64,000 nt of DNA from Albugo candida (Eukaryota): positions 1 to 64,000 of the forward strand of contig JBDOQK010000039.1 in assembly GCA_040437565.1 (NCBI GenBank), written 5' to 3'. The notes under the pieces were generated by a model. The model was not told the origin of the DNA and searched no databases. It worked only from the letters and a program-made list of their open reading frames with translations. Positions 1 through 64,000 of this stretch are shown here, in pieces (positions within the stretch are counted from its first letter, which is position 1; the number at the start of each line of letters is the position of its first letter). Made by a program: the position numbers and the translations under genes.

Positions 1-77
1 ACCCTAAACCCTAAAACCCTAAACCCTAAAACACTAAACACTAAACACTAAACACTAAACACTAAACCCTAAACCCT
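1..77 (-). repeat. Telomeric repeat array (TTTAGGG / TTTTAGGG / variant TTTAGTG on the minus strand)
   Basis: Read directly at the window start: CCCTAAA, CCCTAAAA, CCCTAAA, CCCTAAAA, five CACTAAA (32-66), CCCTAAA, CCCT. The C-rich strand at the 5' end is as expected for a left chromosome end. Confidence 0.95.
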
Positions 78-3000
78 TCCGAAGTTTCCAATTTTGGCAC
101 TGCTAATCAACATTAAAAACACCTCTCAAGAAAACGGGGAGCTCACACTTTCAAAATGGTCTTCTTTAGGTTCAAATCTGTAACACATGATACGTGAAGA
201 AAGTGTATGAATGATCTTAGTATACTGAAAAGCGATGCCCGAGAAAAATACATCCATCACACGTCCCGTAAGCTCCACTATAAAGCTGTTAGCAATAAAC
301 ATGCGCNNNNNNNNNNNNNNNNNNNNNNNNNNNNNNNNNNNNNNNNNNNNNNNNNNNNNNNNNNNNNNNNNNNNNNNNNNNNNNNNNNNNNNNNNNNNNN
401 NNNNNNACGGGGAGCTCACACTTTCAAAATGGTCTTCTTTAGGTTCAAATCTGTAACACATGATACGTGAAGAAAGTGTATGAATGATCTTAGTATACTG
501 AAAAGCGATGCCCGAGAAAAATACATCCATCACACGTCCCGTAAGCTCCACTATAAAGCTGTTAGCAATAAACATGCGCATTTCGAAAACGCGATTCGTG
601 AGGCTGAGAGGTTTGACTTTTTCGCCTTAAAACGGTTTACAGGTCAAGTTATATTCTTTTGTATTTTATAGGCACCTTCGATCGATACTTCCGGTATTCT
701 CCACGACCGTAGAGTCATTAAAACGATCGCCATAGCTATTTGCGAGGTACCAAAGATTACAAATGGAATTAAAGAGATCGTGAGTGGTTGCTGTCAACAT
801 CAAGGCGATGACCTGCGGTAGTACTCTGTGATATCTTTTCAGACGCTCTCGTGTCCTCAGTTGACTTGGTGCATACGTATATCCAAAAAGGCAAACAAAT
901 GCAGAGGTGAACGATGACAATCCCACTTTTTATCTGCTATCAATCGTAGTATCCAAAAGAAAAGCACCATATTCTCATTCGGTTCTATCAATTAAGTGCA
1001 AGAGAGGGAAGTGCAGATCTCTTTTAAGCGTCCATTTTCGTTCATTTTTACAAGTGGGCAAGTGCGATAAAACAAGTCATCGTAATCTAAATGGACGGTT
1101 TGGTGGGATGTTGCTAGACGTCTCAAATCTTACGGTGTCGTCCGGTCTTCATTTTTACTAACTTTATAGAAGGACATATCGTGATAGTACTCGCGTTGGA
1201 AAGTGTCGAAGATGATCTGTATAAATCGATGAAAGTGATTCAGACATTCAGACTACTATTTATGGAGAAATGCATACGATAAACAAGTTCATTTTATGGT
1301 TAACAAGAAAGAATCAGCAGATTTTTATCTTTGACCACAATTCACTACATAGAACATTCTGTGTAAAGAAAGCAGCTATTTGCGGTCGTATTTGAATTCT
1401 ACTCAATAATTTCGCTCAGGAATATATATAAGCACACAAGGGAAACAGAGGTACAAGATGGATTTGTCTCGTATGTGCTACCAGAGTCTATATATCTTAT
1501 GTCACCTTGCTAGAGCATAAGTGGTCACACGGAAGCACTATAAAACAATGTAGAGTCATCGGCAAACTTGACTTTCAATTCTTTGATAGAATGCACGAAT
1601 CGGAAGCCGTGAAGACGACGAGAAACATTGCTTATGATCACAAGATGCGAACGTTTCGGAAAGCGTTACTTCTTGAGATGAGGAACAGTGTAGCGAAAAA
1701 GGCTATCCAACTGAGCTGGTGATACTAAAAAAAAACTGATCGACGTGTAAGATCATCCGAAAGCATGGATTATTTTCACGAAATCAAGCATGTGGTTGCT
1801 CATTCTGCACGAAATATTGACACAGAAGTTTGGATAATATTACATCTCTTCAAAAAAGAGATCGGTGAAGGTGCTTTGTATACATGATTGATACTCTCAA
1901 TGAATGGATGCCTTTTTCGCTTTTTCGCTTCCATTTCAAACGTTATCATCCGATTAAGGATGATATACGATTCCGTCTCCCAATTAACCAGTCAAGCGCT
2001 AATAGGGCTTTAGTTGGTTAAATTGGATATCTAGAAGAAGAGTAAACGGAAGAACGGAGGCGCCTGTTGATATCGATGTTTTTGAAGGCGCTCACTTTCC
2101 ATGCTTCCACAACGGAAGGAAAAATTAGCTGTTGATAAGAGATTGAAAAGCGCTTATGGATGTTTAAAGGAATCCTGTCGGTGGCTTGACCTGTTGCGAT
2201 AACGTAGAAATAGGTACAAAAAAATGTCTGCACTATGACAAAATGATTGATGAATTGGATATACCTGAACATTTAGCGCATCATGATCACTAAGGATAGA
2301 GTCACTTCTGTAGTCGACCAAGGAATAAGTCAACAGATGAACGCATCTCACGACAATCACTGAGAGGACCAATGCTATTTGGGTTATTCGTGGACATTGG
2401 CAACTATTAAAGTTCGATCAATTCTTATGAAAAACCAAATAGCACGTAGAATAAATCCACCGATAACAAAGCTTAATAATGAAGATATACCATTTGTGAA
2501 CGTAATGGCAAAAAGAAGTCATATTTATTTCTGGAACATTTTAGCGTCGTAATGAATGTTGAGAATTTGGCTAAATATTCTATATATAAAAAGCGAATAA
2601 AAATAAACAAAATAATGCAATAGCTGCAATTAATGCAAAGCCTAAAATAGCAGCTGCATTTGGATGATGTACAGGAATTCTACTGAACTCTTACATTGGG
2701 TCTTTATTCTCAACGAGCTTGTTGGATGTTAGCAACATAACGGATGCGCGGATAAAATCCGGATAGTTTCTAAAGGCGTAGATTAACTGTTACATGAGCT
2801 AAGGACCTAGTATTAGATATAAAGTACTTTCGAATTTTAGCTCGCTGGGTCTCGTTGGTTATAGAGATCGTCTACAGAGCTCTACCTGCTTTTTCTAATT
2901 TAATTTTTACGATATAGTGCAGGACATCTATAACCGTCAACTATTTGAGGGATCGTTCGAACTGTATCACAGCCAGCAGAATTTGGTTTGATCAAAATCT

Positions 3001-3328
3001 GGCTCTGTCACAGAGAACTAGAGATAGAAAGCTATAAGATTACAGAGCAGATTTATGTTTGGTTTATTTTTGGCAAAGATATGGGTTTTCTAAAACTGAG
3101 AGATTTATAGTGATTTGGCTCAAGCAGCATGATTTTGGCCGGCCCAAAAATGAACCCAAAAAATGGATAGCCAATCAGAGGACACCACATCTCACATTAT
3201 AGCCAATCAAATTGCTCAACGTCAAGCTAACCAACAGCGTATATAATCACTTAGCACCTGTATAAACAGTCGATCCCCGTTGCTATTAAATTACAGATAC
3301 AGTTCTTTTTAAACATCATGTGTAAAAT

Positions 3329-4044
3329 TCATTCATTAATTGCCCCAATCACGTTGCTGTCCACCATGACAGAGTTGGGGACTCGACGGTGGGATCGGTA
3401 TTTCTTCACGGCGTATTCAGCAGCCTTCCCCGTCAAATCCTTCCGATATACATCCATGTATCGAAAACGTTTCTGTGCATAGCGTCGAATGGTTTTGAGG
3501 GGGACGGGTTCCAGAGCCTCAGAAACTATTCTAACCAGGCCTTTCCAGCTGTAGTCGCAGTTTTTGCGAGCATAAACCTTGGCAGCAACCAAGAAGTTCT
3601 CAATGAAGTTTAACTCACAGTGAAACTTTGGATAAAATATTATCATGTGTCCAGCAGCAACGATTAGTTCTTCCAACATGCATTTTTGCTCCATGAAGTC
3701 ATGTTCGTGGTCAATCGTATATCTTGCACAGCACATTGTTAAGCCAAGGCACTTGTCATTGCAACGGAGGCGCATTCCATCTTTCCATGGTACACTCTCA
3801 GTTAAAATCACTTTCAATTACTTTGGCAGCCCTGAAAGAGATAGAAGGGGTTAAGAAACAGGATTCAATGGATAGCATTTCTACTTAATCGCTCTTTCAC
3901 CTCAAATAGTAACATCAGCATGAGTTTCAGTGAAACACATTGGATGAACTGTTCCATCTTCCATTCTCCCATTGCGCATCTTTGGCTGTTTTCCACCTGA
4001 TCCCAGATTCATTTTTTTCCCGACAAGGGCATCAGCAGCAAATG
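3329..4044 (-). pseudogene. Tc1/mariner-IS630-like DDE transposase, 3' part, degenerate and cut by a gap
   Basis: ORF 3329-3817 has CCAR..DFMEQK..LEELI..AGH.IIFYPKFHCELNFIENF..K.YARKNCDY..RYMDVYR..VKKYRSHRR. 3918-4044 encodes the ADAL..MNLGSGGKQPKMR segment. It is homologous to the copies at 6.1-8.2 kb and 15.7-16.6 kb. Confidence 0.85.
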
Positions 4045-4859
4045 NNNNNNNNNNNNNNNNNNNNNNNNNNNNNNNNNNNNNNNNNNNNNNNNNNNNNNNN
4101 NNNNNNNNNNNNNNNNNNNNNNNNNNNNNNNNNNNNNNNNNNNNAACTCCCCCTAGACCGGATACTTTACTGAAAGAGGATGTTCATGTGGCCAAAGCAA
4201 GCAAACATGTTCGATTCACCTTCAACGGAGACAGCATTCTTCACTTTGCCATGGACCATCCGATTGCACTGCATGGAGTGCTAAATCGTAGCATGAGGTC
4301 GAATGACCCATTCTTGGAGCAAGTGATTCGAATACACACCATAAACCGTATCCTTGTAGCATCCGAAATAAAGCACTCTAAGCTATAATTACTAGTTATG
4401 ATTGGCTAAAAAGAGTACCCTTATTTGTGTATATGTTTCAAGAAGCGGTTTTACAATATTAAGATTGGCTAGGTCTATATTTAAAATCACTGCTGCAGGT
4501 GTTGTTGGTGCTGTTTTTGCTACTTTGTATTTGCTGCACGATGACAGCAAGCTGGCCTTCGCAAGCAAGGTGAACAGATCAGATCACCTGCAATAAATGA
4601 ATTATCAGATAAATGTAACTGTTGCCAGCACAATTAACATACAACACAAATTACCTGTTGACACAGAGACCCATTTTTTTGAGAGCAGCATGGACGCTCT
4701 CCATCCAAAATGTTAGTACATGCCCATATGGCACTTATTGTGTAGGATAGCAAAAAAGCGCTCCTTCTAAACCACCCAAGTTATCTCAAGGTAGCTCATC
4801 GAAGCAGCGAAGGTGGCATGCATTGCTGAAAGTTGGGTCTGATGAGTTGAAGTGTGATT

Positions 4860-5040
4860 TTATTGTATTTAATTCCGTTGCATCTATTCAGACCAATCAG
4901 AGGCCCCGATTTCCATTAATTCATGAACTGGATAACATTTCTCCTAATTTTATTATATTTACTCTGTTATATTCATTTGAACCAAACAGACGCCACCAAT
5001 ATAATAATTTATGGAGGCTGGGGGCTGCTTAGCGGCTCCC
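4860..5040 (+). mobile_element. Orphan right-hand TIR of an older MULE element of the same family as 5050-5960
   Basis: Same-orientation degenerate copy of the 5760-5960 TIR (ATTCCGTTGCATCTATTCAGACCAATCAGAGGC...TTTATGGAGGCTG...CTCCC). It ends at 5040, immediately before TATATCTAT. Confidence 0.7.
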
Positions 5041-5049
5041 TATATCTAT

Positions 5050-5960
5050 GGGAATCATTATTCAGCACTCACCTTTTCTGTAATCAACACTCAGCCTCCA
5101 TAAATTAATGTCAGTTGTGGCCTCTGATTGGTTTAAACGAATATAAGAGAATAGATAGAAATAAATTACGGGAATCGTTAATCAGCCCCCACCCTTCATG
5201 AATTATTGGAAACCGTGGCCTCTGATTGTTCTGAATAAATGCAACGAAATGAAAAAATAAAATCAAAAAAACGCCGGTTTCTGCAAATTTTGTACTACTT
5301 AATCTAAGTCTGTATCTAAATCTACTACTGCAAGCGTTGCTGGTGCTTCTTGACGGCAGGTTCTGGTATTGTGACCTTTCTTTTGGCATTTTCGACGTCT
5401 TCGGCGATGCACAGGAGCATCCAAAGCAGCGCTAACATGCTCAAACTTCGAAGGAAGTCGCGCGTTGAGTGTGACTGCCATGACATAGCCTAGCAGCGCA
5501 CGCTTACGATGATTGAAAACATCCCCAAACTCGTCATTTATCCTCTTTAATGCTATCTCAATTCCAATTGGCATGGTCCCACCCTCAAAATGAACTGCCA
5601 TTGGCTGTACCAGCCACCAATGCTGATCCAAATTATTAGCATACAGCGGTATTACTTGGTGACGAAAAGCATGAGCTCAAAGATAGCCCATTGTAGATTC
5701 GTCAAGCCTACAGATAAATCGAAGTTGAGGGAGACGACAATGTGATCTATATATATATATTATTTATTCCGTTGCATCTATTCAGACCAATCAGAGGCTA
5801 TAATTGCCTTTGATTTATGGAGGGTGGGGGCTGAATAACAAATCCCGTAATTTTAAATTTTTTCAATCTGTTATACTTATTTTAAACAATCAGAGGCCAC
5901 TAATCTATTGTTTATGGAGGCTGAGTGCTAATTTAAGGTGAGTGCTGAATAACGATTCCC
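5050..5960 (-). mobile_element. Non-autonomous MULE (Mutator-like) deletion derivative with ~200-bp TIRs and a perfect 9-bp TSD
   Basis: Termini GGGAATCATTATTCAGCACTCACC (5050) and GGTGAGTGCTGAATAACGATTCCC (5960) are inverted. TATATCTAT flanks both sides (5041-5049, 5961-5969). The internal minus-strand remnant TMGYL*AH...DQHWWL...RKCQKKGHNTRTC resembles the SWIM-like and zinc-knuckle C-terminus of MULE transposases. Confidence 0.9.
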
Positions 5961-6103
5961 TATATCTATTTATAGTTTTTTGGGGGCGGACTTCTGATTG
6001 GGACCACAAACTCACGAAAAATAACCATAATAGAAATAAGTAGTGAATTCTTGAGATTATCATCGATGAATAAAATTTCAAATTCCGACGCTTTAAATCA
6101 ACC

Positions 6104-8203
6104 ATGCCACGTCTTGAAAAGCAAAGGAAGCACCTACGTGCAGCGTCAAAGGCAGCTACGGAAAGTAAGATCCAAAACCGTGGAGCGGATGAGGATGCTC
6201 ATCAACGAAATGGTGAAACAATTTTCCTGAACAGCAATAATTATTCTCATATAGTCAGTGAATTTGACAGTGAAAACGAAATAGAAAATGGCGTCGTACA
6301 TGCTGACACAGTCATCAGCAACATAGAGACAGCTGTTATTCTAATTCTGGCCAACAGCAATCGCCCCATGCGTTATGTTGGCAACTCGTTGCGTACATGC
6401 AGACGCAAGCGCGCGATGCTGAAGAAGGCTGCAACAGTCATAAACCATTGATATCGTACTGGCAGCCGAAGGCAACGGTTGTGGAAGTAGTTGGAGAGGA
6501 TGAGGTTGATGCGGAAAGCGAAGCGGATTATGAAGCTCACAGCGATGAGAATGGCGATGTACATAGCGTTTTGTGGTCAAACGTGGCTTTTAGCATGCTA
6601 ATTGAGAAGCTCACCAAGCTGGCATAGAAGGGAAAAGTGGAGAACCATGCGGCGCGTGCGCGTGCCTCTGCAAAACCTGCATACTTTCGCTTGATAAAAT
6701 GCAAAAGGAAAAGGATGGCAGCCAGCTCCCTTATCGCAGATGCATCTGGAAAGGGGGTATATTACGCAAAATTGAGGGTCTTAGCGTTTCTGAAAAATGG
6801 TTCTCTTCTTGTAAAGAGGCAAGGGACGCATTCCAAACGAAAAAACTTCCTTCATGATGAAGATTGAATTCTGCCTTTACAAAAGTACCTTTGTGAAAAC
6901 AAGTTCAAGGTGGAACTCGCTGTTTTGACTGAACATGCGAATACTAAGATCCTTGTGAGATTGGGGTTTGATCCTCGTCAACGATATCTGAGAGAATAAT
7001 GATGGGCTGGCTGAATGCCTTGAATAGAAAATACAGTGAGGTTCAAAAGGGCATCTATGATGATGGGCATGAAAGGGAAGGCGTCCTTGAATACCACCAT
7101 GAATTTCTCGAAAAAATGGAGCAGCTAGCACCGCAGATACCTATCATCACAACGAAAGGGGAAGATCGCGAAGGCGAAACAATTTGGCCATCAGCCAAAG
7201 TTCGACCACTTCTTTTGGTTACCCATGACGAAAGCAAGTTCTCCGCCAATGATGGTTTGAAACGCCTTTGGCTGTCGGATGGTGAATAGCCATTGCGTAA
7301 GAAATCAAAGGAAGAAATTATCATGTGAGCGAATTCTTGTGCCTAATCTAAGGACGTCTGGCATTGGATGAAGAAAAACGAGTGCGGTTTTCTGCGTTAC
7401 CAGAAGAAGCATGTGTTATCGTGCACCCTGGTGTCCAGCAAGATGGCTGGTGGGAATCAAAGGATCTTTATAATCAACTTCACGATCGAGCAATACCTAT
7501 ATTTGAGGCTTAATTTCCAGGCATGCAAGCACGTTTTCTCTTTGATAACGCCACAAGCGATGCTTCCTTTTCCGACAACGCTCTCCGTGCGAATCGAATG
7601 AACCTTAGTCCAGGTGTAAAATGTCCCTTATGCGGTCGATAACCTGGGGTGATGGATTTCATCAGGAGATGACTTTCCCGCAGTATGCAGATAAAAACCT
7701 TCGTGGAAAACCAAAGGGCATCAGAATTATTATCGAGGGACGCGGTCTTTGGCGTGCAGGACTGACGCTTTACTGCCGTGGAAAGTGTCCTCCAATGTTA
7801 CAAAAGTGCTGCGTAAGAAAATTCATCGCAAACCAGCCAGATTTTCCGCAACAGAAATGCGTGTTAGAGGAACTGATTGTGAGTTCTGGCCAGATGATAA
7901 TATTTTACTCAAAGCTTCATTGCGAGCTTAGTTTTATTGATAACTTTTGGGGTGCTGCCAAACGATACGCTCGCAAAAATTGCAATTATATCTGAGTTGG
8001 ATTGAAAGGGATAGTCCTAAAGGCATTGCAATCGGTAACTCTGGATGAGATATGCCACCAGTACCGAAAAGGCCCAACTGTATATGGACGTTTATCGCAA
8101 AGGATTAAGTGGTAAAGCCGCGGAATATACGGTCAAGAAATACCGTTCGCACCGACGTGTGCCGAACTCCATCCTGATGGACATAAACTGCCTTGCAGCA
8201 TGA
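6104..8203 (+). pseudogene. Near full-length, frameshifted Tc1/mariner-IS630-like DDE transposase
   Basis: Consecutive fragments across frames with stops and frameshifts: YDDGHEREGVLEY..FL, LVTHDESKFSAND, DGWW, AIPIFE, LFDNA, KPKGIRIIIEGRGLW, CCVRK..NQPDF, FYSKLHCELSFIDNFWGAAKRYAR, VKKYRSHRRVPN. Confidence 0.9.
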
Positions 8204-8284
8204 TATTGGATATATACTACAGTCCCGAAATGTTGCGCTCTCTCATTGGCTAGAGTATCTATATTATAAATAGGAGATAAGTAA

Positions 8285-9232
8285 GGGAATTGTCATGCTC
8301 ACTCCCTTTTTGGTCAAGTTCACCCCCTTTTTTAGTCAGGTGGTACACATTATTATACTATGTTTACTTTTTCCTTATATTTAGGGAACTGTTATATTCA
8401 GTCCCTTTTTAGTCAAGCGGCACACATTATTATACTATGTATACTTTTTATTTATACATAGGAAAAGCTATATTCACTCCTTTTCAAGTCACGTGACACA
8501 CATAGATAATTCGCAGCGAGGAGAAAGGCGCATTGAATACGCCGAGATGCTGTCTGTAGCTTCCGTTCTGATACTTGAGACAAATGTGCACCACCACGGT
8601 CACATTTCAAGCATGCATTTTTTTTCTGGTAGCCGAACGTTTGACAGTCATTGCGTATCCCTGGCGAGACGCCCATTTCTGTGCTGCGGAAAGCGATTTT
8701 TCACGGCTACCATATCCGGCCTCTTGGAGAGGTAGCATGTCTGGAGTGCTCATCGCGTCGGCGTTCTGTTATTGCGTGAATTACAGCATCTCTTTACATG
8801 CCGTTGTCGTTCGGTAGAAGCAATGTCTTCGATGTTGATGTCGAACACAAGTCGGTTGCATCCGCTGTATTGAGAAACAGAAAGTATGGCGTCAGTTACG
8901 ATTTGCCTCCGTTCTAGCATGACTGCCTTGCTTCAATGAGCGCTCTCTTTATGGTACCATTCTCACGCTGCAGTTAGAGTTGATGTAAGGTAACTCGTGG
9001 AGAGGGCAAAAGATTCTCTTATCTGAAGAGTAATCACGTAGACGTGAGTGAATTCAACCGAAAGCAAGTCAATATACCTTTTCTGGTCACGTGACGTATT
9101 AGGGAGTGAAAAGGAGTGAATATAACAATTGCCTAATTATAAGTAAAAAGTATACATAGTATACTTATGTGTACCACCTGACTCAAAAAGGGAGTGAATA
9201 TAACCAAAAAGGGAGTGAATATTACAATTCCC
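8285..9232 (-). mobile_element. Second non-autonomous MULE derivative (different TIR family) carrying a transposase N-terminal remnant
   Basis: Inverted termini GGGAATTGTCATGCTCACTCCCTTTTTGG (8285) and CCAAAAAGGGAGTGAATATTACAATTCCC (9232), with ~150-200 bp TIRs built of subrepeats. Flanks GATAAGTAA / TATAATTAA match at 7 of 9 bases (eroded TSD). Minus strand from ATG 8753 reads AQKWASRQGYAMTVKRS..(frameshift in a poly-A run)..LKCDRGG..TASRRIQCAFLL, a FAR1/MULE N-terminal DNA-binding motif. Confidence 0.85.
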
Positions 9233-9752
9233 TATAATTAAATGCGGCCAGATTTTCATCTCTTCATACACAAGCACGAAAATTCGCCAAACTTCAGCCT
9301 ACTACTACTTCGTTCACAATAAGATTAAAAACATCGGGCTCCACTGTAAGAAAGCCAAGTCAATGTGCTTTCAGTAAATGGATAGCATTCTGTTCTAGTT
9401 TGATTTTATTGTATTGATAGGAGTTCTTGTCCCTACAATTTATGGTCTGATTATGAGTGTCTTGCACTGTACTCTTCTCTATTAATCACTTGCCAGCCCA
9501 CGCCACCTCATTACAGATGTTCCAAAAAAGCGCACATATTACACATGTCTGTTCTGCTTTTACGGAATGTAGTAACGCATGCTCACAGTAGTAATCAGTG
9601 TAGTGCAGAAGTACCCGGAAAAAGCTGACGTCAACACCACCCACTTGTCTTCTTTGGTAGAATCTTCTCGCTTGACGTCCTCTCTACACACTCCTTCCAA
9701 CGATTCTGCCATTATCATATTTACGCTGAGCCTAAGATCAACCCCAATCTTC

Positions 9753-10337
9753 ATGAAGTATCTCCGATTCATCACCATGAGCCTCTCGCTGTCACATCAA
9801 GCGTTGGCCCGAATGTTCACGTATCAGAATGCACTGCCAACCAAGAGATCTGGCGATCTAGTAATTCGTACAAACGACGTCAAGGTTTGTAAACTTATCC
9901 TACACACAGATATCTTTGCCAGCAACGCATTCATTCAAACAAGATCTAAAGATCAGACACTGTGCACATTCACAAATGTCTCGATAAAGACTAATGTCCA
10001 AACAGCCCCCTCGCCTGGCTCCACTACGTACGTGGTGGATAAATCAAAGGACAACTGCTTGCCAGATGATGACTGCTCTAGCGCAAAATGCTGTGAAGGA
10101 TCTCAGTGCGTCGCTGACGTATGTCAATCAGTTTATAATCATCTGGTCGATGTCTCTTTCGGCGGTAAACTTATTTCGAGCTTCAAGGGGTCCACGAGCA
10201 TATCTGACTGCAATAATCGTTGCCACCAGTCTGAATTGTGCAACTATTTTACTATCAGGTCCACCGGATGTGAAGTTTATTCAAGTATAACGGATGTCAC
10301 TATAGATAAGAGTACATTTTCCGGGATCAAACAATGA
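9753..10337 (+). CDS. Small secreted Cys-rich protein with a PAN/Apple-like domain and a six-Cys knot (194 aa)
   Basis: From ATG 9753: signal-like MKYLRFITMSLSLSHQALA; central CLPDDDCSSAKCCEGSQCVADVC; C-terminal DVSFGGKLI...SISDCNNRCHQSELCNYFTIRSTGCEVYSS matches PAN/Apple Cys spacing. Single exon. Confidence 0.75.
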   Translation: MKYLRFITMSLSLSHQALARMFTYQNALPTKRSGDLVIRTNDVKVCKLILHTDIFASNAFIQTRSKDQTLCTFTNVSIKTNVQTAPSPGSTTYVVDKSKDNCLPDDDCSSAKCCEGSQCVADVCQSVYNHLVDVSFGGKLISSFKGSTSISDCNNRCHQSELCNYFTIRSTGCEVYSSITDVTIDKSTFSGIKQ

Positions 10338-13300
10338 TCTGGTTCTTCTACTTAATCCTCATTTTATAAATAAAATGAGTTAATGAGAGATGCTCTCAAC
10401 TTTGCTTTACATTAATTTTGTCCGTTAAACCACGTTTAGTGTGCCGAGCAAAAGTATTTATAACACTTGGTGCGATTCCTGATTATGAGACGCTTATGAT
10501 GAGCAACGACTTATACGTATTTTTCTTACGATAATCTTTTCTATTTGCTGCATTGAACTTATTATAACGGGGTGGATCATGTAGCCCGGACATACTGTAT
10601 AAGAATGGCCGGTTCATTCCAACAGCCCCATTAAAAAGAAAAACATTATCTCAAGCTAGGATTCGAAAAGAAGTACTGAACCATTTTGATCGTGAACATA
10701 GCAGCGCTAGATTTTTTTAAGCATATGCATACTTCCTTCATTCAAATTACGAATGAGCGCAGGATCATGATATCGCTCTGATGACTCACTTGATGCTTAT
10801 AATTTCGTTAGCTGTTCTACGACACTCAGGGCCTTCTCATGTGCCAGTTTGATCGAAAGAGGATGGCAAAATATGAACATACGCCTTATTGCATGGCCTG
10901 AGGAAATTATGAGCTTAGGTAACAGGGAGAATTTTGTAAGCTTAAATTCTTATGCTGAAGTGCAAGCTGAGTGAAGGAGGAGTTCTGACAAGAAAATGGA
11001 ACTTATAAGACATAAATGCTGATATATAATCGAAACGTCACTCAGTGTCGATAAGCAACACTGACAGAGATCTAGACTCGCCTTTTCGTTTCTGAATAAT
11101 ATGTCTACGTCTATCGAAAAGGTAAGACTCGTTTACATGGAGCACAGGCCACTTTCACAGCGCCATGAACACAATAACTGAGGAATTATTCACGATTTGC
11201 TATATTACGCAGCAATAAGCCCTGATACACGGATAATATTCATGTTCTTAATTGATAATATGCTGCGCGTGATAGAGGTAGGAGGTAGTGACGATTAAAG
11301 TGAATCGGACATATTACCATTATCTTTTTGTGTATTGCCTGTTGAGAATTCCCACTTCAGAAACTTGTTCCCGATTTTGTTGCGGTGGTGTAAATTGTTG
11401 TGTCATGGGAGCTTTAACATTCATCCAACACTGTCTTTCCAATTCAGCCGAGACGGCTTCAAGAATTGTGCCACTGTGATTTTCATAGCTAGCAATGAGC
11501 TTTTCATGAATGTGGGCACAATCCGGCCTCCTGATCAGCCCGCTTCGAAAAATAAATTGAAATGATGACAATGTGATTACAGCTTAATGACAATCGAAAT
11601 CAAGATAACTTTGAAGAGGCACTTTTATTGAATGGTGAGCATGGAGCCTGTTCATGGGAACGTGATGACTTGAATATCGACTTGATTGATTTATAATCTG
11701 TCATTGTCTTCTGGTTATTGCTGATCTCCTGCTTTAACGCCACATTGTGCACATGGAGAAAAGCTACGGAAGCTCTCTGTTTTCTTGAGGTGTGGCCGAC
11801 AAGTGCTATGATGTTACCTCAACGAGCGATTGGATTCTTTCCCTTGGAAACTCTTCCAAGTAACAAATCAGATATTCTGAGTCTAGTCCTGGATATCCAT
11901 TTTTCATCTATTGAATACAATTTGATGCCCCACACAAAATTTTAATAATATCGGACGGAGTAAACGACAACTACTATTATACAGACGCTCAATGGTGCTG
12001 AAGTTGTCACAGAGCTGGCAGAAACTGACTTGTCAATTTCTTCAAAGTGTGCTATCGCCGGACGGATGTTCTCTTTTAACGCTTTCTTTCGTAGAAGTCT
12101 TGACTGAGTGATGCAAGACAACTAAAAATCTAGATTTATCAATCTGTGTCTGATTGATTGGCTGACCCACGCAGACGCAGTTGGGTCTTTTTCACGAAAT
12201 ATGTGAAGTTGGCTGACGAATTTCAGTACCAGATTCGTCTTCTGCTGGCTAGTCCTGTAGCAGTGCGCTCAAAAAGGACGGGTCACGAGTACGTTGGTGC
12301 ATTGATGAAAGGATAAGTCGTTTTGTGTTCTCAGAGCTGCTTACAGAGACTATCGTCTTCCGGGTTCCTGTTAAGTACATTGACACACTAGTATTGAATG
12401 AAACAAAACCAGCGAGACTACATAAATATGAAGGATGTTAATCCCAGCGCGTGGAAAAACAAAAATCAATCGTACACGAAATGTTTTGCAGCAATTCAGT
12501 GACTTTCAGCACTTGTTTTGAGCAAATTGAACATTTGTCGAATAAAAATGAAGGGTTAAGTGCATTTAGCGACTCAATCAAGAAAAAAAAACAGTTGTTT
12601 AGCAAGCAAATTCAAGTGCAGATCAAACAACAATGAGTTTTGAGACCTATGTACACATTCCAGACACTCCGTACAAGTGCATTCTGCCTATTTCGACTTT
12701 GATAAATAGTGTAACATATTTTCGGATTCGTATCGAAAATAGGGCAGAACAATGATGGAATGAATCTAGGGAATCTGCTCAGCATTATAATTATTTATGA
12801 TCTTAGCGAAGAATGAGGCCGTCTATAAATCGTATCTTGCAAGCAAGTCTTAATATTTCGACTGACAGCGAATCTAAAGGCAATCAATCTAATAACAGTT
12901 CACTGGCGAGCCCACTGGCGTTTATAAAAGTCGTTCTGGCTAGTTTATAACTGCGATGCGGTGAGACCAAGTGAAGCTTAGACAGCAAATGGAGTTATCT
13001 TGGGATCAGCTGATGTAGTTGCGATAGTTTCTAGAACTTTCGGGTCTATTAGATACTAAAATATTAGGATTTGCGGAGTATAGTGTTGATTGAAATCCAA
13101 AAAATTCACCTTCATCACAGATTCGACGTACGATGGGGCGATGAAGTCGTATCTGATCGATTCATGGCGTTCACAAGTGGTGCTTTTCGAAAGTCCATGT
13201 GAGATGGCAACAGATGAGAAAGAATCATTTGCTTGGCATAACGTGCAAGGAATTAAAAGTTCTTTGCTGAGAGCCAGATACTTGCGCATTTCACGGATGG

Positions 13301-15742
13301 TTTCATACGTTTAAATCATTGATTACATGATATCTCGATAGAGCAGACACGTTGCAACGTTGGTCAATATTGCTAGAATTTTTCGATGTATCGTGGATCA
13401 TGTGACTAGTAAGGAGTCTGTCTGTCTAATTCTAGCATTTTTGAACCTTGTCAACTGTTATGGGCTGTGCTCCTTGTATAACAAATTTGTACAAACAGCA
13501 ATCTATCTTTGATTTCTAACCGATGGCTTTCTGGGTCAAAATCGCAGAAATGACTTTCATTCGTAGACGTCTCCTTACCCCTGTTGATGTCATCACTAGC
13601 AAAGGTATCCCTACAACGCACCTTAATCATTTCTTGTCACTCTTTATAAATGCCAATCATTGCCCGCGTGATATTCGTAGCGGAGGTTACGACAGCATCG
13701 AATAGCCTTCGAGATGCTTGACATAGATGACGATAAAAATGTTTGCAAATCAGAGACCTTGAATCCGGTTATCTTTTTCTCAGTTATCAACAAATGCTTT
13801 TCAGCTTACGGAGAACTGCGAATGATGGCAGCTATCGAGGAATACGCTTTTCGAACTTGATTTGAGTCTATTTATTCAGGAGGTCATATAATGATGTCAG
13901 TACATTTGCTTCTTGTGTCTCTGAACCCACTTTAAGTGCGTTCACTCTTATGAAGTTATCTTGCAATAGAAATGATGCCAAAAGCTATTCTTACACCTTC
14001 TCATTATCTCAACACAGTATTTTAGTCTAGGAAAATTACAAGAGGACACAGATTGGCCGTGATCAAAAGAGTATTGCACATCATGTAAATTCAAGGTCGA
14101 ATTACAATTTAATGGCCTGACATTAGAGCCGATACGTAGCGACCTTATGGATCGCAAGCTCAAGTCCTTAGCAGCACAAACTCCTCAACGACCTCTACAA
14201 TGTCATTACTAGATTTGAAGTAAGATAGATTCATCAGTAATCGTTTTTAAGACAGTAAATCAGATGTGGACACAAGTGATCAGAGTATCTCATCGGCTAT
14301 CCAGAGTTTTCTATTCATCGCGGTCTGATTGTCAATTTACCAAAAGGAAGGGTAATCTACTTGATTGGTGGTAGCTGCCGAAGTGAGTACATTATCCTTA
14401 TTTCTCTACTCGACCTTTCTCTACACGTAGCCTAGCTGCTGCGTACCGTCTCTATCCCTGACGTACCACCCACGTCGTGATTATACCGCGAAAATGGATG
14501 CCTGCTGCGTTTCGAACCCAGCAAGGGTACATCTCTTTTCAACACTGATACTTCGCAAGTACTGCCAATCTTTCCCCAAAACATTGCCAGCTATCATCAA
14601 ATTCAATCATTAGTACACTAACATAATCGCAATGCAAGGAATCTTTGGCGTATTCGTTATCAATCATGCGACCGTATTTGATACTATCGTGGGTTTTTGT
14701 TTATTGTCTGTCTTTCGTATGTATCACATACATGTACGATCTTGGTCCAACACAAATGCAAATTCAGCTCAAGACATGCGGTATGTGATCACAGAAATCA
14801 TTGAAGCAAATAGTGAGAAGGTTACATCAAGAAGCCCTCAGAATTAGATGCAAGGTTGGCGTCGTAGAAAATAATATATCAGCTGCTCATCTCGGTGCCC
14901 CCATTTTTCTGTTGCGGAATGAGACCATTACTGCCAAAAATTGGAATCCTCTAGATAAGCTTGCTGGAGTCTTACCTTATAATGAAATGCGAAGCATAAC
15001 GGAACGGAATGCCTTATTTAGGATTATTTGAGATTCTTCCGTGATCGGATAGTAGGAAGTACGCAGCATTACGACCAGGCAAATTACAATTTCTGCATGA
15101 ACCAAATCTACCTCATTTAAAACTATTATTGCCACAACATGAATTCTTATGGATCGTATGGCCTATGCTTCCAACTACTTGCACACTGAGGAATTTATCG
15201 TTCACCATCACGATGCCCTCCATCCACGTTGATATAACTTCATTGCATCAAGGGCTAACACGAGAACGAACGATTGAAGAAGAAAAAATTTGATCTATCT
15301 GGATAGAGCCCAAATGCTCACAATGTAATGCATAGACCTCCTGGATTTATGACAATTAGACTATCGGACAGCTATGATCAAGTCACGAAGATAATTTGCA
15401 TCCAATCGATTCTTATAATGCACTCGTTGTCAACAATGACCTCAGCCGTGGTACGACACTCCAACTTTATAATACTGTCATTATGGAAAGGATTGCCTGG
15501 TTTTTCGTAAATTACCTGATCGCGAGGTAGCGGAATAACTGTGTGACACAAACACATTTCTCCCATTAGATCGGTTCATTCAGAAAAACCAACACCCTTC
15601 ACAGAAGATTCATCAGTGTGCAGTACATTACAGGCAGTCGAAGAATATCAATACATATTTGAATTCAACCAAGCGATGTAAAGACACGCAAGAAGCGTCT
15701 TAGCTCTGCGTATCGAATCTCTGGGGCTTGAGAAAAGTTTCG

Positions 15743-16642
15743 AGCATGAGTTTCAGTGAAACACATTGGATGAACTGTTCCATCTTTCATTCTCCCATTG
15801 CGCATCTTTGGCTGTTTTCCACCTGATCCCAGATTCATTTTTTTCCCGACAAGGGCATCAGCAGCAAATGTAGCATGACTTGCAGCATTGTCAAATGCAA
15901 AGAGGGCTTTGGATGTGGGGTACTGTGCCTCAAAAATTGGAATTGCGCGATCTCTCACCTGTTTAAAAAGATCTCCACAAGTCCACCACCCATCATAATT
16001 CTTTCCAGTATGCATAATAACACACGCTTCCTTTGGGACACCGGGATGCTCGAGCTGCTTCAGATCACTCAGTGATAGGCGACCCCCAACATCAGACAAG
16101 AATTCGCTGACATGGATTGATCTTCCAGCTCCTTTTTTTCGAAGTGGTTGCTGACCATGCTGCATCCATAGATTCTTCTGACCATCGTGTGCCGCAAAGG
16201 TGCTTTCATCGTGTGTTACATGAACGATCGACTCTCCCACTGGCCAGGTTTCAATGTCCATCTCCTTCCGTGAGAAAATTGGCATCCGCACTTCAAGATC
16301 TGCCATGCGCTTCAAGAAGATTGTACGATGTTCAAGAACGTCGGGGCGTTCATGCCCAACCACAAACATTTCTTTGCGAACTTCGGAATACTTTAGTCCC
16401 AGTCTCTGCATCCATCGGATTGCGGTTTTACCAGAAATCACTTTGGTGCTTCCTGCATTGGGAAGAATTTGATGATTGACATGCTCGGTGAATTCAGCGG
16501 GGTTGATTTTGAACTTGTTTTGACGGAGATACAATCGAACCCTAGCAAGAACATCTTCATCCATCAAAGGCTGCGTGACTTGACATGTTGGCCTTGCTTG
16601 CTGTTCGGAAGATCAGCAGTGGCAAGATACATGGCTCCCCAT
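15743..16642 (-). pseudogene. Central fragment of a Tc1/mariner-IS630-like DDE transposase
   Basis: ORF 15665-16567: GHERPDVLEHR..FL, VTHDESTFAAHDG, QPLRKKGAGRSIHVSEFL, DGWW, AIPIFE, FAFDNAASH, MNLGSGGKQPKMR. 15743-15870 is almost identical to 3918-4044. Confidence 0.85.
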
Positions 16643-17358
16643 NNNNNNNNNNNNNNNNNNNNNNNNNNNNNNNNNNNNNNNNNNNNNNNNNNNNNNNNNN
16701 NNNNNNNNNNNNNNNNNNNNNNNNNNNNNNNNNNNNNNNNNNCATTACAGGCAGTCGAAGAATATCAATACATATTTGAATTCAACCAAGCGATGTAAAG
16801 ACACGCAAGAAGCGTCTTAGCTCTGCGTATCGAATCTCTGGGGCTTGAGAAAAGTTTCGACAAATGAAGCAAGGTACTCCTCTATCGTTACAGCTTCGAT
16901 CTCACACATACGACACCCACAAAGGCAACACGTATTGCTTCAGATCTGTTAAAAATTAGCAGTACGAGCGAACAGATGCAAGCGGCTCATGTCTGCGCTG
17001 TTTATATGCACGGCTCATATGAGCGCTCTCCGATGGCAACGTCTTTTTGATGCAATTATTTTGCTATCCGCTATGACATGTGATCGCTGCACTTCGCTTT
17101 CTCCAGCTTCATCTTTCTCAAAAACGCTATTTCCAACGCTATGCCTTCTTCTCATTCAAAGTCAGATCTCGCATTACAATTTGCAGCTACTACTGTCCGT
17201 TAATCGCCGCAAACCTTTACGAGATCATGCCATTTCCCGATAAGCGCTCTTCAGACATTGTGATGAAATAGCTTGCAAGTTTAATTGCAGCAGGTAGAAC
17301 GTACCTCTTCACGAAGTGACTCGGTATACTGTCGTAAGGATATCGATACTGCGACCTA

Positions 17359-18275
17359 ATGACCGATGCTGCTAGTAGTGAGCCTAAGGTGTTATATTGC
17401 ATTCGCCATGGAGAGTCTATGTACAATGAATGGAGAAAGCGTAGCCTTTTAAATTTCTCGTGGATTTATGTTCGAGATCCAATGATCTTTGATTCCCCAC
17501 TGACATCAAAAGGGCAGAAAGAAGTCAGTAACGAATACGGTAATTCGACTAATGCTAATTGTTACACTAAAGCTAGGCTCAACTCCTTTGCCAAAAGATA
17601 AAGAGAGAGGACATTCACACAAAAGTACAAGTGGTCAGTGTTTCTATAAGTACTGCCTGTCAATCAAGTGTGCTCACATACTTGAAAATAAAGATTGTTT
17701 GTAGTCCGCTTACAAGAGCTATACAGACGGCTTTGGAAGCGTTCAAAGGATGTGAAATACCTATAGTTTGTACGTTTTGAAACATCACGCGCCTACATTT
17801 TTTATCTGGTAGCGTCTCTAGTGGAACCTCTCTGCCGAGAAGAGCTCGGTACCGCATGTGACGTTGGAAGCTCACCTGACGGTAAGTCTATATCATCGTC
17901 TGATTTACACAAATATCATCTGAATGGAAGATGCTAGAGCTCGAAAAGGCATTTTCGCATGCATCCGAAGCTCTAGACTTTTCGAATCTTGCGTTGCTTT
18001 GGTGGTTGCCTTCATCCAAGCAAGCTGACTCTAATGGCTCTATACAGCTACCGAAAACTCCAAGTGAAGTAACACTGATACGTGAATGCAAGAAGGAGTT
18101 GGAAAGACGTATTGAGGAGTTTGTCAAGAGTCTAATGGCATTACCTCAGCAACACATCGCCATAGTGGGGCATAGTGGTTACTTTAAGAAGATGTTACGC
18201 ATGCAACGCAAACTCAACAACTGTGAGATGCATATTGTGACACTTGATCAGGTCATTCTCAAGAATCAACTTTGA
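17359..18275 (+). CDS. Histidine phosphatase / phosphoglycerate mutase family protein (about 5 exons)
   Basis: YCIRHGES..N, DSPLTSKG, IVCSPLTRAIQTA, EPLCRE..TACDVGS and IAIVGHSG motifs, joined through short GT-AG introns. Confidence 0.9.
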
Positions 18276-18942
18276 TGTGGTCCTTGATAGTGCTAATATA
18301 AAATGACTGCAATAGAACTGTTGAAGCTTCGTATCAGTTTGAGGTCACTATCGCAGACTCAGCGCAGCATGTTGCCATTTTGACTGAATTGAATTAGAAC
18401 CTTGGCATACATAGCTCGTGTCAAGCCAGTTTGGGTGTGAGTCGCTCAGTAGTTGGTCGTTCGAGTGCATGTGCACGGTGAACGCACAGTAATTATTGCT
18501 ATATTTGTAGTAGATAAAGCCGGGTAGATTACTATCAAAGAAAGAAATGGGGATGCAGTATGTGTGTAAATTTTACGTGCGCAGAGTACATTTTGACTTC
18601 TGGCTTGCAGTCTCTTGCTGGTTTGTATTCTTTTCAGTGGAGTCACTACCTCCGGAGTTATCCGTGGTACTCTCCTCTTCATTCCCTTTGTCACCAGCTG
18701 GGTATACTTCTCCCGCACCTTTTGAAGTGNNNNNNNNNNNNNNNNNNNNNNNNNNNNNNNNNNNNNNNNNNNNNNNNNNNNNNNNNNNNNNNNNNNNNNN
18801 NNNNNNNNNNNNNNNNNNNNNNNNNNNNNTTCGAGTGCATGTGCACGGTGAACGCACAGTAATTATTGCTATATTTGTAGTAGATAAAGCCGGGTAGATT
18901 ACTATCAAAGAAAGAAATGGGGATGCAGTATGTGTGTAAATT

Positions 18943-20263
18943 TTACGTGCGCAGAGTACATTTTGACTTCTGGCTTGCAGTCTCTTGCTGGTTTGTATTC
19001 TTTTCAGTGGAGTCACTACCTCCGGAGTTATCCGTGGTACTCTCCTCTTCATTCCCTTTGTCACCAGCTGGGTATACTTCTCCCGCACCTTTTGAAGTGG
19101 TTTCTTCTTCAAGTTTTGCGGCAGTATCAGGCTTTGTTGTAGTCTCAGGCTTTGTTGCAGTCTCAGGCTTTGTTGTAGTCTCAGGCGGTGGTGTGGTCTC
19201 AGGCGGCGATGTGGTCTCAGGCGCTGGTTTAGTCTCTGACGGTGGTGTGGTCTCAGGCGCTGGTTTAGTCTCTGACGGTGGTGTGGTCTCAGGCGCTGGT
19301 TTGGTATCAGGATTTGGTGTGGCGTCGTTTTTTGTGTCAAGCTGGGTTCCTTCATTAACGTTTGTTTTAGTTGGATCGGAATACTCATTACTTCCCTCAG
19401 TAGACTCCTTATTCCCTGACGAGCTTGACTTAACTGGAAATGCATTTGTGTACACTTGCCAGCCGGCACCGTGCATTGCCACCCAATAGAACCACACCTT
19501 TTTTGCTTTGCTGCATGTATCAAAATCGATCGGAATCACTGCAGGTTTACCGGTAAATTTGAAATGACAATTCAATTCATACACTACTTCTTTTTCGTCG
19601 CACATGACAGAGCATGGACCATGATGACCAAGATCATTTCCAAATATGAGAGTCTTGTTGATGACGACAGACGCCATTTGGTCTGGTAATGTGTATCCGT
19701 CTATAGGTGTTGCCCCCGGTTCTACCACTTGATTTTTGCGGATAAACTCTGCAAGCGTGGCATACTTGTATTTAGCCTTCATGCACTTGTCGTAATTTGC
19801 GACATTTGTTTCTGGTCCAGTCGACAGCTCGTATCCTGGGCACATACGGGTACCATTTACAATCGCGGAATATGCTGTTGTATCAACTCCTGCCTTAAAT
19901 ACACATAGTGGATCATATCCTTTTTCGGTCTTATACACTAAGTGTCCATGTCCATTGATTGTTGGAATTGCAGACCATAAAATAATACTTAATACGCGAT
20001 GAATCGACGCANNNNNNNNNNNNNNNNNNNNNNNNNNNNNNNNNNNNNNNNNNNNNNNNNNNNNNNNNNNNNNNNNNNNNNNNNNNNNNNNNNNNNNNNN
20101 NNNNNNNNNNNAGTGGATCATATCCTTTTTCGGTCTTATACACTAAGTGTCCATGTCCATTGATTGTTGGAATTGCAGACCATAAAATAATACTTAATAC
20201 GCGATGAATCGACGCAGATATGATTGGTTTTGATTGAATTGCAAACGCTTCTGAAGCAGACAT
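18943..20263 (-). CDS. Secreted AA17-like lytic polysaccharide monooxygenase, copy 1 (~371 aa after removing the gap duplication)
   Basis: Signal-like segment then ING|HGH (His1); GHHGPCSVMCD (second His); LNCHFKFTGKPAVIPID; FYWVAMHGAGWQVY; then a P/E/T-rich tail. 20112-20216 duplicates 19907-20011 across the gap. Confidence 0.85.
19117..19312 (-). repeat. Coding PETT / KPAPETTPPSET tandem repeats (18- and 36-bp units) in the AA17 copy 1 linker
   Basis: Repeated GTCTCAGGC units visible; translation TKPAPETTPPSETKPAPETTPPSETKPAPETTSPPETTPPPETTTKPETATKPETTTKP. Confidence 0.85.
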
Positions 20264-22565
20264 TTCTTGTCCGCGAGTGTATTTCGATAGTGAGAGATGT
20301 TGACAGGAGTGTGTCCCCTCAGTAACAGGTCAGCATTGTCACCTCACGACGGTACTTACTCGTGATGGTGATTATAATACGTTTATCTGACGTGTACTCT
20401 CTTCTCCAGTCTTTTTCTTAGCCCGCATGATCTCCCGCTGCTGCCACATAATGAATGACGTCAACCGTACCCTTTCGTATCAAAACTGTTTCGTCGAAAA
20501 TGTGTAATCTTGATTATTGTATACTGGTAAACGTTATACTATCGTAAAACCTGATACGTGTCCAAACGACTTGATTGAGGACGAACTAGACAAGGCACGT
20601 GTCATTGGGAGAATAAGGAATTGACAGGTAATCATAGACAGGAGGAGGTCGAGACAGTATACAAAATTGCCGAAGAGTATACCCTCTTTTTTACCATAAT
20701 GCTTTGGGCCACGCAATAGCAAGCAATCTAGCAGCTTTTTGCCGATCAAGCATGAATCACTGCAGATGATGCTTTTCATGTGTTAGCTACACAGATCTCA
20801 TGATCTCATATTCTGAGTGTGTTTCTACCAAAATTCTCCCTTTTACTGCAATGTCATAGTCCGCAGCTTCTTTGTACTTTTTACAATTTTCAAGTGCAAA
20901 TTTCTCTGAATTACATTAGTCACTGTCAAATTGATGCGCATGCCCGAAGTGAGAGCGTTACTGCATTTTTGTGAATGATGAAGAGCCCAATTTGCATAGA
21001 TACCTGAGCTCTTGCCATTTAAAGGTGTTCGTAGTCTATTGCATCATCGCAACTCATCCAATGACTTACTTTTATGCTACGCAAAGACACGGAGAAATGC
21101 GTGCTCGAGGTGCCAGAGCCAGTGGTGGCCAAAGTCGTATAAGTTGAGTCAGGATGGTCTAAAAGCAGCAAAGGAGAATCCAATCATGTAATTAGCAGAT
21201 TGATAGCTCTGGTTGAGCGTACGGCTGCAGATGAGAAGCGTTTTGTCAAGCTGCAAATTGTGCCGCCGTAACACTTTATGAGTACGTCGTGCAGCTTGCG
21301 ATGACATCTTAATTCAACACGCTCGAATACTTTCCATGCAGACAATTGAACGCTTGATCACACACTTAAGGTCACATTCTTGCATCATAACATATCCAGT
21401 TCGAGAATACATGTGCATCTGTGCACGCATTGAAAATAGACTTGTGCTGTACGCAATTTTCGTGTGTATTAAAAGCTTTGACTTTGTAATATGAGGAAAA
21501 ACTACTTTCCAGCTTTGCATTCATTGAACGAATCGCGACTTCAGTTGACTGTGTGCAATACTGCGACGTGATTTGTATCAGTCACAAAACTGCTTCCTAC
21601 AGAGCTTCCTACAGCGCTGTGTGGTCATCGGCTGAACGTATAGATCAAACTTTATTATGATTTTCGATTAAATGTCTCGAGGCAGATCACGTCCAGATGG
21701 TAGATACAAATACCTGTATGACGCATACACAATCAATCTGTATCACAATTAGTTCACACTCATACATCAGCTTTGCTCNNNNNNNNNNNNNNNNNNNNNN
21801 NNNNNNNNNNNNNNNNNNNNNNNNNNNNNNNNNNNNNNNNNNNNNNNNNNNNNNNNNNNNNNNNNNNNNNNNNNNNNNGTACAGCAGTAAATGAGCAGCC
21901 GTATGTTGAGCCGCAAATTGTCCCACCGCAATTTGTACAGCCTTGCGAGCAAATCTTGATACAACACGCTATAGAAGTGCTCATGCAGACAATTGAACGC
22001 TTGATCACGGAATGAAGGCCATATTCTTGCAGTCACATCGTCTTCAGTTCGAATACGTGTGCATCTGTGCACGCATGAAAAATAGACTTATGCTATACGC
22101 AGTTTTCGTGTGTTTTCAAAGCTTTGACTTTGTAATATGAGGAAAAACTACTTTCCAGCTTTGTATTCATTAAACAAATCGCAGACTTCAGTTGACTATG
22201 TGCAATACTGCGACGTGATCTGTCTCAGTCATACAACTGCTTCCTACAGAGCTTCCTGCAGCGCTGTGTGGTCATCGGCTGAACGTATAGATCAAACTTT
22301 ATTATGATTTTCGATTAAATGTCTCGAGGCAGATCAGGTCCAGATGGTAGATACAAATGCCTGTATGACGCATACACAATCAATCTGTATCACAATTAGT
22401 TCACACTCATACATCAGCTTTGCTCGTGAAAATCACAGCCATTACTTGCTCACAATTTACACAGTAGTACTTAGAGAATTGAATTGGTTGTAAATTAGTT
22501 TGTTAGTAAAAAATGCTGTCGAAAAGTCCAATATGCTTGAACGGTACGATTGTGAGCAATTGCGA

Positions 22566-23618
22566 CTATTGGCGGAGCGTGCATCGACTAGCGGGCGGTG
22601 CAGGCGTATTACTTTCTTCGGTTTTATCATAATTGTCTCCGCTTTCAGGTTGCCCGCCTTGCTGAGTACCTTGGTGCTCAACACTTGGTCCGCCTGATTG
22701 TTGGCCACCTTGTTGAGGAGCTGGTTGTTTTTCTGCTTCTTGAGGTGGTGGTTGTTCTGCTTCTTTGGGCGGTGGTTGGTCAGTTTCCTTGGGAGTTGGT
22801 GCGTCTTTCGGTGGAGTACCTTTATCTTGGCCGTATTCTCCTCCTCCATTCTCACCGCCCTTTTTCTCACTTTCCCCCTTCTTATCATCCCCACTGCCAG
22901 AAGCTTCGCCTCCTTTCTCACCTTCACCTTTCTTATCATCCCCACCACCAGAAGCTTCGCCTCCTTTCTCACCTTCACCTTTCGTATCATCTCCACCGCC
23001 GGATGCTCCACCTCCTTCAACGCTTTTCACTTTGAATACGAAATTATAAACTTGAATTGCATCCGCTGAGTGCAATGCGACCCATAAGAACTGGCAAAGC
23101 GTGTCAATTATGACCTTTTCCAGATGTTTTAATGGAATGTGATCTCCTGGAGCGTCCTCAATACACTGCATCGAATCAAAAAGTACGACCGGTGCTTCAT
23201 CTGGTAAGCCACATGTAAAGCTGCAAGGTCCCACGTGAGTCTTGGATAATGGCGTAACGGGAAATTTCGCGGTCAACTCGTAACTCTCCACTGAGGAACA
23301 GCTTGCGGTTTCAAATGTTGTGCCCTTGTTCCAAGTGGTATACTTTTTGACAAACGCGGGAAGCTGGCTTGACTTGAAATCCGTTTTTTTCGCCCATGCT
23401 GAGAATGCATCCCATGCAATTTCAGGGCCATATTTGTACTGACCCGCAGGATCAAAATCTGCTCCCTGCATCTTACCATTATTTCCATACATGTCGTTAC
23501 CTTCGTTGTACACGCAAATTGACTTGCCACCTCCCGCAAGTCCAGGATGCGTATGGCCATGCACTGAAGTTTGTCGTAATAGAAATTGCAGAGCCGTAAA
23601 TCGGGCAATCAGGTTCAT
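22566..23618 (-). CDS. Secreted AA17-like LPMO, copy 2 (350 aa, divergent)
   Basis: MNLIARFTALQFLLRQTSVHG|HTH; KTHVGPCSFTC; QFLWVALHSADAIQVY; G/E/K- and P/Q-rich tail ending SRCTLRQ. The start at 23618 is supported by an upstream Inr+FPR motif. Confidence 0.8.
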   Translation of the reverse strand: MNLIARFTALQFLLRQTSVHGHTHPGLAGGGKSICVYNEGNDMYGNNGKMQGADFDPAGQYKYGPEIAWDAFSAWAKKTDFKSSQLPAFVKKYTTWNKGTTFETASCSSVESYELTAKFPVTPLSKTHVGPCSFTCGLPDEAPVVLFDSMQCIEDAPGDHIPLKHLEKVIIDTLCQFLWVALHSADAIQVYNFVFKVKSVEGGGASGGGDDTKGEGEKGGEASGGGDDKKGEGEKGGEASGSGDDKKGESEKKGGENGGGEYGQDKGTPPKDAPTPKETDQPPPKEAEQPPPQEAEKQPAPQQGGQQSGGPSVEHQGTQQGGQPESGDNYDKTEESNTPAPPASRCTLRQ

Positions 23619-23630
23619 CTTTGACGTTAC

Positions 23631-23646
23631 CAAATTGTGAATGAGA
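23631..23646 (-). promoter_or_regulatory. Oomycete Inr+FPR core promoter element upstream of AA17 copy 2
   Basis: Minus strand reads TCTCATTCACAATTTG 12 nt upstream of the ATG, close to the oomycete TCATTYYNCAWTTT consensus. Confidence 0.65.
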
Positions 23647-24541
23647 GATAAAAGCATTATTGTCAATCAACCGTTCCATGAAAACGTGTAGCAGTGACTC
23701 ATTGAATATGCAGAAAGTAGAGATTGCTGACGTTCCATTCACATGGAATAGCTGTTTGGTCACGCGTGATCGTGAACTACCTCCCTCAGATTAGTTGTTG
23801 AACATTTTATGACTCCGAACGTAGGAATCCGTGACGTGGTTTTGACACTATGACTGGATGCACATAACAACCCAGATTGGTCTAAGAGCATTCAATTATG
23901 TAATTAGCAGATTTACTGTCAATAAAATTCTGGTTGTTGAGCTGCGAGTTGTATCACCGCAATATTGCGCGGTCTGCGATGAAATCGTATCTCAACACAC
24001 TATACAAGTGCTCATGAAGACGTTTGGACGCTTGATCACGGATTAAAGGTCACATTCTTGTAGTCACAGCATCTCCCGCTCCAAAATACGAGTGCATCGA
24101 TATAAAAAAAAGACTGATGCCGGATGCAGTTCTCGTGTGCATTCACAGCGTTTGCATTTAACTACGAAGAAACACTACTTTCCAGCTTCATCCATTGATT
24201 GAATCGTGCAAAGGTGCGATGTGATATGTACTGGTCACAAAATTGCTTTCCAACGACGGTGTATAGCTATTGGAAGCGTATTGATCTAACTCTGGCTAGA
24301 TGTTTCAGTGAGCTCACGTCCAGAAGATAGCTATATATACATGTATGACGCAATAGAAACAATCTGTATATCAAACTTTTGATTGAGATTGCAATTTATT
24401 TATACTACTGCGTCGGCTTATCCGGTGTAAAATCAATCATTACTTGATCATAATTCACATAATATTACTCAGAGAATTGTGGGATAATTCGTCAGAAAAA
24501 TTGTATATTGAAAAGTCTAAATGTGCATGCAAAATAAACGA

Positions 24542-25141
24542 CTATTGGCGGAGCGTGCATCGACTAGCGGGCGGTGCAGGCGCATCACTCTCTTTGGTTT
24601 TATCATAATTGTCTCCGCTTTCAGGTTGTCCGCCTTGCTGAGTACCTTGGTGCTCAACACTTGGTCCACCTGATTGTTGGCCACCTTGTTGAGGAGCTAG
24701 TTGCTTTTCTGCTTCTTGAGGTGGTGGTTGTTCTGCTTCTTTGGGCGGTGGTTGGTCAGTTTCCTTGGGAGCTGGTGCGTCTTTCGGTGGAGTACCGTTA
24801 TCTTGGCCGTATTCTCCTCCTCCATCCTCACCGCCCTTTTTCTCACCTTCACCCTTCTTATCATCCCTGCCGCCGGATGCTTCGCCTCCTTTCCCACCCT
24901 CAACACTTTTCACTTCCCACACTTGGTTATATACTTGAATTCCTTCTGGCGAGTGCAATGCGAGCCATAAGAAGTGGCAAACCATGTTAGGTTTGAGTGC
25001 ATCCAAGCCTGTCAATGGAATCTCAGTTCCTGGAGCGGTCTTAATACACTGCTCCGATTCATAAAGTACAGCCGATTTATCATTTCCGAAGCATTCAACA
25101 CTGCAAGCTCCGTAGTGGGACTCCGATAATTTCGAAATAGG
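24542..25141 (-). CDS. Secreted AA17-like LPMO, copy 3 (5' end lost in the gap)
   Basis: Open frame from the gap edge: PISKLSESHYGACSVEC..EQCIKTAPG..CHFLWLALHSPEGIQVYNQV, then a tail nearly identical to copy 2, ending SRCTLRQ. Confidence 0.8.
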   Translation of the reverse strand, partial: PISKLSESHYGACSVECFGNDKSAVLYESEQCIKTAPGTEIPLTGLDALKPNMVCHFLWLALHSPEGIQVYNQVWEVKSVEGGKGGEASGGRDDKKGEGEKKGGEDGGGEYGQDNGTPPKDAPAPKETDQPPPKEAEQPPPQEAEKQLAPQQGGQQSGGPSVEHQGTQQGGQPESGDNYDKTKESDAPAPPASRCTLRQ

Positions 25142-25313
25142 NNNNNNNNNNNNNNNNNNNNNNNNNNNNNNNNNNNNNNNNNNNNNNNNNNNNNNNNNNN
25201 NNNNNNNNNNNNNNNNNNNNNNNNNNNNNNNNNNNNNNNNNCGTCAATCACACGGCTGGTGGAGAAACGTTCACCATCAAACCAACCATTTTCACTCTTA
25301 TAAACGAAAAAGA

Positions 25314-27677
25314 ATGGCTCCTACAAAACGCCGCAACCGTAAAACCACAAAGGATCCTTACTCTAGTGTGGACCAAGCCGAGCGTGTAAAACTTGGAGCC
25401 GAAGCGAAAGAACGAGGGAACACCGCATTCGCTGCTGGAGACCATGCAACTGCTATCAAAGAGTTCACGTCTGCGATCGCGTACGAGCCGGAGAATGTAA
25501 TCTACTACTCAAATCGCTCCGCTGCATATTTGAGTGCTGGACAAGCCACACAAGCGGTTCAGGATGCCAAAAAGTGTATCGATCTGGATCCAAAATTCTC
25601 CAAAGGATACGCTCGACTCGGTGCCACTCAGTTTTACATTAAGAATTACGGAAAAGCTGTGGCTGCGTACACGGAAGGTTTGACCATTGACAAAGGAAAC
25701 AAACAGCTGCAAGCTGGTCTTACACAAGCTCAGGCGGCACTACAAGTGCAAGAAGAAGAGATCAATGGAGTGGAAATGGATGAAGCGACACGGAAAATGA
25801 AACGCATGGAAATCGAAGAAACCATCAACAAGGCACGTAAAGAACGTGAACTACGTGCTGAACGTGCTGAACGAGGATTCAGTGAAGTTATTGGTATCGA
25901 TCTGGGAACCACATACTCCTGTGTAGGTGTATGGAAAGATGGCCAAGTAGAGATCATTGCTAATACTGAAGGAAACCGTACAACGCCTTCTTGGGTCGCA
26001 TTTACCGACAGCGAGCGATTGATTGGTGAGGCAGCCAAAATACAAGCGGCTTCCAACCCAACAAACACTGTTTTCGACGCGAAGCGTATTATTGGTAGAA
26101 GTTTTGCCGATGAAGCTGTGCAACGTGATGCTCAGCATTTCCCATTCAAAATCGTATCGGGTGATGGTGACAAACCACTTATTCAGGTGGAATTCAAAAA
26201 AGAGACAAAACAGTTCACACCTGAAGAAATCTCTGCTATGGTGCTCACGCGAATGAAAGAAACCGCTGAAGCATACCTCGGACAGCCCATCAAACAAGCG
26301 GTTGTGACCGTCCCTGCGTATTTCAATGACCACCAACGTCAATCGACCAAAGATGCCGGATCGATTGCTGGTTTAGACGTGAAGCGAATCATCAATGAGC
26401 CCACTGCAGCTGCCTTGGCGTACGGTCTTGACACCAACGCTGGATCTGATGGCAAAGCCTGTAATGTGCTCATCTTTGATCTCGGTGGTGGAACATTTGA
26501 TGTTTCAATTCTTCGTATTGAAAATGGTATTTTTGAAGTCAAAGCTACCGGTGGAGACACACATTTGGGTGGTGAAGATTTCGATAATAATATGGTCGAT
26601 TATATGATCCAAGAATTCAAACGCAAGAATCGTGGGTCTGATCCTTCAAGCAACCCTCGTTCCATGCGTCGGCTTCGAACTGCATGTGAGTCTGCAAAAC
26701 GTATGCTGTCGACCTCTACAACCGCTTCCATCGAAGTGGACTCTCTGTTTGAGGGTATTGATTTCAGCCTCACAGTCACCCGAGCCAAATTCGAATCGCT
26801 GAATGAAGAGCTGTTCAAACGATGCGAAGAAACTGTGCTCAAAGTTCTTGCGGATGCTGCAATGAAGCCTGATGAGATTTCCGAAATTGTGCTTGTGGGT
26901 GGATCCACTCGTATTCCTAAAGTTCAGAACCTCTTATCCGCTGTTTTTGGTGGCAAGGAATTGTCGAAATCGATCAATCCTGACGAAGCAGTTGCATACG
27001 GGGCAGCAGTCCAGGGAGCTATTCTCGATGGAATTCGCAATGATGCAACGAATTCTCTCTTGTTGGTCGATGTGACGCCCTTATCGCTGGGTATTGAAAC
27101 AGTTGGAAAAGTAATGTCAGTCTTGATCAAGCGTAACACTGCCATCCCAGTTCGTAAGACCCGCGTGTACACCACTGAAGAAGACTATCAAACGGCTGTG
27201 GACGTCTGCATCTATGAAGGTGAACGTGCTTGCGTGGATTCCAACAACAAATTAGGAGAATTCACAATTTCTGGCATTGAACGAGCGCGTCGAGGAGAGC
27301 CTCAAGTCAAAGTCACCTTTGAGATCGATGCGAACGGAATTCTCAATGTCTCTGCTACTGACAAGAAAACGGGAGCCAAAGCCGAGACCACCATTTCCAA
27401 CAATCGTGGGCGACTCAGTCAGGAAGACATTGATCGAATGGTATCGGATGCTGAGAAATTCAAAAAAGACGACGCAGAAATGCTTTCCCGAATTGAAGCA
27501 CGCAACGGCTTGGAGCAATTTATTTATCGAGCTATCAATATTGTCCAAGAAAAGGGCGATGCTGCAACAGGGAATGCGTTGCGAGATGCTCGTGAATGGC
27601 TCGACGACCACGAGGACGCGACGTTGCGTGAATTAGAAGAGAAGAAACGAATGTTGGAACGTATGGTGCGTCTATAG
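25314..27677 (+). CDS. Hsp70 with an N-terminal HOP/STI1-like TPR domain (787 aa)
   Basis: [28 protein letters not shown] (three TPRs), a charged linker, then [69 protein letters not shown]. Ends LERMVRL with no EEVD. Single uninterrupted ORF. Confidence 0.95.
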
Positions 27678-28494
27678 GATTTTGACTTCATTTTGAATCC
27701 TTTTTCAATGAAATACATTTTGCTTCCTGAAAGTACTTTAAGAATTGCAATCTCGAGTAACGATCTCTTAATTAATTTGACACTGATATTCTGAAACTCT
27801 GAAACTATGATACTATGATACTCTCGTGTTATACATGGTCAGCGAAGTAGAACTGGCTATTGGGCAGCAGTGTGAATAAATCACATAAGAGTTACGAGAC
27901 ATCGAAAGCGACGCTGGCAATCACATCATTCACTATCGAGATGGCATGCTCCCTTCTGAAAGGTTTCTTGAGAACCGATGAAGACGATACGGTAAGGTGC
28001 TTGTAGATGTATATGTTGACATTGATATACCATATTGGGGATTGTTGAAGTTCAATTTCTCGATACAAAGATACAAGTTTTCTGCTATTCATTCAAATTT
28101 AAAACAGCACCGTGAGAGTGATACAACGAGAGGATCAAGTGGTAAAGTGTATCTGAACTATAACAAGACAAAGTATTTTTATTCATCACTCGCTCAAGGA
28201 TCGTCGAATGCAATTATTTATTATCAGACTAGGGCGTTACTCTTAACGCGTTTATATGCTTTGATAGAGAGACTGAATCGTACGCCAATGAAGAGACCAC
28301 GGCCAGTATCAAAGCTTGTCGATATAGTATACAAGAGGAACAATTGCACAGATCGAGTGGTGCCGGACGGAGATAACAATTCTCTGTACTCATAGCTTTT
28401 TTTATTAAGAAAGACATACTGAATGAAAAAAGTGGTTTTACTCACTTTAACTAGTCTTAAAAGGTCCTTTCAGACGTGATTGTGGCTTGGATGT

Positions 28495-30237
28495 CTACAT
28501 CATTCCTCCCATACCTCCCATTCCGCCCATACCACCCATTCCTCCGCCCATCGGAGGTGCGTCACTGGCGTCTGATGGTAAGTCTGCAATCAAAGCTTCA
28601 GCGGTCATCATCAATGAGGCAACACTGGACGCATCCAAAAGACCTGTACGGATCACTTTCGTTGGGTCGATGATACCCGCTTGCACCATATCGACGTATT
28701 CTGAAGTTTGTGCGTTGAATCCGAACGATGCTTCTTTGCCTTCCAAAAGTTTGCCGACTACAACAGCTCCTTCTTCGCCAGCGTTTTTGGCGATCTGAGT
28801 GACTGGGGCGCGACAGGCACGCTCAATGATTTGCACACCGACTTTCTGGTCTAGGTTTTCACATTTGTCGTACAGACTTGGAAGACTTCTCGAGGACCAA
28901 AGAAGAGCAGATCCGCCACCAGGGACGATACCTTCTGCTACAGCCGCTCGAGTCGCATTAAGGGCGTCGACAACACGATCTTTCTTCTCGTTGACTTCCA
29001 CCTCACTAGCTCCACCAACTTTGATGACAGCAACTCCACCGCTTAATTTTGCTAATCTCTCTTGTAATTTTTCTTTTTCGTAGTCTGAAGTTGTCGAGTC
29101 AATCGAACCTCGCAGCAAATCACAACGTTCCTCAACCGATTCAGGTGTTCCTGCGCCGTCCAACATCAATGTGTCATCTTTGGTGATGGTTACTTTCTTT
29201 GCCGTTCCAAGCATGTCCACAGAGGTAGTTTCTAGGCGATGTCCAAGTTCTTCAGAGATCACAGTTGCGCCTGTCATCACTGCCATGTCCTGAAGTGAAG
29301 CCTTGCGGTTATCTCCAAAACCAGGAGCTTTGACGGCACATACTTTGACTCCTCCTCGAATTTTGTTGATAACCAAAGCCGCTAAGGCTTCACTTTCGAC
29401 ATCTTCCGCAATGATCAAAAGCGGACGCTGTTGCTTGACGACGGTCTCGAGTACCGGTAAAATACTTTGGAGAGTTGATACTTTCTTTTCGACCAATAGA
29501 ATGAACGGATTTTCCAACTCGCATGATTGATTCTTGTTATCAGTTACGAAATAAGGTGAGATGTAACCACGGTCAAACTTCATCCCTTCAACCACTTCAA
29601 GCTCGTTATATAACGTCTTCCCATCTTGAACTGTAATAACGCCTTCTTTTCCGACTCGTTCCATAGCTTCACTGATCAAATTTCCGACTTCCTTTTCGCT
29701 GTTGGCGGAGATGGTGGCCACTTGTGCTATTTTTTGTTTGTCAGCTACATCTTGAGATATTTTCTGTAGCTCTTCGACGACGTGGTCAACTGCCAATTTG
29801 ATACCGCGACGTAAATCGGTTGGGTTCATACCAGCCGCAACGGCTTTGCATCCTTCGCTGTAAATTGCACGAGTGAGCACGGTTGCAGAGGTTGTACCAT
29901 CCCCAGCAGCATCATTCGTGTTGTTTGCCACCTGACGCAAAAGTTGCGCACCCATGTTCTCAAACTTGTCTTTGAAGTCGATATTCTTTGCGACGGTGAC
30001 TCCATCTTTGGTGATTTTTGGAGCGCCATACGATTGATCGATTACGACATTACGTCCCTTGGGTCCCATTGTGACTTCAACAGCATTAGTCAGCTGATCG
30101 GCACCTTTAAGCATCAAAGCGCGCCCTTCAACCCCAAAGCGAATATCTTTTCCTGATGCAAACGATCGCCGAGCTACTGCTCGGGTCGCATGCTGCATCA
30201 AGCTTTTCTTAATCGCAATTGCTCGAGAGATGTTCAT
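28495..30237 (-). CDS. HSP60: Mitochondrial chaperonin 60
   Basis: Basic presequence, [53 protein letters not shown], and a GGM-repeat tail. Confidence 0.98.
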
Positions 30238-30374
30238 ATTTAAAATTGTATTCAGTAACTTGTCGAATTGGAAACTGTGAAAGAATGCTTGTCAAAATGC
30301 GTGGTTGATAGGAGTTCAATTGTAAATTACGAGCCGAACGTTATGATAAGTACGATATATGTGTAATCTGGTTG

Positions 30375-30384
30375 ATTCTAGAAC
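30375..30384. promoter_or_regulatory. Possible two-unit heat-shock element upstream of HSP60
   Basis: aTTCtaGAAc (nTTCnnGAAn) about 140 bp upstream of the HSP60 ATG. Only two units, so weak support. Confidence 0.3.
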
Positions 30385-30561
30385 ATGTCTGATACAGTGT
30401 CATACAAACATACTTTTCGTATTTATGAGAGCTTATACTGTTCATAAGATCTGATTCTGAGTCTGAGCGTGTGACTTTTCATCCGTGCGCTCGAAAAGCT
30501 GACGAGGGTGCAGAAGTGCAAGATCTGAAGATCTAGTTCCCATCCTAAGGTCCCTAGACCA

Positions 30562-32526
30562 ATGGGAAATAAACGCAAGAAACTTGGTGTAGTGAGTGTT
30601 GCGCTCATAACGTACTTCAATGTGAGCGGCGGTCCTTGGGGATCCGAGCCAATTATCGCTGCATGTGGTCCCCTGATTGGGATTCTTGCGACACTTGTAT
30701 TTCCCTTTGTTTGGTGTTTACCACTGGCTTTGTCCTTTGCAGAGATGTTTTCAGCATTTCCCACTGATTCGAGTTTCTGTACGTGGGTTGGTAAAGCTTT
30801 TGGACGGCCGATGGGCTTCTACATCGGTTACTGGTCTTGGATTGGTGGCGTCATTGATAATGCGATCTATCCTTGCCTCATGGTGGATTCTATCCATGCT
30901 GTATTGGTTGGACCTGATGCAGTGGTCAAATCGTTTGTTATTCCTATGTGGATGTACGCGATACGATTGTTTGCTGCTACTGTCTTCATGCTGCCAACCA
31001 TTTACAGCATCGACGCTGTTGGTCGTTTTTTGTTGATACTCGGAATAGTTATGATTTTTCCGTTTATCGTGTTGGTTGTGACAAGTATTCCACAGATACT
31101 TCCGTCAAACTGGTTGCAAGTACGGTCAGAGCCGCAGTGGAGCCGGCTTTTGAGTGTTCTGTATTGGAGCTACAGTGGGTTTGATGCTGCCGGTGCGTAC
31201 GCAGGCGTGATCGATAATCCTCAGCGAACATATCCCCATGCGATGATAGCTACAGTCGTTCTGGTATNNNNNNNNNNNNNNNNNNNNNNNNNNNNNNNNN
31301 NNNNNNNNNNNNNNNNNNNNNNNNNNNNNNNNNNNNNNNNNNNNNNNNNNNNNNNNNNNNNNNNNNNATCCATGCTGTATTGGTTGGACCTGATGCAGTG
31401 GTCAAATCGTTTGTTATTCCTATGTGGATGTACGCGATACGATTGTTTGCTGCTACTGTCTTCATGCTGCCAACCATTTACAGCATCGACGCTGTTGGTC
31501 GTTTTTTGTTGATACTCGGAATAGTTATGATTTTTCCGTTTATCGTGTTGGTTGTGACAAGTATTCCACAGATACTTCCGTCAAACTGGTTGCAAGTACG
31601 GTCAGAGCCGCAGTGGAGCCGGCTTTTGAGTGTTCTGTATTGGAGCTACAGTGGGTTTGATGCTGCCGGTGCGTACACAGGCGTGATCGATAATCCTCAG
31701 CGAACATATCCCCATGCGATGATAGCTACAGTCGTTCTGGTATCGCTTACGTATTCGATTCCATTCTTGGCAGCTTCAGGGGTGAATAAACCGCCATATG
31801 AGCTATGGTCCGACGGCTTTTATCCTATCATTGCCGAGTACATCGCTGGCCCGGGTCTGCGTTCTTGGTTTCTCTTATGCGCAATTCTGGGCAATATGGG
31901 TGTGTATATTGCAAAAATGACCAAGAATGGATTCCAATTAGCCGGAATGGCGGATCTTGGGTTGGCGCCCACGTTTTTCATCGCGTACTACTCCCATTCT
32001 TTTTTTGAAGCGTTGATCTCTGTACTCATATGTATCTGATTGCCGATGTAGACGTTCGGCCGAAAATGGTGTTCCAGTTCGAGCGATTCTTACAGCATAT
32101 GGCATCATTTCCTTTATGGCTCTTTTTGACTTTAACGTGATACTGGGTGTGGATAACTTCTTGTCTGCACTTTCGTGTGTCACGGAAATGTGTGCAATCG
32201 TAGTGCTTCGATTCAAACACCCAGAGATTGAGCGACCGTACAAAGTGAATGTTTCCAGCATTTCGCTACTAGTAATCATGGTGATTCCATTCAGCATCGG
32301 CACATTCGTGCTACTGAATGAGTTGGTTAAATCCAGGCTCAGTCTGTTACTGAATATCGTCGCCATTCTTCTGGGGGTTGGCTATCACCAAATACTGCGT
32401 CGATCTGCTTCCTACGTGACATCGGAACAGGCGAATAAGCTCTTGCAGTATCAATTGGAAGGAATGGAGAGGACGAAAGCAAATGAGTGTGAATCAACTG
32501 TAGCGTCCATTCGACAAATAGAATAG
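30562..32526 (+). CDS. Amino acid-polyamine-organocation (APC) transporter, polyamine-uptake-like
   Basis: YFNVSGGPWGSE, AEMFSAFP, IDNAIYP, LYWSYSGFDAAG, NPQRTYP, LAGMADLGLAP, LRFKHPEIERPYKV; multiple TM helices; intron about 31985-32051. 31368-31743 duplicates 30892-31267 across the gap. Confidence 0.92.
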
Positions 32527-32613
32527 ACCGATACAAAATGAATACGAACAGGGTGTATACAAAGCATTTGGGAGGTCGGGAAGATATATGGCGCGAATTG
32601 ATGCTTGCACATG

Positions 32614-35600
32614 CTATAGACTTGCGCATTCCACGCTCAAGGAATTGGCGTCATCGACCTTATCTTGATGAGTTTCTGAGTCTGGTGGAGAGTCTTCCGT
32701 TCGCATTTTTGTTTGTTCAGAAATGGATGTAAGCTGTGAGAGTTTGTTTGTTACAAATGAAAGACCATCAAACAGACTTGTTTTTGTGGCTTCGTATTGA
32801 GATTTTTGAAGTAATGGTTCATCAGTTTCTGTAGTTACGCAAGTGTTCTCTTCGTCAATGGTCTCCGTATCATTTTCGTCCGTCACTTTTTCGTCTTTTT
32901 CTCTCGCTTTTTCATTATCTTGTCTCACTTCCCCATTTTCTACTCTCACTTCTTCATCTTCTTCTCCCACTACCGCATCTTCCTCTTTCGCATTTTCACC
33001 TTCGCTCACTGCTGCATCTTCTTTTTCCACTTCTTCATCTTGTCCTCTTCCCTCGTCATCTTCTACTCCCATTTCTTCATCTACCACTCTTCCTTCGCCC
33101 TCTTCTACTTCCACTTCTTCATCTTGTCCTCTTCCCTCGTCATCTTCTACTCCCATTTCTTCATCTACCACTCTTCCTTCGCCCTCTTCTACTTCCACTT
33201 CTTCATCTTGTCCTCTTCCCTCGTCATCTTCTACTCCCATTTCTTCATCTACCACTCTTCCTTCGCCCTCTTCTACTTCCACTTCTTCATCTTGTCCTCT
33301 TCCCTCGTCATCTTCTACTCCCATTTCTTCATCTACCACTCTTCCTTCGCCCTCTTCTACTTCCACTTCTTCATCTTGTCCTCTTCCCTCGTCATCTTCT
33401 ACTCCCATTTCTTCATCTACCACTCTTCCTTCGCCCTCTTCTACTTCCACTTCTTCATCTTGTCCTCTTCCCTCGTCATCTTCTACTCCCATTTCTTCAT
33501 CTACCACTCTTCCTTCGCCCTCTTCTACTTCCACTTCTTCATCTTGTCCTCTTCCCTCGTCATCTTCTACTCCCATTTCTTCATCTACCACTCTTCCTTC
33601 GCCCTCTTCTACTTCCACTTCTTCATCTTGTCCTCTTCCCTCGTCATCTTCTACTCCCATTTCTTCATCTACCACTCTTCCTTCGCCCTCTTCTACTTCC
33701 ACTTCTTCATCTTGTCCTCTTCCCTCGTCATCTTCTACTCCCATTTCTTCATCTACCACTCTNNNNNNNNNNNNNNNNNNNNNNNNNNNNNNNNNNNNNN
33801 NNNNNNNNNNNNNNNNNNNNNNNNNNNNNNNNNNNNNNNNNNNNNNNNNNNNNNNNNNNNNNCTTCTACTCCCATTTCTTCATCTACCACTCTTCCTTCG
33901 CCCTCTTCTACTTCCACTTCTTCATCTTGTCCTCTTCCCTCGTCATCTTCTACTCCCATTTCTTCATCTACCACTCTTCCTTCGCCCTCTTCTACTTCCA
34001 CTTCTTCATCTTGTCCTCTTCCCTCGTCATCTTCTACTCCCATTTCTTCATCTACCACTCTTCCTTCGCCCTCTTCTACTTCCACTTCTTCATCTTGTCC
34101 TCTTCCCTCGTCATCTTCTACTCCCATTTCTTCATCTACCACTCTTCCTTCGCCCTCTTCTACTTCCACTTCTTCATCTTGTCCTCTTCCCTCGTCATCT
34201 TCTACTCCCATTTCTTCATCTACCACTCTTCCTTCGCCCTCTTCTACTTCCACTTCTTCATCTTGTCCTCTTCCCTCGTCATCTTCTACTCCCATTTCTT
34301 CATCTACCACTCTTCCTTCGCCCTCTTCTACTTCCACTTCTTCATCTTGTCCTCTTCCCTCGTCATCTTCTACTCCCATTTCTTCATCTACCACTCTTCC
34401 TTCGCCCTCTTCTACTTCCACTTCTTCATCTTGTCCTCTTCCCTCGTCATCTTCTACTCCCATTTCTTCATCTACCACTCTTCCTTCGCCCTCTTCTACT
34501 TCCACTTCTTCATCTTGTCCTCTTCCCTCGTCATCTTCTACTCCCATTTCTTCATCTACCACTCTTCCTTCGCCCTCTTCTACTTCCACTTCTTCATCTT
34601 CTCTCGCTTCTTCATCTTCTCTCACTACTCCCTCTTCTGCTCTCACTTGTTTGGCGTCTTGTGTTTCTATATCATTTTCCTCTTCGCATTCCTTCTCATA
34701 AGAAGCAACATCGTCATCCGCAATACAAGGGTTTTCTACAGCGGTTGGAGGCTTTGGCATTTCGGAATGCTTTTCGGGGCTGTGAGATACTTGGGAGATT
34801 TGAGACATTAACTCCGACTCAGAATCTAGGACGACCTCATCTTGGCTCTCCTCGCACTCTTGCCCAAGATCCTGAGCATTATTATTATCATCAGTTTCCG
34901 AGCCCTTTTGCTCTAAGCTTGGTGCGATGATATCCAACTTCTCCCCACCTGTATCTCCGTCTTCAACTTCATGAGAAAGCATTTGTGTGGTATCAGAATG
35001 TTCTTTGAAGTCTTCAGAATCAGGAAGCGATTCCTTGCGTTCTTCCTCGTTTAAAACGCTTTCAGTAGTAAACTCGACATGGGAACTATTGTCTTGATCA
35101 TTCGCAATCTTGACCCCAAGACCGGCAAAGAGATTGTTCACATTATTGCCCACCACACATTGCTGTGTTTCAGCGACTCCTTTCATATCGGATACATTTT
35201 GCCTAAGGGTATCCAGTCTCTCTTTCGCTGCCTCGATCTCAGCACAAACGATGTTCAGCTCTTCGTCGTACTCTGCCGCTGCATCAAAATTGTCCTCGTC
35301 CGAAGCTCGTGCAATAGCGCTTTCTAGCGCTTCTTCTTGGCCGTACAAATGTTTTAACGACACCTCCAACTCATTAATCGAGTTCTCCAATGCCTCGACG
35401 GTTAGTTGATCGGGCTCATCAGTACCAGCTTCCTCTTCTTCCTCGTCAGTTGTAATGACTTGCTGCTTCTCATGTAGAAAGTTTTGATCCCTATCTGACC
35501 TTGCACTACCTTCTTCACTTTGTATTTCGCATGCGCCCTCGATCATTGTCACATTTTCCTGTTGCAAATCTAGAATCTTTTGCTTTTGGTGACTCAAAAT

Positions 35601-38600
35601 ATCAAATTGTTCATCTAACTGAGCTGCAACTTCGTAATCTTCACTCTCCGTAGCCTTTTCAATCTCCAATTCCAATGCTGCTAATCGTGCATCAATACCT
35701 TCAAGTGTGGTCTCAGAATCGTTTGCAAGCGCTGCGTCTCCATTGAATGTCCGCTCTAGTTTTTCACTTTGCGAGAGAGAAGAGATTTTCTCTTTTAGAA
35801 ATTTCAATTGTGATGCAAAGTCTTGTTTCTCTTCATCGCTCGACTTATAGCCACTTGATTCATCATCATCAGAGATTTCCTCATCCTCGTCGTCGAATGA
35901 TTGATGAATGTCGTGCTTTTTCTCAAGGTTTTGTATCTGTATCACGCAAGCATCAAGTTCCGACTTGATCAAAACCAACGCAGCATTTAGGAACGATGCA
36001 CTTTGGCTCGATTGGTCTTTAGCCAAATTTCCTTCAACAAATCTCTTCTTATCGTTCGCAACGGATTGAGGTATTCCACGTTCCCTGCAGCATCTCTCCA
36101 TTTTTCGTACAGCTTTGCCGAGATCCTTGTACTCTTGGCTTAATTCCTCGAGTGTTTCGAGATCCATTGCTTTCTCCACATTTATCAATTCCTTTTTGTG
36201 TTCCTTGTACCTTTCCTCAGAACTTTTGATTTGGTCTAGTAGATCTAGCAACTCCATCTCGACAACTTCACTCATCTCTTCGGCATTGTTTCGGTCTTTT
36301 TCTAAAGCTTTGATATCCTTCGAAATTCTAGCAGCTTCCTTGAAGTTTCGTTGAGTTGCAGCAGCTTTTTTCTCTGATTCAAGTCTTGGAATCATAGAAT
36401 CTGCTGAAGCTTTGGCGTTCGCGTGCATGGCAAGAGACTTTTCGAGTCCTTCCTGTTGCTTACGAAGCATCGCTACACTCTGCTCCGCAATCGCAGCTTT
36501 ATCTGAGAGAGAGTTCAAATCATTGCTGCGTTCTTTTTTTCGTACGAGCGAATCCTCTCGCCTAGCTTCCTGCATCTCCAGCACATCTGTTAGCAAAGTT
36601 GCTACCATAATGGCTTTTCTCAGTGATTTGATTTGCGTAGAGCTGTCCATGATTTTCTCTTGATATTCACGAACTTTCTGTATAAATTGTTCTTTCTGTT
36701 CCTTCAGATGCTCAACGTCGGCTTCAACCTCGGACTTTGTACGCAGGATCCCTTCTTCTCGATCTGAAATCCGCTTTACTTGTCTTGAAAAACGGTTTCG
36801 AACCACATCGATCTCTTTTTCTGCTTTATCAATGGCCATTTGTATCTCTGTTACTCGGGCTTTCTTTATTGATAGCTGCCGTTCCAATTCTCGAACTTCT
36901 TCTTCGACCACTTGCTTTTCTTCTTCCAAAGATTTTTGCACCTCAATCTCACTTTTGCACTGTTCCGTTATCCTTGCTTCAATCTCGTCTCTCTCACTGG
37001 TGACATGCTTTAAAGTCACACTAACATGATGCAGCTCTGTTTGGATTCTCTCATTCTCAAACTGTAATTGTTGCAATTGATTCGTTTGATACGTCTCGTA
37101 GTTTTTCTTCAAGTCTGCTCGTATCTGCTCTTGGTCTTGGCAGAAGGTATTGAGTTCTTTAAATGTTCCACGTGTTGTTCTCAGTTGAGTGACAAAAGTT
37201 CGCTCTTTTCCTTTCAGAAAAGCGGTAAATTCCGAGTCAACTTTTCTCAAGTCGCTTTCTGTCAGTGTGATGCAGTGCCGAACGCTATTGATGCTTGTAT
37301 TCAGTGCATCAGCTTTCTCAAAATCTTCTTCTTCGCATGCGCGTTGTTGATTGGCTTCAACTTGACGCAAATCAATCTCATATTGCGTCAATTGCGATTT
37401 CAACTGCATCTTACGTTCTAGCAAACACGATTCTTCTTCACTCTGCTTTGAGACCGTCTCGTGGAACGCAAATGCGCTCTCACTAAAATCCCTCAGCGTC
37501 GCCGTAAATCGCTCTTCCAACGACTGCGGGACGATCGGCGAGAGTGATGGTTGAAGTGGACTTTTGGTCAAACTTTCAGATTGCGTATAGCTCAACTTCA
37601 ACTTTACATCAGGAGGGATGATTTCCTTGCTTTCGGTGACTTTAGGCATACCCTGAGCGTATAGTATACTTGAAGTGCTATGTATACTTGATGTTGGTGA
37701 TGGTTCATTCCCGACAGAAAATGATGCGGGTGATTTATTCGTATGAACTGTTAATCCAGCTAGTATTGATGTGGAAGATTCTTTTCGTAAAATTGGGTTG
37801 TGGACCGTAAGGCCTGCAAGAACGGATGAGATTTCACCAGAATTTGTAAGTTTTCCCGGCAAAGGTGGCAACAAAGATGTAAGATCTTCCGAAAAATCGC
37901 GAATCGGATTGGTCACGGCTGTATTTGTCGTGGTGGTATTCGCTTTAACGATTTCTTCATCCTGAATATCTCCGCGTTGTAATGCCGCAACTGCATCTTC
38001 CGATAATTGCCGTCCGAAGCCAGGTCGAAACGTTTTCTTCTTCTTTTTTACTTTGAGTGCACGTGCTACAGCAGAGTTACTAGAACTAAGTGGAGTATTT
38101 GTATTTGAGGTTGCGTTGATCTCTTTCGACTGAACAGTATCCAGATAGTTGAATGTGGTCGGACGAGACTTCGCAGTACTCCGTCGACGTTGTGGCGTTT
38201 CATTTAATACAGCCGGAGTGTTGGTAGTATTCAAATGAAGTGGTTTGCTGGAAACGACGTCAAGTCCATTAAAGAGACTATTGGATTCACTCGATGGCGC
38301 AATAACTGGCTTCTCCTCAGTGTATAGTGTTGACGTGCTCGTAGGCTGCTTCACCGACATGCCACCAAACATATCTACAGCGGTGGTAGTATGGTCAGAA
38401 AGAGTCGAGGAAGCAGGTGATGAATGCATTCCATGGTTGCTACTGGTTGTATTGTGGGAAGTCAGCATTTGCTTGTTGGAATTCGCGGATGGTGGAAGAT
38501 TAAAGAATCCTCCTCCATCGCGCTCCGCACCCGTACTGGCATCAGCTTGAGTGCTTCCAATACCAGCTCCCGTGGAGGTAGCATTCACATTATACGAATT

Positions 38601-38669
38601 ACGAAATGCGGGTGGACCTGCTGGTTGTTTATTTGCGCCCTCTTCCTTTTTAAAGAAACGATTAAACAT
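32614..38669 (-). CDS. Large acidic coiled-coil protein with UvrB/UvrC-like (UVR) motifs, repeated LFxGL motifs and a 28-aa tandem repeat
   Basis: ORFs 33753-38669 and 32614-33759 join through the same repeat across the gap. UVR-like segments: ACEEEDFEKADAL, AATQRNFKEAARISKDIKAL, ATESEDYEVAAQL, ASDEDNFDAAAEY; long heptad region. Confidence 0.85.
33025..34600 (-). repeat. Perfect 84-bp coding minisatellite (VEEGEGRVVDEEMGVEDDEGRGQDEEVE)n
   Basis: About 8.8 identical units on each side of the gap (33025-33762 and 33863-34600). True copy number is unresolved. Confidence 0.95.
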
Positions 38670-38911
38670 GGTGGCGGATATGTTCGCAATGAAGTATCAC
38701 AGATAGCAGAAAAGTGTAACCAGTAATGAAGAAGCACTGAAATTAAGGACAAGTGTCTGGCGGTATGAAAGATGCGTAAAGGTAAAAGACATTATAAGAT
38801 CCTGCAGGAGCATCAAGTACATAACTCATGATATTGTACAGGTATTAAAGATCAAGATCATGTGCATGTTATCCGAATGTATATAGAGCTTCTGCATTCT
38901 GTGGAGACGAA

Positions 38912-39429
38912 ATGTTTTCCGTTCGCGCTCTCACACAATGTATGCGAATTGGATCGATCAAGTGTTCATCCATACCAAAGCGTGGTTTAAATGAGTTTTT
39001 CCCAGTTCAAAATATCACCGAGAAAAACACAAAATCTACTGCAAATGACAAAACAAACGAAGCAAAAGGTATACCAGCAACTGTTGGAACAGAGAAGATT
39101 AAAGTAGGTGGAGACTGGAAAGCATGGATGTTACGACTCAAGAGCTCTAATGATTTGCACAAGCTATGGTACGTATTGCTGAAGGAACGCAACGCGTTGC
39201 TCACAGAACGAGCTATATGTCGATCAAAAAACATTCCATTTCCGGATCCAACACGCCGAAAAAAGGTATACATTCTCGTCACCGTCCACATGATTTCGAA
39301 TACAAGACCTGACCTTCTATTTAGGTGCAAAAGTCAATGGCGCGAATCAAACTTGTTCTGCACGAGAGAAGTCAAATTTACAAGAGTAATCAAGCTGATA
39401 TAGAAAATAACAAAAATGCGACCGACTAG
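38912..39429 (+). CDS. MRPL47: Mitochondrial ribosomal protein uL29m (L47)
   Basis: GLNEFF..GGDWKAWMLRLKSSNDLHKLWYVLLKERNALLT; intron about 39267-39324, then VQKSMARIKLVLHER; stop at 39427-39429. Confidence 0.92.
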
Positions 39430-39460
39430 TAGTCGCCGCATCGAAAACATTTTCCTTCCA

Positions 39461-42400
39461 TTACCTCGATTGCATGAATTCACTCAGAAACTCATAGAAA
39501 GCAAATTCGCGAGCATGCAGACCGACCGAATACACGAATCGGGATGCTATCTGTGAGGCAAACAGTGCGCGGGTGTACTTTTCCGGTAAACGCGCCACAA
39601 AGTTCCCAAACCCAATTTTCTCATGCAATAAAGCTGGAATCCCCTGACGGAGTACCAATTCACGAAGCTGTACATTATCCCAAAGAATCGAGTCCTGAAT
39701 CTCCACGCTCAGCTTCGTAATCCGTTCGCTCAAGTGATTGCTCAATACTGAGAATGGGATTTTTGTTCGCTCGTGCTCCCGCCACAAACACTCGAATTCC
39801 TGGGACGCATTTCGTGCGATTCGAAGTTGTACTTCCTTCACGTATTCCTCATAAAAAGCGGGTTTTTTGCCGGTCATAGCGTCCACCTGCATATTTTCTT
39901 CAAACTCTTGATCGCTCATGCACAGCGCAGCCAAGACTTCCAGAGAGGAAGACGTGACACCGCCTTTATTAGCAGAAGCGTCTTTGAACAGAATAACGCC
40001 AGCTTGTTCCAACCGCAAACGGGCATCTTGCGTGAAGAACAAATTCGCACCTTCGACAATGTATCGAAAACGCAATGATTTTCCATCCGATTGATACAAA
40101 AACTCTTCGACATTATTTAAATTGACTGCTGAAGGTCGTCCGCCACACGGAACGAAGAAATCAGCCGATAAAGAGGGTCGTAAATGGTATAAATTCCGGA
40201 ATTCCACTCCATTTTCAATGATTTCGCCATTGGCCAAACGAACATCATTCTGAGTCACGAGCACTTGATACCCGTTGGGCGTCAGTTTATGAGAATCAAA
40301 CGACGATATCGGCTCGCGTTTCTCTGCAAGCGCTTGTAATTCCGATCGATCCAATCCTTCTGGGTCGTACAAGACCCCAGATCCGTCCACGATCGCAATA
40401 GTGCATTCATCTCCACTCATTTTGATCTCATTTGATCCCAAGTCGCCATCAGGACCGCCTGTTTGTACTTTGGTGATCCGTTTGGCTCCCTTCTGATCGA
40501 GATTCAATTTACGTTGAATGCCTTTGATGTATTGACGCACACTATGTGTAGTCATCCCGTAGACGTCATGAGGAATGCCGCCATGCGTTGCCGACTTCCC
40601 GGTTGTGATGGCTTTCCAGTACGAGTACCCACGCTTCTTAGCGTATAAACTAGCCCAATCCATCATATGAGCTGTTCCTTCATCGGGTCCCAAAAACAAA
40701 AGCTCTTCCTCGCCATTGATTTTTTGCAACATGATGCTCAGTAAAGCATCAATGTACTTTTGGAAGGCGATATCCGCTTTGTCTTGATGTGCTTGATTGA
40801 GTAAGATCACTCCTTTGGACCCTCCCTCCGGTATGTCTTTGTTCTTTCGCTGCTGTGTGGATGCCAAGCTGTAGCATTCATCAAACAAAGATGACACATT
40901 GTTCAAGTACACTTGAGCATGGGAAGATCGGATCATTCGGATACCTCCACGGGCAATGTCGGAAAAGCGAACGTGAAATCCACGGAATTCCGATCCGATT
41001 ACGTAGATAATGGCAAAAGGTTTTTCCGAATATTCGGTCTCTGAGAGGAATTCTCCATCCAAACGAAACGATAGCGCCGATTTGTCTTTTAAGAAAAAAT
41101 TGGTTTTTGTGGTGTTTTTGTTGAATGTGTGAAACAACGAAAAGATCAGAAGCGCTTGTTCCGAATTGGTCGATTTACGTAAAGCCGAAAGCGTGGAAGC
41201 GGTTGATGGGGGATTGTTGCCTGTTTGAGGCGCATGGAGACTCTCGAACTCATTGTACAAAAGCTTCACAATGGAAGAAGATTGTAAAATGTGCTCGAGG
41301 ATTTGCGATTCAGTGTACGTATTCACTTTCATAGTCGTTCGAAGTTGTTCGAGACGCGCCATTGCCGATGAATCATGACCTCGTAAGGATGTGGCGACCA
41401 CAGTATACGCATCCGGAAGTCGATGCATGAAATGAAAGACGAATTTCCATGCAGCGTACGCATATGCAATCGGCTTTGGTGCCAATAAACCGTTCCGTAG
41501 CATCGGCGTGAGGGAAGTGCGTGGCAGTACGAAATGTAAGGAAGCGTCAGCCACGAGCATTTCGATTTGTTTTGCGAGCGAGATATCACACTTTTGGGAG
41601 TTTTGTAATTGTTGGAGATAGAAAGCGTAGATAACGTATCCGTTGGAGAAAAATTCGACATACTTTCGAGTGGAAAAAAGACCCAATTGACGATACAAAT
41701 CGGCAATACTTGAAAAATATCCGTGAGTCGATCCGCTCTTGTACGCGATTGTGACACGAGCCATTTCTACTTGGTCCTTTTCCTTCCAGATCTCCGTGTG
41801 GAAGACCGGGGTCATTTGTTCGACGGCTTGAGTGAGGCATTCTTGATAAACACGTTTCAGATTATCGCCAGCGCGACTGAGGAACGTCTTATCGGCTAGC
41901 TTTTGGATGCTTGTCTCACTGGTAGATGGATTTGGGTCTACAAAGTCTGGTTTCTGCAAGAAATACATTCGGACATGATACGGGACAATTGTTGGATCCA
42001 ATACGCCACTGAGTCATTTTCATGAAACAAGGCCTTTAGGATATGATATATTGCGAGATATGATATGATGGGTACGTACACGGAACGATAACATTGTAAT
42101 CGATAATGTGATTTTTGAGTTTTGACCGCTTCATTTGGCTCTAAGAACTGATATCCTGATCGGACTCCGTCCCCTATCCATTCTTGGGCACTACCGCTTA
42201 AGTACTGTTTTTCGATCTGAAGTTCAAGTTGTTCCACTTCTGTCGGACAATTTTCTGAACATTGTCGTGTGGTGGATTCTCCTTGAACGTTACTTCGTGC
42301 TGCGAAAAACGCCTCATTCTCTGAATGTTGCTCCAATTTTATATCCATTGGGCGTCCTGACGCTTTCGACACTAATTTGGCTGCTATTATACTACGAACC

Positions 42401-43192
42401 GATGCGTTAGGATGACGAACATAGGTCAATACAAAGTACCTTTGTATATGCTTTGCGATGTTTTCTGGGGATTGTCCGATGAAATAAAAATCATGCAGAC
42501 CCAGCGGACCATAAAACCACTCAACCTCACGTTCGATGCTTTCTTGAGTGAATAAACCATCCAGTTGGATATGCTCCCTCACTTTGTTTTTCTTTACTGA
42601 AANNNNNNNNNNNNNNNNNNNNNNNNNNNNNNNNNNNNNNNNNNNNNNNNNNNNNNNNNNNNNNNNNNNNNNNNNNNNNNNNNNNNNNNNNNNNNNNNNN
42701 NNCTTTGTATATGCTTTGCGATGTTTTCTGGGGATTGTCCGATGAAATAAAAATCATGCAGACCCAGCGGACCATAAAACCACTCAACCTCACGTTCGAT
42801 GCTTTCTTGAGTGAATAAACCATCCAGTTGGATATGCTCCCTCACTTTGTTTTTCTTTACTGAAACGTTAGTATCACTTCCGCACTAGGGAGTTCTCACC
42901 TGAGTGAGCGCTGCCATTTGCTGTGTCATTTTCTATTTCAATTGTGACCTTTTGCCTCAATATAAGTTTTGTAACAGCTGGTTGAGGTTGGGAGCCGATC
43001 AAACAGGAGGATAATGGCGAACTTGAACTTGAAAATACTAAATTAATAAAGTAACTTGATATTTTCAGTAATTTACATTACGCTAAGTTGCAATGGCGGA
43101 TCCTAAACGTTGCTAAAGGTATCGTCGTCTTCGAAATGACTCAGAACTTACTAACTAATATTGTGTCCATCCACACATCCCTCCTGACTCAT
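39461..43192 (-). CDS. GDH2: NAD-specific glutamate dehydrogenase, large (GDH2) type; 5' exons uncertain
   Basis: EVEWFYGPLGL, FRGFHVRFSDIARGGIR, KNKDIPEGGSKG, LGPDEGTA, TGGPDGDLGSNE, VPCGGRP, VEGANLF, KDASANKGGVTSSSLEVL. Several introns and two gap duplications lie at the 5' end; the start at 43192 is tentative. Confidence 0.92.
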
Positions 43193-43672
43193 GAGTATCT
43201 TGTAGGCTGCTTTCCTGANNNNNNNNNNNNNNNNNNNNNNNNNNNNNNNNNNNNNNNNNNNNNNNNNNNNNNNNNNNNNNNNNNNNNNNNNNNNNNNNNN
43301 NNNNNNNNNNNNNNNNNNGTCATTTTCTATTTCAATTGTGACCTTTTGCCTCAATATAAGTTTTGTAACAGCTGGTTGAGGTTGGGAGCCGATCAAACAG
43401 GAGGATAATGGCGAACTTGAACTTGAAAATACTAAATTAATAAAGTAACTTGATATTTTCAGTAATTTACATTACGCTAAGTTGCAATGGCGGATCCTAA
43501 ACGTTGCTAAAGGTATCGTCGTCTTCGAAATGACTCAGAACTTACTAACTAATATTGTGTCCATCCACACATCCCTCCTGACTCATGAGTATCTTGTAGG
43601 CTGCTTTCCTGATCCTCTCTATAGATGTATGATGCCCTCTAAGCACTGATTCCATGAATCCACTCGGTTGCT

Positions 43673-44739
43673 TTATACATTCATCTGAAATCTTCCCTCA
43701 CTATACAGTCCTGTCCTCTGCACAGCAAAACGATCAGTTAGTACTGAAAATAATATACAATTTGAGCAACATAATATACCATTTGCTCAGTTATTTCATT
43801 GTGAAATCGATGTAAATACTGCACAACTGTACTTGTTTCCGAATCTTGACGATCCTGAACGAGCCACAATACTGTTTTTACTGCCATCAGTTTTTCATTC
43901 AGAGGAACTCCGAGATTCGGTTGATTCGGTATCATATTTTGAGGGTGTGGTGTATGATGATGTTGTGCCAATTCATTTGCTAGATTTCCATAGTGCTGGT
44001 AGAATGAGGTTTCACGATTGTTCTGCATTGCTGAACCATCATATATTGCATTGTTGTAATGCTGCGTCGAAGTCATCGTCATGGGATTATTGGCAACATT
44101 ACAAGAAGCAGCTGCGTTGCTCATATTTCGTGCATGGTGAAACGCTTCTTCGCGAGATCGTATCGTGTTGAATGTTGCTTCACTCATATTAATAGGATTT
44201 GTTGGGGCAGAGCCTGTTTGCATATGTACGCCAGGCGTGTTATTCATCCTACTTTCTTCTTGATCGTTTTCCCGTTTCATCATTGGAAGTGTGTTTTTGA
44301 GTTTTTTTAATGATCCTAAATTATGTCTCTCTTGAAATGATGTAAGCCAGCCATTCGAAAAATTTGGAATCTCTGCTTCTGGAATATGCAATTCTTCCGC
44401 TAATATGCGACCTTGTTGCTTGATTGCTACACCGGACACATGTATGTTATTGTTGCGCATCTTCATCACCCATTCAAAAATGGCCTTATCCAAGTCTGGA
44501 TTAACAACAGCACGTGATCGACGAATACTCAGGTCTTTTGACTCAAGGTACTTTTGCTTGTTCCTCAAAATGTGTGATATTGTCGGTTGTGCCGGTGCGC
44601 GAAGAAGTCGGAATTTTTCACGTGCCCAATTACTCAAATCTGATTGGCGGATTTTAGGATTTTCTTCATGTTTTAAGCAAATAAGTTTTTTCTGTCCATA
44701 CGATAAATTGCCGCCGGTTAGTGAATTTCCTCGCGCCAT
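43673..44739 (-). CDS. CENP-B/pogo (Tc5)-type double HTH DNA-binding protein without a DDE domain
   Basis: LSYGQKKLIC..QSDLSNWAREKF..QPTISHILRNK; PDLDKAIFEWV..VSGVAIKQQG..FSNGWLTSFQERHNL; then an N/Q/H-rich region. A probable terminal intron (GTATAT..TACTAAC..GCAG) gives the end RTGLYSEGRFQMNV* at 43673. Confidence 0.85.
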
Positions 44740-45021
44740 GTCTGTGAGTGGTTTATTGTTGTCGTTTTGCTATCTGAGATTCTAGACCCTCACAAATACA
44801 ATTATACAGCAGAAAAACCTACCAAATACAATAAAAAAAACTACGTTGGTGAGGTTTTACCCTAATTTCCTTTCCACTTGAATTATATTGGGTACGTTTT
44901 CCATTGCAATGACGAATAGTAATTTCGTTCACACTCTGACTCAATCCTCAATCTCAATTGATCAGTTTTACTTGTTTGTACAATTCGCTACTTTTCTTAG
45001 TGTTCCAGATAAAGCTCGCAA

Positions 45022-46971
45022 TTATTGCTCTTCAACCTGGTACTCTGACTGTTTAGAATCTTCCAACACCAACGATTCTAGAATTCGATTCAGTACCGGC
45101 GAATCTTGTACAGATAGATTACGATACATATTTGCTAACACGTTCATGCACTCATCTTTGATGCTTTCCGGATTTTCCGACTCAAAGTTTACCAGGGATT
45201 CTTGAACGTCTCTCCTCCCAAATTTTTTAGGGAATAACTCCGTTTCGGAACACCAAATAAGATGACACGATTCCTCGTCCACAGTGCCGTCATCTTTGAT
45301 CACTTTTTGCAGCATAGACCAACCCTTCTCTCTGACGCACACATGTTCAAAGTCGGCGCGACTCATTGCATCATTGACACTTTCCAAGTACATATGTGAT
45401 GTGTAAAGATTGGGTGCAGAAGATGTGTTTTCACCAGACGGAGCAAACAAGCTAGAAAAGTCGACTTGACCATTATTTTGCCAACACATATAGCCATCTG
45501 CATTTTTCGCCGTTCGAATAAGTGTCAATATCGTTACTATTGGGATGCTGACACGATATAGCGTTATGAATCGGTGCATTTCTTGAATCAAGCTATTATC
45601 CGTGCTCTTAATTGTCTATTGAAAACGGTAATCAGATGACATTTGTATGAGGTAACTCAAACACGTTACCTTTTGGAAACCTTGGCCCGGTTTTCGGATG
45701 GTGTCTCTTGTATCCCACTTGACACCGTTTACTCTTTCTAATGCAAATGGGAGCAAGAAAGATTCACGAGTTTCCACTAAAATACGCCCGTCACTTCTGT
45801 GAGAAACGGAGTTCTCCGAGACATCCTCAAATGAATTCAAAAGCTTCTTTTGTTTGAGTAATTGTGCGCATTCTCTAAGTTGCTTCAATACCTGATCATA
45901 AGTCCCATTCTGTGACCAAAGCAGTGCGTCCTTATTTATGTTGCACACTGTTTTGTTGTTCGTATTTAAAGCCTTAATCCATTTCGGATCTTTGAGTGCT
46001 TGTTGAGGACGTTTCCGTAAAAGATTTTCCAGACCGTGAGCAATTCGTAGTTGACGTTTCAGCAGCTCACTAAGTCGCATATGTTCGGTTTGTGCATTTT
46101 CGCGTGCGGTTTTTTGACGAACTGCAATGCGCTTCCACATGGAGAAAGCGTGCAGCACATTTCCGTGACTTGAAACCGAATGATTGCTCTGCTGGTTGCG
46201 TTTTTTCAATTTCGACAATTCTGTTTCCAATTCAACGACACGAGTACGTAAGTACGCCAGTTCATCCTTTCTTCGCATTCGACCCGTGCTTTTAGCTCGA
46301 TCCATGTTTTTATCTTTCGGTTCGTGCGAATCGATATCGGCGGATCTCGTATACTCCGTTGTTGTACTCGTGAGTATCGATTCCTTTTTTTCTTCAATAT
46401 TTTGAGTGTCGGAAGCTCTTGTGGACACGTCCGAGATATTGATATCTGATATTGCTTGAGGTTCTGACATATTGAATTCAGCGGTGAATTGAGCGAGTGA
46501 TGACTCTGAAGGTATAATAGTGTCGAGACACTCGTCGATAACGTTCATTTTCAGTATGTCACTGGGAGGTCCTATGGGCTGTGGGTTTACACACGAAGCA
46601 AGACCATAGTCGTATGAGCCGGCGATTGCGCTTTTTAGCAACTGAGTGCTCTTGATAATACAATCCAACATTGACTCATCATCGATAAAGTTTAGCGAAT
46701 CGTGTTCTGATATAAAAGAGTGATTCGGTGTATTCGGCTGAGGATCTATACGCCCGTACCCATTATTGAGCACCATGGAATTACTGAGAGGGATTTCCTG
46801 GGAGTTGATAAGAGGAGCACAATCGAACCCAAACATCGGATCCCCCAATTGAGTGGAATTCGGTAATGTACTCATAAATAATGGAGAAACAGAATCGGAC
46901 GATTCATGAGTGAACCCTGCGGCAGTGTCCAGTGACTCTGTGAAGCATTGAAAGTCCTCCAAGTCGTCCAT
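45022..46971 (-). CDS. M96 mating-specific-like family protein (oomycete bZIP-like coiled coil plus C-terminal domain)
   Basis: STGRMRRKDELAYLRTRVVELETELSKLK..MWKRIAVRQKTARENAQTEHMRLSELLKRQLRIAHGLENLLRKR; intron 45616-45669; terminal LNRILESLVLED. First ATG of the frame is at 46971. Confidence 0.75.
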
Positions 46972-47232
46972 GAGACCGAGTTCACAAAATTTCCGTACTG
47001 TATACAAAGTTTCATACCAAAACTGGAGAGAAGTAGTCAGAACCGAATCAGAGGGTTGTGTTATAACTGTCTTGCGACATGTAGAATACGAGCAGCGCTT
47101 ACCTTGGCTTGGTGGTGGTGTTAGTAACGTGTTACGTCTGACCAAAAATGTCGCATTTTAATTCGTATCCTTAAGCTCGAGTTGGATCATAATTGTGCGT
47201 AAAACAGCTTAAAGAGTCACTTGGTCGACCAA

Positions 47233-48240
47233 ATGTCTGAGTACAAAGAGAATGCTCATCAAACACGATCGGAGAAGAAAGCCAAGGGTGATAAATTAGA
47301 TAATGACCAATCAGAAAAGGATGACGCAATGGATGACACACGACCGCGTCACGCCGGAGTTGGTTGGGGCACAGAAGATAGTCCTGCCGTTTGTCTTGAT
47401 GATGCAAAGACAGATACGAAGCGTGGAAGGAGAATGCGAGGGAATGTAGCTGCGAATGCAGTAAAAAATACTCCAAAAAACCAGCATTTCGATGATGCAA
47501 AAGGCGTAACCGGTTGGTACAACCTCATTTTACGAAAATGATCGGTAATTACTTCTCTACGTACCTCAGATTTACAAGAAATCCCTGATCTGGAAGAAGA
47601 AGAACGCGAGCCAGACATCACCACACAGGGTACGCGCTTCACGTCTCGTTTTACAAGCAAATGAAGTCTAATCGATTTTATCAAGTCGCTGAAGCGCCAA
47701 AGAATGTAACCCGCTCCGTGCAAAGCCTCAAAGAGTTGGACCGAAATCTTCATGCCACTATNNNNNNNNNNNNNNNNNNNNNNNNNNNNNNNNNNNNNNN
47801 NNNNNNNNNNNNNNNNNNNNNNNNNNNNNNNNNNNNNNNNNNNNNNNNNNNNNNNNNNNNNATCACCACACAGGGTACGCGCTTCACGTCTCGTTTTACA
47901 AGCAAATGAAGTCTAATCGATTTTATCAAGTCGCTGAAGCGCCAAAGAATGTAACCCGCTCCGTGCAAAGCCTCAAAGAGTTGGACCGAAATCTTCATGC
48001 CACTATTTTGAACACAAGTGTACGCTTCTAGCATTGTTTGCATTGCTCTTGGTACTGACTCACACACAGAAGCTCGGATTGGATTTACACGTATTGACGA
48101 GTGTTTTGTGCCCCGAAAAAATGGTACGAGCACGATTGTCGCCGAGTGTAATTTAATTTGAGGGCTTCGGATAGGTTATAGAGCCTGACGAGATTTGGAC
48201 ATGTGAAAGCCTCTTGAATGAAATGTCGTCTGATTCTTAA
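47233..48240 (+). CDS. IFT43: Intraflagellar transport protein 43 (IFT-A), about 5 exons
   Basis: Spliced reading: GVGWG..EIPDLEEEEREPDITTQ|VAEAPKNVTRSVQSLKELD..|LGLDLHVLTSVLCPEKM|VIEPDEIWTCESLLNEM. 47862-48003 duplicates pre-gap sequence. Confidence 0.85.
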
Positions 48241-48316
48241 CAGAGTTGAAGAGGAAATTGACTTCGTCGTCATATGAATTATTTATCTTTGTAACTCTCG
48301 AAATGTATGTAATGTA

Positions 48317-48802
48317 TTATAACTTCAATACTTGAAATTTACTTCTCACCTCAAATACTCCAAGTGCGACCTGGTGGTCTTCATCGAAATCTGACCAATC
48401 ATCACGAAAGTCATCTGCAATAAATATATCGCCATTCAAAGCTTTGACCCGAAAATCCCCTATGGGTGACCAAGCGATTGGCTCAATTCCGCGACATTCA
48501 AATCCAACCATTGGAACGTACTGTCCTGAATCTTCACCACGTATGGGCCTTGTGACGTTTTTGACGTCACGCACGACAGTGATATAACTCGCTTTTTGAG
48601 AACCGGGCCATGTCAAAACGAAATTTGCGTTGCTTCGACCGCCCGCGATAGGAACCACATCCCTCTCCGAGATCACTACCCCTTCTCTTATATCCCTGGT
48701 AATCGGATCCATCACATTGAGATGCCATGAAGTCTCACTGGACATCGTTAACCATTCGACATCTTGCAGCTCTGCGCTGACATATAACAGATACAACACC
48801 AT
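48317..48802 (-). CDS. DUF866 / CZIB (C1orf123)-like protein lacking the CXXC motifs
   Basis: MVLYLLYVSAEL..V; GGRSNANFV; VPMVGFECRGIEPIAWSP; DWSDFDED..ALGVFEVRSKF. 161 aa is typical of the family. Confidence 0.85.
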   Translation of the reverse strand: MVLYLLYVSAELQDVEWLTMSSETSWHLNVMDPITRDIREGVVISERDVVPIAGGRSNANFVLTWPGSQKASYITVVRDVKNVTRPIRGEDSGQYVPMVGFECRGIEPIAWSPIGDFRVKALNGDIFIADDFRDDWSDFDEDHQVALGVFEVRSKFQVLKL

Positions 48803-48945
48803 AGTGTAAATAACAATGTTATATCGAGCCTAAACCGATTCAAGTATCTGTTACAAAACGAGTCGCGGCGTGTTCGCAAGTCGTCGGTTGTCAAATTGTT
48901 TTAACCGACCATATTTAATTGTATACTTGATAAAAAACGTCTACC

Positions 48946-51900
48946 ATGGAGGAAACGGATACAATGGCGTTATACCCGCCGACAATTCAATCGACTCTAG
49001 ACGAACAAGACAATACGCAACAGGAGAGTGACAATGAGAATGAGGACGACACCTTGATGTCGAATGATGACGACTCAATGTCATGTTCTTCCTCGATTGG
49101 ATATTACTCCGAAGAAATGGAGGCAGACAACGTGTATAATACAAATACAAAGTACGCATCAAGTGTTTCAAAACATTGTGCCTTGCAATCAGATCCCGAA
49201 AAAGTGTTGCAATTCACTTCTGATTCCGGCAATTCACCCAGTAAAGTCAATATTCAACCCATTCCCACCGAACCCACATATTTCACTACCACACCATATT
49301 CAGAATCGGATTCAGATAAAACAGGTACATTCTCAGATGTGAATCAGTTGACCGAATCCTGCGGCTTTTACATCTTCCAGGCTCCTCATGTCCAAGACGT
49401 TGCCCCATTGCACCCAAAGCCTCCTTCTGAAGGAAATGGAAGCCACAGGCAAGGTCTATACGACGATACGTGGCTGTGTGCTCAATACGCTCCAGCAATG
49501 CTGAAATGGCGCACTGGGAATGCCTCGAGCCTCATGAAGAACGGGCCATCCACCTCAGACGTAGACGATCTCTCAAACATGATAATGTATCCAGTAGGCT
49601 CCACAGACCAATACAAAAGCCTCAATACCGCACAAGCTGCTGGAGGCACAATAGAAGCCTCTACTCCCACTCGTACTTTTTCAAAGTCTCAATTGACACC
49701 GCTCATTATGTGGGCCTCTAATCGACATCACTACCAGGATGCTCGTGGATACTCGCTGACAGTCGCACGGAATGAGGTCGTAGGCTTTCATCTTTGCATA
49801 CGTTCGAATCGCGACTTTCTCGTCATAACAGACAGCGCCAATTGGTTTGCAGCTCAAGGTCATATCCCTCGAGCTCGTGTCGCTATCGATGAGTCTCTGC
49901 TCTCACCTCACTTGAAATTGGAGACTTTTCTCGTCAAGGGTGTGGAGATGGATGATGGCTCCTCGATGATGGAGTTTCTTGACCCATCTGGCACTTCTTC
50001 TCTGACAGAACCAATGCGAGAACATGTGCTTTACGTTCGAATTCGAATCGGTGCATCGGTCGCTGAGAATTTGTATGAAATTCCGCTTTGGATATTCACA
50101 CAAGCCCAAGGGTTTCAAGATGAGCAGATTACGTGGTCCAGCACCATTCGGCTCAATGTGTGCAATGTGACTCTTTCTAATCCTTCTCAATACAAATTCC
50201 ACCTTGATTTATGGCAACATTTTTCGTCACTCGCTCGAGCCCATCAGACTCCTTTATGGTCGGATGCTCACTTTGAAGTGATGTCGCGCTATCTGTCGAA
50301 ATTGAGTCAGTTGGGTCAGAAATGCGTCTCTGTTGTCGCTACAGAAATGCCCTGGGCTGGTCAGCAATGTTATCTGGAGACCAAGTACCCTTCGGCGCTG
50401 TATGAGCATGCGATTCTCCAAGTGTATGAGGAGACCAGACCGAGCTATTCAGAGGCCGACATCGAGCACACTCAAAGCTCGAAAGAGTCTGTGAGTCAGA
50501 TTTGCATCGATTTTAGCCATTTCGATCNNNNNNNNNNNNNNNNNNNNNNNNNNNNNNNNNNNNNNNNNNNNNNNNNNNNNNNNNNNNNNNNNNNNNNNNN
50601 NNNNNNNNNNNNNNNNNNNNNNNNNNNATCTGGAGACCAAGTACCCTTCGGCGCTGTATGAGCATGCGATTCTCCAAGTGTATGAGGAGACCAGACCGAG
50701 CTATTCAGAGGCCGACATCGAGCACACTCAAAGCTCGAAAGAGTCTGTGAGTCAGATTTGCATCGATTTTAGCCATTTCGATCGACTTTTGGCTCTGTCA
50801 CAACAATATCACATCGACACTATTGAGGTCTTTGGTTTATTTGCAATTTGGCAGGATACGGCTCATGGGTTCACAGGTCCCGTGATCGATCAAATGTGCG
50901 AGAAGCCTGACGCTCCACCTTCATCTCCAACTCGTAGTCGTATCAGTTGCACGGAAATGGATGCTTCTTTGACGCATAGTCGCGTGGATACGCTTGAAAT
51001 CGATGTAGAACCTCGACTTGCTCCATTGGATGGCTGGCGAATTCGTTGTTTCACAAAGAAAACTCAAAGTTTTCGATATTTGCGTGATCTACGCGATATC
51101 GAGCGCTTCATCACATTATTCTATGAGCACTGTGTGGAGCTATCGATTATCGAAAACGTCCGAATATGTGCCGATGAGCCGAGCAATGTCGAGCTCTTCC
51201 TCGCTCAGATGGAATTCATCCAACGTCTTGCGCCAAAATTCAAATACAAAGTCGCAATCAATCATTTCGACTTTTTTCATGTCGCTCCGCCTCAGGTCGT
51301 CGATTATGTTCCCATTCTTCCACTCGCATGTCGCGATATGGAAATCACACGTCAGACATTGGAAGGCATTCGCGCCAAAGGCGNNNNNNNNNNNNNNNNN
51401 NNNNNNNNNNNNNNNNNNNNNNNNNNNNNNNNNNNNNNNNNNNNNNNNNNNNNNNNNNNNNNNNNNNNNNNNNNNNNNNNNNNATCTACGCGATATCGAG
51501 CGCTTCATCACATTATTCTATGAGCACTGTGTGGAGCTATCGATTATCGAAAACGTCCGAATATGTGCCGATGAGCCGAGCAATGTCGAGCTCTTCCTCG
51601 CTCAGATGGAATTCATCCAACGTCTTGCGCCAAAATTCAAATACAAAGTCGCAATCAATCATTTCGACTTTTTTCATGTCGCTCCGCCTCAGGTCGTCGA
51701 TTATGTTCCCATTCTTCCACTCGCATGTCGCGATATGGAAATCACACGTCAGACATTGGAAGGCATTCGCGCCAAAGGCGGGAAGCTCTGTTGGTACGTT
51801 TGTTGTGGTCCATCGTATCCGAATCAGTTTGTGAGCTCTCCGCTCGTCGAAGGCGAATTGATCGGATATTTGACATATTTTATGAATTTGGATGGATTTC

Positions 51901-52442
51901 TGCGATGGAATTACTGTTTATGGCCAAATAATCCGTGGCACAAACTTTGTTGGCGATCGCCGACGTGGAAAGTTGGCGATATGTATTTCGTGCTTCCGGG
52001 ACGGGATGGTCGGCCAATTGAGACGCTGCGTTTTGAATCCTTACGTTTTGCGGTGCAGGCGTACGAGCTGTTAGTAATGGCAGAAGAGCTTTTGCTGGCG
52101 AGTTGTATGGAGCAATTGAAACAACAAGTCGCAGAATTAGTATTTCGGACAGAGAATTTCTCTGATTTCTGTCGTCTTCACGAGCGTCGTCCTGAAGAAC
52201 TCTATTCGTTAGATCCGATGGATTATCAACGGGCGAAAACACTCCTTTTGGAAACGATTGCTAATGCAAAACGAAGGAATCCCGCAGTATTGCGATGTAC
52301 AGAGCAAACGAATGACACGTGTGTGTACTCGGGAGGTCGTAGTGACCGCGTGGTGAGTCCGGTGAACCGACTGGCGGCATTGGAACATGAAATTGCTCGC
52401 GATGTATACGATTCCGATCAGCTTTTAAAAGGGTTCAAATAA
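48946..52442 (+). CDS. DUF4091 / GH123-related glycoside hydrolase-like protein, bacterial-like (~947 aa reconstructed)
   Basis: FHLDLWQH, PLWSDAHF, LGQKCV, DFSHFDR, RICADEP, WYVCCGP.YPNQF, DGFLRWNYCLWP, GDMYFVLPG, TLRFESLR. Joining 48946-50527, 50784-51383 and 51781-52442 (removing gap duplications) gives 2844 nt in one frame with no intron. Confidence 0.85.
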
Positions 52443-53697
52443 CACAATTTTTGTAAAAATGACTAAATTTTACGGTTTAAAGCTTATTCTAACGGCTCAT
52501 ATGGTGATGCATGTAACCAATTCAACATATTGTGTTCAGAACAGGTCTATGAAATGCGTTAATCATTGCCGGATTTCGAGTCAGCTTTGCGGATGCTCAT
52601 CAAAACCTCCGAAGAGGTGTTTCATGAAGGGGAATCCAAAAGATTTCATCATTCTCTTCAAGTGTCAGTTGCTTCATAAACACAGGTGTACATGTTTCCA
52701 CATTGTGTGTCGTATAAAGGGTAACGAATTCAGCACATATTTGAGTTTAAATCATCAGCGGGGTATCATGGGAATTGTTTCAGCCAAAAGTTCTCTTAGG
52801 TGAATACTTTGTATCCACAGCAGTGCAAACGCTTGACGCGCATACACATTTCAGAGTGGTGCGTGTAGTTGACATCATGAACGAATATTGTAATGTGAGC
52901 AGCTTTGTTGACTTCACTGTATGAGGAACAGGAAATCCGTAGTAAGCGACTCAGTTGATTTCGCTTTCTTGTAAAAGTACCAATTTCAATAATAATTGCA
53001 TTCTATCAGACATTTGCTGTGACGTATCACTACACCCTCTTTGCAGAGGGATGGAATGACAGCCAACAGCAAGTCGTAATGGAACCGTATTGCTGGCGTG
53101 GAGTATAGAAAGCTTCAATTCGGGTCAGAACTTTGTTTCATTTCATCGCGATCACGCGGATCAAGAACACGGACCAAAGTATTGGTCATCATTCCCATAC
53201 AAATATCAAGTACAAGTGCTCATTTTATGGGTGATAGTGATCAATTGTATTCTACAAGGCGTTGTTGGTTCAAGCCAGATTCAGATCAGATAGACATCAT
53301 TGCACGATAGTAAAGGGAACGATATACAAACGGAACGGACTCAGAGATGCACAAAATATGATTCCGGTGTGCTGCTATACATCAGCGAATTCGCATTCGT
53401 ATCTCAGAAGAGGGAGCTATTGTGTTCTTCACTGTCGTTGGAAAAATAATTTATGTGAAACTATGCGTCGTAGCGGAATGTATCTCATGCGTTCTCAGCC
53501 ATCCATTTCCATCGTACTTGAGAGAAGCGGGATTGTAGTTGAGTTCATTCGTACTTTATAGAATCTTGTAGGTACTGATTCGTACTTGAAGGGATATATA
53601 GTGTGATCTTCTGTTCCTTCCGCTGATATATGCACAGCCGTTATTGGTTCACAGTCATGGGATAACGGTTATGACAACACACACATCGCAATAAACG

Positions 53698-54389
53698 ATG
53701 AACATTTATTGGGAATGGCCTTTGCGTCACATTTGTGTGCTTCTGTTGCTTGTTTACGTCGCGTTTCAGATGCACTTACTTCCACAAAAGCTCGCCAGAA
53801 TCGTCAGTAAGGTATTCTTCTATCCGACGCTGCCGTTGACGTACTGGTCACGTCGCCACGCGTACTGGACACAGCTAGACTCCAAAGTCATATTTGGTGT
53901 AGCCTTATTAGAGACTCTACAACACGTCGAAATGCTTCACAGTCAAGGTGTTCGTGCCGTCGTCAATCTGTGTGACGAATATTACGGTCCAGTTCGCAAG
54001 TACGACGAATTGGCAATTGTCCAACTGTATTTGCCAACAATCGTACGTCTAATGTTCCGATGTCCATAACAGCACCCTTGACTTGTTTTCTGACTCTATA
54101 GGATCATTGTGAGCCTTCTTTGAATGACATTCGTAAGGCCATCGCTTTCATTCGCGACAAGACCCAAGCAGGTGCAATGGTTTATATTCACTGTAAAAGC
54201 GGTAATGGTAGAAGCGCAGCGATTGCATTCTGCTGGCTGTTGTATGCTCACAAGATGACACCTCTACAAGCTCAAATGTACCTTAACGAGAGGCGCAAAG
54301 TACGCAGAGAACTGTACAAACAACCGCAAATCGTAATGTATTACAGAGATCTCATCGAAAAGCAGAACACATGCAAACCGTTATGTTAG
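53698..54389 (+). CDS. PTPMT1: Dual-specificity phosphatase, PTPMT1-like (phosphatidylglycerophosphatase)
   Basis: FFYPTL, GVRAVVNLCDEY, LPTI|DHCEPS (intron about 54043-54101), VYIHCKSGNGRSAA; N-terminal hydrophobic helix. Confidence 0.8.
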
Positions 54390-54522
54390 TTAGCTGTGAA
54401 TTGAATCAGTTAACACATAGATGGAGTTGTTAACACTATATTGGACACACGGACGTCCCATGAGATCAAATCGTTTTTTATAATCAAAATTACATAAATG
54501 TCAATAGTGTCAACGCAACTTT

Positions 54523-57500
54523 ATGCATGATTCTCTCAACACCAACATGGAAGCAAATCCATCTCCAATTCCATCCCATCCTCCTCAATCACCGTCTCAA
54601 ATGCTTTACTCGCTCCTCGATCGGCTTCTTGTTTTAGCATACGAACAGTGCACGGATCCACCTCTATCTCATCATATNNNNNNNNNNNNNNNNNNNNNNN
54701 NNNNNNNNNNNNNNNNNNNNNNNNNNNNNNNNNNNNNNNNNNNNNNNNNNNNNNNNNNNNNNNNNNNNNNNNNNNNNCACCAAGTTGCCAAAGAATCGAT
54801 CTCATGCACCAATCCCGCGCCTTTATGGCCTCATATCTCTATCAATCCGCCGCGGAATTTCTTTCGCTTTGCACCAAACAGTAGCATCACGTTCCCCTCT
54901 ATCGATTGGTCTTCATTTCGCTCTTATTCCATTGCAATTTGGCTCTATATCGACATTTCATGGACATCGACCTCGACAAAAGGCCCCAAGCTCTCCTCTT
55001 TCACAGTCTTTCACGTCTCCAACCGCAGCAATTCATTGGGTATGGAAACCCAATTGTATTGGGACACCAACGACACAAAGCAACGAGTCTTTGTATCCAT
55101 CCAAAGTCGTGCAAATGCGTCATTTTCGACTGAAAGTCACAAACAAAAGCAAAAGCCCGAGGCCCAATTTTCCAAAATGGACGAAAATCAGCCGAAATCG
55201 GCTCTTTTGAACGGATGGGAAGCCGTCGATCGATGCATTGGCATACGAAATAAGCGGTGGCATCTCTTAGTGATCTCTCATTCCTCCCATTATCTCAAAA
55301 AGAGCTCTATTACGTGTGTTTTGGACGGAGAAATGCAATTTCAAGCTGTACGAAAGTCTCTCTCTTCCAATTCCGTCTCATTGAGTCTCATTGTGCTGTT
55401 TTATAGGATTTATCGTATCCTTCCGCGCTGATACACGCCTCCAATTGCTACTGTGGAGCCGGTCCGAATTCTCGATTGCGTGTGTCGGGAATCACAATGT
55501 ACCCGGAAGAGCTTCAGATGAACCAAATCGCTATGGTGTACCGCCAAGGACCCAATCGCCCACTGATCAGAACTGCACGCGGTAGATATCGAGATATTGG
55601 ACGAGATTTCGTCTCCGAGTTTCAGGAAGAGATCCCGAAATCATGTGAACTGAGTATGCTATCGCCTCAGGATCGAAACACACTCGCAGAGCTCGCCAAT
55701 CGACGTGTTCTTTTTAGTGCTGCGGCTATGGATCCGTGTGAAAACAATCGTAGCGTCGAGTGTATCCGTGAAGGCCACGTGACCGATTCGCAGTCGAAAT
55801 GGATCACGATGGAGAATGTGGGGCCTGCGAGCACGTCGACGTCCTCCGAGGTGCAATATCGCCATTTTCAATGTCACAGAGACGTCAGTAACGTGCGTGT
55901 CAGCGATATGTACGCTGCTTGGCATCATGTACTCGGTATTGAGGCGATTCCGGTTCTTTTCCATTACATTCTGATCGGGTACGAACGTACTGTGAATGCT
56001 GAAGGATTGGATAAATGCATGGAGAGTATTTTCATCAATCTGCTTTGGATTTTAGCGGCATTATTGTCCGATACCATCGAGAATCAGGAGGGGTTCTTGC
56101 AGACGTTTGGATGTCACATGCTTTATCATACATTTCTCCAACATAAAGCGAGCGTTCGTCGTGTATGGATGACGGAAGGCTGCCTATCGTCCATGTTTGA
56201 ATTCGTGCAAGGACTGAAAAGGCTTTCGTTTGTGGACAAAATCTCATCGCAAAAGAGTATATGGAACACGAATCCTCTCTTTGGCACAGCACTACGGGTT
56301 TTCTTCCTGGACAATGAGATTTGGAAAGAATCGGTGGGGCTCAAGACACAAGCGTATTTCTACCATCATCTCTTGGCCGTCATCACGCAATCGCCTGGCA
56401 TCATCAACGAGCTGGGAGGTGTTTCGCGGCTTCTTGAGACGTTAGAGCGCGTGTCCGAGCGTGATGAAGCAGAAGTGAAGGAATGCGTCCAAGCGATCAC
56501 TCAGATGATGGAGACTTGTCTTGTGGCACAGACATACGTGATGGATCCTGCAGAGAAGGAAGAGCTCGCTTTCATTCCCATAAGCGTTCCCGAAGAAAAG
56601 GTTGAGATCTCACCGACTGCTTCCAATTTGTTTGCAAGCACTTTGTCGGGTCGAAAGAATCGATTTCTGCATCTTCAGTTGGAAGGGATCGAATGGAGCG
56701 ATCAGAACGATACGCATGGCCAAAAGTCAGAGACGTCTATAGACTCGTCAGCTGTAAGCTCTATTTTGCTTCGAACAAGTCTTTTGCGTGATATTCGGCT
56801 CATTCTCGCATTTCTGCTTTTTTGTGAGAGCTCTGGCGTCGTGCTTTCGCTCGTACGAATGCTTCAGCGTCTATCGGATGCTCACATTGACGTCCGTGTG
56901 GCTCTATTGGGCTCCAATTTAATCGATTCCATGCTCATCATTCTGCGTCGAATTGACAAAAAAGCTGCCAATTCGACGGAAATCGACACAACAATTCAAT
57001 TAGCAGCACTTCGATTGACGATATCCTTCCTTTCTTGGCTCGAGTGTGTTCAAGGCCGCACGGTTTGGTGTGCGTTGGAAGAGCGTCTACAGACTCTGAC
57101 AACTCGCCAATCGGTACATCACCCGGCTTTCAATGTGATGCAGCGTATGCAGGCGCATTGGCGTCAAATGTACTCGGATTCCGACGGCTTTGGTGTGAAG
57201 AAGAGTGTGCTTTTCAACGAATTTCGGAAGCAAATTCGAACGTCAATGCTGTTTCCCGTTCATTCCCTTGGAAGACCGTATCCGTCTCTCCAGGAAGATG
57301 CTCCAAAACACAATCCTTCTCACCGGAATCGCGTTGTGCTTACGTGGGATCAGCGATTGGCATTAGGCTTTTTCGGCGCGTATCAGCTCCTCCGCCAACA
57401 GAGTTTCCAACAAGAGATGAAGACGGAGATGTTGGCTTCCGACGTGGCTGACGCGTTGGATGAGCTTCCATTACCAAGCATCTTGCCGTATCTTCCGTTC

Positions 57501-60500
57501 TTTCTATCCCATTTGGTCGCAAAGGAACGTGAAGAGATACTGTTACGACTGAGTGTATCTCTGAAAACGAGCGAACGACTTCAGAAAGAGCTCGTATCGA
57601 TGCCAGGTTTCTGGCCGACCGCATTTCTCCGTCTTTGTATGGTGGATCGAGACACAAACACAACGATGCAAACGGGTGAGGATCTCGTTCAGGACTTTAT
57701 CGTAACCTTGCTGGCAGCATCGATGCACGAGACTTGGGGATGGGAAGCGTTCCGGAATGTGATTTTGGCTGTACAAGCGATTCGAGATCAGGAGAATGGT
57801 CGCAGACGACATGTGCAGATCTCCATCGCGCCATTGGAATGGCTATCTCGTGTGACTGCTATTGTGCTTCAGCGAATGGCTCGACATCGTGTGATCTTCT
57901 CTCGCGCGCTGGCCGACAATGTGTATCATGTTCTCTTCATGGTGGAATCGCTTCTACTCACAGAAGACGACAACGCCGAATGGACTGTGTCTCAGCATCT
58001 CCTTCTTCAATCCGTTTTGGATCTCACGTTACGGCTGATGGAAAGCACGCAGAAAGCTCATCGTATCGGCTTACGTCCCGCGCTTGGAATCCTTTTGCGT
58101 GCTTTAGCGTTTGTCACAGAATTCTCGACGCTTCTGTCGATCATTGACCTCCTTGGCGATGCTCTACAGCACCAAGTGTATTTGATATCGGCTTTACGCG
58201 TGTACGATGATCTTCCACCTCGGAAAATCTCACTTAATACGTTGGCCGGTCTCCAGGAAGCGATCCAAATGCACGAGAAAAGATCGAATTTCGAGATCAT
58301 TGGCATTTTGCATCAATTTGTGATCAAAGTCGCCAGCAGCGGATGTTTCGAGGAGCTGCATTCCATTTCGTCAGACGCGGGCAATGACGCACAGCAAGCT
58401 CATGCAATTCTATCGACACTTGACGACGATTTCCAGCAATGTAATTGGGATACCTCGATGGATCAGCGTGCTCGCTCCGCGTTCACTGGAATCTGGGGCT
58501 CATCTCGTTGTTGTCGCGTCTTTGAGCCGGAAGGGAAGACCCAAAGCTTTGCGAGCGCGTGTGTTGGCGGGGAATACAGCAAAGTGGCAGATGCTGCATG
58601 GTCGGTGGAGATGTCGTGCGTTCAGAACTGGATGGAGCATGTGGTTTCTCTCGTTAAAAGTCGGAAAAAGAATTCGCATACACGACAGCGACTCGGATGG
58701 ACACACGCTGCTTGGCTGAAGCAAGAATACCTCTTGCGATCTCAATATGCTCACGGAAGCTTATCGGATGGATCCTTGGAATATTGGAGAAGAAAAGTAC
58801 AATATCGGCTTTGTATGCGGGAGACTCCAATGCCGTCGCGTATGCGGACGATGCTGGAAGTCACAATCGACTCCTTGGACGCGATCCAAGCTTGTATGAA
58901 GACATCCAAGCAAGCGCATTGCCTGGAGGTCTCTCGCAAGCACAAACATACCACTTCGCATTTCGTGGATCCACTTGGACGACCCGGAACTCAGCGTCGA
59001 TGCGATTTCGAGAGTAGTCGAAGCGATAGTCGCGCTAAATCAAAGTCGCTGGATTCCGATCCGCGTTCGCCATCATGGGAAGAACGATTCTGGACACAGT
59101 CTTCCGAGCAGGATAGAGACGAAATGGGCTTGTACATCGATCCAGGAGAAGGACTTTTGCTCCCGTTGCATCAGCATACGCTTCTACGCACAGATTGCTA
59201 TCGCGTGGTTCCTGAAGGTCTCATTCCCGGAACGCTTTTATTCAGTCCAAAGTATTTGTATTTCCATCCGAATCGATCGCTGCGTGAGCGTGCGCAAGTG
59301 AGTCGAATGACGCAAGACGATGCATCTTTCCAAAGGTTTAAGAGGGAATTCGCAGGCGGTTTGCGTCGCTCGTGGCGATGGAAATATAGGAATATCACAT
59401 CTGTGTTCCTTCGACGATATCGTCTCGGAGACTCGGCGTTGGAGCTTTTTATGAGCAATGGAAGTATTCATTTTCTGGATTTTTCAACTGATTCTTCGCC
59501 GAATGATGCGATGAGCGCGAAACGAGACGATATTCTTCGAATTTTGTACTCGTTACTTCCCAAAAGCGCCACAAAACAATTGCCGGATCGATCATGGAGC
59601 TATTTATCATCGGCTTGTAAAGCGTGGAGAAGCTTTGACTTGAGCAACTTTGACTATCTGATGATTCTCAACACGTGTTCAGGGCGTAGTTTCAATGATC
59701 TCACGCAGTATCCAGTGTTCCCGTGGACGTTGAGCGATTACGACTCGGTGGATCTCGAGTTAAAAGTCGAGTGTTCCAGTCCAAGTGCGACAGCGACATT
59801 TCGAGACTTGAGCAAGCCGATGGGAGCGTTAAATTCGGAGCGTTTGCGGGAGTATTGGGAACGATACAATTCCTTTGACGATCCTCTGATTCCCAAGTTT
59901 TTGTATGGCTCTCATTACTCCACGTACGCTGGCGTCGTTCTCTTCTTCTTATTCCGTTTGGAGCCATTCGCACAGCTTCATCGTCAAGTCCAAGGAGGCT
60001 CGTTCGATCTTCCAGATCGATTATTCACATCGGTGGCAGAGACGTGGGCCATGTGCAATTCGCAAATGTCGGAAGTCAAAGAATTGACACCGGAATTCTA
60101 TACATCGCCGGGCTTTTTCTTACGCAATCTCAATGACTTTGCATTGGGCGTACGTCACGATCGCATGCGTATTGGGGATGTCAAGCTTCCGAAATGGGCA
60201 AAGGGGTCGCCAGAGGTGTTTATTCGCCAACATCGTCGAGCACTGGAAAGCGAACATGTGAGCGCACAGCTGTGCCATTGGATCGATTTGGTGTTTGGAT
60301 ATCAACAACGCGGGAAAGCTGCGTTAGACGCTCAGAATCTCTTTTATCATCTCACGTATCACGGCGTTGTGGAGATGGAAAAGCTCACCGATCCGCTTTT
60401 GCGTGACGCTGTTGAGCTTCAGATCGCTCACTTTGGACAATGTCCCAAACAGGTGTTCATGGAGCCTCATGTGCCGCGTCCAAGCTTGCAAAGTCGAAGG

Positions 60501-62263
60501 AAAAATGGTGCTAGTGATGCATCCTCTCCCGCTGTATCGTGCTCGAACGATTCCAAGCGCGTGGAATGGCCAAATGACAAGCTGACAAGTTCTTCACGTC
60601 GACATTCCATCACCAACGATCTGATGCCAACACAATACATCGAAGAACCGCATCCTCTCTCGAAAACAGTGCGTCTCCAACGAGTGGATACTTGTGGTGT
60701 GAGGCTTATAAACGTTCTCTCGGAATGTATCATCGCTATCAATGAGATCGGTGCTGTGGAATTGCTTCATTGGCGAGTATTGCCTTGTACGAATCGGAAA
60801 AATGACGATACTTTGACACATTCGAGTGAGAAAAAGGCGAATTCAGAACCGAAAGCGTCTACAGCGGACACACAAGACTCGAATCTGGACGATAAAGCTG
60901 AGAGAGAATGGATCCTTCACGTCGAACGAGCTCGGGAAGATGTGGATTCTCTGCCTCGGATTCCCATATGTCGACCGATTCTTCACAGACTCGACGGATT
61001 GGAAATCACACAAGCGGCTCCGATACGCACGTCGTTGCATGGTCGATTGATTATATCGGGTGGCGATCCGAATGGCGGGATATATTTTCGATTATTGGAT
61101 TCCGATACGGGTCTTTTGATTGCAAAAGCGAGCGTATACGGCCACGACGATAGCGTCACATGTTTGGCGATTGATGCATTCCAACCTCATTCTGCATGCT
61201 CCTCGATGCACGCGATCACACCTTGCCACCAATTAGACTTTGACCAAGAGCTTCTCGTGTCTGGATCACGTGATGGAACACTGGCGTTCTGGATCGTCTC
61301 CAAGATGAAACAAGATTTGCTGTTCCATTCTCCACGCATTTCCACGAATCCCGTCATGTTCTTTCGCGGTCATCGAGGATCGATTGTGGATTGTGATGTC
61401 AGCACATCCGCTGGATTTGTGGTCTCGTGCACTTTTCACATTGGCATTGTTCAGTATCTTCACGAAAACGGACAAGTCGCATTTCATTTCAAGCCTGCAT
61501 CACCAACTGCCTTTACGGACGCAGAAGATTGTGAAGAGCTTCCATGCAACTCGACATGTGTGCTTGCAATCGTTCGTGCTTCATCAAAGGGGTTTGTGTG
61601 TGTGGTCACAAAGCAAATGTCGATGACCACCGGCACATTGCTACTGACGTCATCCAAAGTCATCTGCTCGATTTGTGAGGTGTATGACGTATCGGGGCAA
61701 TTGCATCATTGTCGAGAGTTTCAACATTGTGATATTTTGAGTCTGAAGCTTTCGGGGGACGGCAGTAAGGTCGTCATTTCTCTCTCTTCCGGGCGGATAA
61801 TGTCTTTCCACATTGACGAGTACGTGATCTCGCATTGTGTTTGTCGCAACGACTCAGATGTTTCTGTAGCTTCTCCGTCGCGTATGAGTACGTGTGTCCA
61901 AAAGACCTCCAAGGAAGAATATGTACCTCGGCAGTCGGTCCACGAGAAGCAAGTCTTCTGCTTGCGGTTGGATCGGACAATGGCACGTTGCTAATGCATC
62001 TCTTACCTGAAGCGGATGGATCCGTATCGTTTCTGTCCAATATGAGCCGTCTTTTTGGAGTCAATGCAAAACTCAAAATGGTCAAAGAAACAGTCCATCA
62101 AGCCCAATCTCTCGCGCTTACGACGTTAGGCAATGCAAAAGCAGTGACATCAACTGCTCGAAATATCGCCGGGGAAGCTTTTGGCGAGGCGAAAACTATG
62201 GTTCGCGGATTGTTGAAAAAGTGGAATCCGCACGCAGTGAGCGCACAAGAGAGTACTTTATGA
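54523..62263 (+). CDS. BEACH-domain protein (ConA-like, PH-BEACH, WD40)
   Basis: RRYRLGDSALELF, LSNFDYLMILNTCSGRSFNDLTQYPVFPW, FRDLSKPMGAL, LYGSHYS, VKELTPEFY, LPKWAKGSPE, WIDLVFGYQQRG, FGQCPKQVF, WD repeats; introns about 55348-55406 and 61820-61869. Confidence 0.95.
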
Positions 62264-62304
62264 AACACAACGATGGAATACGTTTGATTGAATGCTTTTG
62301 ACAT

Positions 62305-64000
62305 CTACCTGGTAGCTTCCGCGCGTGTAGGCTGCATTTTCGCCATCAATTTTCGAGCAGCTCGAGGAAGCGCTGGAGAAAAGCCCGAGACGGATTCTTC
62401 TTTTTCTCTGGTCCGAGGTGTTTGATGCGATTCGAACGATTGTGAGACGATCAAGAACGCGATCCAGTTGAGAAGCACGATGAATGCCAGCACGAGAAAG
62501 ATATACTCGAGGTGGCCATCGTTGAGATTGCCGGGTATCCAGAATGAGAAAATGCTGTTGAGACCGCCACCGACAATGTATCCCAGAGAAGTCGTGAGAA
62601 GGTTTAAGGCTTGGCACACACTCCGCATGGATGGCGGAACTTCCGAATAGAAGAGGTCGTACGCTAAAAGCCACGTTCAGATGTGTTTCTACAGGAAAAG
62701 AGACGACAGCGTACCCGAAATACTTGTCAAAATCTCACCGATTCCGATCAAGAGATATTGCGGTGTTTGCCACCAAACGCTGATGGACGACATGAGAAGC
62801 GTTTCTCGGGATGCAGCACAATTGGACGAAATGTTGTCAACATAGCCTGCTTGCTTACGCGTGTATTCGATCCATGCAGCCATCGCCATTGCGAGAAATG
62901 AACAGAACAAACCTGCTCCAATTTTGCGCAACAGTGTCGGCTCCATTCCGATACCGTGGAGGAACGGGTACACAATCTTATCGAAAATCGGGATGAAGGC
63001 GAGAATGACACTCGAGTCCAAGATGGAAAGCATCGCTGATGATATGAGAGGCGCTGAAGAGGAAGTGGTTGAATCAAACCGTAGATCCATTTGACATCCT
63101 TGTAATACGAAATTGGAGCCTTGTTGCGCGTATACGGCCCAAAAGATGATTATGAAGCTCAGATATGGCGATAATCGCAACACTTGACCGACTGCGTTTA
63201 CTTGCTCGCTGCTGAAGGAACCTCCATTGTGGATAGTGGCAACCTGCAGCCACTTGACGGAATTCCCAGCGACAATGAATACAATCGCACCGTACATGAC
63301 CGAAGCGGCTCCAATTAAAGCCAATAGCACGTGTGTGGTTGGATGCGATACAAAATAAGACGCCGTTGTGAAGAGAATTCCTGGAAGAAATGCCAAGCCT
63401 GCAGTCAAAATAAGCATTCCCTGCTTTGATTTCGCTCCCGCTTGCAGTAAAATATCCACAAATTCTCCAATAGCGCTTCCCGATGGAGCCACACGACGAT
63501 ATCGCGATTTTCCTCCATAGAAAACCAAAAGTGCGACGCCAAAAATGATCGTTGGAAGCAGAAACGAGAAAAAGAAGCCAAATGTCTGCGGTATCACTGG
63601 CGGTATGCCATTTACAGCGATATTCGTCAGAATCCCATAACTAAATGTTGCGCCGATATTAATTGCCCAATAAAACCAATTGAAAAAACTCTCTTTTTCC
63701 TTCCGTTCCGATGCGATTTTCAGATCAAATTGATCGGCTCCTAAAACGACGACATTTGGTTTGATGCCACCAGCGCCGAATGCAACTCCCACAAATAATC
63801 CAAACATAAAAATCCAAAGCGCATTATTGGATTCGGACGGCCACGCGCCATAGACACACAGTAGCAGTCCGAATAGGTACACCGACGAGAAGAGAATAAT
63901 TCTAATAGAAACGATTATTGCATGCTGCTGTGATCGCTCGAGCGGCGACGTACGTGTAAAATCGACCCAAATGCCGATCCGCAATGTATGCGCCAAGCAG
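62305..64000 (-). CDS. Proton-dependent oligopeptide transporter (PTR/POT, MFS); 5' end outside the window
   Basis: LLGAYIADRHLGRFYT, GAGGIKPNVVVLGADQF, FFNWFYWAINIGA, WWQTPQYLLIGIGEIL, FYSEVPPSMRS, NLNDGHLEY. Confidence 0.95.

Follow-up and report, generated by a model that had tools for sequence, protein, structure and literature searches.

The window analysed here, the whole 64,000 bp stretch of Albugo candida contig JBDOQK010000039.1, carries on its minus strand a long gene whose product displays, in disordered regions, short motifs similar to those by which tepsin docks on the ears of the AP-4 adaptor complex. The locus raises the question of what kind of protein this is and whether it belongs to the AP-4 machinery. 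By translation the gene runs from an ATG at position 38669 to a stop codon at 32614, and a genome search found it as a single copy in A. candida. Residues 380-880 are 100% identical to an A. candida database protein of 1526 aa (P0003). The reading frame and its problematic segment are as follows.

32614..38669, minus strand: the whole gene, very probably encoding a DISC1-family UVR coiled-coil protein; no intron seen, frame broken solely by a 100-N gap.
33017..34600, minus strand: acidic tandem repeat of 84 bp (28 aa), with 8.9 and 8.8 copies (99-100%) on the two sides of the 100-N gap.

The assembly gap (33763-33862) lies inside the 84-bp repeat. The copy number of the repeat is unreliable because P0003 has one unit only of the 28-aa acidic sequence, and the expanded repeat was rejected as real biology for the same reason. 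The motif SLFDGLSF, situated beyond the gap, belongs to the protein, since the P0003 chain runs through to it.

Two short motifs attach tepsin to the beta4 and epsilon appendages of AP-4, as described in the accessible text of two papers (PMC13335578, PMC6627992). The first-pass annotation had reported seven motifs of these kinds, and translation and pattern scans found all of them in place, on the minus strand and in one gene. Two other short conserved motifs accompany them.

38490..38513, minus strand: GGFFNLPP, a further short motif kept in oomycete orthologues (columns 53-60 invariant or nearly so in 39 proteins).
38352..38375, minus strand: beta4-type motif 1, DMFGGMSV (residues 99-106), by translation and pattern scan.
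38256..38279, minus strand: beta4-type motif 2, SLFNGLDV (131-138), the sole match to the strict consensus.
38139..38159, minus strand: epsilon-type motif TTFNYLD (171-177), which reads GSFNYLD in most oomycetes keeping it.
38010..38048, minus strand: basic motif KKKKKTFRPGFGR (208-220), of the family-wide form [KR]n-x-G[FY][GA]R.
37803..37826, minus strand: Phe-less variant SVLAGLTV (282-289), with S282, L284 and L287 invariant.
37746..37769, minus strand: Phe-less variant SILAGLTV (301-308), by pattern scan.
35112..35135, minus strand: beta4-type NLFAGLGV (1179-1186), the first in the C-terminal arm, by pattern scan.
32755..32778, minus strand: C-terminal beta4-type SLFDGLSF, identical in A. 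laibachii P0004.

Their likeness to the tepsin consensus is uneven. One beta4-type copy in six (SLFNGLDV) satisfies [GS]LFxG[ML]x[LV] and two in six (SLFNGLDV and NLFAGLGV) satisfy LFxG[ML]x[LV]; the two xLAGLTV copies lack the Phe. TTFNYLD is a loose epsilon match only and falls outside S[AV]F[SA]FLN, the consensus as the first-pass annotation gives it. Even so loosely defined, the motifs are rare by chance. Shuffling P0001 50 times gave on average 0.0 beta4-type and 0.06 epsilon-type matches; among the window ORFs of at least 250 aa (14,073 aa, this gene included), none of the former and one of the latter was found outside the gene.

Relatives were examined for the same features, with motif patterns that were loosened after the sequences had been seen. 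The loose beta4-type pattern occurs in 3-14 copies in each of 55 oomycete proteins (55/55; 547 in total). FGG[LM] is the most frequent form in oomycetes (319 copies). The motif cores stand out in the alignment: F101/G103/M104 as well as L132/F133/G135/L136 are invariant in all 39 aligned oomycete proteins and have variable flanks. FNYL is kept in 31 of the 55 proteins and absent or altered in the other 24. The basic pattern is found in 50/55 oomycete and 112/118 land-plant proteins; the motif is common to Albugo (KKKKKTFRPGFGR) and plants (RKKKRAGLRIGYGR). Land plants carry beta4-type motifs in 113/118 proteins, mostly as SLFEGMVL, and a pattern scan found the epsilon type in none of the 118. 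Of strict [GS]-led beta4 copies there are 119 in oomycetes (59 proteins) and 110 in land plants (118 proteins). The exact S[AV]F[SA]FLN, in some cases as SAFSFLN, is present in 6 copies in 123 non-oomycete, non-land-plant proteins, and in none of the 59 oomycete proteins.

Distant relatives were sought among 1.84 billion representatives with a query (window positions 35160-37640) from which all motifs were excluded. It yielded 253 matches at E<=0.001, and from the best 150 of these, which were used, 129 are distant (~21-31% identity). In these 129, among the best 150 of 253, 54 beta4-type copies were observed against 0.48 expected from shuffles, and 192 epsilon-type copies against 1.94, counts that are not independent events because the proteins counted are related and many are from diatoms. 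Carriers within the same set (again among the best 150 of 253) number 44 for the beta4 type, 59 for the epsilon type and 37 for both. Many of the distant matches are N-terminal fragments; an N-terminal arm longer than 250 aa is present in 61, and 55 of these have at least one motif type. One of the 129, P0093, later failed the family profile; it is motif-free and was kept in the shuffle totals, and left out of the arm and copy counts. Ser and Gly are the commonest residues flanking the family motifs. Most of the 30 distant matches for which a taxon was looked up are nameless; the named carriers (Vitrella, Pelomyxa, Mataza, Spumella, diatoms, a fern, a lycophyte and angiosperms) fall in groups reported as keeping AP-4. 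Conservation of the motifs in orthologues, which the earlier annotation had put forward as its first check, is borne out: they are kept and multiplied in oomycetes, and near-exact tepsin-type copies of both kinds are found in distant relatives. Judged from these sequence comparisons, the motifs are a real feature of the protein.

The part of the protein between the motif-bearing arms was analysed for its identity.

36030..37532, minus strand: helical core (residues 380-880), very probably homologous to DISC1, with UVR hairpin 1 at ~37302-37334 and UVR hairpin 2 at 36297-36398 (Pfam 758-791).
35268..35648, minus strand: two more UVR-like hairpins (around residues 1008-1018 and 1124-1134), by sequence pattern.

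In the Albugo protein Pfam gives UVR alone, at 19.9 bits and so short of the 21.5 of the cut-off, with no ENTH or VHS-like domain; at the two extra hairpins the oomycete profile has weak UvrB matches (E 0.01 and 0.12). Over 30 family members UVR is again the only recurring domain (10/30), and no DISC1 model was returned by the Pfam copy used. The ESM features led to UVR proteins of plants and fungi and, at lead level (0.84), to DISC1. Profiles were searched against 177,635 PDB sequences, among them mouse DISC1 (9RUX). It ranked sixth (E 0.001) with the first mixed, diatom-rich profile and first (E 1.9e-6, coiled-coil decoys within 25-fold) with a broader profile, A2. With A4, a profile taken from outside oomycetes and diatoms, it was again first at E 1.4e-9, the next match being at 4.8e-5. 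The oomycete-only profile did not reach DISC1 in the PDB at E up to 1, and it matches A4 with probability 100 and E 2.7e-63. The family aligns with 9RUX in three collinear stretches spanning both UVR hairpins, and the near-invariant P, L, K, F and A of its UVR2 are matched in DISC1. F450/A453 and F776/A779, in the UVR loops, are invariant in 39 oomycete proteins and align to the DISC1 UVR loops.

An AlphaFold2 monomer model of the core is all-helical, with long helices (mean pLDDT 87.7) and breaks at both UVR loops. Structure searches with this model were uninformative as to DISC1: Foldseek gave no match at E up to 0.001 and no DISC1 row, and VIA-align gave generic helical hairpins only (best Z 11.6), DISC1 not being among its matches. 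An ESM Atlas search with the Pelomyxa protein P0186 gave no usable match. Repeats of the form S[AG]F[SG]F[LM] in protist members fit human DISC1 SSFSFIR, for which Albugo has only the variant TTFNYLD; the basic motif KKKKKTFRPGFGR is a candidate counterpart of the DISC1 arginine-rich motif. One plant match is named 'like AT5G25070', which we take to be Q8L4Q6, the Arabidopsis DISC1 homologue of the DISC1 tetramer paper. The mentions of AT5G25070 found in print are in papers unrelated to the topic. The Albugo gene is very probably an oomycete member of the DISC1 family. The first-pass annotation had proposed an undescribed component, a description that does not fit the protein family: homologues of DISC1 are named in Arabidopsis, rice, Dictyostelium, Monosiga and T. 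brucei in the available part of the tetramer paper (PMC13273187), which had traced the family to plants, amoebae and trypanosomes. What is new here is the oomycete DISC1 member and its motif arrays, in a family that is itself known; the function appears to be unreported.

The A. candida genome has the partners that the motifs would call for. One of its genes is for a beta subunit whose ear consists of the platform alone and matches nothing in the PDB except the human beta4 ear (E 0.021); an epsilon subunit with an ear platform and a beta1/2 ear are encoded too. It also has a tepsin-like ENTH gene, separate from the DISC1-family gene, whose tail contains SLFSGLQT, NMFGGLAI, SSFGFIK and DSFNFVK. 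The looser copies in the Albugo DISC1-family protein gain credibility because the Albugo tepsin uses the same relaxed dialect (MFGGL, FNF). A tepsin paralogue was considered and rejected, given that Pfam finds no ENTH or VHS-like domain and that the tepsin of this genome is another gene. Prediction of a complex between the Albugo beta4 ear and residues 120-152 scored 0.00 in both runs, made without alignment or folded controls, and counts neither for nor against binding. Among metagenome contigs, 81 pattern matches to beta4-ear relatives were obtained and none was confirmed. The suggestion of an AP-4 accessory or tether protein gains from the beta4, epsilon and tepsin genes of the genome and from motif conservation, which make an accessory role plausible, but tether is one of several possible roles.

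We consider it fairly probable, from the sequence features taken together, that a DISC1-family oligomer cross-links AP-4 ears, its disordered arms acting as a multivalent docking array. The core of mouse DISC1 tetramerises via head-to-head UVR hairpins, and its plant, amoebal and trypanosome homologues are predicted as dimers, according to the accessible text of PMC13273187. The Albugo core may oligomerise through its UVRs as mouse DISC1 does; one particle would then display some 24 beta4-type motifs on flexible arms, a figure that depends on this inferred oligomerisation, and up to ~50 in other oomycetes. The beta4-type motifs would bind beta4 ears and the FNYL motif would provide a weaker or decaying epsilon contact. 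Through avidity the oligomer could gather on trans-Golgi patches of AP-4 and there either cluster adaptors as a scaffold or couple the vesicle to a motor or target; DISC1 binds the motor adaptors NDE1 and TRAK1.

Other explanations of the motifs have to be weighed against this one. There are nucleoporin repeats of the SLFG type and gamma-ear ligands of the FG-x-hydrophobic type, and FGG[LM], the commonest oomycete form, recalls both; together with the beta1/2 ear in the genome, this raises the possibility that the motifs bind another appendage (AP-1 gamma ear, beta1/2 ear, TSET, clathrin) or nuclear transport receptors in the manner of FG repeats. The letter counts fit poorly: a residue other than Gly follows the F, with Gly kept at +2, in 127 oomycete and 114 plant copies; FxFG is absent from all three protein groups, in which the counts are 2, 4 and 8 for FG[PDE]-hydrophobic and 2, 7 and 0 for [GS]LFG before a residue other than Gly. 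The FG-nucleoporin and gamma-ear ligand readings were rejected on these counts, and binding to another appendage or such receptors is, as a whole, quite unlikely. An ATG8/LC3-interacting function, with the protein as a multivalent autophagy receptor or scaffold and AP-4 binding absent or secondary, is the main rival and yet seems unlikely. In the available portions of two papers, human DISC1 210-FSFI-213 binds LC3 (PMC6351828) and an LC3B site overlaps the beta4 motif of tepsin (PMC13335578), and [WFY]xx[LIV] is fitted by FxGL, FNYL and the plant NLFSDLTL. However, what the family keeps, Gly at +2 and hydrophobic residues just before F and at +5, is not needed in an LC3-interacting motif, nor does such a motif need a second, separate SxFxF[LM] type. 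LC3-interacting motifs are moreover described with acidic flanks (in the accessible part of PMC6351828), whereas Ser and Gly prevail here, and AP-4 and ATG8/LC3 roles can coexist, as in tepsin.

Two further alternatives concern the protein rather than the ligand. AP-4 could be bound in protists and plants by a protein that is not orthologous to DISC1, the likeness being that of a generic coiled coil with UVR hairpins. The coiled-coil decoys within 25-fold of DISC1 in the A2 search and the failure of the oomycete-only profile to find DISC1 would suit this explanation; the lead of DISC1 by more than four orders of magnitude with A4, the three collinear stretches and the match to the near-invariant UVR2 residues make it very unlikely, as does the inclusion of UVR proteins from plants, amoebae and trypanosomes among the DISC1 homologues in the text available of PMC13273187. 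That the motifs arose as random words of a low-complexity sequence, or are an assembly artefact of a gene spanning a gap and an inflated repeat, is hardly credible in view of the ~100-fold excess over shuffles in relatives found with a motif-free query, the invariant columns and the absence of any motif inside the 84-bp repeat.

The AP-4 docking array is the reading that we favour, and several observations weigh against it. One copy in six is strict, and the epsilon type is missing from 24/55 oomycete and 118/118 land-plant proteins. Of the supplementary files searched (one of them in part) from two human AP-4/tepsin proteomics papers, 7 and 2 in number, none contains DISC1; this absence is weak evidence, as DISC1 is listed in no table there and is perhaps not expressed in the cell lines. 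A word search for 'uvr' gave 0 hits in 11 of the 15 supplementary files on Toxoplasma tepsin and AP-4 and is uninformative. The main texts of the Arabidopsis AP interactome and CCV preprints do not contain 'neurofilament', and that of the CCV preprint does not contain '25070'. No DISC1-AP-4 link was found in the literature searched, which covers few subscription papers; an AP-4 paper names DISC1 in a reference title only. The distribution of the two across eukaryotes also bears on the question. Yeasts, flies and nematodes are without AP-4. DISC1 is reportedly absent from yeasts, flies and nematodes as well, an observation attributed to Sanchez-Pulido and Ponting in 2011. Loss of AP-4 from yeast, Drosophila, Leishmania and red algae is on record (accessible text of PMC4022609 among the sources). 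One ESM cluster is commonest in Mucoromycota, which would count against co-loss if these are AP-4-less Mucoromycotina rather than glomeromycetes; the case is ambiguous because, of the fungi sampled, only the glomeromycete Rhizophagus kept a full AP-4 (PMC4022609, in the part available).

A wider reading is possible, and we offer it tentatively: DISC1 would be an ancient AP-4 accessory scaffold that had both ear motifs before the major groups of eukaryotes parted, human SSFSFIR a surviving epsilon-ear motif, the AP-4 role would persist in neurons and the family would be the missing multivalent lattice of AP-4. SSFSFIR is present in the human DISC1 peptide that is now read as an LC3 site (accessible part of PMC6351828), and the human Ser/Phe-rich region is called conserved in the available text of a review (PMC6046077). 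For DISC1 many partners have been reported, but there is no agreement on its ancestral role, and the accessory proteins known for AP-4 are few; in animals no coat scaffold for AP-4 was agreed as of 2014, to judge from the part available of PMC4022609, and Toxoplasma AP-4 uses clathrin. If the ancient-scaffold reading is true, AP-4 deficiency syndrome and the transport of ATG9A would be connected with a psychiatric-risk gene; two neurodevelopmental disease fields would meet should the link hold in people. The motif arrays provide a precise and cheap handle on such a link, short peptides against two small ear domains. Genetic models are ready in Arabidopsis (the AT5G25070-like gene) and Dictyostelium; as natural examples, the oomycete proteins stand out most clearly, carrying up to 14 copies.

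Set beside known systems, the Albugo protein shares with UvrB, UvrC and ClpC the helical-hairpin dimerisation motif, but it has no nuclease, helicase or ATPase domain and its UVR score is below the Pfam cut-off; the name 'UVR domain-containing protein' is for these reasons uninformative on DNA repair, and a repair role drawn from it was rejected. Like tepsin and plant MTV1 it carries short motifs of two kinds in its disordered parts, in the same letters as the Albugo tepsin. It is not homologous to tepsin, whose ENTH and VHS-like domains it lacks; it has many more motif copies and, in place of those domains, a predicted oligomerising coiled-coil core. The resemblance to DISC1 extends over a disordered Ser-rich head with Ser/Phe motifs and a basic motif, the latter a candidate counterpart only, and then over a helical core whose two UVR hairpins are collinear with those of mouse 9RUX. 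The order in the head differs, the Arg-rich motif (around R37) preceding the Ser/Phe region (200-219) in human DISC1, whereas in protists Ser/Phe comes before basic. The Albugo protein also departs from DISC1 by a longer distance from one UVR to the other, by two additional UVR-like hairpins and by a long acidic C-terminal arm, and the oomycete proteins by their 3-14 beta4-type motifs.

Close to its N-terminus the DISC1-family UVR coiled-coil protein carries a further short motif that is kept in the aligned oomycete orthologues and matches neither of the two tepsin motifs. Albugo also has a tepsin-like gene, at a separate locus outside the window.

38490-38513, minus strand, GGFFNLPP motif of the UVR protein
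L008:2372-3166 (G000:C31), tepsin-like gene

The tail of the tepsin-like protein has two beta4-type and two epsilon-type motifs and, judged by its sequence, this protein is itself multivalent in predicted ear-binding motifs. The epsilon-type motif was found in none of the 118 land-plant homologues of the UVR protein (P0280-P0397), most of which have a second LFSD[L] variant, NLFSDLTL.

The UVR gene lies tail-to-tail with an amino-acid permease gene. Gene models from Lagenidium (P0026) and Nothophytophthora (P0051) fuse the UVR protein with permease Pfams, which suggests that this neighbourhood is conserved across oomycetes. Other genes in the window include a TPR domain joined within one frame to an Hsp70 at the latter's N-terminus and a 2195-aa frame, both read by eye.

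30529-32526, plus strand, amino-acid permease
25116-27677, plus strand, TPR-Hsp70 fusion
28495-30291, Hsp60
39461-42753, NAD-glutamate dehydrogenase
55407-61994, plus strand, frame reading as a PH-BEACH-WD40 protein

The window begins at a chromosome end, as indicated by a tandem telomere-type repeat (unit ACCCTAA, 10.7 copies) at positions 1-77. Fifteen gaps, each of exactly 100 N, are spread over 307-54777. Several have duplicated sequence on their flanks, as in the permease (30529-32039) around gap 31268-31367, and repeats adjoining gaps in assembly GCA_040437565.1 are therefore suspect.

Three related proteins of the window look secreted.

18943-20142, minus strand, secreted-looking protein
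22566-23666, minus strand, secreted-looking protein
24542-25243, minus strand, secreted-looking protein

They share a signal-like stretch followed by His-Gly, a WxAxH...QVY motif, a low-complexity linker and a C-terminal S[KR]CTLR[TQ], and may resemble the oomycete AA17 lytic polysaccharide monooxygenases.
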